64,000 nt of DNA from Malacoraja senta (taxonomy: Eukaryota), in NCBI GenBank assembly GCA_038087875.1, contig CM075991.1, forward strand, positions 9,674,001 to 9,738,000, written 5' to 3'. The notes under the pieces are model-generated. The model was given only the letters and a program-made list of their open reading frames with translations. It was not told the DNA's origin and did no database searches. Both the position numbers and the translations under genes were made by a program. Positions 1 to 64,000 of this stretch are shown here, in pieces. The first letter of the stretch is position 1. The number at the start of each line of letters is the position of its first letter.

Positions 1-184
1 CAACTCCCCACTTTAAACAAGCTAAAGAACACTTAAAAACAAACATTTAATACATACAAAGCCACAAAGAAGGAAAGGACAGACAGACTGTTGGCGAGGC
101 AGCCATTGCTGGCGCCACCCGGTGGATTCATCTCAGCAAACAAAAGATCAAAATACTTCTCTAAATGGTCTGTGGCAATGTGGA

Positions 185-392
185 ACGGTGGCGCAGTGGC
201 AGAGTTGCCGTCTTACAGTGCTAAAGACCCGGTTTGATCCTCACTCAGAGTGCTGTCTGTACGGAGTTTGTACGTTCTCCCATGACCACGTGCTCCAGTT
301 TCCTCCCACACTCCAAAGATGTAGTGTTGTAGGTTAATTCGCTTCGGTAAAAATTGTAAATTGTCCTTAGTGTGTGGGATAGCGTTAGTGCA
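185..392 (+). mobile_element. HE1/V-SINE-like tRNA-derived SINE (partial)
   Basis: tRNA-like head GGTGGCGCAGTGG...GTTTGATCC and V-domain TCCAGTTTCCTCCCACACTCCAAAGA. Confidence 0.8.
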
Positions 393-737
393 GAGCTCAA
401 GGGCTCTGCAAATAATACTGAATAAATTTGTAGGTTTGTTTGAAACATTCATCTCTAATTGGTTCCTGCATTGCAGTATTTCAAAGAAATACAAAGAGAG
501 ACCGAGCTATTTGCCGTTAGGTAAACCAGCGGTTAATTTGTTATTTAATTGTACCATCAAAAGATGTAGTGTGCTTGAGTTAGAACAATACAAGCTTTCA
601 ACCACATACATGCTTTCACTTAGAGGCTACTTCCATCCCTGCAACATTGTCCATTATGCCATACTTCAGTTCATTCGCTGCTGAAACCATTAACCATGCC
701 TTTGTTAACTGCATATTTTCCAGTCCTCTGCTTTATT

Positions 738-882
738 TTCAGTTTAGATACAGCGTGGAAACAGGGCCTTCGGCCTACCGAATCCGCACCGACCAGCAAT
801 TCCTGCACACTAAAACTATCCTACACACATAAGGGACAATTTACAATTTTACCGAAGCCAATTAACCTACAAACTTGTATGT
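738..882 (-). mobile_element. HE1/V-SINE-like 3' half
   Basis: Matches the 3' part of the copies at 10509 and 40185. Confidence 0.75.
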
Positions 883-1737
883 AGTCTAAAGAAGGGTCCC
901 AGCCCAGCCATCCTTTTTCTCCAGAGATGCTGCCTGACCTGCTGAGTTACTCCAGCACTTTTTCGTTATGTCCCAGCATCCGCAGTTCCTTTCTAAACAT
1001 CAACATGGCTCCATGGGTTCAGTGATGATCAATATACAGAACTAAATGAGAGTTAAGACAAAGTAGTTTCGGGTGGCTTCAAGAGGCCAGTGGGGAGTGT
1101 GTTGGGACGGTCAAATCCACGGACAATGTACACATGCACAAGGATTTCAGATGAGCAGAGACAGAGAGTTGGATGTTTTGGAGGTAAAAATACATGTTGA
1201 ATAATACATCCCAAATCAATAAACCACACTATATTTCAGGAGCTTATGGATAATACACTATTTTTATTGACTGGCTTATGAAGTGACCATTCAAACAAAA
1301 TCTATAACTTCTCCTTGAGTATTGACAATCTTAAGCATTGGTGTTGCACCCGGCAGTGCCCTCAGCCATTTTGTCCATTGAGGAATCCTACCACACAGAT
1401 TAATTTAACAGAGGATAGAGCATGACCCAAATACTAAACCCAGCGGCTAGCCTTCTGTGAATTTTGATCAAAGATTGTAATCAACACCAGAACATCAGTG
1501 CATAATCCAAGCTAAGGCTCGGAATGCTATGCTGTTGAAGACGCGGTATGATACTAACTGAACTGGCGAGAAAAAGGTTTTCCCACACAAATACTGTACA
1601 TTCATGCGAAAGTTGGAGCAAAAAGATTTCTAGACTTTTAGGTTAAGTGCTCAAAGCAGAAACTATATGCCTGGAAAGGACAATTAACAGAGTTAAAATT
1701 ATTTAACATACCCCATGTGAGATAGGCTACTTCAGTA

Positions 1738-2114
1738 CAAACTCCCGCAGGGTTACGAGCGTCCCATTAACAAGCACACTCGGATGGGTATTTGGGATAC
1801 CGATGGGGAGGATTTTCAGCTGCTGAGGAGTGGGAATAGGGTGTTTCCATGTGCCTTCTCTCCCCATCACTCCACCCCGCCCCACGGCGACGAGATGCGA
1901 TAATCGGGGCCTGGGACGAGCCAAGCAGAACTGGGAGCGCTGAGCAGACTCACTAGCTCACTCACTGAGGCAGTGAGGCAGGCTGGCGGCCACTCTTCCT
2001 ATGCCTGCTCACTCTCCTGTCACATCTGTATCTATGATCCTCTCCCATGCACTGTTTGGATTTATTTCTGACTTACGAAGATTTTGCACCCTGTCATAAC
2101 CCGAGGACTTCCTG
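1738..2114. mobile_element. Possible old Tc1/pogo (Tigger-like) non-autonomous element
   Basis: GC-rich island flanked by TA; decayed inverted ends CA...GGGTTACGA / TCATAACCC...TG. Confidence 0.4.
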
Positions 2115-2799
2115 TATTTGAAATTGTAAGCTAATTGGGCAGTTTCTTTGTTATTACTGCATTAATTGACAGCTTGATTTTATGCACATTTTTTGCATAT
2201 AACCCGCTGCATTTTTTCTGGGGAAATTATCTTTCTTTTATCAGAAGCTGCAGTTTTACTCATCGGTTTTGCTTTTCCATTCATTAAAACAGTTTCTGAA
2301 CAGGCTATGTGCAGGAAGGAACTGCAGATGCTGTTTTACAACGAAGATGAACACAAAATGCTGGAGTAACTCAGCGGGTCAGGCAGTATCTCTTGAGAAA
2401 AGAAATAGGTGATGTTGCGGGTTGATATCCTTCTTCAGACCTAGGAACAGGAATTACGAAGAACATGAAGTACAAAGTACATGAAGAACAGAAATTAAAT
2501 TGTTTGTGTTCAATCCAATGCTTTCCACAAGCCCAAACATCCCAATCTGCTTCTAAAACTCCTTAAATATAGCACCCACCACCTTGAAATGTCACTCCGA
2601 AACTGCTAATGCTTTCTCAAATAATTTTCTTCCTCCTCTCCATCAGTCTAATACTTTAATTGGTCTTCAATTCCTACAGTCCTTTAATTCTCCATCTGCA
2701 GCTTAGCCATTTACTGTGTTAACTGCTTATATACAATATTATTATTTTTAAAAAGGACCACAGACTTTCCTTTGGCGAACCTTCAGAAAGACAAAAAAG

Positions 2800-5749
2800 A
2801 CAGGCTTATATTTATATGTTTAATGGCAAAAAAAGTTATGATATTAATTTTACATTAATCAGAATACATAATACAAAGTGCTACTTAGATAAATGTCAGG
2901 TGTTGATAATCACTTTGGCTCAGTTAAATTCAACAGATTCATTTTTGAAAACCTGCCCCCAATTTAAAAATAAAAATCAAAGAAAAGTTCTTGTTACTTT
3001 TTTCATTAAAAAGATTGACATTTTGGCTACTGCAGTCTTAACGTGATAATGTGCAATATGCAGGTTTACTTTTTATCAACAATAAAATAGCTGTATTTTT
3101 CAGAGGATTGGGCCAGACAAATATTTGTTATGTTAAGGATCAATGTGTGGTCATTTCTACTTTATTTATTGATTGGGACATATGGGGAATTAATTCAACC
3201 TTGTAAGGCTAGGTTCCTTCCAATACATCAAAGTGCAATTTAAAATGAGGACTGTTCCTCCCTGGCACCTCCTCCCACTGAAAATATATGCCAGCAACAT
3301 TTTCAATGCGTGCAGTCAACTCACCCATACAAATTTCAGACCCAATTTTGATATATGTAGATAAACAAGTTATGGTGTAGTGCACAAACGGAATATTTTT
3401 ATTGCACATTGAAATATCTGCAGGACAGAAAGACAAACTGTTTCAGGCAGGACCCCTCCCCAAGTGCTCTGGTGAGCCCCCCAAGCATAAAACTCACCAC
3501 TCTTTACTTTGTGAATTGTGTTTTGTGATCAATTTGTGACGTTACTTCATTCATCATTTTAAATCTCTGCAAATGAAAGATTGTTTCAATAGATCCTGAG
3601 CTTCTGCTTTGATATTAAAAACAGCATTCAAATAACTTTTGAGAGAATTTAACATTTGTAATGTTGTCATGAAATAAAAGAGCAATTCTCAGGTATATCA
3701 CCATGTCCTCCAACTGAAAGGATTTTTTTTTAAATCCCAAAAGCTGGAATGGAAGGAAAACAGAATACATTTTAAAACTGCATGGAACAACTTTGACAGA
3801 TAGCGTTATGACAAGGATACTGTTTCCCTGCAAAGCAAGCAACGTTCATTTCCAACCAATATATTCTTAAAACAAGGATTCTTTTTCAAGGTATAATTCA
3901 CCAAAACGTGGCATACACCAGTGTTGTACTGGTATTTGTACAATCTCAGGAGAATTTAAGGAAATTCACTTTAATTTTACATTTTACTTCTTGTGTTTCA
4001 AAAACGTTACAAAAATCTATTTCCAAACGTCCTGGTTAACATGCTCTAAATTCTTTGCTTAGAAAGTCATGTTAGTTGAAAGAGCTTTGATGAGAGAAGG
4101 GTTTTATATATAGTGGTAATCATGCTGTGGAATGAAACATCAGACAACCTCAGTCAATGACCAGAATTAGTTAGAATGCAACACCAAGCAGAACTAACCT
4201 CTTTACCGCTGTTTCAATCTCAACGCGTTTCCCCGATACAGTGATGTTCCTCTATTTCTCAAACCTGCCAGCAGGTGGCAATTCTAAGCTGCACTGCGAA
4301 TCAGCGATGGCTTGAGGACAATTTGGTGCAACAGGTGTCAACATTTCGGGAACTGGGCTGAGATTGCCTTAACTTACACAGGACACAATTCTTATAGCCA
4401 AGAAACAAAATTACCTTCTATTCCTAACAGAATTAGCTAAATTAAATCCATGTTCCACACATGCCAAGCCCACATCTAAAATTTCACTCTAAACATTAGC
4501 CAAACAGAAGCTGAAAACTAGTGCATAAGGTCAAAACAAACAATTGAGAAAAACTTTGAAAGGTTCTAGGACAGTTACTTTAATCATATCAGTTCCCAGA
4601 ACTATATACTTCATTTTAAAGTACTGGGGAGAGGCTAAAACAACCATGATATGGCAGGTTAATGCAATAAAATGCAACAGACCATTGAAAATCAGAATTT
4701 ATAGCCAAAGATACACACGATTGACAGAGTACTCAGAAAAATGGCAAACTTTCTGCTTTCTACCTATCACGATAGTTCAGAATTTTGCTCCTTCATTTAT
4801 AGGTGCAATCACTATTCTGGGCTGACTTACTAAACCTTAGCTGGGCTGTTACAGTTGGTCTCAGCGTTTGCTGGCAATAAGATCTAAAGGGAGAGAATCA
4901 GCTCGTATGTCTTTCCCATATGAGTCCTGCTAGGAAACATCAAGTAGGAATAGGATGAAATTCAGCAAGGTTCAATAAAGTGTACTTGAGTTAGAGAGAT
5001 GCTATCAATATTCAGAGATAAAAATTATTTTTGAATAAAAATTGCGATAAGCCCGAGAATTCAGCGAAGCGTTAGAAAACAAAAAATGCTGCTTTGATCA
5101 GTAGAGTCAAAGCCAAATTGCATGGCTGCTCCACTAGTTAGCATCAAGCATGTAATAGCAGAAAACGTGAAGAAAGCAGTGATTTATGGCAAGGTGAGAG
5201 AATACTCATATTCTCGAAGAATATGACAATCGTTACAATCAAATGGCAAATCTACATAGAATAATTCCAACAGCAACACAATATGTTGGTTTGTTAGTTC
5301 AAGTATTGAGCTGTTGCCAGAGAGAATGTAAATCCTAAACATGAGGCTGCAGTTTAAGGTTCAGTTCTACTGTGCTTGTACTGTGCTGTACTTGTGCTCT
5401 GCATAAGTTTTGCTATTTCATAATCTATTCTAAACGGCTGCACTATAAGATGTATTGAACAGATCTCAATGGTGTTTGCTGGTGAACCTACTTCACGCTG
5501 ATGCAAACCAGTAAAGCATATTAGGGCTGCTGTCATATGGTATACGGCTTGATTCACAAGTTAAAGTTGAGTGCAAGAGAGGGAAGTCCAGTTAGTGCTC
5601 AAGCAAGCATTTTCTACGAAGTAACAAAGGAAATATGTAATGAGATGGGATGTCTTGTGCTTGTGATGGTTATTTGTCTTCTTCCAATTCAAATGTACTG
5701 ATGGAACAGCCACACAATTTCACAGGTCATGTTTAAATCTGAATCTGGC
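2800..5749 (-). other. BNIP3L: Putative long BNIP3L 3'UTR
   Basis: AT-rich with no recognisable repeats for ~2.9 kb; ATTAAA at 2819-2824 followed on the minus strand by a GU/U-rich tract; other AATAAA near 3161-3170 and 3398-3403. The 3' end is inferred. Confidence 0.55.
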
Positions 5750-5798
5750 TCAGAAGGTGCTGGATGAGGAGGTTGTCAGTCTTTTCCCAATGTAGATC
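5750..5798 (-). CDS. BNIP3L: BNIP3L exon 6 coding part with stop
   Basis: tttag|G ATC TAC ATT GGG ... TTC TGA = IYIGKRLTTSSSSTF*. Confidence 0.96.
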
Positions 5799-7206
5799 CT
5801 AAAACAGAAGGGTTCAGGTTAGGAAACTACGTTTCTCCCTACCAAATTCTCACTCGCACAAAGAAAATGCCATTTTAAAATTTAACTTGCTATGTTAAAT
5901 TATAAATGGAAGCATAACTTTTCATCTCCACACAAGCGCTGTTTGTAATTAAGACTTAGGCCAATCTTAACATGGACAGAGCTGATCTTTCTTTAGTTCA
6001 TGCAGCCATTAACTTTGGCATTTAACAATTTAGCACCCAAACCCTTGAACAATACTCATTTAGCAATAAATTCAGATTTCCTCCATATAATCTCGCACCT
6101 GAATATCTGCTTTTCATACAATTGAAATATGTACATCTGTCATTTTAAAGAAGGACTTGCCAAAGTCAGAAGCCTGAAGAATCTCTGGTATACAAATGTT
6201 TTATTCTTTAAGAAATAAAAATTCCAAACAGTTAAAGCAAATATGGACAGAGATATGGACATAAAAGATGTGCCAAAGATGTGAAGGTGCCTCACTGAAA
6301 CTCGGTAATATTTCAATGGGATGAGAAGAGGTGATAAATCTGTAAATGCAATCAATCACAACTCCAGGCAGACAGTCCAAAGAGAGACAGTTAAGACCAG
6401 TTTGAATGCTCAGCATAAATCCCGTTACAGGAATGATGCAATTGCACTGGAGAATGTGCAGAGAATGTTTGCAAGGATGTTGCTAAGAATGTAAGCTTTT
6501 CTATTAGATAAACTGTGGTTGCTTTTTTTTTGAAGAAATATAATCAAAAGCTGTAAGCACATTACGAGGGTCATAGAATGATCTTTCTATCCTTTTGCAA
6601 AGGAAAATAATCAGGACGCATAGATTTGAGGTAATTGGTAAAATCATTTGAAGGAAGGCAAGGAAAATAATTCCCCCCACCCCGTAGGTGGAAATCTCTG
6701 GAAAGACAAAGGTGGAAACACAAAGATTGGAGCAGCACTTCGTACTGAAATTCAGACTGAAAAGAACATGCACATAAACAGCAGCAACGATAAACAAGTG
6801 TTGTGGAAAATAATGAAATGATTTTTAAAATGGGGCAGAATGGTAGTATGAAGCAACAGATAACAGCAACACTGAAATAATGCAACTGGGTTTTATTAAT
6901 CAGGGTTTTATTAATCAGTAAATCAAAGCAAGAAGCAATTTTTATATTTATATTTTAGTGAATTATTGTGTTATTTATCAACTATTTTTCAAGGAGGCTT
7001 CACTACAAATGTAGGAGTCTTTAGATGAGTAGAAGTATTATCTTATACAAATTGTAAAATCACCAAGTTTATCAATGTGTTGCAACCTGGGATCATTTGA
7101 AGAAGAAATAAGTTAGTATTACAGAACAACTTGCTCTTCAATAAGGTGCTGATCCTTTTTCTTCAATAAAGGTCTTTTTTTATTAATACCACTGTTAAAC
7201 ACTTAC

Positions 7207-7356
7207 CCTAGACCCAGAGCCAGAATATGTGACAGAAGAAGGGAGGGAAAGAGGATCTTCAGAAATTCAGCAGAAAATACTCCTCCTTTTTTCATTGCCG
7301 CAGTCTTTCTCATGCTGAGTGTGACCGAACGCTTAGGATGTTTGAAATGAAATTCC
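7207..7356 (-). CDS. BNIP3L: BNIP3L exon 5 (juxtamembrane and transmembrane helix)
   Basis: ctccag|G GAA ... CTA GG|gtaagt; [50 protein letters not shown]. Confidence 0.97.
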
Positions 7357-8891
7357 CTGGAGGAGAGAGGGGAAATATTAAGAATTTCATCCCAGAATAA
7401 TTTGCATTACCCATGATCTCAGATCTCTCAAACCAAAACAACCAAGTTCTATGATAACCAGATTTCTCTTATAGAACCCGAGGACTTTTTTCAGGTCAGT
7501 AGATAGCTACTCTGAAATTTCAGTACATTTTGCAGCAATTGTAGCAAATGGGGAAAACAAATAAAAAGCGACTCTTGGGATGATAGAGATAATTATAAAT
7601 GCTAGAAATTGCTGAAAAAATATGAGATTGATCTTCCTCCTGGTGTGTAAAGCTTTGTAATACTGCAACTTGGTTTTCTTTATTACTTGAAGCAGGTGGT
7701 GAGTGCACAGATTATACTTTTTTTTCTCCAGGAAGTTTAATACAGGCCGTTATGGATTGAAAAATAAGTTTCAGGCTTGTTATCAGGCAAGTTACTGTTA
7801 TTTCAGATGAACAGGTCAACAGTTTTCTCCGTTGTATGGGTATGTTAAGTATGTAACATTCAAATGTTACTTCATTACAAAATACTAGCAACAATCTTTG
7901 ATGCACACATTGACTCGCTGGCTACGAGATTTTGGTTGTGGAATGAGTAGACCCTATTCTGTGCATTGCTGGCATTTACAGATGCACCTTTGTGTTTTAC
8001 CTTGCCATTAAGGGAGCTGGAATTAATTAAGTAGCATATTTGTGCACTGATAACATCCTTGCTTTTAGTTTTTACAAACAAAAATGGATTTGTAAGACGT
8101 TGTCAATTAGGGAGAAATGCACTTTCTAATTGTAGAGCATGATAACATCCAAACGTATGAATTTTTGCAATGTACTCTTCTTTTCTCAAAATGCAATCAA
8201 TGCACAGAATATTTAGGCAGATTAAAGTCATTCTGGAAGCACAGGTTTTGTTAAGCACATTTCAATAATGGTGCTGCTGAAATGGGAAATACAGCATCTG
8301 AGGATCTGTAGGATTAGATGCACATTCAGCAGCTGGTTCAGCAATGGTTGGATCCCTCCAGGTTTTCTTCTAAATTTAAAATCTATCGGACATCAACACA
8401 AACAGCAAGTGAAGTGGGATTCAGACTTCTGCTAGTATTTTGATATAGAGTAGCATTTGGACATTACATACTTAACATACCCACATACAAGGACTGATTG
8501 TCTCATTTTCACAGCAGTTTAATAGAGATTCTGCAATTTATTTTGGTGCCTAATGCAGGGAAGGAGATGAGAGAGCAGATCAGAAAGCATTCTGACCATG
8601 TATTAGCATTGATGAACTGGGGCAGGCATTGCCAGAAAAATATCAATCCCTTCCAGTGTAAACAGGGGCAGCTCCCTGGAATAAGGGGATGAAAAAACAG
8701 CGTTTTTGTGAAGATTACAGTCACAATCACTGGTCTATCATCCAATAATCATCAATTGTTTCATTACGCTACAGATATTATACATGACTAGCAGACCTTT
8801 AGTTATAAATGTGAAATTTATACCTCCATGGCACCAACGCAAGATACAACTGTACAGGGCATTCTCTTCTCAACTAATATTCTCAACTCAC

Positions 8892-8998
8892 TTTGGAGGA
8901 ATGTTTTCAGGTCGACTTGACCAGTCGGAGATCCATTCAGCACTTCTCTTCATCATAATTTCCTCCTCTTGTTCTCGTTCCAAACTGTCATCTTCAGA
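8892..8998 (-). CDS. BNIP3L: BNIP3L exon 4 (BH3-like region, WSSRPE motif)
   Basis: tttag|TCTGAA ... CCAAA|gtgagt; SEDDSLEREQEEEIMMKRSAEWISDWSSRPENIPPK. Confidence 0.96.
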
Positions 8999-9810
8999 CT
9001 AAACAGAAAACCCAGAAATGAACAGAAAGTCCATAAAATGCTAAGTTCAATGCTAAGTTTGCAAGTTCAAGATTTCCTGATATGTGCAAGCATTGGTGAT
9101 TATTCTGAACTTGTTGGGTCTTATGCAGGAAGATGCTGGTTGACGCATACCATTTCTCTGAAAACATTCAAGCCATTATATTTTAATGTCTGAAGAAGGG
9201 TCCCGACCCAAAACATTGCCTATCCATAACCTCCTGAGATGATGACTGACCCGCTGAGTTACTCCAGTACTTTGAGTTCTATGATAAATTGCATCATCTG
9301 CAGTTCCTTGTGCCTCTATACTTTAATAAAATACTGATAAGAAAATAGGCTTGACTAAACTTGAGAAATGCCTAGTAACAACATCTACCCGTCTCTTCCA
9401 GTGTGGAAATATGGAGTGAAAGAGAGAGAGTTCAATTAATTATTTAGACCTTAGATTTGTGTTTATTTGCGACTTCCAATCCATTCAGCAGCTTTTTTTT
9501 AAATAACCAAATTGCCTTATTTTATTTGGGCAAAGTTAAAGGTGACAACACTTTTTACCAAAATCCTGAAGGTCAATTAAAATCTCTTTAAAAGGAAACA
9601 AAACTGGTACAAGTGGTAGTGTTGCCTCTCAGTGCTACAAACCCAGGTTTGATTCTGACTTTGGGTGCTGCTTGTGTGTAGCTTGCACTGTCTCCCTGTG
9701 GCGATATGGGTTTCCCCTGGGTGCTTGGGTTTTCTTCCACATACCAAATACCTGTAGGTTGGTAGGTTTATTAAAATGCCCCGAGTGTGCAGGTGAGTGG
9801 TAGATTTTTA

Positions 9811-10500
9811 AAAAATTTTTATTTATTTATTTATTAAAAAAAATATTTTTTTATTTATTGAACATGTTAAAAAAATACAAACACAAATAAACTTATAAGC
9901 AATAAAAAAGAAAATAAAACACAAAGGAAAACAAACAAATAAGTAACTCAAATAATACAAATAATATCGTTCATGTTCAAAAGTGGTAAGAAGAAGTTCG
10001 AAAACTTTTCTGGTCCTACCCCCTCTTATTTTCTATACATTTTCATGGAAAAACAAAATAATGGGAACAAATGGACCCAAAATCTGTTGAACAGTCCACA
10101 AACAAGAAATAACCAAACAGAAAAGAAAATCACTGGTCCAGCTCATAACCATTCAATCTTTTGTTTCTGAAGAGTGTTTTTAGTTTGAATAGAGTCTTAC
10201 ATTTTTTCAGCTCATCATGGCAGTTATTCCAGAGACTAACACCCTTTGCTGTAACACAATGGAGTTTTGCATTAGTTCTTATTGCCGATTTTTCGAATAT
10301 ATAGGTTCCTCTCAGGTTGTGTTTGCTTTCTCTCCGTTGGAACAACCCCTGGATATTACAAGGCAATTGCTGATTTGCTGCTTTGAACATAATTTGGATA
10401 GTTTTATAATCTGTCAGATCTTGAAATTTTAATGTTTTTAGTCTGATAAATAATGGTTTTGTTGATTGTCTGTAGGTGGTTTTATGTATAATTCGTAAAT
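9811..10500 (-). mobile_element. 3' fragment of a Crack/L2-CR1-group LINE with 3'UTR and A-rich tail
   Basis: ORF 10130-10390 (MFKAANQQLP...HNLRG...GVSLWNN...FKLK) resembles this group's C-terminus; followed by a 3'UTR and an (AATA)n/A tail. Confidence 0.7.
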
Positions 10501-10508
10501 CTGAGAAG

Positions 10509-10838
10509 TTTAGTTTAATCTAGTTTAGAGATACAGCGTGGAAACTGGCCTTTCGACCCCCCGGGCCTGCGTCAACCAGCGATCCCTGTACACTAGCACT
10601 ATCCTACACACTAGGGAAAATTTACAATTTTTTCTGAAGCCAATTAACCTACAAACCTGTACGTCTTTGAAATGTGGGAGGAAACCATAACTCCCGGAGA
10701 AAACCCACGCGGTCACGGGGAGAAAGTACAAACCATCTTTGGTACAAACTCCGTAGAGACAGCACCCGTAGTCAGGACCGAACCTGGGGCTCTGGCACTA
10801 TAAGGCAGTAACTCTGCCATTGCGCCACCATGCTGTCC
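10509..10838 (-). mobile_element. HE1/V-SINE-like, near full length
   Basis: tRNA head, V-domain, and 3' tail GCCAGTTTCCACGCTGTATCTCTAAAC with CTAAA-type repeats. Confidence 0.85.
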
Positions 10839-11382
10839 CAGTTGAGGAGGATGTGTGGCGAATTTTCAAAATGAGATTAGTGTTGGGGCAGACTCAGTGA
10901 GCTGAAGGACCCATTTGCCCCTCTATGACAATCGCTCTGACTCCATGACTTGACAGTAACCTTTAAATATCAGCCTCTGGTATTAGATGATAAGCAGCTA
11001 CAGAGGGACACCGCACCCTCAGAGGAGACAGTGTCATCAGCAGGAGAATTAAACAACTGCAGAGTTTGAATTAATGTTCATTCTCTTCGATAAATTGGTA
11101 CACAAGATCATTCTTCGTTTTGCCATTGTGGCTGAACTGTAATCAGTTTCCTCCTACATCCCAAAGATGTGTAACTTACTCTCCCATATAGATGAGTGGA
11201 AGGAGTATTTGAGAGGAGAGAATGTGTTACGGGGAAATAAATTGGGGAATAGATCAGAGATGAATTCTCCAAGAGCTGCTTATGTTGTCAGAAATTGAGG
11301 AAGTTTTGCTGTTGTACAACAATTCACTTCAAATACATGAAAAGAAACATTGTTTCTTTGTATCAAAATCTCAACTGTCACA

Positions 11383-11667
11383 CTGTGGAAACAGGCCCTT
11401 CGACCCACTGAGTCCGTGACGACCAGCGATCACCGCACACTAACAATATCCTACACACAATAGGGACAATTTACAATTATACCAAGCCAATTAACCTACA
11501 AACCTCTACGTCTTTGGAATGTGGGAGGAAACCGGAGATCTCAGAGCAAACCCATGGTCACGGGGAGAACGTACAAGCTCCGTACAGACAGCACCCTTAT
11601 TCAGGATCAAATCCGGGTCTCTGGTGCTGTAAGGCTGCAACTCTACGTCTGCGCCACTGTGTCGCCC
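11383..11667 (-). mobile_element. HE1/V-SINE-like, near full length
   Basis: Same head, V-domain and tail as 10509-10838. Confidence 0.85.
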
Positions 11668-12146
11668 GCATCCAAAGCATTACCATATCTAATCTAACGC
11701 ATACCAAGTCCTGCACACCCAACAACTGTGATGCTTTATGGCTCTCACTGGGCTATGGGCCACTTTTAAAGCCTGCATCTTTTGGTGGTTTTGCTTCTCA
11801 ATATCTCTACAATCTCCGCTCATTCTACAACTGTGCTCTCCAATTCAGACCTCTTGCACAGGCATAACCTCTTCCATATCCCTGATGCATTTGCTCCACC
11901 ACCAGTAAGTTTCTTTCAGCTTCCTTGTCCTTCTTATTCAGTGTGCTCTTTCCTAAAACTTTTCAACCACTCTTCAAAACATATCTGACTATTTGAGCAC
12001 CTATCTCAATATTGCTATGTGGATTGGTGCTATAATTTGTCTAAAGAGAGTTTAAAGTAGCCTGGGACATTTTAGGACATATTTTATGACATTTTAGCAC
12101 AAATCATTGTTGACAATGCAGTTAACCCTAGACCAGATCAAATTAC

Positions 12147-12228
12147 CTGAGAACTGTTGTCTCTGCTACCTTGCGGCTCTACTTCGAAAACTGCTTGAGT
12201 CATCTGAGGTGTTTGGGGTCGAGATTGA
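12147..12228 (-). CDS. BNIP3L: BNIP3L exon 3
   Basis: ttccag|T CAA ... TCT CAG|gtaatt; 82 nt, phases 2/0 fit the neighbours; SQSRPQTPQMTQAVFEVEPQGSRDNSSQ. Confidence 0.9.
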
Positions 12229-14658
12229 CTGGAAAATTGAACAGAAACAATTAACTCAAATGATAATAAAAGACGACATGCAAAAAGGTTTATGTTTAAA
12301 ATGCCCAAAATGTGCCTATAATTAGATGGGAAACCAAATGTAACAAATTGATACATATCCCCAACGTAACAAAAGGGATATGTATCCCATAGGATAGGAA
12401 CAGCATATGAAGAAACATTTCAGCCCACTATGCCTGTACCAATACAATGCCAATTTAAATGGCATACCTGCCTGCACAAGATCTAAATCACCGCCATTCC
12501 CTGGCTGTTCATGTGTCTAAATAGCTCAAACATAGCTATTGCATACTAGACCAGTTACAAAAGAAAATTCCTAGACTTTATACAATTTCAAACTGTAGCT
12601 TCTCTAACTGAAAGCATAGTATCTTCAGTCTGCTGACCATTTTTGTAGAATCAGTATTACAGATAAAGAACTCCATCCCATGATATGTGATACACTAAGA
12701 AAATGAAAAATACTGCTCCAAAACTCCAGAGTAACAACATTAGTTTATTTTCCCATCACATAACAAGAGGTTGAAACTAATAGGGTAAAGTCTAAGAAAC
12801 CAATAAGGAGTTATGAATGCACATGTTGACATTTGGATTTCAGAGAAGCGCTAAGTGATCTTGAACTATAAAAAGACAGCAATGCACAACAACAGAACTG
12901 GATGTTTATTGAATACTTGAGTGGGATATTGATGGTAATAGGTCAGCTGTAGTACAACAACATTTGATATGGTGCATTCAGAGTATTAAGCAACATTTAA
13001 AAAAAATCCTGTTATTGTACATGCAGCTCTGCACAAAATGTCATTTGGCATAAAGTAATACCTGTGTCATCACATGAATGGAATAAATACATTTCAAGCA
13101 TGCATAATTTAGGCAAATTGGTGACATATCCAACTCAACATGACCAGTGAAAAAGTCTTGGATTTGTTTAATCAAACTAATCTTGCATAAAAATAACAAA
13201 AAGACCTGCCGAGTATGGATTTCACACGAAAGAAAGTTTCTTTAGTAAAAGGAGTAAGACGAAACCTCAAACAATTTTTACGCAAAACCGCATAACAGCC
13301 AATAATAAAAGGTCACGTATAGCAAATTTCAGTGATGTTCCAGAACTAATGTGAATAATAACTCCATAAAATCCTCACCAGTTTGCAATTTTTTGTGTAG
13401 TAGAGAGAAAAAAAACAAAACCAATAAAATAGTATGATCAACATATTACAGGGGATTGGTCGGGATTTTTTAATTAAAAGGCAACATAATGTACACTTCT
13501 AAGACAAGTTTTTGGTTTAAAAAAACATTAGAATTATCCTTTACAACTCAATTTTATACCAAACATGATTTATAAAAATAAATGAAATGGATTTATTCAC
13601 ACTTGAAAGAAGGAGGCTGATGGGAGAGACATGATAGAGCTTAATAAAATCATGAGGATAATCAAAAAAAAATTTCACAGGTTAGAGGAGTCTGGAAACT
13701 TAAGAGGTTAGGTTTTTCCCCAGAGGGTAGCAGATATGTGGAATATGCTGCCCGAGGAAGTAGTGGATGCAGGGACAATTACAATGTGTTAAAGACATTT
13801 GGACAGGTACTCGCATTGGAAACCTGTACAGGTCTAACGCAAATAAGAATAGTGCAGATCAGCTTCACAGTCAACCTGGATGAGGTTGGCTGAGATGCCC
13901 ATATCTGTGCTGTGAACTCTATGACCTTCAACTCGTTACAATCAAAATATATTAAACAATGTTTTTTTCTATATTACCATCCAACTCAGGAGACATACGC
14001 TACCATAGAAGATGGTGGTATCAAAGATGTGAACCACCCAAAGCATTTGGTTGGTAGAGACGTGTGATATTGTTGTGGTGGTAGTGAGCAGTTTCTGAGC
14101 ACAAAGAAAATGAGGTCATTCCTTGTTGAGTCAATATCTAAAAGTGTATAGTTCAATTCATCCCAAAATAAATAACTGAAGGGCATGAAATTAGAGAGGT
14201 GTGGAACGTAGAACCACAAAGATATTTACTGCTATCTTCCAAATGGTCAATAGGCAATGTAGTAAGTCCATGCAAGAGTTATTTTTGTCCAAAACCCAAA
14301 GAAAACAACAGGATTAACAAATGGTGCCTCTATGAAAAGATTTGCAAGTATAAAATCTGCAGCATCATGGCAACACATAGGACTTAATTCTGAGTTAAAC
14401 ACATAGTCCTAAAAGGTATTATTTTTGTGAAGTTGTCCTTTAGGAACTTAGGGCTTTTGTTTTGCATTAATATAGGGTTTTTTTGTTTTTTTGAACTGTT
14501 TTCTTTATTGTACTATCAATGAGTACTATGTTTACAGACCTGTTATGCTGCTACAAGAATTTTATTGTTCCGTTTTAGTTACATATGACAATTTCACACT
14601 CCTGACTCGTGGTAGAGTGCAGTTTCTGTAAACGTTATATTGATTTGCAATTCTTTAC

Positions 14659-14845
14659 CTGTCAGAGTGGGAGCTTCCCCGCGAACTACTCTGACCAGAT
14701 TCATGCTGAGCATCCAGAAGTATTTTTTCCATGTCTCCATCATGGATGGAGGACGATGAGGGCACATGCTCCAACCCTCCATTTCGTCCGGAGCCACTGT
14801 CATTCCCATTCCCATTGGTCTTTATGTGCAACTCCACCCAAGAAC
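14659..14845 (-). CDS. BNIP3L: BNIP3L exon 2 (LIR motif [13 protein letters not shown] segment)
   Basis: tttag|GTTCTTGG ... GACAG|gtaaag; translates [62 protein letters not shown]. Confidence 0.97.
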
Positions 14846-16599
14846 CTAAAGCAATTAAAGAAAACAAGGATAAACCTAAAATGCACATCTTTTGTCTGCT
14901 TTCTTCTTTGTTGAAGCTTAAATGCTATATTTATTCTGTTATTATCCAGTAGATGCATTTTATCTGCAAAAACTAGGCAGCAATTTTCATTGGGATATTT
15001 AGCAATGAGTAAGGTCATCTTTCTGTACACCTCATCCTTTGTAAATTTCATCATTTCCAACACATGTATTGAGTGTAATACCTTTCCATTCCCAAGACTT
15101 CTTCCAACTCCCCACAGAACATAGCCTTCTTTATGTTGTACAAGTAATAAACATTGACCTATACATTCCTACCAATTATTAAATCTCTTGCATTTGTGCA
15201 TACAGTTTCATTTTCTAGCTGTCAGGCAAGATTATTTAATAGGAATGTGCAAATTCCTTTGTGACAGCACAGTAAACACTTCAGTCACTCACTGAATTTA
15301 ACCCTGGAGGGAATGACAAGAGCTTTACAGATGTAGCCAAATGTCAGCTTCCTATTTAGCATCTGTACTCCCATAATCCAATCTCTGATCTTGCTCAGGT
15401 TTTAGGGATGACAAGCATGTTGCTTCTTCAAGGTAAATCCCAATGACGTTTGTCTAAATAGCACCAACAAAATAAGCTACATGTCCCAAGTTCCTTCACA
15501 GATCAGTTATCAAATTAAAGCTGTTACCAAAGCACACAAGGAAATGTTGGGGAGATGACAAGAAACTCAGTGAAAAGTAGATTTATTTTAAAGGCAATGT
15601 TAATAAGGTAAAGATGTGGAGAGGTTTAGGAAGGGAATTCTCAAAACGCAGGCTGTTGGCTAGAAGGTACAAAAAGGTAGAATTATTAAATCGTTGAATA
15701 AAAGGCCAGAATTATGTAACATTGTAGAGCTGGGGGTGGTTACAAAAAAATTGAAAGTGCAAAGGCAACAGAGATCTTACTGGCAAGCATGACATTTGGA
15801 GTCTGTTCCGTGAATGTGACTGCTGATTTTGTATCCTCAATATAAACCACAGCACAATTTAATCATGCCTGGGGTTATTTCAATGTATCCACACATGAAC
15901 ATAACTCTGTCAACATCGTAAACCAATTCATATGAAAAAGTTCCTCCAGCTAAGGTAATAGGGCAGATATTTTAACATGCACCTTAATGAAAAACCATGT
16001 ATAAAAAAAGACTGATTGCCTTTCCGTGGTAAAAGTACTGAGAATATCCAATAAATAAAGAGACGCTATTCAGTTAGACACATCATATCAGTTTAAAAAT
16101 AGTGCTGAAATACTTCTGTAACACGTGACATTTAAGCAGTATGCTAGTAGAGGACTGTGTACATATTTCAATTATTTTTCAGAATACTAATCTGCACGTG
16201 ATCTGAACTCAGAACTGGCTTTACTCTTTAATCTTCCCTGCCGCAGGAGAACAAAATGTTCCACACCAGCTGTTTTGCAACAACACAGATTAGTGCTACA
16301 AGACTAGCTTGTATTTCAGATAGTGTGTGTAAAAATCTATTTTGGATATTTGATAATCCCATAACACCTTCCCAACATTCATTGCACTCTCACTTCGATT
16401 GGTAGTATACTATGAATCGAGGAACCAAACAACGTTGAGAGACATTTCAATAGCCAACATTCATTAAATTAGGAGAGTGAGTAGTTAAATTCCCACTTAT
16501 AAAACCCTTACATTAATATTTAGGTTGTTTTATATTATAAATCTGAAAACCTCACATTGCCACTTATGTCTACTTGCGTCATTGCAGCCTGCATCGAGA

Positions 16600-16940
16600 T
16601 GGCACAGTGGTGCTGCAGGTATACAGCTATTACAGGTCCAGAAACCCAAATTCAACTAATGCCCACTGCCATCTGTGTGGAGTTTTCACATTCTCCATGC
16701 AACTACATGGATTTTCCCTGGATACTTCAAATTCCTCCCTCATCTCAAATATGTGCCAGTGGGTTAATTGATGCTGTAAATTGCCCCTAGATAGGTAACA
16801 CATGGAAGAATGGTGATTTTATTTTTTGGGGGGGGGGGTTAACAGACGTGTACTGGAGAATAGGTTACAGGGTGGGAAGCAGGAAAATTGGATTCTTATG
16901 GGAACCAGCATAAACGTGTTGACTGAAGGACTTCCGTTAA
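16600..16940 (+). mobile_element. Old diverged V-SINE-like copy
   Basis: Decayed TGTGTGGAGTTTTCACATTCTCC...TTCCTCCC...GTAAATTGCCCCTAG pattern. Confidence 0.55.
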
Positions 16941-18254
16941 TGCTAGAGCAAAACATGAAATTGGGAGTATTGGCACAATGTCAGGATTTCTGTTTGATCA
17001 TTGCTCTACCTGAACTGCGTTAGTCCTTATGGTTCAAACAAGTTGATTTTTTCATAGATAAAATTTGAAATAGAGTAAAAAATGGAATTAAAGCAAAGAT
17101 TGGTTTTCACTTGAAGTAGACTTATCATTTAAAATACATCTAAAAATCAACTGTAACATTAATTTATTGAAAGAACCAATGCTGGCTCTTATTTACATTC
17201 ATTATGTCAATTAGGAATCTATACAAGTTTTTTTATACATTTGAATAAACAATGAAAATTTCAGCTAGCAGGCTTTATTTTAAATGACGCTCTCTCTCTT
17301 TGGAAATCTAAGAAGAATACAGCAGATATAATCAATTCTCAGGTCTATCAGAACTGAAGCTCAAGCTAGGAAATTCCATTAATCCGGTCCTCACTGACAT
17401 TCAACCGAGATCTGCATTTGTGGTGTGGATGAAAGCAAAATTTTAGGCCAACTTTCTAAATTGTTAAGGAAATTGGAGTGACTCCAAAACAGATGGCACA
17501 CAACAACATCACAACAAGTGATGGTAACAAGTGTCTCAAAACTAAAACTAATTGCGGAGACACATTATGTATCCAGGATTCCAATCCCGGCCAAGTGAAC
17601 AAATTTCTTATTTGGAAGTGTAGTGGTGTTTTAAAATGCAATTACATGTATAGATTAAGATACCATTGCTTGATAACCATTTTAACATTAACATCAGTTT
17701 GGAAATACAAGATGATATTTATACAAGTAGATTTTAAAGTAATTCAATTACAAAGTATTCATTGTATTTTACACATTAATAAAATATGTATCTACAACAG
17801 ATTTGAGAGGAATTGCATCTCATTACACAGAGGTGACTGGGTTTTGTTTAAATATAATGTATAATCTTATAAAACCTGAAAAACAAACTGGATCACACTA
17901 CCATCTGCTAGATTACTCTGAATTTAATGTGCTTATTTCTATGCTAAAGACTGCTGCTTCCATTCCCTGTGCATCTCCTCTTTCTGGTCAGTCGTTTTGC
18001 TTCACGTTAACTACACTGGTTATTAGCTGAAAAATTAACCTATTTCTGCCTTTTAGACGTAGACAGACTCAAAGCACAGACAGATTTGGAGGTTTTCCTA
18101 GTTTTCATCTTCCACATTTAATTCTGATACAGGTTCAACATTATGCTCTCTGTTGTCAACTTTTATATAATTTACTGTGTCAGGTTGGGAGACTTTCTAA
18201 AAATAGAATTAAAACATTAAAAAACGGCTAATAGTCACGTGTCAAAGTCACATT

Positions 18255-19598
18255 CAGGGCTCACCATAGCACAGAGTCTGCCTTGTTGAAGGTACACAAT
18301 GACCTACTGCTCACCGTTGACTCCAGCGACTGTGTAATTCTGCTCCTTCTTGACCTCAGAGCAGCATTTGATACTGTCGACCACACCATCCTAATGGACC
18401 GTCTCCGGTATGGGGTTGGTATTGATGGCACTGCCCTGAGCTGGTTCATCTCCTACCTCAAAGGTAGGAGTTTCTCAACTAACATAGGCAACTCTTTCTC
18501 CTCCCCAGCTAACCTCTGCTGTGGGGTTCCACAAGGTTCCATCCTTGGCCCCATTCTCTTCTCCCTGTATATGCTCCCCTTAGGCCAAGTCATTGAAAGG
18601 CACGGCATTTCCTTCCATTACTACGCAGACGATACACAACTCTATCTCCCCCTGAAGCCCAAAAACCAATCAAATCTGCTTAACCTTACCCACTGCCTCA
18701 AGGATATAAAGTGTTGGATGGCCCAGAACTTCCTCCAACTAAACGAGAGTAAGTCTGAGGTCATCCTTCTCGGCCCCTCGGACTCGATCAAAATGATAGC
18801 AGGCAGCCTTGGAAGCCTTACCCCACTACTTAAACCTCACGTCAAAAACCCTGGCGTGATATTTGACTCAGCACTGAAATTTGACAAACAAGTCAATGCC
18901 GTGGTAAAAGTTAGCTTCTTTCAGCTTCGGAAGATAGCTAAAATAAAACAATTCCTCCAGTTTGATGACCTCGAAAAGATCATCCACACATTCATCTCCT
19001 CCCGCCTAGATTACTGCAACTCCCTTTACACTGGCATCAGCCAATCTTCCCTGTCCCGCCTGCAACTGGTCCAAAACGCTGCAGCGAGACTCCTGACGGG
19101 CACCCGAAAAAGGGACCACATCACCCTGATCCTGGCCTCTCTCCACTGGCTCCCTGTGCGGTTCCGTATAAACTTCAAGATCCTCCTCCATGTCTACAAA
19201 GCCCTCAATGGGCTTGCCCCCACCTACATTAAAAGTCTTCTCACCCACCACTCCACCTCCAGGCCCCTCAGATCGGCCGACTTGGGGTTGCTGAATATCC
19301 CACGGTCTAGGCATAAGCTCTGGGGCGACCGCGCCTTTGCGGTTGCAGCCCCTAGACTGTGGAACAGCATCCCCTTTCCCATCAGAACTGCCCCCTCCAT
19401 CGACTCTTTTAAGTCAAGACTAAAAACTTATCTATACTCCCAAGCCTTTCCTGACGTCCTCTGAGTGAGGGCTACATGTATATATGTATGTAGTTTGTTT
19501 TGTTTATGGTATTCTTATAACAAATGTAAAGCACTTTGGCCAACGAGAGTTGTTTTTTAAATGTGCTATATAAATAAATGTGACTTGACTTGACTTGA
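18255..19598 (+). mobile_element. 5'-truncated L2-clade LINE in BNIP3L intron 1 (antisense to the gene)
   Basis: Open frame HHSTESALLKV...DLRAAFDTVDH...GVPQGSILGP...YADDTQ...SRLDYCN...LHWLP...LKTYLY, then a short 3'UTR, AATAAA and a (GACTT)n tail. Confidence 0.92.
18283..19464 (+). CDS. L2 reverse transcriptase, C-terminal 393 aa (partial; ORF-track start is TTG, not a true start)
   Basis: RT motifs YADD and GVPQGS plus an L2-type C-terminus. Confidence 0.8.
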   Translation: MLKVHNDLLLTVDSSDCVILLLLDLRAAFDTVDHTILMDRLRYGVGIDGTALSWFISYLKGRSFSTNIGNSFSSPANLCCGVPQGSILGPILFSLYMLPLGQVIERHGISFHYYADDTQLYLPLKPKNQSNLLNLTHCLKDIKCWMAQNFLQLNESKSEVILLGPSDSIKMIAGSLGSLTPLLKPHVKNPGVIFDSALKFDKQVNAVVKVSFFQLRKIAKIKQFLQFDDLEKIIHTFISSRLDYCNSLYTGISQSSLSRLQLVQNAAARLLTGTRKRDHITLILASLHWLPVRFRINFKILLHVYKALNGLAPTYIKSLLTHHSTSRPLRSADLGLLNIPRSRHKLWGDRAFAVAAPRLWNSIPFPIRTAPSIDSFKSRLKTYLYSQAFPDVL

Positions 19599-19860
19599 TG
19601 CAAAAGAAATGCTTAGTGTCTTGTTTTGAAGAACCAAATATTGATTTATATGCTAAACGTTACGTAAATTCCATGCATGAGACCACTACACATCCCAGAC
19701 ACGTTCCCACTCAGATTTGAGGGAAGGATAGATGTCCCTATTACTGCCAGGCACCTTTTATTTTCTACTTGATTAACAATATATTTAAGGTTTTACTTGA
19801 TTAACAAGTTAAAAAAAAAAAAAAATTTAAAAATATTCCCCTCTGATCTACTTCGCTCAC

Positions 19861-20050
19861 CTGTCTCCCATCCCATTTCTACTGTTTTCCACATCATTCC
19901 CACTGTCCCCACATTTTCAACCCCACTCCTAATGCTTCCACCATTCCTACTGCTCCCCCTTGCTTCTCACTCTATTCCTACTGCTCCCACCATTCCCACC
20001 CCATTTCTACTTCACCCACCTGCTACCCACCGCATTCCCACCACTACCAA
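19861..20050. repeat. C-rich low-complexity repeat (CCCACCATTCC-like units)
   Basis: Strong C/T strand bias with repeated CATTCC and CTACTGCTCCC words. Confidence 0.6.
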
Positions 20051-21759
20051 AGCACTGAATTCAATTATACTTATATCTTGGATGTTGTCACAAAGAACCC
20101 TTAAAAAAAGTTTGCATTTGTCACCTGGTTTAATGCAAACAAGCTCAAAACAAGTGAAAATGTTAAACACGGGTGAAAAATATATTAATGGAGTTCCCAA
20201 TTAAGAAAGAAACAGACATAAACTAATGTATTAAAAGTAAACTTCTGTTTCCAGAAAATTACTGGGTGGTTTTCCTCAATTCAGACCCAGTTTGGCAAAT
20301 TTACAAATATTTAAAAAAAAAAATTCAAGGATAAAAGCAAAGCTGTGTCAATCCTTTTTAAAAATTGATAAATGTTTTTCTTGTTTCGAAAACTTTTAAT
20401 TACTCAAAATGCAAATATTTCTCATTAAAGTTCAAAAATTATGACTGTTTCCCTCTATGTAACCTATTATAAAAGTTACATTTAACCAGCGTACAAATTT
20501 GGTGAACATTGACCCAAACATCATTACTTCCTTTTCCTTCCTTAAGCAGTTTTAGAATTCCTCAAGAATGCCACTCACTTTCATCCAAATGTTTTCTTCC
20601 CCCAAGTGTAATCACAGCTTGCACAGCAAGTAGGACTTTTTTTGTTTACTCCAAATAGCAAATAAATACTACACAACTCAGTCTGTGTGACTATGCCTTC
20701 AAATTATATTTTTATTTAAACTAAACTTATGAGATAAGAGCTTATTTACAGGAGATAGAATATTCTAAAAATAAAGAATACGTCATTCTATAGTTTAGCC
20801 AACACTTCACTTCTCCAGTCTGTGCTGTTAACTGATCACAGACAAGGTGTTTGGGCTAACTAGTTCTTTATTATGGGTCAAAAAAACTATTCTTATTTTT
20901 TTAGATAATACCAAACTTATCAGCTGAATAATGAATGTTTATTTGCCACCACCAGCATGGCTGATGGAAAATAAAAACAGGCAATAAAAGGGTTGTAATG
21001 AGGCAATAAACGTGTTGTAACTGCTCATGTGGACCAGACTCAATGGGCCAAATGGCCTAATTCTGCTCCTCTGTCGTATAGTAATTTTGTGCACATAGTA
21101 GACATGACAGCAGAGCATTCAGAAAGGAGGAATCATATCATCTGGAGCACAAAGAGAAGCTTTGATAGAAAAGAAAACATATATAAAGAGACAATTTGGC
21201 AGTTTAATAATATATTAAATGCAGAACTGGGCTATTTAACTGTGTAGGAAGAAACTGCAGATGCTGGTTTAAACCGGATAGACACAAAATGCTGGAATAA
21301 CTCAGCGGGTCAGGCGGCATCTCTGGAGAGAAAGAATGGGTGACTTTGGGTCGAGACCCTTCTTCAATCTGAAGAAGGGTCTCGATCTGAAACGTCACCC
21401 ATTCCTTCTCTCCAGAGATGTTGCCTGTCCCGCCCGCTGTGTTACTCCAGCATCTGTGTCTATGGACTACTTATCTTTTAGGTACCCATAAGCACAAGAA
21501 CAGGTCATAAAACTGTGCCATGCAGCCAAGGCACACTTCCTGCAATATGCTAGATTTAGTGGTCAGCATTTGAAAAGAAAGGGTAAAATAAGGGTGCGAA
21601 GTCACCAACACAGTTTTTCTCCCACTCTCCCGCAGCCTAAACAAAATATGGTGATCACTGGAGTCACGGATAAAGCCAAGGAATATGTGCACAACAAATT
21701 ATAATGAGATAAATTGCCAATGTGGCAGGGGAGGAGGGTACGGAAAAAAGGACAGGACA

Positions 21760-22705
21760 TAGAACAGTACAGGACAGGAACAGTCCCTTCAGCCCAAACT
21801 GGCTGTGTCAAACATGATGCCAAACTAATCTCTGCTGCCTGCATGTGTTCCATATCCCTCCTTTCTCTCCATAGCCATCTGCCTTTCTAAAAACTTATTA
21901 AATGCCACTTTTGTATCTGTCCACTGCTCCACCCCAGGCACCACTCTGTGTAAAACTCTTGCTCCGCACATCTCCTTTAAACATTGCCCCTCTCAGCTTA
22001 AAGCTATGTTCTCTCATTTTTGACATTTCCACCCTGAGAAAATGGTTCGGTCTACCATTATCCATGCATCTCATAAATTTAACAGGTCTCCCCTTGGCCT
22101 CCCATGCTCCACAGTAAACAATCCAAGTTTGTCCAACCTGTCCTTGTAGCTAATGCCCTATAATCCAGACAGCATTTGGTAAATAGACAGGGTCTCTGTG
22201 GGAGGGATCTCTGTCCCAGCCAGCGCCTGAGGCAAAGCTCCTAAGTCGTGCACTGAGGAGCTGACCTGGATGAGGGGGGAGGGGCAATTGCCACAGTGCT
22301 CCTGAGCTACGGCCACCATTTGAATGAGATAGAGGCAATTACCATAATGGTCACCATTTGGATTAGGAAGGGAACAATTGCCACTGTGCCATTGGGCTGT
22401 GACCACCATTTGGATGAGGAGGGGTCAATTACCACAGTGGCCGCCATTCTGATGAGGAAGGGGACAGTGGCCCAGGGCTGTGGCCACCATTTGGATGAGG
22501 AGGGCGAACTCTCCCTGGTGCTCCTGGGCTGGGGCCACCATTTGGATGAGGAGGGGGGAACAATTGCCACAGTGCCCCTGAGCTGTGGCCACCACTTGCC
22601 CACAGCTGTTACTAACGTGAGCTTGATAACATCTTTCCTGCAACATGGTGCCCAGAACTGAACACAATACTCTATTAGCCTCACCAACGTCTTGTGTAAC
22701 TGCAG
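21760..22705 (-). mobile_element. Decayed CR1-type LINE fragment interrupted by a minisatellite
   Basis: 3' tail at ~21760-21860 and a KTLVRLIEYCVQFWAP peptide at 22610-22705. Confidence 0.65.
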
Positions 22706-23020
22706 TGGTGCGGACACCATTTGGATGAGGGGAGGGGGGGGAGGGGCAATTGGCATTGTATCCCTGAGCTATGGCCACCATTTGGATGAGGAGAGAGTAG
22801 TTGCCAGTGGCCCATTTGGATGAGGTAGTACAGTTGGCACTGTACCCCCCCCCCTCCCCCCTCCCCCCTCCCCCCTGAGCTGTGGCCACCATCTGGATGA
22901 GGAGTGGGGGGGGCTATTGGCACTATATTCCCCTCCCCCTCCGCGAGATAACAACTTATGAGGTGTTTGCGCAGTAATCAACCAAAACCACCACCCACCC
23001 GAGCTGTGACCACCATTTGC
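22255..23020. repeat. GC-rich minisatellite, ~40-55-bp unit
   Basis: Recurring GGCCACCATTTGGATGAGGAGGGG...ATTGCCACAGTG, roughly a dozen units. Confidence 0.85.
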
Positions 23021-23039
23021 TCCACTGTTGTTGCTCGAG

Positions 23040-23850
23040 CAGGTAGTCCCCCCCCCCCACCACACACCCCAAGTCCCGCCCTCCGCCGCCGCCCATTGGT
23101 CGGTCGCGGCAAGCACCGCGGCATGACGTAAGATCGGCGGCGTGCGATTGGCCGGCGGCGGTGTCGATCGCCCGACGTCACTTCCTGTCCAACAGGGGCC
23201 CGCCCCTGTTGCTCTTGTTGTCGTGGAGCCGGGGTGATGGGGGGGGGGGGGGAGGTGGGAACGACGCGTTTCCAATGGGAGACGAGTCGGTGCCTGACTT
23301 GAGCCCGCCGCTGAGTTGGAGACATCGATGGAAGAAAGGTGCCATTCGGACCGGTCGCCTGCTGCAGGTCAGTTCTACAATCTCTCCCCCTGCCCCCTCA
23401 GAACGGCCTGTTACTACACTCAAGTGTTGTTGTCCCCCCTCCTGTAAAGGAGGGAACTGCAGATGCTGGTTATTATGGGCACAAACAAACCGCTGGGTTA
23501 ACTCAGCGCCTGTGGAGAGAGAGAGAGAGAGAGGGAGAGAAGGAATAGGTGTCGAGACCCTGCGTCCTCCTTCCACTCACCGTTCAGAGGCGTCTCCTCG
23601 ATGGCCGGTGGTGGTGGTGATGGTGCAGCCGCCATGGAGAGCGGGCGGCCGTTAACTCCCCGTCGGCGTTTGAAATGTCCCCCCCAACTGCCGCGACGCT
23701 CGAGCTGCTGTCGCCGGATCGGCGCGCATGCGCCGGGTGGCCGGGCCCCGTGGTGGTGGTGGGGGGTGTGTGGGGGGGGGGGGGGGAGCAGGATAGTGAG
23801 ACCGACGCGATTGCGTCATCACGTCAAGAGTTGGCGCCTGGACCCGCTGA
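23040..23850. promoter_or_regulatory. CpG island / BNIP3L promoter region
   Basis: Sharp rise in GC and CpG around exon 1; GCGCATGCGC (NRF1-type) at 23724-23733; TGACGTGATGACGCAA on minus at 23811-23826; GC boxes, CCAAT and GGAAGTGACGTC at 23070-23280. Confidence 0.85.
23581..23635 (-). CDS. BNIP3L: BNIP3L coding exon 1 (MAAAPSPPPPAIEETPLN-G)
   Basis: ctccATGG start inside a CpG island; ends AAC G|gtgagt in phase 1, joining exon 2 to give LNGSWVEL. Not in the ORF track. Confidence 0.85.
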
Positions 23851-24002
23851 GTTTTGAACATCGAAGAAAGGTGCACAAGTAGGCCATTCGGCCCTTCACC
23901 GCCATTCAATGTAGTCATCCAAAATCAGTTCCCCCCCCCCCCACACATATCCATTGATTCCTTTAGCCCCAAGAGCTAAATCTATTCAAGAATCTATACT
24001 AG

Positions 24003-24672
24003 ACTGATTCCTGTGATGTCAGGACTTTCATATGAAGAAAGACTGGATAGACTTGGCTTATACTCGCTAGAATTTAGGAGATTGAGAGGGGACCTTATAG
24101 AAACGTACAAAATTCTTATGGGGTTGGACAGGCTAGATGCAGGAAGATTGTTCCCGATGTTGGGGAAGTCCAGGACAAGGGGGTCACAGCTTAAGGATAA
24201 GGGGGAAATCCTTTAAGACCGAGATGAGGAAAAACTTTTTCACACAGAGAGTGGTGAATCTCTGGAATTCTCTGCCACAGAGGGTAGTTGAGGCCAGTTC
24301 ATTGGCTATATTTAAGAGGGAGTTAGATGTGGCCCTTGTGGCTAAAGGGATCAGGGGGTATGGAGAGAAGGCAGGTACGGGATACTGAGTTGGATGATCA
24401 GCCATGATCATATTGAATGGCGGTGCAGGCTCGAAGGGCCGAATGGCCTACTCCTGCACCTATTTTCTATGTATCTATGTATCTATGTAAGAAGGAACTG
24501 CCGATTTAAGAGAGAGTTAGATAGAGCTCTAGGGGCTAGTGGAGTCAAGGGATTAGGGAGAAGGCAGGCACGGGTTATTGATAGGGGACGATCAGCCATG
24601 ATCACAATGAATGGCGGTGCTGGCTCGAAGAGCCGAATGGCCTCCTCCTGCACCGATTTTCTATGTTTCTAA
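24003..24672 (+). mobile_element. HER1/CR1-type LINE 3' ends (two stacked)
   Basis: LSYEERLDRLGLYSLEFRRLRGDLIETYKI...FFTQRVVNLWNSLP is a CR1 C-terminus; tail GGCCGAATGGCCTACTCCTGCACC with (TATC/TATG)n; a second tail at 24505-24672. Confidence 0.9.
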
Positions 24673-24751
24673 GCTGGAAAATCGAAGGTAGACAAAAGTG
24701 CTGGAGAAACTCAGCGGGTGCAGCAGCATCTATGGAGCGAAGGAAATAGGC

Positions 24752-24779
24752 AACGTTTCGGGCCGAAACCCTTCTTCAG
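24752..24779 (-). ncRNA. Minimal hammerhead-ribozyme-like motif in a repeat
   Basis: Identical to the motif at 25209-25236, on the opposite strand. Confidence 0.55.
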
Positions 24780-25208
24780 ACTCCTCAGAGCTAAATCTAC
24801 CTCTCTCTTGGAGTTACTCCAGCATTTTTGTGTCAATGCAAGGTTCCTTGCAGTGGGTACATTCCCAGCTTTGCCTACAGCACTGCGAGCAATGCACGCA
24901 TTTGGGCACCTGATGCAATGAACGAAGCGAAGCAGCTAAAATTGCACCGTCCATTCCATGCACTACAGTATTTGAAAGCTTTTTAAAGACAATCTTCTCA
25001 TCATAAACTGTTATCTTCAGTTCAAATCAAATACAAGTTTGTTCCATTAATTCCACAGCAAAAGACAACCAACCCACGTCATATAGTCATAGAGTGTGGA
25101 AACGGGTCCTTCGGTCCAACTTGCCCACAGCGACCAACATGTCCCATCTGCACTCGTCCCACCTGCCTGCGTTTGGCCCATATCCGTCTAAATCTGACGG
25201 ATCTAAGT

Positions 25209-25236
25209 CTGAAGAAGGGTTTCGGCCCGAAACGTT
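25209..25236 (+). ncRNA. Minimal hammerhead-ribozyme-like motif in a repeat
   Basis: CTGAAGA-A-GGGT(TTCG)GCCC-GAAA-C-GTT: CUGANGA, stem II, GAAA, palindromic ACGT, NUH triplet. Confidence 0.55.
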
Positions 25237-26293
25237 GCCTATTTCCTTCGCTCCATAGATGCTGCTGCACCCGCTGAGTTTCTCCAGCATTTTTGTGTAC
25301 CTTAAATCTGACATATCCCTGCCTCAAGAACCTCCTCCAGCAGCTGGTTCCATACGCCCACCATCGTTTGTGGGGTTTTTTTTAAAGCCCTCAGTTTCCT
25401 ATTACATCTCCCCCCCCCCCCCCCCTTCACTTTAAACCCATGCCCTCTGGTTCACGGTTCCCCCACTGTGCGTCCTTTCATAAAAAAATAAAAAAAAGCA
25501 TGGGTGACTCGCTGATTTATTCTAGCAGTCTTTTTTTGTAAAGCACCATCAGCAGTTCCTCGAGTCTACTACAAGCAAACTCTATAGTGACAAGCATAGG
25601 AAGTTAAACGTGCAGTGTCATATGTAAAACAATCTATAACTTACCCAAAGTATGAGACTACTGTTTGATAGCACGACATAAATGATCGGGCAACGACATA
25701 ATATTGAAGCAAGCGTGCAAATGGAGCGTGGGGCAGCAGAACTCGCACCAGACGGAACACCGCCTCTTTAAATCCACAAAACTGGCCTGGGCGTTTGTAC
25801 AGAAAACAAGCTGCTTCGGAAGGATTTCGGCGGATCAGGGAGAATACTCTACCGCTGCGCCACCGTGCCTCTTGTGTTTAAGCATTATGTGCCCACTTCG
25901 CTTTTGTCCGCCAACATAATTTATGGATTCATTAAAACACTGAGATTACAAAGTCAGATTCAAGCAAGACATTCAAAATATTGCGAAATTAATTACCAAT
26001 ACAAATAGGAGGAATATTTCCATCCTTGCATTTCACTGTATTTCAAATATCTGTGGCCTTCTGCTTTAAAACGACATTTGTTAAATGATTATAATAGCGG
26101 AGTCAGGGGATTATGGGGAGAAGGCAGGAACTGATTGGGGATGATCAGCCATGATCACATTGAATGGCGGTGCTGGCTCGAAGGGCCGAATGGCCTACTC
26201 CTGCACCTATTGTCTATAATAAATCAGAATAGCAATGTCAAATGTGTAATGGGATGAATTATCAGCAGCCTAGACAAACATAAAGTGCAAACA

Positions 26294-26470
26294 AGCTGGA
26301 GAAACTCAGCGGGTGCAGCAGCATCTATGGAGCGAAGGAAATAGGTAACGTTTCGGCCCGAAACGTTACCTATTTCCTTCGCTCCATAGATGCTGCTGCT
26401 GCACCCGCTGAGTTTCTCCAGCATTTTTGTGTACCTTCGATTTTCCAGCATCTGCAGTTCCTTCTTTAAC
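26294..26470. mobile_element. Short fold-back retro-repeat (Penelope-like-derived), representative copy with 16-bp TSD
   Basis: ~62-bp near-perfect inverted arms; direct repeat ACATAAAGTGCAAACA at 26278-26293 and 26471-26486. Related copies near 885, 2310, 9188, 21245, 23445, 24672, 25205, 30755, 33063, 33447, 34815, 42052, 43376, 45810, 46465, 51095, 52080 and 63465. Confidence 0.8.
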
Positions 26471-29400
26471 ACATAAAGTGCAAACACATATATAATGATC
26501 GCTTTAAAATATTCCCGTAAGTGATGGAACAGGTTTCAAATAGGACTCAACACTTAAGCAGAAACTCGTGACGTCTGCACTCAGCCGCTGCCAGAAGCCT
26601 TGAGAGCCAGAAAGAGATTTATGAGTTTGTGTTAGCAGTGTTTAACAACGCGGTTTCAGTGGTGTGTTTTTTAATGGAACTCGTGCAATTTTTTTTCTTC
26701 CTCCTAAACATTTCCAGAGGTTGATATTTTCTGTACTAATCCTGGGCTGGATGTATAAAGCACAAGCCTGACTGTTCGAATCTCATCATGGGGATTAGCT
26801 CATGATATTTCCATTGAATCTCATTGCAAGAATTCCATTGTCCTATCTGAGACGCATGACAATAAACTCTCTTGAATCGCGCCACTGCATGAGTGTTCCT
26901 TCATTTACATGCACTATCAACTTCCCTGGGCGGGGCAAAGAAAGCGGACACAGCACCTACCATCAGAAGGCAGCGATTGCGTGGTGCGTTATATTGGAGC
27001 TCCCTGTGCACTTAATCAGAAATTCTTAATACATGGAAGAGTTTTATTAATACGCAGTATATTGATCCTCCATTACACAGTAAAAAAAAACGACAACCGT
27101 TTAGTTGTTTCGCACAGTGATGTCCAATAACAACCTGAATGGAAGCCTGTCTTGCAGCAGCCTGGGGCGTACCTGGATCGGGGATTTTATAAACGGCCCC
27201 AAAATATGGCGACTGTGCATTTGTGGTTGTGTAAAAGAATATCACTGTGCATACATGACAATAAAGAACCATTGAACCGTTTGAAAGTTTTTTATTTCAC
27301 TGCCTTGGGTGTTCAATTAATCACCCTAAACATTAAAGTCCTTTACATTATCAGCACACCGTGGCTGCAGTGTGCCATCTCCAAAGCCAGAGGGACCACA
27401 ACCCCATCATCATCCCACAACTCCACCACCAAGATCAATGAGGTTAATGGGACACAAGAATGCCAACACACATGGGTTCCCCCTGCACATCATGCCAACG
27501 GAAATATTTTGCCATTGTATACATTGATGTATTGTCTTCTAACCTCCAAATTCTTCTGATGAATCTCCAGTGCACTTCTTCCTGAACGAAGTTAACTTTC
27601 CTGGGATTTAGAGGGCAGAATTGATTGAATTTAACCATAGAATCTCTACTCAGCACTTTATTAGATCTACCGTTTTGCGAGCCTTTTTAACCCCTGTGGA
27701 TAAAGGTTAACATTCCATGGGTTTTCAAATCCGTTCCGATTGACCACTAGCCTGAGATTTCTGTACTTGGGCCTGTCCTTGGCTGCTTAACACTATTTGT
27801 GGTTCCCATCCTAAAGGTACTGTACAAGAATGAGCCTGCATCCTGGACCGAGATCAGCCTTGATTAAATGGCGAAATAGACGATGGGCCAAGTGGCCTAA
27901 TTATGTGAATTATGAACGTGAACTTATCTCAGATGGATCTTTGCTAACCAAATTCCACGTGCATGAATTTTACTTTTGTCCAAATCTATCAACCTTACTT
28001 TGCATTGCTGTGCACCATCCTACTTAATGGTGAAAGGAGCTGGGTCTACAGTCGAGGGGACACCACTGAGTAAATTGTATCTTCGGTGAAGATTTAAGAT
28101 GAGGAGAGTGTAACGACTTTGTAGATCAGGTTAAGTGTTTCCTCAAAGTACCCATACTCCAACAGAGTAACAATTCCACACAGCCTCGGGCCACACATTA
28201 CCTGCTTTTCCACCTTGCTTTAATGACTGAAGGGTTTAGACTGCACTGTAAGCAATCCCTTACTCGCTCATCTTCAACTAGGTCTCTTGGTAAGTACCCG
28301 AGGCCCCATCATATTGATGTACATTCCTCACACTTCAGTAAAAAACAAGATAATCTGGTAGGAGAAAAGATCGCCCATTGAAGGGTCCAAACCAAGACAA
28401 CCAGACCAACTCCCAACGGATTATTCACTCTTTCCTTTAAGGACAGCCTGACAATGATTTAAAGTGTAAATTAAAACATCTTATCACATAAAATGTGCTA
28501 TTGTAATATTCCAGTATATTACTGGCTCTTCAGTTACTGACATTAATAATATGAAGCGCCTTTTTCATATGTGATGCGTTATTTCATGATGATGGTTCAC
28601 AAGATACTGTAAAGGTTAAAGTTCAAATCCAAAGCTATGTACAATAACTTGTCACAAGGCTGTTTCCAGAACCCGTGATCAATCCAAGAGGCAAACGTTA
28701 GGATTTCTTAATGTATTTTGTTAAGCAGGAATTGCATGGGACATACCAGGAAACAGCTGGTAATTTATGGTGACAGTGCAGTCAGACGTGTAGCTTGAGT
28801 AGCATTCATGCTCTTGACCATTTCCTGTGAATATAGCTTACCTGTGCCAATTTTTAGAAGTAGCTTTCAAATTACTTTCAACATTGACATTGAAACATTG
28901 ATATCATCTGTCATCTTGCCAAAGAACCATGGGGGAAAACATCGCCAAAATAAAGTATGCAGGCATAGAAAAATAAGAACAAATTAGGGAAATTAACAAT
29001 GGTGAAAAGATTTTGGAAGCCTCTGCACCTCCCGGATTTAGATTCTAATTTAAAAGGATACATTTTCAGAAAGCCCGTTTGTTTACTTGTGGCAGCGAAC
29101 TAATGCTAGCAGACCGCAGTTAACTACGGATTCCATTCTTGGGAACTGCCAATAAACCGATTTTCAATGTTGATTTTAGGATTATATAATTAAACGTGGA
29201 AATATATACTGTATTCAGTTGCTAATGAACCCCATAAAACATCAGTTTATCTTGAAAGTTCAAGGTTTTTTATTTTTAGCCCTGAACGGATTTTCTTTCA
29301 GCACGTGAAGATGTTCTGCTACTGGTGGTCTTTCATGCGTTCATAAGTCATTGGAGTAGAATTAGGCAATTCGGCCCATCGAGTCTACACTGCTATTCAA

Positions 29401-29959
29401 TCATGGGCGATCTATCTCTCCTTCTCAACCTCATTCTCACTTTCTCCCCGTAACATTCGACATCCATACTAATCAAAAACCTGTCAGTCTCAGCTTTAAA
29501 AATACCCAGTGACTTGGTCTCAAATTTTAAATCCATTTACATGACCATTTTCAGATCCAAAGCAAAATCATATTGAACTGGTATAATCTTTAGATAACAT
29601 TCTGCCCTCTTCTGGACCAAAAATAGAATTAAAAATCCAAGAACAATGTTATGATTTCTCAGCAAATGCATTATTTACTTTAGCTCCAGAGGCTGATCCA
29701 ACCTTTAAAAGTGGAACCCAAATTTTAGTTAAACTTAAATTCCAGGTGTCCAAGCAGCTTCCACTTTCATTTCCAACATTGCTTTAACAGTAATCAGCTA
29801 GGTCATGTTGTACCTTGCTCTAGATTAACTCACTTTCAAACATATCACAAATTAAGTTTCAGGTATGCAAAGCATAGCAGGTAAAACTTCACCAAAAAAA
29901 TGTGATAGTACAAACACGTTGGTGTGTTAGGGACTAGAGAGCTTGTGTTTACACAGCAG

Positions 29960-30500
29960 CACAGGAACAGGCCCCTGGGCCCCATCATGTTTGTGCCAAC
30001 CAGCGCGTCAATCTAAATTAATCTCATCTGCCTGCACGTGGTACATATCCCTCTATTTGTGGCTTGTTCTTGCATCTGTCTAAATGCAACTTAAATATTG
30101 CTATCATACGTACTTCTACCACCGCTCCTGACAGCGCCTTCCGAGAGGAACCTTCCACCCAGTTAAAATAAAACGCCTCAACTCTCCTTTAAATTTTACT
30201 CCTCTCCCCCAAAACCTCTATTCTCTAATATAAGACATAAATACTTGGGGGAGAAAAGATCGATTGTCTACCCTATTCTTCTCATGACTTTCTACATCTC
30301 TATCAGGTCACCTCTCATCCTCCTATGTATCATAGAAAATAATCAAATGTTGTCAATTTTATGCCAAATACGCTTAATCCAGACAAGGTGAACATCTTCT
30401 GAGCAGTTCAGTCTCCACATTCTTTCTGTGCAGAGATCAGAACTGCACACAATACTCCAAATGTGGCCTAACCAAAGTTTAATAGAACAGTAACATAGCT
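29960..30500 (-). mobile_element. Decayed CR1-type LINE fragment
   Basis: TTGGTTAGGCCACATTTGGAGTATTGTGTGCAGTTCTG (LVRPHLEYCVQF) on minus, plus a CR1 tail. Confidence 0.65.
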
Positions 30501-31329
30501 TGCCTATTTTTATACTCATTGCCCTGACCAATAGACATGCTTTACATATATAATATAAAGCCTTCTCTGCTCTCACTATAATCCCTGTCCATCTAGGTGT
30601 ATGTACATCCACTCCATCTTTTTTTCAGGATGTCCAATGAGCCCAAAGTGGGATCTGCACTATAGGGCAGGAGGTACATTAAGGCCTGTGTGAATGGGTT
30701 ACATGGGAGCACAAACAGTCAATTAGCTCCAACAAACAATGAGACAAGCACTTTAAGAAGGAACTGCAGATGCTGGAAAAATCGAAGGTAGACAAAAATG
30801 CTGGAGAAACTCAGCGGGTGCAGCAAGCATCTATGGAGCGAAGGAAATCGGCAAAGTTTCGAGCCGAAACCCTTCTTCAGCGAATGTTTTAATGTTGAGA
30901 AAAGAATATTGGCCGGGTGTGTATTCCCAGTGGTCAGGGATTCTGCATCAACAGAATGAATTAATTGCTCCAGTATCATGAACCACTAAAAGTGATAAAT
31001 CACTTCTCACAGCTGTGTGTGGACCTTGTGCTTCACCAGAGTTGGCAACCTTCAGATGAAGCAAGCGGAATTCAAAATAAACTATAATTCTCATATTCCC
31101 AACACTGTATTAAAACTAATATAGAATTACTTCACATTGCCAAGTAATGCAAAGGGCTTTTTGATACTTCCAAAGATTTTATTCCTACTCTGGGACGTTC
31201 AGTTCCTCCGGCTCTTCCTCCTTCAGGTGTAGTCAGAGCAGTTATCACTTTAGTGAGTGATAACGAGTCTGCTACACCAGGCATTTACACGTTTCTACAG
31301 TTTAGCACAGATCAAATCTCAATGCAGAC

Positions 31330-32110
31330 CTGTTGTCAAGCAAAACCATGTCATTACTCCAAACATTCTTCCTAATTTTTGTTGCTGAAACAGTACATCT
31401 CACCTCCAAATCCATCTCCCCAAATAAAATGCCATGGGACCCTGGAAGACATGGGCTACTTTCGATATCTCAGGGGACAACCCAGAGAAGATATATACCA
31501 GTATTGAAATTCACCACTACCTCAAGGTCTTCAGCACATTTGCTGGAGGAAAAGTGCTGAGATTGTCCTTAAACCTGGTAGAAAATTCACCACATGGCAG
31601 TTTTTCCTGTACATTTATACTTTGGAGACATATTTCCTCAAAGCACTGGAGGGGTTCTACCAACAATCCACACCAAACCCTGCCAAACAATTGGCAGGAA
31701 AAAAAGAACCCAAATCAGTGTCCTCTTGCTGGCCAACATCCCCAGCATCTTGGCTGAGTCCACCAGCTCCAACCAGCAGGTCATTGTGCTCACATACTCA
31801 ACACCAGAATCCCAAGGTAGGCCCATTACTCCAAGTTCCGTCACAGCAAGGTATTAGCAGGACAGGGGAAAAAAACTGCTCCATAAAGAGTTTCTCGCTG
31901 ACTTAATGGAATACCAGTTCATGACCACGCAAATAAGAAGCAGATTTCTGGGTGGCACCAAAAACCTCTTCTCATCATCAGGTGCGCTCCATCCAAGCAT
32001 ACACTCAAGCAACTCACGTCTACCCGCAGATCACACAATGGCCTCAACACTCAGCCAAAACCTCCAGAGCTGGAAAAGCAAGTTACCCATAATCCGATGT
32101 ACCTGAGGGG
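31330..32110 (+). mobile_element. Degenerate RTE-clade LINE fragment
   Basis: Broken frames give LEDMGYFRYL, IEIHHYL, LKALEGFYQQ, RTQISVLLLANIPSI and HQLQPAGH, matching the RTE-type C-terminal pattern. Confidence 0.65.
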
Positions 32111-35100
32111 AGACAAAGGATAATTGTATAACGTGATACACTAACGCAGAGTAGAATATCGTATTTGCTGTTTTGGCATTACTAAGGAAAGTAAACTTCA
32201 TTAGGCATTAAAGCCAACCCAAGCTGGGTGACACACACTGGTTGCTGTTCCCAAGTCGGGCTCCCCACATAATACGTCAACATTGCAGCACCTTTGGTTT
32301 GAGCCTTAGGATACTCACCAGCAAGAATCCCATGAGACAACTAACCACATGGAACTGTTGATCTGCCTTCACCAACAACCCCTTTGCAAGATGCATTGAG
32401 TGGAAATATTAGGACATTAGAAATTCTTAAACGACAATACAACGTTGACATTCATAGTGCATACATACCTCAAAAATTTAGTTAATTGAATCCTACTAAA
32501 TGCAACTAAAATTAAGGCCACATTTGTCACCATTTTTAATCCACCACTATCCCAATTTTCCTGTCTCCAAAAATGCAGGATTTAAAGAATAATTTTACAT
32601 CAAATCATTCATTCAAGAACCAAAGAGAGCGACTGTAAGAATAACTAATAAATGGAGTAACTTGTTAACAAAGGTTTATTCTCCTGCTCGGAACCAACTA
32701 CCTCACTGCTTTGCAGTGCATTAAAGTGCATTTCATGTATAGTTTTCCATTTCATACTTTATTCTACAGAATGGTTATTGGGATTTGTCTACAAAGTACT
32801 TGAATGTTACTGGGGATACATCAATTCAGATTCTCCAATAAAGCTAATATGCTTGGATCTATTTCCAATTGCAGTGTTAACCACAAAGGCTATATTTCCT
32901 CAATTCACTTTGAAACTGATTGAAGAGTATGAAGATGAAATGTATCTTATGAACCCGTTGATAGCTCTGAGGAACTATTTGCAAAGTGCAGAAGTTGGCA
33001 AACAGGGTGAAAACGGTTGAACACATTTGCCTCCAGGAAAGAACCTGCACATAACCACCTGCATAGGAAAGAACTGAAGATGCGGGTTTAAATCGAAGGT
33101 AGACACAAAATGCTGAATAACTCAGCAGGTCAGGCAGCATCTCTGGAGAGAAGTTTCGGGTCAAGACCCTTCTTCAGACTGTACTTGTAACCACATGTAC
33201 TTGGATAAGAAGCCATTTGGATATACGAGTTCAGAAATCATCTACATGGACGGGACCAAATCCCCCCCTCAAAATAAAAAAAATAACAAGTTTGTCAGTC
33301 TCTAACTTGCACAATCCAATTGTAGCACTCTTCCTAAAAGCCCATTGCCTCTCTGCTGGTCCTAAAATGGGCCCCTTCTTCACAGGATAACAAAAGTCTG
33401 CAAACTCATCAAGAGGCACAATCTTCACAACTGCTTATAATGTTATTCGAAGGAACTGCAGATGCTGGTTTATACCAAAGATAGACACAAAATGGAGCCA
33501 CTCAGCAGGTCAGGCAGCAAAGAAAATGGACAGGTTATCGCCACCATTTTCACTAGTGATGCTGCCTGACCCGCCTGCTGACTTGAAATGTCGCCTATGC
33601 CAGAGATGCTTCCCCACCCAGAGTTACTTTAGCTTTTTGTGTCCATCTCCAGAAACTGCTAAGTCTAAAACATTAACATTTCTCACAGAATCTGCAGAGT
33701 GAAAATTAAGTTCAGAACACTAATCCTGCACGTCAGTTCTGAATACATAATTTGCAAAACCGCAAAGAGTTTATCTACAAAGCTCAATCTGGGATATAAT
33801 TTTACTTCTCAATAAAGGAAAACCAATCATATTCTTCCATTCGAACAGTTGAGGTTGTTTTTGGCATCAATTAATCCCTAATTTTAGAACAGTCAAATTT
33901 AAAACAACTCATTGCACTTTAGTCCTTCCATGTTTCAAGTATACAGTTGCCTTACTCAACTACACAGGAACGAATATTTCAACTGGCATTACATCAAATT
34001 AGCTCCGGATGTTCACGACCAAGAACTAAGTTGGGAAGTCAGAACTGGCATCACACCCCCATTCCCACAGAAAATCTCCAAACGTCACCTTCCACTGCCA
34101 GCCATAATCACTGCAGCGCAGCGAACGATGAGAATCAGCACATGAGCAGCAGAGCATCTGAACACTCAGCCAGAGGTCAAGCAGTCTATTAAAAAAATAA
34201 CAATCTTTTCCTACAGTTCAGTTGCCAAGTGCAAAAATCCAAGAATCCAACACAAACAATGCACTGAGTTAACCAGCCAGGTTAGGTGGCAGTAAAAATT
34301 GTATTACTTCAATCTTCACCAATTTACATGGAGTCCTGGTGCTGATCACACCTACAACAGGTTAGTACTGGACAAAATATTACAAGAAAAATGGAGATAG
34401 GCTGGTCAAATCATCTCTCATTCAAACAAATTAGGTCACAGCAGCTGTTGTGATTTTGTTTTACGAGACAAAACATACGTTTTAGAAGAATTTGGACAAC
34501 TTGAGGCACATTATCATGAAACATGAGCCACTAAAGAAAACAAAGTTCAAGCCAAGTCACAGCAGTTTTTACAATATCCTTTGCGATGCGTCTGAAACCA
34601 CTGGACTGGAAGTTGTTAAGTAGCCATGCAGCTTTTGGCATTAAGTGAACAGGGACATTGCAATCATAATTTTCCAATTAATGCAGCACTTGGGATATAA
34701 TTATACTTCTCAGTAAATTGGGGGGAATTATATTCTTCCATTCTGCTCACTAGATCAAGAACATTGTTTCTGCACTGGCATCAAACCCAGTGAACTCTGA
34801 GTGATACCCACTGATGGCTGGAGGAACTCAACGGGTCAGGCAGCTGGGATGGAAGGACTACGTTTCATGACTGGTAACTTCTTCCCGATCCGGAACGTCA
34901 CCTGTCCATTCCCTCCCCAGATGCTGCCCGACTCGCTGAGTTTCTCCAAAACATTATTTTGTTCAAGATTCCAACATCAGCAGTTTCTTGCGCCTCCAAT
35001 TCACTGACTGAGAACTAGTCAAACTCGGCTCCAATTTAACTTACCCAAGTTAAATCAAAATTCTGAAAATCCAGGCAAGTGCTGTTGGGAGATTTAACAC

Positions 35101-35376
35101 AGAATAAATGGCACTCGGGCTCTCACCTGCAGAATCTCAATCGCCAACTTGCCAGTTATGGCTGGTCTAAAGCATTTGCACTAAGAAACAGACAATTAAC
35201 TCAAAAATCTCAGCAGTTTGAACATTGAACCTAAGCACCGCAGTGTCTAACCATCCAGTCCATTTGGTGAAAAAGAACGGCAAGAAATGAAAGGGAGGGG
35301 GGGGGGAGAAAAAATGAAACAGTAAACACAGATGGACTTCATCAAGTCCACTGGCGTCCCCTTGAAAACGCACAAG

Positions 35377-35382
35377 TTTATT
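35377..35382 (-). terminator. Candidate PPP2R2A polyadenylation signal AATAAA (3'UTR ~0.8 kb)
   Basis: AATAAA on minus at the end of a repeat-free 3'UTR-like stretch; alternatives at 35555-35560 (AATAAA) and 35462-35467 (ATTAAA). Confidence 0.5.
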
Positions 35383-36190
35383 AACACCGAATAGAAAATA
35401 CTTAAGATTCATATTCCATTACATCAAACATCAGTAAAACTTACCGGTATTAGACACACTCTTTAATGCATTCATTTAAAAAGAGTACATGGTATTTTCA
35501 AAAAGTACAGCTAATTTCAAAATGAAAAGCACCAAAGGAGCTATTTTTATCATTTTTATTCAGTAGGTTTTTCTTGTGCCAGAAATGGCAAGGGCAGCAA
35601 TATTACAGTCGGTTGTTAAAACATCAGTATGCAACAAAAACCACCTGACCCACTGACCCAACTCTGACCTGGTCATGTCCTTTACGCTCCAACAGGGCCG
35701 GATGGAGGAATCCGTGAGGTCAGAGAAGGAATGTTACAAGCATTAACAACAAGCTGTATGTAGATAAAAAGGGGGAAGGTGGGGCGAGGGGGTAGAGAAC
35801 ATTACGGTAATGAGGGTACACAGTAAAACATTGCCATATCATGACTGGAGGACTTCTTCCTCGAAACCTCACCACAATGGAAGGCAAAGGAGTGGATTAA
35901 ATGAACGTCTGATGCAGTAAAATGCTAATGTAGTAGCCCATAATTTGTAATGCAGAGACAACCTCCCTCCCCGCCAAATGACTAGCGATCATGAATTGCA
36001 AATTTGGATGGGGTTGGGTATAGGAGTAAAAAGAATTCCCTGCGATAACATGACTGGTGTGCGTTATAAATGGCACTGATTCAAGAGAGGTGGTGGGGAG
36101 GGGGCCAGAATGGGCCCCTCTCTTACAAGATACAAAGGCTACACTATCTTAACTAGGCAGGAATCGGATTCTTTCTTCACTGCACGGGTT

Positions 36191-36470
36191 TTAATTCACT
36201 TTGTCCTGGAATATATACAGGTTGTTGGTTGTGGCTACGGCAATGATATTTTCCTTAGGGTGCCAGGCTGTGTGCAGGATCTTCTTGTTGAAGTCCAGAC
36301 TATCAACACTAATCTCGTCCTTCTTCCTCTTGCCCCCTGAACACACCCTGCGTGGTTTCAGGATAGCCCGTGGTTTGCTGTTCTCTCTCGAAGCCTCTAG
36401 CGTAATGTCCCGTTTTGTGTTTCTATCGAACATTCTGAAGAAATTGTTGTACGACCCAGTCATGACAACA
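36191..36470 (-). CDS. PPP2R2A: PPP2R2A exon 10 coding part with stop
   Basis: tttcag|TGTTGTC ...; [29 protein letters not shown]...[11 protein letters not shown]. Confidence 0.97.
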
Positions 36471-38142
36471 CTGAAAGTGGTAAAACATTCAACCATTAGT
36501 AAGTATACATAAGTTCATAGTTCATAAGTTCTAGGAGCAGAATTAAGCCAGTCGGCCATCAAGTCTTCTCTGCCATTCATCATTGCTGACCTATCTTTCC
36601 CTCCCAACCCCATTCTTCTGCCTTCGCCCCATAACCACTTACTAATCAAGACTGTCAATCCCCGCCTTAAAAATATCAATTGAAATGAATTCCACCGATT
36701 CACCATCCTCTGACTAAAGAAATTCATACAGGTATTAGTGAGTCATGCAGGGTTTTGCTGCAATATAAAATTCCAGCTTGGCACATGCACGCAAGATTCT
36801 TAACACTTCACTGAGAAATATGAGCCTTGCAGCTTCACTTTTATTAAATCTCATCGTGGGTTTGAAAACCTGCTTGTTTATTTTGTACTACTCTTTCAAA
36901 GATCAGGAATGGAGCGGCTGGGCTTGTACACTCTGGAATTTAGAAGGATGAGAGGGGATCTTATTGAAACATATAAGATTGTTAAAGGTTTGGACACGCT
37001 AGATGCAGCTCCCTACACCAGAGCTCAAATGCACTAAACAGTGCTGCACACGCTGGCCATTCAGCGACCTTATCGCATTTACAATTCACTGGAGACATTT
37101 TCACAGTATGTAAATGCAAACCTTTATCTTCCAATTTCTTTAATAATTTCCCATTTCCTCCTCTGAGACCATTCCTACAGGAAGAGTCATAATCCTTTGG
37201 AAGAGCTTGGAAGAGACCAGCCTTTGAAAGAGTCATAATCATGCTCATTGCATTTCTTTCTTAATGAATGACAATTTGAGATCAATATTTGCCCAACGCG
37301 GGCAGGTGGGACTAGTGTAGCTGGGACATGTTGGTCAGTGTGGGCAAGTTGGGCTGAAGGGCCTGTTTCCACGCTGTATCACTCTATGCATGATCTTGAA
37401 ATCAAACAAAAACAAAACCTGCACATTAGGCAAGTGACAAGGCATTATGATTCAAAAGGCATATACTTGGAGTTCTCATCCAAAATTTATGAAACCCGTT
37501 TGTATCATAGATTGACCTCGATACCAAGGTTAAGAGAACCCATCTTCCAATACTCAGAGTAAGCATCACCTCCACTACACCTTCCCCCACTTGCTCCCTC
37601 GAGAACCCAATTCCCCATAATTGTTAACTTCCACCATATCCAGCTTTCAGCCACCAAACAAAACAACATTTCTCCACCCACTCACCAGGGAAAGTGAGCA
37701 TGACCATCACAGCAGATGTATCATGGGAGCAGAGCCTTGGTAACTAGTACAAACCACGGATCAATTAAAACGGCCCTCCTATCCACCTGGAAGAGTCTTG
37801 TGCCCGTGCTTCATGCAGGAGTCAGACTAGCTGGTAAACTGCAGACCATGTAGAGCTTGGGTATGGCTTTACCAAGTCTGGAAAGGGGCACCAACTTTAT
37901 TCTTTCATTTCATCACCAGAAATCTCATCTCGAGTCAAAGGTGGCGCTAGCTAAACGTCATCATATTTCAAACAAATTTACAAGTCATGTAATCTGAACT
38001 TAATTGTCAATCTTTGGATCATCGTATCTGAAGCAGAATTCACACAGAAATCACCGGTCCCATGATACGTCATACAGAACCTAGATACCATTAGCAAGAA
38101 CAGAACAATTGAAGATCTCATTGAAGAAGAATCAGCTTTTAC

Positions 38143-38234
38143 CTATCGCATCCATTCCAACAACATTCGAACTTGTCAAAAATACAGTCGTTTTCATACA
38201 GTGAGCACAGTTTGCTTCGGAGGTATTCATGCAC
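38143..38234 (-). CDS. PPP2R2A: PPP2R2A exon 9
   Basis: ttacag|GTGCAT ... GATAG|gtaaaa; [31 protein letters not shown]. Confidence 0.97.
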
Positions 38235-39814
38235 CTGTAAGAACAATTAATGTAGATCTGAGTGAAATCCAGTCCGAGTTCTATACAAAACACATGGTCA
38301 TAAATATACAAATATCTGGCTAACTGGAATGTCAATAAATCCTTTACAGTACTGACAGACAGAAGGGAGGGGGGAGAAGTAGAGCAGAATAAAGTCACGA
38401 AAACAGGATTATCAATAATATTATTTTCCCCTCACAGAATAGCAGATTTAATATCTAGAACTAAGTTAGCTTTAATTGGTAGTATTTTCACCAAAGTCAG
38501 AAGACTGAATGCTAGCTCCATTGCAAGAGCTAATTGGACAGGTTGGGACACATGGGTAAAAAACATGCTGGTTTAGCAGGTGCTGTTTGTCCAATGCATT
38601 TTTGTGGAAGGTGGCATTTTAACCCGAGTCAGAAGACTGAATGTTAGCTCCATTGCAGGACAGCTACAAATCAATGGGTTTGCTGGTCGATCCACTCGAT
38701 CAAGGATGGCGATGGCTGGAGACCCGTAGCAGCCTGGGGCTTGTCTGGATCGGGCACCGCTCGCAACAACTGGAGCGCGGACTGGACTTTGATAATGGCG
38801 CCAAAACATGGCGTCTCTTGTACACGGGATCAGTAGACTTATTTCTGTACACTTGCTAATCGTGAATGTGCTTAGGTATGGGAATACTGTACTGGACTAT
38901 ATGTAAGAAAAGAAGTTCACTGGACGTTTGCACCACATACGTGACAATAAAAGCACCTTTGAACTATTGAAAAAAACTCCAAATCAATAATGAAGATGCA
39001 GGTAGAAGTGTTGCACTTTGTACAATAAACTGAAAACTCGCCGATCTGTTCCAAAGGCCCCAGTACACCACCCGGAGGGATGCAAAAACAATAGCATAAA
39101 ACATAACTAGTCATTCATATCGCGAATGTCCATAGGATCGTGCTGGGTGTAAATGTTTGCCATAGCTGCACGAAACAATGACAAGTTATTTATTGTCTTA
39201 TGAAAAATGGAACTATAAAGTATACAACTATAATATGAACTTTAAATCTTTTCTAATCCTAGCATGGAAATATAAATTATCACCCAGAAGTAAAATTACA
39301 CGCAGGCATTGAGTGAAATTGCAGAAATCTGAACTTGTGTTATTTGCCAAGTGCATTTTGCAAATTAGCTGCCAACTGTTCTTTCTGAGGCAAGTGTTAA
39401 CATGAATAAATCAGCTTTAATGCAAAAAGGATATTGTAACCACAAAGACAAAAACATGTAATGCTAGTTATATTCTCGTTTCTAGTTACTATAACCAGCG
39501 TAGACAATTCCTGGTGGAAATTAATTTACAGAACAAATGTCCCTAATGCGTCCTTAACTGGCTGTGCCACTGAACAGGTTGGGACACATTGGAAAAGATT
39601 GTGCTGGTTTAGCAGGTTCTGTTTGTCTAATGCATTTTTTAGGGAGGGTAACGGAAGCTTCATTCTGAACTGCACCTGTCTCAAGAATCATGAATTGGTA
39701 AAAAAAGAAAAGTACACTTGGCATCCAAGCCATAAAATTGATACACATAGAATGATCAAATAAACCGAGGACAACCTGTCAAGGCAACACAAAAAATGGC
39801 AGTAGCCTGTGTAC

Positions 39815-39984
39815 CTGGTATGTCTCCACAGGTCTACTTTCCATATTTAAGTCCCAGATTTTCACAGATAGGTAATCTCGTGTCATCATGTAACGACCAC
39901 TGTGACTGAATTTGACGTCTGATATTGAAGAAATTATTTCTGAGAAGAACGACCTGTTGCTGGGATCTTCAGGTTCTTCAAACA
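39815..39984 (-). CDS. PPP2R2A: PPP2R2A exon 8
   Basis: aacag|TGTTTGAA ... CAG|gtacac; [57 protein letters not shown]. Confidence 0.97.
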
Positions 39985-40184
39985 CTGTTGGAGGGAAAAC
40001 AAATGTTGGGAAGGTCCAGAAAGTTGACTTGCTCCATTCTTATACTTTTTCCATTTGATAGCACCTAAATATTTATCGCCAGCATTGTACCATATTCAAC
40101 ACCTCCTATTCAGCAGAAATATATTCAAATCATACCAGTCAGCATCTGCATTGAAAGGTACACTGCAAAAACAAAACAAATGCA

Positions 40185-40468
40185 CGCTGGCACAGCAGGA
40201 GAATTGCCACCCTACAGCGCCAGAAACCTGGGTTCAATCCTGACTGCATGTGCTGTCTCTACGGAGTTTGCACGTTCCCTGTGACTGCGTGGGTTTTCTC
40301 CAGGTGCTCCGGTTTCCTCCCACACTCCAAAGACGTGCAGGTTTGTAGGCTAATTGGCTTGTGTAAATTGTCCCTAGCGTGTAGGATAGTGCTAATGTAC
40401 GGGGTGATCACTGGTCTGTATGGACTTGGTGGGCCGAGGAGCCTGTTTCCGTGCTGTAAAGTCTAAAG
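40185..40468 (+). mobile_element. HE1/V-SINE-like, near full length (PPP2R2A intron 7)
   Basis: GGTTCAATCC B-box, GCTCCGGTTTCCTCCCACACTCCAAAGAC, GCCTGTTTCC tail. Confidence 0.85.
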
Positions 40469-41457
40469 TCATGGAATAATAAAAATCGAAGTCCCCTTTT
40501 TAATCGCATTTGACCAAAAAACTAGGTGCTGCAATGTTCTATTTGCAGACATTCAGACCTATACAGTGGCAGACATCGACCGGGCTGTAAAAGTTTTAAT
40601 AACTGCAAAAATGATTCTAATAGTTGACCAGCTCTCCTCAGCATGTAAATTAACAGGTGACCAGTTGACAGTCAGCAGATCAGATGCTGCTGAATTGTGG
40701 TAGCCATGTCACCACTTCAAAGGAAACAAGAGTAACAAGCTGTTGCAGGGTTTTTAAATTTGGTTTAACAGGTTGACCACAGCCCTCCAAGTTCCAGTTC
40801 TACAGTGCTCCCACCAGGGATCTTTGAATTTCTTGACAGGCAAAGGGAAAAGTTTATAATGAGTTTCAGTCATTATAAGCTTGTAGCATAAGGAAGGGAA
40901 TGGAATAGTTGTGGAGTGGGTTTGTAGTGCATTATGATAGTTTAGTGTTAATGTGGACAAAGGGCAAGCTGTAAAAACCAGATCTTGGCCATCTGCTCGA
41001 CTCGGAATAATGTAGGGCAGTACAAAGCAAGATTCAATTGCTCAAATCCATTGGGGGAAGAGTGAGCCACTGCAGATGCCTAGTTTGTGGTGGTAGCTGA
41101 GGAAATATAGTTTAAAATGCCTTTGCAGTACTTCATCATCATGCTTCATGCTGAAAATCAAACTCATGACTCTCCTGTCTTTAGACTAATGCATAACTGT
41201 TACAGAAGCCTAAAGCAAAGCGGCAAGATATAAAAACAAAAATACATTTGAGAAATAAATAGGGTCTGTCAAGCTAACATATATGTATTTCAGTTCCATT
41301 GTGTGCCTGCATATAGACTGCAGCAGGATGATAAATGTCAGTGGTTACCGAACAATCTTGATCTGTTCTTGTTGTGCATTCAAAGGAGTCAATTTTGAGC
41401 CATGTGAAAAGAGCATTCATTGAAAACACAAATCACAACTATCTGTCACAGACTTAC

Positions 41458-41622
41458 ATTTGGCATGTTTGTCACACAGGGCAGCTGCTCTCATGTCACA
41501 CAGTCGAATGGTTCCCTTGCTACTGCTGTATACAAATGTGTTGCACTGATTGGGGTGGAATTCCGCTGCTGTAATCACTTCAGTCAGCTCCTCCATGTTA
41601 GCAGGCTTGATATCTACAATAT
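41458..41622 (-). CDS. PPP2R2A: PPP2R2A exon 7
   Basis: ctcag|ATATTG ... AAAT|gtaagt; [55 protein letters not shown]. Confidence 0.97.
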
Positions 41623-43110
41623 CTGAGGCAGGCCATCAAGGATAATACAAGGCTTACCAGCCACACAAAATGACAACCTGGCCAAAGGGTGGAAAAAGTC
41701 ATATTCAGCTTATGCATGCAACTGATCCTATAGAGTAGCCAATTTCTATAAAATTATAACTAAGAAAATAAACCTTATTAAAGCAAGATATAAATGAATG
41801 ATTTCTGCAATATTCAACTCTGGATCAACATGAAACAGGAAAATAATTAGTCCCAAGATGATCACCCATCTCTTAATAAGTTTTCCATTACTTCACACAA
41901 TCCAATTTCCATAGTTATAGATAGATCTTATATTTTTATCTTTATAAAGCTAAAGGTGTTTCTGCTAGCTTGTTGCAACCTGTTTCCTTCAAAGTTTGGT
42001 CAAATCAATTCCAAGAACAAATAACTTTGGTGCCTATAAAATCAAAACTGTGTAGGAAAGAACTGCAGATGCTGGTTTAAATCGAAGGTAGACACAAAAA
42101 TCTGGAGTAACTCAGCGGGACAGGCAGCGTCTCTGGAGAGAAGGAATGGGTGACGTTTCGGGTCGAGACCCTTCTTCAGACAAGTTGAGTTACTCCAGCT
42201 TTTTGTGTCTAAAATCAAAACTGTAACTGCCCAGGTTTCTGATTGTGTAAATCCCAAGTCCTTGCTAAACCCAAGTCACAAGTCAACTTGTGCCAACATT
42301 GCCTTTTTTAGTCTTCAGAACCGTACCCAAGTAAAAACTATCTTCGCTTCAGGATTACAATAGCCTGTAACACCAGCACAAAAATTATCTATTGTCCATT
42401 TTACCAAATTGCCCAATGTTAGTTTTACTCTGCCCAAGAAGGTTATCGACCTAAAAAAGTAACCATTTTTCTCACAGCAGATTCTGTCTAATTTGCTGAG
42501 CATTTCCAGTATTCTGTTTTATTTACAATTACTTTACTTTTCTTTTACAAGAAAAAGTTAAGAGCTTTTTGTAGCTTTCTCAGACATAGTATACTGTGAA
42601 ATAGAGTCCAGGCAAGAATCCAAGAGCAGGAGCCAAACTCTTTAGTGCAATAATGGTACATGTCAGCAGCTAATGAAATTTTAATACTCATTTTTTTGAC
42701 GAGAATGGGAGAAGTCAAAGATAAAATGTGCTTGCTATTAGATGAATTGCATATCCAATAACACCCCTGAAGGTTTTAACGCCAGTTATTTTGAATTTCG
42801 GGTTGCAGGAGACCAGTTGAGTGATCACATTTAATGCAGGAATTTCAGCATTGGCCAAAGATTTGTTCTTGAAAGATCAGCAGAGCCATTAACCTGCCCT
42901 GACAGTCATGCATACTGGATAGACTGGCTGCGATTCAAACCAAAATACTCACCATCTGCCTTAGGATACAGACTGCAAGGTGTTAAACAATACCGACATA
43001 ACAATGCATGAAAAAAATCCTTTGTACTTTCAAGTGAGATTAGGAACATTGCTGCCAAATAAAACATTTTGCCCCCCCCAAAAAATGATCCGCCACATTG
43101 ACAAGGATAC
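41623..43110 (-). other. U12-type (minor spliceosome) GT-AG intron, PPP2R2A intron 6
   Basis: 5' site GTATCCTT; branch-like TCCTTGAT at 41635-41642 close to the 3' AG; no long polypyrimidine tract. Confidence 0.9.
42152..42179 (-). ncRNA. Minimal hammerhead-ribozyme-like motif in a repeat (sense in PPP2R2A intron 6)
   Basis: CTGAAGA-A-GGGTC-TC-GACCC-GAAA-C-GTC; host copy 42052-42209 has a 15-bp TSD TAAAATCAAAACTGT. Confidence 0.55.
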
Positions 43111-43288
43111 TAAAACTTCTGTCTGTGATTTCTAAATGCCACAGGTTAATCCTAAGATCATCTGCTGATAAGTAAGTTTCATAGTCACTATTGACTGAAA
43201 TAGAGTTTATATGATATGTGTGTGCGTTAGCAAATATTCTTCGAGGGCTAGCTTCAACCATTAAATCCATAGGTTTGAATACCGGCAC
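43111..43288 (-). CDS. PPP2R2A: PPP2R2A exon 6
   Basis: ctcag|GTGCCG ... TTTA|gtatcctt; [59 protein letters not shown]. Confidence 0.97.
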
Positions 43289-44709
43289 CTGAGAATGAGA
43301 AAAAACAAGGTGTTAAAAGAATTTAAACAATGAAGAAACCCATCTAGAGAAAGGCACATCATTTTACAGTACAGCTCTGAAGGGTTTTTGACATGAAACT
43401 TTTACATTTTCTCTTTCTACAGAGAGTTTTTCCAGCATTTTCTGTTTTTATATAACTTTTCAGTAAATGTTATTGAAATAAATTAATTTCATGAGGGTGC
43501 AAGGTACACTGTGGCACAAGAGGAAGTCATCCGAGTGCTTATTTTTCAAAGCTAATGCCAGCTATACATGCACAAAAAAGCCTTCAGATGTCAAGGCCCA
43601 GTAGCTGTGGGACAAATTCTCTCATCTCTCCTCCCTTAAGATGTTCTCTGAAACACCTCCAACCACAAATTCTGTCTTCTTGCACAATCAAGCAGAAATC
43701 TATTGCATAAAAACAGGAGTCGAACAAATTCAAGTACTTCCTATTGGAAATGATCAACGTCTGTGTAAATCATTTCCTTTCAGTTTTCCAGTGATATCGC
43801 ACATTGATAGCATCTTGTTTTGCTCTTTTGACTTGGAATCACACCACTTGCACATTTTATCGGATCCATTAATAAATTTATAGACCTCTGTTGGCTATCT
43901 CCATAGCTCTTTTCAAAAGTAGTTGATTGCTGGGAACAGCATATGACCCACATCAGCAAAAGAATAATATGAAGGAGCCAGAGCTTGCAAACAAGATTAA
44001 AAACTATGATGCAGGAACTGTGTAGGTGGGAGTGTATTGCCTACTTGTATCTTCACTGGAAGATAAGTCTAGGTAGAGTACTGGAAATCCCCACTCATCA
44101 GGATCACATTTATGAAGATACTTGTACAACGGCTCATTGCAGCAGTTCATTATTTCCAATATTAATAAGGGAGGGACAATGCCAGTCTTGCCAACAATAC
44201 CCCCATCCAACGAATTAATGAGAAAATCAAGCTTCAGCCTTCTCCTTTCACAATAGACCTGGCCTGTTCAACATTTCTTGATCTGTAGAGCCTAGCACTG
44301 CAAGTTTCGAACCTGCAAACGTATCTGGAATGCTCTCCTTTTATATGGCATCCAGAACTATGCAGAGTAGCAGAAGTACCTCACATGGCCTGGCATGGTT
44401 TTGTTTGAAAACACTCCACAGGAGGTCTGAGACTTTTTGCTACAATGTTGATGCCACTAAAGCATCTTTTGGATTTCAGGCCCTCAGAGTGTCACAGGTT
44501 GCCCAAATTGGGATACTGGGCATCAATATTAACAACACAGGGTATCTTCCACAATTGGTGCCTTGAAGCCACACCAAAACTGTCCCCCAGAACTGTCCTG
44601 GAATTTTCCTTTAACGATTTACCCAGATTTTACAACCAGAGTCAAAAACAATGAAACATCCAATATATGCTGGTGTATTCTTTGAATCAATTTGCACTCT
44701 AGATCTCAC

Positions 44710-44822
44710 CTTAAGTGTAGTGACTGTGGCAGGATCCCTATATCGACCATCCTCCTCCTTCAAATTATATCCTTCTGGTCGTTTATCTCTTTCACTGATT
44801 TTCCACAACTTTATTGTTTTAT
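44710..44822 (-). CDS. PPP2R2A: PPP2R2A exon 5
   Basis: cttag|ATAAAACA ... AAG|gtgaga; [38 protein letters not shown]. Confidence 0.97.
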
Positions 44823-46141
44823 CTAAGAAAATAAATATAAAATTGCATTAATATAGAGGGGCAAATGAGCCTCTGGCATCCAAGTGTTGGATTACAACTT
44901 CTAAATGATTAAAGGAGGATATTTTAAAATGAATGCACTTGTGAAATGCAGGCATCTCATCCAGACCTGCCATCTGCATAAACAAGGGTCTTGAGGAAAC
45001 TTTTAATGATACCAATCTGGAATGTCAACTCACTGCAGCATAGCAAAAACTAGAAGCAATGCTGCAATAAATATTAGCAAAGTATAAATGCACTAACGAT
45101 GTAAAACAATAATTTCAGATCAATGCGAGAACATTCACAATACAATTTAGAAACACAGGACTACAGTATAGCAATGTTCTCTCTGAATCTTTAATATTTC
45201 CACAAAGAATTATGTATCTATCTATGAATTGGGAAAATTAATTTACTTTTACAATATACTAGAGCAATAGCTTAAATTTATATAAGATTTATCCATCTAT
45301 CAATGTCTCAAGTCATTTACCCACCAATATTGTGGGTATTTGTGAATTTATGGAATTCCCTGCCACAGAGGGCAGTGGAGGCCAAGTCACTGGATGGATT
45401 TAAGAGAGAGTTAGATAGAGCTCTAGGGGCTAGTGGAGTCAAGGGATATGGGGAGAAGGCAGGCACGGGTTATTTATAGGGGACGATCAGCCATGATCAC
45501 AATGAATGGCGGTGCTGGCTTGAAGGGCCGAATGGCCTCCTCCTGCACCTATTTTCTATGTCTATGTTTCAAATATTTTCAAATTCAGTGATTTATGTAG
45601 GCAAAGCTGGCTGCCATTTTTCACACAACAAATTCATTCAAAACTATGTAGCTGATTGAAAAGGAATTTTGGCCAGAGGTGTTTTTCCAATTCCAGTAAG
45701 GGTGCGAAGGTGAGGCAGCCCACAACCTGTAGTCTGGAATATTTATTATTCAGAATCATTTCATCAGTGAATAATACAAACTATAGCCATTTGAGCATAA
45801 CGCAATGTGCTAGAGGAATTCAGCGGGTCAGGCAGCATCCGTGGAGGGAATAGATGGACGATGTTTCGAGTCGGGACCCTCCTTCAGACTTATCCCGACC
45901 CAAAACAGTTTGTTCATTCCCCCCACTATAAGAAAACAAAAAACAGGGAAAGAAAACTGGTGGCTTGGGGAGATTAATGAGCGGGTAAGCAGTATTTGAG
46001 AAATTAAACTTAAAAGTATTATAAAAGAGTCCATTGAAATCTACCATTAAAAGTTGTCGGAATAGCTATTGCCCATTCTAGAAGGAAGTACAAGCAGGGT
46101 TGCTGTCATGAGCAAGCGAATTAAGTGAAGAAGGAACTCAC

Positions 46142-46307
46142 CATTTGTAGAGAGCAGGAACTGTGCAGCATTTTGCTGGGGTAACCATCTAATTTTATTG
46201 ATCTTTTCTTCAATTTCTAAACTTTTCAAGTAGTCAAATTCTGGCTCGTGACTCTGAAAAGTACTGTAAACATTATATTCACCTCTGCAATGAGGCTGGC
46301 TTTTGTT
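46142..46307 (-). CDS. PPP2R2A: PPP2R2A exon 4
   Basis: ttgcag|AAC ... AATG|gtgagt; [55 protein letters not shown]. Confidence 0.97.
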
Positions 46308-47679
46308 CTGCAAGGAATAACAGAATAGATTAGAACACCACAACTATGTTAAGCTAAAACCAACAAGATTTGTAACCTACAATGCTAACTGGTTCTTAAA
46401 ATCTAACTGTATTGAAGGTATTTCTGCTTTTTTCTACTAACCAGATATAGCAATGAATATAGAGGATAGACACAAAAGGCTGGAGTAACTCAGTGGGACA
46501 GGCAGCATCTCTGGAGAGAAGGAATGGGTGACGTTTCAGGTCAAGACCCTACTTTAGACAAGAAGAGTCTCGAGGAGGAGCGTGGAAGTTGTCTATGGGA
46601 ACGGATCCGGCAGCCCCAGCCTGGCTGGAGTTCCAGAGCCCTGGCTGCAGGTGGAAAATTCAACTCGCCGATTGGCTTGAGGTCGAGAATGGCCTTCGGA
46701 CTGGCCTTTTGGGGGGGGGGGGGGGACGGGACTTCCCGAGGAGGAGGAGGAGGAGGAGGAGGAGGGGGGGAAGCGCGGACCACCACTTGTACATGACCTC
46801 TTTTGGCCGCACTTTGAATATGTTAGTTGGGGGAGAAAACCTCCTCAAAATAAAGTTCCCACAGAAATACATCTTCTTGCTTCAAGATGGCATTCAAGCT
46901 ACAATCCTAACCAATGGGTTCACAACAGAGAATATGTTCTCTTATCAAACAAGTCATCAGAGGTGGCTACATACACCTCTTGTCAAGGCATTTCCTTCTG
47001 CAGCAAATGAAGCATCACTTGCTTCAAAACATGCATGGCAATTTCAGGAACATAATCAGAAGAAAATACACTTAAATTGGCAAAAGATTTTCATTATAAA
47101 AAAAAAAAATAGGAGCAGCTCTTCCTCATCAACTGAACACCCTTTACTTACGAATCTGAGTACCACCTCACAACCAAACAATGTACACATGTAGCCACCA
47201 TGTAACAAATTACACAGCCCCAGAATGGAAGTTGCGATGAAAACGCACAAGTGTGCTTCACATATAAACATGCCCAACCAAATTCAAAATGATGCAAAAT
47301 GCCTTCGAAATGTTGCTGTGTTTCATCCCAGAGAGAATTTAAATGAATTTCAACTGATCTTCTGGACGGTTATGTTAATAGAACGAGATGAGTTAACATG
47401 AGCGACGTTCTTGGAACATAATTACCTGCATAAACCTGCAGGGTCAGGTGGTGGCATTATACCAGGAATTCTATTTAATTTCTTTTGCAAAACATTTCAG
47501 CTCAAACATAGATATCCATGCATCCTCTATGAGGAATCAATATGCAAAATAAACAGTGACAAGTATGGATCAATGACTTGCTAGCAATATTCCTTTGAAC
47601 ATGCCACCACTGAACTGCAGAAATAGCTAAATCACCACATTACTTCATTTCAACTCGGTGCTACACAGATAACACTCAC

Positions 47680-47777
47680 CTCCTGCTCCTGCTGGAATAT
47701 GACGACTCTACCCCCCTTGTCCCCAGTTGCCAGTAGTTCTCCAGAGTGGTTGAATTCTACTGTGGAAATAACATCAG
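47680..47777 (-). CDS. PPP2R2A: PPP2R2A exon 3
   Basis: ttacag|CTGATGTT ... CAGGAG|gtgagt; (A)[32 protein letters not shown]. Confidence 0.97.
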
Positions 47778-48006
47778 CTGTAAAGATAAAGAATAATAAA
47801 ACATTAGGACATTTCACTCACATAGTTGAACTTCAGGAGAATTAGCTGATGTACACAACACCTCAACTACGCTTGAAGCAGAGTTTTGAGCCAAGTAACC
47901 AGACAAGGAACAATTTATCAGATGAGGCTACATGTACCACATGTCAAGCTCATGAGGATACGATGAAGGAGTTCTGCATGCACACACACTTGAAACACTG
48001 GTCTTA

Positions 48007-48294
48007 AGGGCCCGTCCCACTGTAGGAGGTAATTCAAGAGCTCTCCCGAGTTTTAAAAAAAATCAAACTCGTGGTAAGCACGTAGAATGTACGTAGCTGG
48101 TACGTCGGAGCTCGGAACGTCTCTTAGCGGCTCGTAACGTTAACAGCAGGTACTTGGGAAACGCGGTAAGCTCGTGAAGATTTTTCAACATGTTGAAAAA
48201 TGTCCACTAGAGCCCCGAGTACCTACGAGCGGCTATTACCGTAATTCTCCGAGTTCGAATCAGGGGAATTAGCTCGTACAGTGGGCCAGCCCCT
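48007..48294. mobile_element. PIF/Harbinger-type MITE
   Basis: TIR AGGGCCCGTCCCACTGTA / TACAGTGGGCCAGCCCCT; 3-bp TSD TTA. Confidence 0.75.
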
Positions 48295-50302
48295 TTAAGC
48301 TCTATATCCAAATCTCGAACCACAAAAATTTCGAATTGGACATGAGATAGTTACAATTTACAGGTGCCCAGATACTGCCTGGAATTCTCCATACATCTCA
48401 GTGCTGCTTTTTCCATCCCATTGAGACAGTTGCCCTGCAGGTGCCAGTACTACTGGGACAGCCATGTCACTGTATTGAAACACTGATCTGCAGAGTTACA
48501 TAACCATAGCCACTGCTTCTACTCAAAAACTTAGAAGCAGCATGCTCCAATAATTCTGGACTTGTTTGCATACAAATGCATACACACACGCCCTAAACTT
48601 GGTTTGAAATTTTTCTCCTGCCATTTATTGCCAACTATTAGATGTGTTAAAGGTCTTTAAATTCACCTAGCATTCATGAGTAAAACACGTCAGTCTGGAT
48701 TCTGCTCCGCTCTCAATCATGCTACTGAAGAAATGCCTGGACGGTGAGATGTCACCTTCAGGTTCAGGTTGCATCTAAAGCTGGGGAACATAAAAGATAC
48801 AAAAACAGTTGGGCGAATTCAGAAGAGCGTTCTTGAGCCAGAAACTGGTGATAGCGTGCAACTTGCTACCACCTGGGTAATTATTGCGGGCCGGTATCTC
48901 GGTCCCTGGCTGGCCAAGGCCGATCGTTCCGGTACCATTCCACTCCTCTCTGAAAGGGGATCACCTTTAAGCGAGGGGGTGAAAGAGAGCAGAGAGGCAG
49001 ACCAGGTGTCACTAAAACCATAACTGGCACCTGGGATACAACGTTTGTGTGGTGCCGTCGACTCAATGCAAACTGCAACTTCTCAGAGTGCTTGTTTCCA
49101 GCTTGGCTCAGTGGTAGTACTCTGTGCCAGAAGGTCATGCAATCATTCGAGGAACTTCTGTAATCTAGATAACCCAAGTCCCTGTCTGCTTTCTCTCATT
49201 TTGGAATAAAGAAGATTTCAGTGAACTATTTCAAGAAATGTAAAGTTCACTGTGGGTTATATTTATTCCTCAACTATCAACTAAACAGGGGAGTTTAAGT
49301 TATAAATCTAATTTGTTGTGGGACTAGGTATACACAGTAGACACGTATCTCCATACTACAACAGTAAGTACACATTTCAAAAGTTCACAATTAACCTGGA
49401 AACACTTTGCAAATGAAGGTCTTCCAAGAGGCACCATGTAGTCAAGTTCCCTTTCCTCCTTTCTCAGCTTTACCAATAGGGCTAGCCAAATTCAATTGAC
49501 ACCAGCAGAGAAACACAATTTACTAGCATCTGTAATCCACACCATAGATCACACGTCTCAAAAAACTTCACCATGCTCACATTATTACCCAAAGTATAAT
49601 GAAGCAAACTCAAATCATACAGGTACTGCTCAGCATCAGAATCTCAGGTAAATATTCCCAGCCCACATGTAATTAGTTTAAAACCTCAACCAGCTGCATT
49701 CTGCAAGTTTAATAATCTGGTCTTGAATCATTTTATTTTAAAATAGTTTTGGATGTGGTAACTCATTGCACACCCACGTTTCTCCCACACCCTCACCCCA
49801 GAGTACTCTGTGTACATATCTCTAGTGCTGCTGCAAGTAAGAATTTTATTGTTCTGTTTCGAGACATATGACAATAAAGCACTTTTGACGACTCTTGACC
49901 CCCCCCCCCCCCCATAAACCAATTGAATGTCCATTTGACAATATGAATTATATCAATAGGAATTCCCAGCAAAATACTACAATTAGCCATCAAATTACAG
50001 AGTTCCAAGGCCAAGACACACACACAACCCATCTAATATCCAAGGCTGGAACGGAAATAGAAAACAAATAACTTTGGTTTGCTCGATTTGTTGAACAAAA
50101 GACAAACAAGGGGGAGTCTGTAGAATTTATCTCTCACTATTCACAGCAAAAATTAGGGCCATTAGGCACCTCATTGTGGCTTCTATAAAACATAATTTAA
50201 CATCTCTAATGTTCTGATGAATCGTTTACTACAATCATACTTCAAACGACATATTTTTGCAGAGACATCACATTCCTAGTTGCTTTGCATACTACATCCT
50301 CA

Positions 50303-50502
50303 AGGGCCTGTCCCACTTACGCGATTTTTTCGGCGACTTGCCGGCACCCGTCATAGTTGCAGCAGGTTACCGAAAATTTTCAACATGTTGAAAATCCAGC
50401 GGCGACCAGAAAAAGGTACGATTCTTTGGGCGACTACTCACCACCAAACAGGTGTCATCCCGGGACATGTCAAGTACAAATCGCGTTAGTGGGACAGGCC
50501 CT
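50303..50502. mobile_element. PIF/Harbinger-type MITE
   Basis: Perfect 15-bp TIR AGGGCCTGTCCCACT; TSD TCA on both sides. Confidence 0.8.
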
Positions 50503-50879
50503 TCACTATATTGAAGTCAGGACTTTAAGAACAAGAAGTTCGTGCAACTTTGAAATCAATTGTTTTGTCTCTTTTCAAATCTGAAAGGTTTTAAAATGAA
50601 GGCATCAGGTGAATATATATATTCCTCCCCACTCAACTCTCCTGCATTTAATAACTGGTCAAAGCTTCAGCCAGGTTGCTAAATTTAATGTGCTTCCTCA
50701 CAATACAGGATTCAGGAACGAGAGACTATTACAATTCAAAAATGACATATGCAAAGCTGTATCAATGCAACTACATCACAAAGTACAACAAAGCTCTTCA
50801 CAAGCCAGCCCCTGGTCCAAAATTTACAAATAAATCAAACATAGGTGGCAGAACGGTGTATTGCAGAAAGATTTCATTA

Positions 50880-51870
50880 GGACATTGACATGTTAGACGA
50901 AGGAGCAAGAAAGTGAGAGAATTGGGGGGAAATGTGTGACCATTCAATTCCGTAGAAAGAGTAAAAGTGGGAGCAATTGTTAAGTATGAGAGACTGAAAG
51001 ATATTGGTGTGCAGAGGGACCTAGCTATCCTTGTATATTAATTACCAACAGTTATAAGCAGGTACTGCAAGTCATTAGTAAGTCAAAGACTGATTAACTC
51101 CAGCATTTTGTGTCTATCTTCGGTGTAAACCAGCACCTTTAGTCCTCTAACCAGTCTGAAGGGTCTCGACCCGAAACGTCACCCATTCGTTCTCTCCAGA
51201 GATGCTGCCTGCCCTGCTGAGTTACTTGAGCTTTTTGCGTCAATCTTCAGTTTAAACCAGCATTTGCAGTTCCTTCCTACACATCTTCAGTTCCTTACTA
51301 CACAAAGAGTATATTGACCTTCATTGCATGATCAGTTCACACTAAGAAACGGCATCTTGCTGCAATTATAGAAGTCCCCGGGCGAGACTTATAATTTTGA
51401 ACTGGTCTGTTTTCCCTACCCAAGGATCTCCTTCTGTAAGAAGGAGCTCAGCAAAGGTTAACCAGATTAATTCCCGAGAAGGCAGGTTTGCTATACGAAG
51501 AGAGATTAAACAGACTGGGCCTAAAGCCTCAATCTTGGATAAGAGGTGATCTCATTAAAACATAAACTTCTTAAAGGGCTTGAGAGTGTTGATGTTTCCT
51601 TTAGCTAGGTTATCTAGCAGCAGTGGGTCACAGTCTCAAAATAAAGTGTTGGCCATTCAGGGCAGGTGAGAAGAAATGTCTTGAATCTTTGAATTTCTCT
51701 AGCCACAAGGAATGTGGAGGCTCAGCAGCCGAGTTTGACAGATATTAGGATATTAAACGAGATACGAGGCTAAGCACATGATAGCGGCATAAAAGGAAAA
51801 CATCAGCTGTGATTTGATTGAATAGTGGAGTAGCATGAAGGGCCCCATGGCCTACACCTACTTTTAAATC
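50880..51870 (+). mobile_element. Decayed CR1-type LINE fragment with an inserted fold-back repeat
   Basis: QRDL, YEERLNRLGL and RGDLI remnants plus a CR1 tail. Shorter CR1 3' ends also at ~13600-13925, 26098-26218, 29340-29510, 36510-36730, 37288-37388 and 45345-45570. Confidence 0.65.
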
Positions 51871-52254
51871 TGTTCATAAACAGAGCAAGCCTTTATTTAC
51901 ACATCATTGTACACATTTGCTTTGTAATATTCCTAATTACCATTATCAGCTCTGAGAAGATTCCACCAAATGAAAATTGTACTTCAACATTACCACAAAA
52001 ATTTAGATCTTCAAATTACAAACTACATCTTAAAACAAGATTGAGTCTGACCAAAGTTATTTTTATTGGCTTACTGTTTGAGAGGGAACTGCGGAAAATC
52101 AAAGGTAGACAAAAATGCTGGAGAAACTCAGCAGGTGAGGCAGCATCTATTGGCTTACTCATCACTTGATTTTCATTTCTCAAGACAAGGTTAATCCTGC
52201 ACGCTTACAAATTTTAATCTACGTAAAAATTCTAGCCATACACAGTCGATCACA

Positions 52255-52689
52255 ATCCAATCAATCAATCAATCAGATTTATTCATCACATACACAATAA
52301 AGTGCAGTGAAATTAACTTGCCAGCAGCGGTACAATCAAAAAGAACACACAATTCACAATAACAATTTAACACAAACATCCACCACAGCATTCTTCACTG
52401 TGGTGGAAGGCACAAAGTACAGTCAGTCCTCCTCCATTGTCCCCCCGTGGTCGGGCCCATAAACCTTCGCAGTCGCTGCTGCGGACGGCCAGATGGCAGG
52501 CCCTCTTCTGGAAGGTAAGTCGCGAATCGGTGCTTCCCTACCGGAGACCACGGCTTCAAGATGACGTAGGCCGCAGGCCGGCGGTCGGAGCTCTTCTCCA
52601 GGGATCCCCGGCGAGGGATCCCGCTCCGGATGGTAAGTCCTCGCCGCGCCTGCGGCCAGAAGCTCCGCAGACCGTGGCTTCAAGATGTT
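52255..52689 (-). mobile_element. Non-LTR element 3' part with (TTGA)n tail, interrupted by the L1 (continues at 59295-59395)
   Basis: Minus strand ends AATAAATC(TGAT)n; GC-rich internal units anchored on GCTTCA(A)G continue across the L1 TSD. Confidence 0.6.
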
Positions 52690-53085
52690 TTTTATTTTTT
52701 TTATTTTTTAGAAGTACGGTAGATTACAGTAATGTACAACACGTATATATTAATACATTTTTTGTACCGCTTCACTTTTTTAAACTTTAAGAAAGAAAAA
52801 GAAAGAAGTAAGAAAAGTGAAGAAAGTGCGCAAAGGTTGTGAAGTGCAAAAGAGTGTTGGGAAAAGAAAGCCCCTTAGAAAAGAGGTTAGAGAAGGAAGT
52901 AAAGTTAGAAAATAGACCCTAGAAAAAAAAGAGAAAGAAAGAAGGAACAATCGCTCTATTATGACTCTTATACCATACTTCATAGAGAAGGAACTACCAA
53001 CCAAGTCTATTTTTATTTTACCTCCCATTACCAGGTCCAGATACCTTTTATTTATTTATTTGTTTTTCTAAATTACTATTGCACC

Positions 53086-56000
53086 TCATGCTTGTAATAG
53101 GTCCAAAAACGTAGACCACGTCTTTTGAAATTGATCTGCTTTGCCTACTAGGAGGAATCTCATCTCTTCCAGATGTAATGTTTCCAACATATTTGATGTC
53201 CACATTTTTATTGTTGGTGTGGGCGCATTTTTCCAGAATTTAAGTATAAGCTTTTTTCCCATTATTAGCCCATAATTGAGTAAATTCTTCTGATACACGT
53301 TTAATTCAGGAATACCTTCCGATATTCCAAAAATAATCCATTCTGGTTTTGGTACCAGTTTTATTTTGATTAATTTTGAAAAAATATCAAATATTTCAAA
53401 CCAGAATTTTTGGATTTTTGTACAAAAAACAAAAGAATGTGCTATGGTAGCTTCTTGACATATACATTTATCACAGATTGGTGAGACGTTAGGAAAGATT
53501 TTATTTAGTTTGGTTTTTGAATAATATAATCTATGTAATGTTTTAAATTGGATAAGCGTATGTCGTACGTTGATCGAGCATTTATGCACCTGTAATAAAT
53601 GATTATCCCAACTCTCTTTTGAAATTTTTATACCTAGATCTTGTTCCCAATCTCTTCTAATTCCATCTGTTGTGGGTATTTCTATATTTAAGATGATATT
53701 ATATAAGTATGATATTAAATTAGCTGATTCCGCCTTTGTCTTCATTGCTTCATCTAGTAAGTCGGAAGGCATATTATAATAATCTTTTGTGTGTGTTTTC
53801 AAATAGTCACAGATTTGTATATATTTAAAATATTGATTATTTTTCAAATTATATTTCAGTTGTAGTTGTTGGAATGATAGTAATTTTTCTAATTCATACA
53901 GATCTTCGAGCGTTTTAATTCCCATTCTTTCCCATTGTATAAATGCTTTATCTATGATTGAAGGTTTAAACGATGGGTTATTGACTATTGGTATTAAGAG
54001 AGATAGGTTTCTTAATTTTAGATTCTGTTTTATTTGCTTCCATGTTCTAATAGTGCTATATATAATTGGATTTTTATTATAATTTTTATTATTCAAGTTT
54101 ATTGGAGAGAGAATAATCGCTCCTATATTATTCGGGGAGCAATCCCCTTTTTCCATTATAATCCAGTCCACCTGCTGGGCAGAATTGTCCAGCAGGTGAA
54201 TCATATTTTTAATATTTACTGCCCAGTTATAATACATAAAGTTAGGGAGCGCTAGACCCCCCAACTCTTTTCGTTTGTTAAGGTGTGTTCTTTGTATTCT
54301 GTGGGATTTGTAATCCCATATAAAATTTGTAATGTCTGAGTCCAGTTTTTTGAAAAACTTTTTTGGGAGATATATAGGTATTGATTGAAATAGGTAAAGG
54401 ATTTGTGGTAAGAAAATCATTTTTATAGCATTTATCCTACCTATTAAGGACATCGGAAGTGTTTTCCAAAATTTAATCAGATTATTTAATTTCTTAAGTA
54501 GGGGATTATAATTAGCTTTAAACATATCATGGTAATTTCTAGTAATCTCAATTCCTAAATATTTGAATTTTTCCATAGCTATTTTAAAAGGGAATTTCCT
54601 GAGATGTGTTGAATCTTTTGGTTTAATCGACATAATTTCACTTTTGTTCCAATTTATTCTATATCCTGAAAAGGATCCAAAGTCCTCAATTAAGTTTAAT
54701 ATATTTGGTATACTAATTTGTGGTTTTGTGATGTACAGTAGTACATCATCAGCATATAGGGATAGTTTGTTGTTTGAATATTTTGTGTTATAACCGTAAA
54801 TATTCGAGTGTGTTCTTATTTTTTCAGCAAGGGGTTCAATTACCAAAGCAAATAACAGCGGTGATAGTGAACATCCTTGTCTGTTGCCCCTAGATAATTC
54901 GAATTTTGAAGATAATATATTATTAGTTAGTATTCTAGCCGTAGGTTTGTTATATAGTAGTTTTATCCATGCAATAAAGTTTTCTCCCAATTGGAATTTT
55001 TGCAATACTTTGATCATATAGTCCCATTCTACTTGATCAAACGCTTTTTCTGCGTCCAGTGAGATGATAGCTAACTCTTGGTCATAAGATTTATGTGAAT
55101 GCATTATGTTAAGCAAACGTCTCAAATTATTAAATGAGTGTCTCTTAGGTATAAATCCTGTTTGATCCTCATGTATTAGTCTACTAACATACTTGCTTAA
55201 TCTATTGGCTAATGTTTTTGCTATTATTTTCTGATCCGTATTTAACAAAGCAATAGCTCTATATGATCCTGGTTCTTCTATATTTTTATCTTTTTTAAGT
55301 ATTAATATGATCGTTGATTCCGCTAGTGTTTCAGGTAGGTTTTGCTCTTTATAAGCATATGTATACATTTTTTGTAATCGTGGAGTAACTATATCATAAA
55401 AAGATTTATAAAATTCATTACTGAATCCGTCTGGTCCTGGTGTTTTTCCATTTTTTAGTGTTTTTATTGTTTCTTCTATCTCCTTAGAAGTAATTTGTGC
55501 TCCCAGTTCCTCTTGTTCCCTGCGTTCTAATTGTGGTAGATTACAATTATCTAAAAATTCTGAGATTTTATTATTGTCTATTGACGTTTTAGATGTGTAT
55601 AGATTCTGGTAAAATTGAGCAAATCTTTTATTAATATCCTTGGGTAGTGTTAATACTTCCCCTCTATCTGATTTAATCTTTAATATTGCATTCTCTTTTT
55701 CCCGTTTTTTAAGTTGTCGTGCTAGAAGTTTGTGGGGTTTGTCCCCGAATTCGAAGTGTTCTTGTTTTGTGATTTGAAATAATGTTATAACTTTCTCTGA
55801 CAGTAATTTATTTAACTGAAATTTCAGTAGTAGTATTTTATTATGTTTATCCATAGTTGGGTCTTTAGCATTATCTATATCTAACTGTTTTATTTGATCT
55901 TCTAAGTGTCTTTGTTCATTCTTATTCTTTTTATTTTGATAAGCTTGAAATGAAATAATGACTCCTCTTATAAATGCTTTGAAGGATTCCCATAATAACG

Positions 56001-56886
56001 TGGGGGATATCTCTGGTGTATCATTTAACTCAAAAAATAGATCCATCTGTTTTTTTAGATAGATACTCCCTTGAGGGTCTTTTAAAATTTGTGAGTTAAA
56101 CCTCCAGAACGGTTTATTCATAGACATTCCTTCTAGTTTTAGAACAAAAGTTAACGGAGAATGATCTGAGATCGCATTAATATGATATTTAGGATTCAAA
56201 GATTGCGAGATTAATTTTGTATCCACTAGAAAATAGTCTATCCGTGAATATGTTTTATGCACCATTGAATAAAACGAGTAATCCCTTCCCGTCGGGTTTG
56301 CAATCCTCCATACATCTGTTATATTTGTGTTTTCCATATATGTGTGTAAGAGTTCACTGGTTTTAGATTTCGTCTGACCTTTTTGTTTTTGCATCGATTT
56401 ATCTAAATAAGGATCTAAAACACAATTAAAATCTCCTCCGATTATAACATTTTGATAATTAGATTCTGCAATTATATTCAGAATTTTATTAAAAAATTGA
56501 GGGTTATCAAAGTTGGGCGCATATATGTTTACCAGCGTGATTGGCATATTATTGATCTCCCCTGCTACTATAAGATATCTCCCTTCCTTATCTAAAATAG
56601 TGTTCTTTGATTTAAATGGAATTCCTTTACGAATAATAATTGCAGTACCTCTAGATTTAGAGGTAAATGAAGAGTGAAATGTTTGGCCTATCCAGTTCGC
56701 CCTCAGTCTTGTCTGATCTTGCTGTTTAAGATGTGTTTCCTGTAGAAACGCTATGTCCGTGTTGTATGATTTCAACTGAGCTAGTATCTTGCCCCTTTTA
56801 ATAGGTTCATTAATCCCCCTTATATTCCAACTACATAATGTGATTCCTCCTATTTTCTTTTGATTGTCGTCATGCATTTTTACCAA
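53086..56886 (-). CDS. L1 ORF2p (APE endonuclease + reverse transcriptase + Cys-rich tail), 1266 aa
   Basis: EN motifs SWNIRG, LQETH, GGDFN, SRIDY, SDH; RT motifs SLDAEKAFD, RQGCSLSPLLF, LYADD, FKYLG; C-terminal CDKC...H...C; no stops. Confidence 0.97.
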   Translation of the reverse strand: MVKMHDDNQKKIGGITLCSWNIRGINEPIKRGKILAQLKSYNTDIAFLQETHLKQQDQTRLRANWIGQTFHSSFTSKSRGTAIIIRKGIPFKSKNTILDKEGRYLIVAGEINNMPITLVNIYAPNFDNPQFFNKILNIIAESNYQNVIIGGDFNCVLDPYLDKSMQKQKGQTKSKTSELLHTYMENTNITDVWRIANPTGRDYSFYSMVHKTYSRIDYFLVDTKLISQSLNPKYHINAISDHSPLTFVLKLEGMSMNKPFWRFNSQILKDPQGSIYLKKQMDLFFELNDTPEISPTLLWESFKAFIRGVIISFQAYQNKKNKNEQRHLEDQIKQLDIDNAKDPTMDKHNKILLLKFQLNKLLSEKVITLFQITKQEHFEFGDKPHKLLARQLKKREKENAILKIKSDRGEVLTLPKDINKRFAQFYQNLYTSKTSIDNNKISEFLDNCNLPQLERREQEELGAQITSKEIEETIKTLKNGKTPGPDGFSNEFYKSFYDIVTPRLQKMYTYAYKEQNLPETLAESTIILILKKDKNIEEPGSYRAIALLNTDQKIIAKTLANRLSKYVSRLIHEDQTGFIPKRHSFNNLRRLLNIMHSHKSYDQELAIISLDAEKAFDQVEWDYMIKVLQKFQLGENFIAWIKLLYNKPTARILTNNILSSKFELSRGNRQGCSLSPLLFALVIEPLAEKIRTHSNIYGYNTKYSNNKLSLYADDVLLYITKPQISIPNILNLIEDFGSFSGYRINWNKSEIMSIKPKDSTHLRKFPFKIAMEKFKYLGIEITRNYHDMFKANYNPLLKKLNNLIKFWKTLPMSLIGRINAIKMIFLPQILYLFQSIPIYLPKKFFKKLDSDITNFIWDYKSHRIQRTHLNKRKELGGLALPNFMYYNWAVNIKNMIHLLDNSAQQVDWIIMEKGDCSPNNIGAIILSPINLNNKNYNKNPIIYSTIRTWKQIKQNLKLRNLSLLIPIVNNPSFKPSIIDKAFIQWERMGIKTLEDLYELEKLLSFQQLQLKYNLKNNQYFKYIQICDYLKTHTKDYYNMPSDLLDEAMKTKAESANLISYLYNIILNIEIPTTDGIRRDWEQDLGIKISKESWDNHLLQVHKCSINVRHTLIQFKTLHRLYYSKTKLNKIFPNVSPICDKCICQEATIAHSFVFCTKIQKFWFEIFDIFSKLIKIKLVPKPEWIIFGISEGIPELNVYQKNLLNYGLIMGKKLILKFWKNAPTPTIKMWTSNMLETLHLEEMRFLLVGKADQFQKTWSTFLDLLQA

Positions 56887-58100
56887 TTTTAATGACCTTA
56901 ATTATTGTGGTGCGTTCATACCTCCGGACTCTGGTTATTTTGGGAGTATTTCTATTATAGACTTCCTTGGTAGTTCTCCTGCGCGATTGTCCTTGAAGAA
57001 AAAACACACAGATGTGACATATTGTGATTAAAAAAAAAAATATATATATATAAATCAAATAAATTTACGGTGTCTAAAATTTCAACACCGTAGTGAGTGG
57101 CCCACTCGTCTGTGGGGTACGACATCCATAACGCTTCCGGCGTAGTTGGTATAAAGTTAGCCCCGCTGTATTTCTTACCCAAAATCTATGGGGTCATTAC
57201 CGTTTCCAATTCAGTTCTATTTCACCCAGTTACAATTTATATATATGTCAAATGTATTCGATTCCATATCCTACTCACTCTTTATCTCTTAACTATTTTA
57301 AAATGAATTTAGTATTGTTAAAGTGAGCGGTTTACTGAGTGGATTAACCGGAGTCAGGTTCCTGGAATTGTGCCAGGTGCCTGATCTCTTCTCCTCTCCA
57401 CGAGCTGCGAACATAGGTGATAACTGCTGTCTGCGTTATGACGCAGGCACCACAGTTTTATCAGTTTCAAATATTATTTCTATATTAGTATTGTTAATTA
57501 TTAATTATGATTAATTCTCAGCATTTTGTAAAACTATATAAGCCGTATATATTTTTCATATCAACCTCGAGTGTATATTATCTCTTAACTATTTTAAATT
57601 GATTTTAATATTGTTAAAAATGAGCTGTTCGCTGGAAGGGTTAACGGGAGTCTGGCTCCTGGAGTTATGCCAGGTACCCGGTCTCCCCCTCCCTCCACTC
57701 TCGAGCTGCATAGCACTTGCTGTTATCTGCTAAACAGAGCAGACTGCACATTTTTTATCTATTTCAATTGCTATTTCTATATTAGTATTGTTAATTGTTA
57801 ATTATTATTAGTTCTCAGTTTTTTCAGTTTTTTATAAACAATATAAGCCATGTGATGTTTTTCACTCTCAGCCCAGCAGTTCGTCCCGTTATCAGGTTTT
57901 CCTCGTTTGAGCACGTAGTGTCCTTGAATTACATAGCACAATGTTCCAGCGAAGATAATAATGTCTAGCCACGTCTCACTAAGAATCTGTTGCTTGAAGT
58001 CAAATAAAAAATAAAAAATCAGTGTTCAGTTAATTCACTTTCCTTGTAATATTCTTGTTGGAAGAATAAGCAAGTTCATTTGTTCATGTCGTCTTGGTTT

Positions 58101-59096
58101 TCAGTCTCCAGTTGATGCAGCCTTAGTCGCGATTTCTTGAGCGTATTTGAGAGATTCATCCGAATTAGTGAATGTTTTTGACACTCCCTCAAAGGTGATA
58201 CGCATTCTAGCCGGGTAAAACACTCCACACAAAACTCCCTTAACACCATAAAGAACTTCTCTGGTCTGTGAGAACTTTCTTCTCTTTTGCTCAATCTCAT
58301 AAGGGTAGTCCCGTAGGAGTTTAATAGTATCACCTCTGTACATCATCTTCTCTCCGTGGTTGATTTTTTTCATCAGCGCTTCCATTGTTGAGATATCCCG
58401 AAGTTTAATTATGATCTGTCGTGGGTAGGCACGTTCTCCTTGAGATCTTGATTTAAATCTGGGGAGTCGATGTGCTACTTCAATTACAGGTACTTCTGGT
58501 AGCTTCAGTACGTGTTTAATTAGGTTGGCAGCGAACTCACAAACATTGTCCCCCTCAGCTCCCTCTTTTACACCACGTATTCTTATATTTTGACGTCTTG
58601 AGCGAGCTTCTAGGTCAACACATTTATTCGAAACCTTTGTGACTTGGTTCTTGAGACTATCTATTTCTGACTTCATAGTCTGCATCTCTCCAGCCATCAC
58701 TTCCACAGCAGCTTCCAAATCTTTCACTGCAGATGCATTTGCAGCCACAGTTTCGTGCACAGCCTCAAACATCTTTGTGGTCTCTTCTACCACCTTTTCA
58801 ATTTTTATCGATAGTCCTTTTTCCACACCTTCAATTCTTTTTTGGAGAGCCTCAATACCCTCAAGTATTTTATCATTACCGGCTATCAATTTACTGTTCC
58901 CAGCTTCCATATCCTTTTTGATATCTCTTACCGAGTTTCTTAAGTCCTCCATTTCGGTTTTCTCTTTTGCAGATCGAGTAGCCATTGCAGAGACCTCTCC
59001 AGAGGTCAGTTCTGAAGTTTCTTGCTGTTCCAGAGTCTTCAGCAGATGTTTTGAGATTTTCCTCTGTGGGCTCTGACCTGGAGATGTACTTTTCAT
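58101..59096 (-). CDS. L1 ORF1p (coiled coil + RRM + CTD), 331 aa
   Basis: Heptad-rich N-terminal half; motifs LEARSRRQNIRIRGVKEG, IEVAHR, PRQIIIKL, YPARMRI. Confidence 0.93.
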   Translation of the reverse strand: MKSTSPGQSPQRKISKHLLKTLEQQETSELTSGEVSAMATRSAKEKTEMEDLRNSVRDIKKDMEAGNSKLIAGNDKILEGIEALQKRIEGVEKGLSIKIEKVVEETTKMFEAVHETVAANASAVKDLEAAVEVMAGEMQTMKSEIDSLKNQVTKVSNKCVDLEARSRRQNIRIRGVKEGAEGDNVCEFAANLIKHVLKLPEVPVIEVAHRLPRFKSRSQGERAYPRQIIIKLRDISTMEALMKKINHGEKMMYRGDTIKLLRDYPYEIEQKRRKFSQTREVLYGVKGVLCGVFYPARMRITFEGVSKTFTNSDESLKYAQEIATKAASTGD

Positions 59097-60388
59097 TTAA
59101 AATGACTTTCCCTCCGTTAAAATCGCGGCGCTTACTGATGACGTCATCAGCACCGCGACATGAAGCTCCGGTAAGTTTTTAAAAACGGTCCCGACCTCCA
59201 GACCCGATTTTAACGCGAAAAATCGCGATTTTTTCAGCGGAGCTAAAAAGTTTGCGACTGCTAGCAGAGCATGTCGCAACCGCTTCAAGATGTTGATGGC
59301 CGCGGGCCGAAGCTCTTCTTCTCCGGGGATCCCAGGCTCCAGACGCCGCGCCCGCGGCTAAATGCTCCGCAGAGCGCAGCTTCAGGCTGAACAGTCAATG
59401 TAATTTTCATTCAGCTGCGCAACTTTATTCGCCAACACATTCATCAAATCATCACTCCAATACGGTTTGCAGCTTCCATTCATACATTAATTCATGAAAA
59501 ATAAATTTAGAGCACATTTCCCAAGATACAAACAACTTTGGAACATATGGACGATATACCTATCAAGCAAAAATAGACAGTCTGGTGAACAGCAAAATTA
59601 TGTTGCATACGCAGAAGCCATAGCAATTCTTGAGATCAAGCAATATAGTTATTTTGAGAAAGTGTTTCAGAATTCTTATCCAGCAAGATATAAAGGCAAG
59701 AATTAAATTCAATAGCTACATATCTCACACACTGAAATGCTCTGACAGACCTCAACTCAGTGGGATTATGAAAGGCTTTCCAATTGTTCTCTCTGAAGGA
59801 CAGCATGAACACTAACAAATTGGCCAATGTGAATGCGTTATCCTTACCAGTCAAACAGTTGGCCAACATTCACTCAAACTTGCAAAGGACAACTATCACA
59901 AGCAAAGTCATGCACAGTTCACTCAAAATGAAATCCAGCAGGAAACAGCTCTAGTCAAAGGACTTGAAGAGATGCAGGAGCTGGGAGGAGAATCCAAAAA
60001 GATAACCAAAACTGGCAAAAAGACAATTCCATGCTTTCTATTGAGAAACATTTATTTTCATATCACTCCTACTCAGAATCATTTTGTTCAACCAAAGAAT
60101 ACTGCTACGAGACTAAGAGGAACTATTGACCAGCACAGTGTGAGCCAAGTGCACCACACAAACCTGTCAATAACACACATCAGGGAAGCAGTTGTGATTA
60201 TACAAGGCTTGTTCCATACTCATATTCCTACCTGTACACATCCCATGTTCCTTTGTCATTTAAAATAAGATTTTAATTAATGACACACTACTTTCACCAA
60301 CACTTTGCCAGATTCCACTGGTCACTCGACACTTAATTTGGAATCAATTCAGAAGTGAATATTTGCATTGCATTCCATTCAGTCACAT

Positions 60389-60648
60389 CGAGACGTGGGT
60401 TCAATCCTGACTACGGGTGCTGTCTGTAGGTAGTTTGTACGTTCTCTCTGTGACTGTGGGTTTTCTCTGGGGTGCATGGTTTCCTTCCATACTCCAAAGA
60501 CGTACAGGTTTGTAAGCTAATTGATTTTGATAAAATTGTAAATTGTCCCTAGTGCATGGGATAGCGCTAGTGTACGGGGGTGATCGCTGGTCGGTGCTGA
60601 TTCGGTGGACCGAAGGGCCTGCTTCCCCCCTGTATGTATAAAGTCTAA
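60389..60648 (+). mobile_element. HE1/V-SINE-like copy
   Basis: Same family signature. Confidence 0.8.
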
Positions 60649-61254
60649 TCTTCCAGTTTCCAGAAGTGTCATAAGCCACTGAAAACAAAACATGCATGGA
60701 ATATCAGATAGCAATCTCTGGCAATTCTGTGAATATTATATGCAAAGCTTCCTCTAATTGTAGGGAATTAATACGTTCATTTATTCTGCTGGCAGCCTGG
60801 AATTGGATGCAGGTCTTCAAGCCCTGAACTACCATGCAAGTGTTGATTTAAATTTTTAAGCAATAACCGATTACTTCTGCCTGGTCTCTGTGTTACAATT
60901 CACTGCCAAAAAAAACATGCTGCGAGGACAAGGCTAAACTGCCTGCATGACTCAGTGATCTGATGTTATTCGTTTTGTCAGGCCCTTTCCTGTACAAAGA
61001 TTATCGACAGCAAAAGGCCTCCAATTGAAAATCACAAAGGAAAAACCAAACTAGAGACGTGTTTTACAACCTAGATAAATTTACAGGCGGACACAGATAA
61101 AAATAGTTTGCAGAACAGAGTCCTAAGCTTTTACCACCCTTGGTGCAGAAGTATTAAAAGCACTCCTGAAAAGTCTGGCTTTTTGTTTTAAGATTTACCT
61201 CTTCCCAACCAGTGGATGAAGATTTCCATTACTAGTTTACCGTACTATCTTGAA

Positions 61255-61642
61255 AACCCTCATCACCGTTCACGCAGCCTCGGCAAGGCCACCATCATAA
61301 TCATGGATTAGTCTCACCCCAGTCGGTCACTCCCTCTTCTTCCCTCGCCCATCAGGCAAGAGATAGAGAAGGATGAAACGTCACCTCCAGATTCAGGGGC
61401 ATGTCCTTCCCAGCTGTTATCAGGCAACTGAATCATCCTATCAACAACGAGAGAGTGGTCCAGAGCTACTATCTACCTCACTGGAGACCCTTGGACTATC
61501 TTTAGTCGGACTTTACCTTGCACTGAACGTTATTCCCTTTACCATGTAACTGTACACTGTGGACGTAGAGTCTTTCCGCTGACTGGTTAGCACACAACTG
61601 CTTTTCACAGTACCTCGGTACACGTGACAATAAACTAAATTA
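61255..61642 (+). mobile_element. Rex1/Babar-like LINE 3' fragment
   Basis: Decayed SHP-GHSLF-PSGKR-TSRFR-FPAVIRQLN peptide; tail ending CACGTGACAATAAACTAAA. Confidence 0.65.
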
Positions 61643-62575
61643 ATCTACCCTAGTTTGTGCAATCAATAACTTTTTGTTTCCTCTGTCGAAAAGGTCCCTC
61701 TGCTGCAATGTCAACGAAGACTGACAACGACAGCTGGTTATTTATAGCCGCTTAACTTGAGGCACTCCAGGCCACGTCACTACATTTACACAGAAGCACT
61801 TTCACAATTGCCATATCACATTTCAAATTTGCATTTACAATGCTGTTCACAGCTCAACATTACAACCAAGCTTCGATTATCTTTGTGTTAATTGGAATCC
61901 AGCAATCAGACATATGTATCCCACAAATCTTCCATCAAAGTAACAATCTGCAGTCAAGGAATAAGGTCACAATCATACTTTTTTTGAGGGTTTGTCATTG
62001 TTGAATAGCAGGAATGTCCAATCAGCTGATTGTCAAACCTACAATCGTAATCCCTGACCATTGAGTACTTAAGCGTCGATTAGGTTCACACCAAGTTCAA
62101 AACCTCATTACAGTGCAATACTTAGTTTGAGAAGCTTATCAGGCTACTAGCAGAGCAGATTGAATGGCTGCCACACAACAGCCACTTTCCAAATAAAACG
62201 TCACCATCATGCAAAGACTGATGATCCAATAAGAAACATTTACAAGCTTTATTCATGCCTACTCCCCTGTGAGATATGCATTTTGGAGAACTGCGGTCAT
62301 CAGTCACATTCAACAGGCTCCTCCAATAAACCGCCAATTACTAAGCATCCAGATAGATAACAGAAGGCGCCAATATTTGCTCAGTGTGACTGCTAAACCA
62401 GAGGCAGGTTAAAACTATCCCCCTCGAAGTTTTTTGTTTAAACATAAAACTAGCATGTCTTATTCATTTTCCCTTTCCCATGAACACACCCACGCACATT
62501 TAAAAAAAATTAACTGTTCATTGAATCTGAGAAAAACTGTTTTACCCCCAAGTCCAGAAATAGAGTTTGAAGTAA

Positions 62576-62779
62576 AGGGTCTGTCCCACCTGGCCGTCAT
62601 TTGCGCGTAATTTACGTGACATCATTTACGCGTCACGACGCACGTGATGCGCGCATGGTGCGTGGTGACATAGGCAGTGACGCGCGGTCGCGCGCGCCCC
62701 CACCAGGATTTTGGAATGTACAAAATCTTCGCACGCCATCTGCGGGACGCACAAATGACGGCCAAGTGGGACAGGCCCT
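62576..62779. mobile_element. PIF/Harbinger-type MITE
   Basis: ~33-bp TIR AGGGTCTGTCCCACCTGGCCGTCATTTG...; TSD TAA on both sides. Confidence 0.8.
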
Positions 62780-63033
62780 TAAGGATCCTCAATTGTTGGT
62801 ACTTCCAGCTGGTGATGAGTGTTGTGTGCACTAGATGGCTCAGTGTAATATTAACACTACAGACTGCATCGCTTGCCAATCATGTCCCCATTGCTCCTAA
62901 ACGTGGAAATCTCACTTATTGCAAACACACAAAGGCAAATGACCTAAAACAGAATCCCTTTACATAGTACAATGTGTCATGCCAAAATGTTTAATATTTT
63001 TACAGAATTAGGAATTTTATAAATGTTGTAAAG

Positions 63034-63418
63034 CAAAGATCCTATAGCGAGCAAGATAGACCACTCGATGAAAAAAACATAGTACAGTCATGGGCAGATT
63101 TATGGGTAATTTTCGGCCCCATTTCCGTAACCGGCTTCCGTCTCCACACCCAAGATCCCATAGGATAATAGTGCGGAGACGGAAGCCGGTTACGGAAACA
63201 TCCTCATAAAAATAAAAGTTATTTGGTAAAAATCTTCTCCTTATTTTCAGAACCATAATTTTTTTAACACAAACTGTTCCCCCGCAACGTTGATTACACT
63301 GCGAGTCGGGTTACTGAAATGGATGAAAAAAAGGCCCACGTTCTGCTCCGTTGCGTACTACACGTCAGCCCATTGCATTTAGAAGGAGTGGTCTATCTTG
63401 TTTGCTATAGGATCTTAT
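63034..63418. mobile_element. Unclassified non-autonomous DNA transposon with ~31-bp TIRs
   Basis: AAGATCCTATAGCGAGCAAGATAGACCACTC ... GAGTGGTCTATCTTGTTTGCTATAGGATCTT. Confidence 0.7.
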
Positions 63419-64000
63419 GCAAATGTTATACAAGTGGTATCTAAAAATGACTAAGAATGGAGATAGACATAAAATGCTGGAATAACTCAATGGGTGACAT
63501 CACCTATTCCTTCTCTCCGGTGATGCTGCCTGTCCCGTTGAGTTCCTCCAGCACTTTGTGTCTATCTTCCATGTAAACCAGCACCTGCAGTTCCTTTCAA
63601 CACATTACTAACAATGGCGTCAGGCAGATTCCCAACCTTCCCTAGAACAGATCCCCACATCACATTACCATCAACTGTAGTCCCCACGTCTCCATTTCTC
63701 CCACATGGCCACCAACCCCAACCCCCGAGCACAACCCCAGATACCAAGCCAATGTCCCAAATTGTAAAGCTCCTCAATCCTCTTTCGCCAATATCAAAGC
63801 GTGTCCACCACCCTGACTAGTGGCCTTAAACCAGATTAATTCCTTGCACCCGATCTGCAGCCCAATATACAGGCAAATGTGTCCATAGGGATACCAAATT
63901 TTAGGAAAAGGTCCACCAGAAAATCCCAATTAAATACAAAATTCTCAGGTTGTACAGCATCTATGGAATGAGAAACAGAGGGACTTCTTCGTTAAAGATC

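Follow-up and report, generated by a model that had tools for sequence, protein, structure and literature searches.

In the window, by which we mean the whole 64-kb stretch of DNA analysed, a non-coding repeat with a unit of 95 or 133 nt and a hammerhead motif at its start occupies about 4% of the sequence. Searching with a profile derived from 11 of the copies in the window returned 30 matches at E<=0.1. Curation, in which three weak matches (25501-25560, 33545-33574, and 43376-43445) were dropped and the match 24755-24841 was manually shortened to the arm 24811-24836, left 27 arms at about 20 loci, in good agreement with the approximately 19 copies counted in a previous sequence-only reading of this DNA. 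Five Markov-shuffled windows yielded zero to one weak match each. At least two subfamilies (A and B) are present in the window, and a third appears among the loose ends of Logan contigs described below.

The cores at 24752-24779 (-), 25209-25236 (+), and 42152-42179 (-) match the minimal type I hammerhead motif letter for letter, and all three read exactly as the sequence-only reading had claimed. The first lies in an intact minimal head of subfamily B (24752-24781, minus strand; GT and CUGAAGA-A, a 4-bp stem II, and GAAA-CG-UU) and is part of a complex insertion at 24490-24836, composed of a long minus-strand arm (24673-24782) and a short inverted plus-strand arm (approximately 24811-24836). 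The tail of the long arm is split by a younger SINE-like repeat and resumes at approximately 24490-24507, a piece identified by eye against 26436-26472. The second core belongs to a single short arm (25206-25302; insertion 25189-25312, plus strand), and the third to a long minus-strand arm of subfamily A (42049-42181), which is accompanied by a short inverted arm (42186-42211; insertion 42037-42224). Further head-to-head pairs are located at 21240-21463 (long minus, short plus), where a hammerhead starts both arms, at 26278-26486 (short minus, long plus), where the joint lies inside stem II and the hammerhead head is lost, at 63450-63617 (short minus, long plus), where the joint is the stem III palindrome, and, in decayed form, at 33447-33651 (long minus, short plus) and 34803-34990 (short minus, long plus). 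Rfam miRNA matches at 26305-26413 were rejected, since they reflect the palindrome only.

The remaining loci comprise long arms at 883-999 (plus strand, core decayed), 2308-2443 (minus, core decayed, with a 5-bp stem I including flank letters), 9177-9327 (plus), 23448-23566 (minus, heavily decayed), 30750-30881 (minus, subfamily B, with a broken stem III palindrome), and 33052-33197 (minus, with a deletion 3' of GAAA), a 5'-truncated long arm without hammerhead at 52064-52159 (minus), and short arms at 42435-42517 (plus, decayed), 45798-45930 (minus, with a decayed inverted remnant past its head), and 46457-46560 (minus, core decayed). A partial head-to-tail tandem, consisting of a 5'-truncated long arm, a full long arm, and an extra tail piece, is situated at 51090-51304 (plus). 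It is the only one among the 20 loci, none of which carries two tandem cores.

The 3' ends of the arms are bimodal: 11 out of 26 lie at model positions 85-106 and 15 at 125-134, with none at 107-124, so that 11 short and 15 long arms end at two sites approximately 35-40 nt apart. Five of these ends were adjusted by hand, and the arm split by the SINE was left out. Starts of arms cluster at model position 8 or below (16 of 27), the other 11 being scattered over 13-70; therefore the polarity of the repeat follows the hammerhead strand, and truncation is variable on the head side only. The fixed head is situated at (A)GTCTGAAG. Directly in front of the core, G was found in 10 of 13 arms, T likewise in 10, and A in 7, and no letter is common further out. 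Copies start 30 nt ahead of the cut site, and their ends are fixed rather than permuted. The template RNA was likely uncut, given that the majority of arms have their start immediately ahead of the core instead of at the cut site. All seven scorable head-to-head pairs, from which the remnant at 45798 was left out, combine one long with one short arm (P about 0.006 given the arm frequencies). This long-plus-short pairing and the two-site 3' ends point to the tail signature of Penelope-like elements (PLEs). Neither the head-to-head pairs nor the two fixed 3' ends had been mentioned in the sequence-only reading.

Direct repeats of 10 bp (25189/25303), 16 bp (26278/26471), 15 bp (42037/42210), and 12 bp (52064/52148), all noted before, were confirmed, and duplications of 11 bp with one mismatch flank the insertions 9177-9327 and 63450-63617; that of 33052-33197 is weak (10 bp, one mismatch). 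Six of 20 loci, covered by 23 tested intervals, reached a duplication score of at least 9, compared with 10 of 300 random intervals, and a convincing duplication is missing at the other 14. The duplicated bases are AT-rich, with a GC content of 28% (24 of 85 bases) versus 40% in the window (P=0.015). The evidence supports the view that the copies are retro-insertions whose duplications, tail, and inverted partners are of the PLE type.

A loose hammerhead pattern matched the window 8 times versus 1.25 expected, a number reached in none of 100 shuffles, and six of the eight matches are family copies. Among 13 aligned head-bearing arms, five pass the core regular expression and three of these, as read from the alignment, have in addition retained the palindromic CG and show no change in stem II. 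The likeness to Penelope-type hammerheads proposed earlier holds, since both subfamilies show the extra base after A9, the G10.1-C11.1 pair, and the palindromic 15.2/16.2 positions of the published minimal consensus, which is further defined by CUGANGA and NUH (PMC4209133). Stem II comprises 4 bp and a tetraloop and is 98% paired in 13 copies. Its two sequence variants do keep the stem, as had been stated, but they differ on one side only, with no compensatory change. Stem I is as short as previously described, with 2 bp and 79% of cells paired, and its pairing probability in the monomer is predicted to be near zero. As for the TAGGT/ACCTA stem reported at 2406-2443, it is present, but its outer 3 bp lie outside the family boundary and GAAA is mutated; a longer stem I deduced from this copy was consequently rejected. 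Folding predicts a rival hairpin that would bury the core, and almost no activity is predicted for the ribozyme in the window copies. Folding of the whole unit was no better than that of mononucleotide shuffles (z of 0.05, -1.3, and 0.6). A covariance-model scan, suggested along with the sequence-only reading, returned no Rfam hammerhead family in the window at E<=5.

Conservation across copies is as neutral decay predicts. The match to the subfamily majority amounts to 85-93% in non-CpG core segments versus 88% elsewhere, and CpG positions decayed most. To ask, as had been suggested, whether the core is more conserved than its flanks is ill-posed for dead copies. None of the four subfamily differences in the 32-nt hammerhead block falls on one of its 15 fixed positions (P=0.066), and no non-CpG core variant occurs genome-wide among the variants listed (P=0.10); as signs of constraint on the core, both are only suggestive.

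No frame from within the unit is open in both subfamilies. Since the copies encode nothing, they would have been moved by a protein made elsewhere, in line with the mobilisation in trans assumed previously. No copy was linked to an ORF for a reverse transcriptase or GIY-YIG endonuclease: Pfam matched none of 118 flanking ORFs (out of 249 candidates). Protein searches with the translated repeat (two of six frames) gave four matches, none of them a reverse transcriptase or endonuclease; three have no Pfam family, and the fourth is a gene model for phospholipase C that contains the repeat. No match was obtained when metagenome (scanned twice), viral, and prokaryotic contigs were searched for the exact pattern, which is uninformative for an animal repeat, and a scan for bacterial promoters was empty and irrelevant here.

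Logan contigs of four runs, with more than 200,000 contigs per DNA-sized run, show that these ends and inversions, together with some tandems, recur across the genome. Loose ends were counted in 2363, 2930, 290, and 409 contigs at the head (42181) and in 894, 959, 126, and 156 contigs at the tail end (42049), with an agreement among loose ends of only 0.31-0.42. Joints include head-to-head inversions at 42179/42181 as well as head-to-tail tandems after the long end (133 nt; 59, 35, 9, and 2 contigs) and after the short end (91 nt). In X17 and X2, a plurality of loose ends proceeds into C-rich sequence that ends with TCA, which hints at the existence of longer copies. Past the tail, no continuation shared by the loose ends was found; therefore, copies that reach an ORF can make up no more than a small minority. 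The insertion at 42037 is also carried by related organism B, and no empty site was seen. Presence in X11 and X17 was considered as a sign of a discrete repeat RNA and rejected, given that these are contigs only and their RNA status was guessed. Summed depth reaches 6e7 and 1e8 versus 33-145 in the flanks, values which do not represent a copy number.

The repeat of the window is likely the stub end of a PLE, a known kind of element. Similar to the minimal hammerheads of metazoan PLEs (Cervera and De la Pena 2014, PMC4209133), it combines CUGANGA plus an extra base, G10.1-C11.1, GAAA-C-G-U-H, a palindromic stem III, and a very short stem I, and it occurs mostly as dispersed singles, viewed there as truncated PLEs, with some opposite-strand pairs. 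It differs in its stem II of only 4 bp and in one weak pair of its 2-bp stem I (G-C plus U-A or U-G), whereas the 2-bp cases of that study are G-C/G-C (Fig. S3). Its abundance looks far above the 4,000-9,000 reported there for coelacanth and Xenopus; the searched part of the supplement text contains no cartilaginous fish. Endonuclease-positive PLE units (Arkhipova 2013, PMC3846280; Craig 2021, PMC8557442) share the head-to-head inverted, 5'-truncated partner, the tail of 30-40 bp at one end only, duplications of approximately 10 bp, and partial tandems; an inverted pseudo-LTR (pLTR), a 31-bp tail, and duplications of 8-10 bp are described in PMC3846280. Unlike in these units, no copy seen here has an ORF, and truncation is non-random, 16 of 27 arms stopping just before the ribozyme. 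In case of Poseidon of Anolis carolinensis (Frangieh 2024, PMC11167929), the hammerhead likewise lies approximately 100-150 nt upstream of two internal priming sites that bound the tail, both strands of AT-rich targets are nicked, and uncut RNA is the main substrate. In contrast to the repeat, the Poseidon ORF starts at stem II.

We consider it somewhat probable that the repeats are short insertions, likely made by Penelope machinery, of the terminal module of a PLE, i.e., a hammerhead-bearing pLTR with an optional tail, and that they derive probably from RNA uncut by the ribozyme. By analogy with the anole Poseidon in vitro (PMC11167929), the GIY-YIG endonuclease of the element would nick both target strands 10-16 bp apart, and each nick would prime reverse transcription at either of two internal RNA sites, situated approximately 95 and 133 nt away from the head. 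From either site, the cDNA would pass back through the uncut ribozyme to the RNA 5' end. One primed strand would give a single arm, and two primed strands whose ends meet would give an inverted pair of a long and a short arm. The ribozyme would cleave as a dimer or with protein help only, and insertions would decay neutrally. The fixed head may, with less certainty, be the transcription start of the PLE RNA at an initiator-like TCA+1GTCT, in which case the stubs would be copies of the first priming module of this RNA without a master of their own. This initiator reading is weaker, as it is post hoc, the consensus agreement is 0.34-0.42, and the letters would also fit a 3' splice acceptor.

The same anatomy could be produced by a dedicated non-autonomous family, in which short masters derived from a PLE terminus yield an RNA of 133 nt or more that is moved in trans by PLE protein. 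Non-autonomous, pLTR-forming PLE derivatives are on record (PMC8557442), nearly all copies are short with a common fixed head, at least two subfamilies exist in the window besides the third in the loose ends, the majority of loose ends lack a shared continuation on either side, and 133-nt head-to-tail tandems exist in the contigs. However, the plurality of loose ends that enters the common upstream C-rich stretch behaves as if part of a longer unit, no tRNA-type promoter was found, and internal priming on an autonomous RNA accounts for the observations without a separate master. We therefore regard such a family as unlikely, though with a substantial residual probability.

Far less probable are two further origins. 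Non-LTR retrozymes, whose tandem units self-cleave and circularise before reverse transcription from RNA circles, are likewise short, non-coding, and likely PLE-derived, carry type I hammerheads (Cervera and De la Pena 2020, PMC7229834), and have been reported in one cartilaginous fish, where they were traced to pLTRs (Li 2026 preprint, bioRxiv 10.64898/2026.07.22.740005); head-to-tail joints of 133, 91, and 37 nt occur in the contigs. Retrozymes, however, form head-to-tail arrays with circular RNAs and canonical active ribozymes with a 6-bp stem I and a loop-loop contact (PMC7229834), whereas the core here is minimal, with 2 bp in stem I and no stem III loop, tandems are a minority of contig joints, and the double-hammerhead fold lies approximately 20-23 kcal/mol above the lowest-energy dimer fold (ViennaRNA, tertiary contacts ignored). 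Dispersed singles, head-to-head pairs, and fixed starts away from the cut site make this origin very improbable and leave the label "retrozyme" of the sequence-only reading unsupported. Slightly less remote is an ordinary Pol III SINE or small DNA transposon with coincidental hammerhead-like letters, in accordance with the empty Rfam result, the missing covariation, the palindromic look of some insertions, and A-box-like and B-box-like words 53 nt apart on the opposite strand of subfamily A. These boxes were rejected as chance-level, since such a pair occurs in 65 of 300 shuffles and in none of three subfamily B copies. Moreover, ARAGORN found no tRNA gene, a poly(A) or simple-repeat end is missing, the inverted arms are not constant among loci as fixed terminal inverted repeats would be, no feature of the published consensus for minimal PLE hammerheads is missing from the motif, and the asymmetry of the tail is specific to PLEs.

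PLE hammerheads, tails, and inverted ends have been described already, and the stub end of a PLE, our preferred reading, is a known kind of element; it is notable mainly for its abundance and fixed head. No description of this repeat was found in searchable papers, and Repbase or Dfam may well contain it. In this lineage, it appears to rank among the major repeats. The fixed head and the strict long-plus-short pairing provide a large natural data set on PLE cDNA priming and joining, a mechanism that has been in question since 2024, when the first in vitro work appeared. It is tempting to speculate, as a possible but not a probable extension, that cartilaginous-fish genomes hold fossil PLE integration intermediates in numbers of the order of 10^5-10^6, in which both target strands were primed at different internal sites and the RNA initiator, 2-3 bases before the core, left the ribozyme with hardly any stem I. 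In that case, the hammerhead would be a protein-gated 5'-end switch (decapping or leader removal) and not a genome-release ribozyme. If true, the stubs would allow the dual-priming model to be tested in vivo on the scale of a genome.

A family profile built from 11 copies in the window and searched against it returned 30 matches, versus at most one weak match in shuffled windows. After exclusion of three weak matches, 27 arms, i.e., single copies of about 133 nt (long) or 95 nt (short), were retained at about 20 loci, summing to approximately 2.7 kb or 4.3% of the window. The three hammerhead cores cited by the sequence-only reading carry the letters it gave, and its four direct duplications are present as stated. 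A loose hammerhead pattern has 8 occurrences in the window versus 1.25 expected, 6 of them inside family copies. Duplications scoring at least 9 were observed at 6 of 20 family loci versus 10 of 300 random intervals. Those of the family are AT-rich (G or C at 24 of 85 bases). Of the 14 loci at which no duplication is convincing, many are old or have been interrupted. The family is a real, abundant hammerhead repeat of the Penelope-like element (PLE) type.

Two 3' ends and head-to-head pairs of long and short arms had been overlooked. On the hammerhead strand, 3' ends fall at model positions 85-106 (n=11) and 125-134 (n=15) with none in between, five ends being placed by hand and one split arm left out. 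Arms start at model position 8 or before in 16 of 27 cases, and the others are variably shortened on the same side; since this shortening is confined to the hammerhead side, we take it as the 5' end. All seven head-to-head pairs combine a long with a short arm (P ~0.006), with the arms meeting at a different point from locus to locus, namely the head (21367), the interior of stem II (26350), the palindrome of stem III (63496) or a position farther down (42186). The sole partial head-to-tail tandem in the window is located at 51090-51304. At 24490-24782, the tail (the additional 35-40 nt or so of long arms) is split by a copy of a second abundant SINE-like family whose ends are short tandem repeats (D4/D20; 24254-24672, 26109-26219, 45342-45561). 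Due to this interruption, D4/D20, which resembles the shark HE1/HER1 repeats, is the younger one.

Further features of the window, which is vertebrate DNA, comprise the final coding exon of a gene for a PP2A B55 regulatory subunit (36191-36514, minus strand, match E 3e-56), a near-intact L1-type LINE (53086-59096, minus strand) with an open 1271-aa stretch containing endonuclease and RT domains and a 331-aa ORF upstream, and a fragment of a different LINE from RT to C-terminus (18235-19464, plus strand, open 409 aa, RVT_1). A third dispersed SINE-like family (D16-D18) occurs at 231-395, 9646-9694, 10586-10833, 11380-11661, 40183-40371, and 60390-60534. An irregular tandem array of a GC-rich 40-60 nt unit (D12, D15) at 22260-22910 adjoins a GC-rich island at 22001-24000.

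Both subfamilies, A and B, fit the published minimal PLE hammerhead (PMC4209133), with which they share a palindromic stem III, the G10.1-C11.1 pair, and an additional base following A9. They differ at four positions of a 32-nt block, all tolerated (P=0.066). In stem II, 98% of cells are paired, with no compensatory change among the aligned window copies; stem I comprises 2 bp. Inside individual copies, core and remainder of the unit decay alike, CpG being hardest hit (16/75 vs 90/837), and the four core variants among the matches listed in public contigs are all CpG transitions. Predicted folds of the three copies with an intact core contain a longer hairpin in which the core pairs with the strand following the cut site, and stem II has a probability near 0. 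The double-hammerhead dimer is predicted, tertiary contacts excluded, to be 20-23 kcal/mol less stable than the best fold of the dimer. Among published PLE hammerheads, dimers show weak cleavage (PMC4209133), cleavage elsewhere depends on the element's protein (PMC11167929), and eight of the nine Xenopus dimers assayed remained uncleaved (bioRxiv 10.64898/2026.07.22.740005). As the heads start 30 nt ahead of the cut site, template RNAs were presumably mostly uncut.

Contigs of four public sequencing runs (211,644, 223,030, 17,925, and 17,343) were aligned to 41900-42330; counts for runs X1 and X2 are lower bounds. X1 agrees with the flanks of the 42037 locus at every position and may be the very source of the window, and X2, a relative, has the same insertion. 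Among the matches listed, loose contig ends are concentrated at two points, the tail end and the head, where their agreement is 0.31-0.42; due to this low agreement, most copies are taken to have unrelated flanks. The short end is placed near 42090 by a consensus of loose ends at 42102, and another loose end reveals a third subfamily. Beyond the head, the plurality letters in X2 and a further run, X17, form a C-rich stretch followed by TCA, which hints at longer copies. Joints among the matches listed indicate head inversions as well as tandems of 133, 91, and 37 nt. Tandem duplications of about 37 nt containing the hammerhead core alone (joints 42181->42145 and 42181->42152) occur in both DNA-sized runs and would lend themselves to assays of dimer cleavage on naturally occurring sequences. 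Residues 817-842 of XP_055521710.1, a low-quality RefSeq phospholipase C model from a skate, are a translated piece of the repeat, more likely a gene-prediction artefact than an exonisation. With the repeat present in a skate model, the host is likely a cartilaginous fish.

Tail, inverted partner, and duplications correspond to those of insertions of PLEs with GIY-YIG endonuclease (PMC8557442, PMC3846280). The Poseidon protein of anole nicks both strands at AT-rich DNA and uses uncut RNA with two internal priming sites flanking the tail (PMC11167929). By analogy, we infer that the same chemistry produced the family copies: one primed strand would yield a single arm, and priming of both strands a head-to-head pair of long and short arms. 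For the fixed head, the best interpretation is the 5' end of the RNA. Just before the core, 10 of 13 heads have G and 10 of 13 T, with a preceding A in 7 of 13 and no common letters farther out. These letters are compatible with the initiator consensus, and pseudo-LTRs of PLEs contain internal promoters with initiator-like elements (PMC3846280). A splice acceptor matches the same letters, and the D. virilis intron terminates at helix I (PMC4209133), but no upstream exon is common to the copies.

The retrozyme label of the sequence-only reading is not supported, since two defining features, head-to-tail arrays with complete hammerheads and a canonical hammerhead, fail. Tail, inversion, duplications, and hammerhead motif point to membership of the family among PLEs. 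No description of it was found in the papers searched; repeat libraries may well contain it, and it may be among the elements that the bioRxiv preprint lists for the single cartilaginous fish it covers. Indirect, weak searches for a linked ORF gave none. A separate short RNA as template appears rather unlikely. The family behaves like a PLE terminal stub, and its template was probably the leader of an autonomous PLE RNA.
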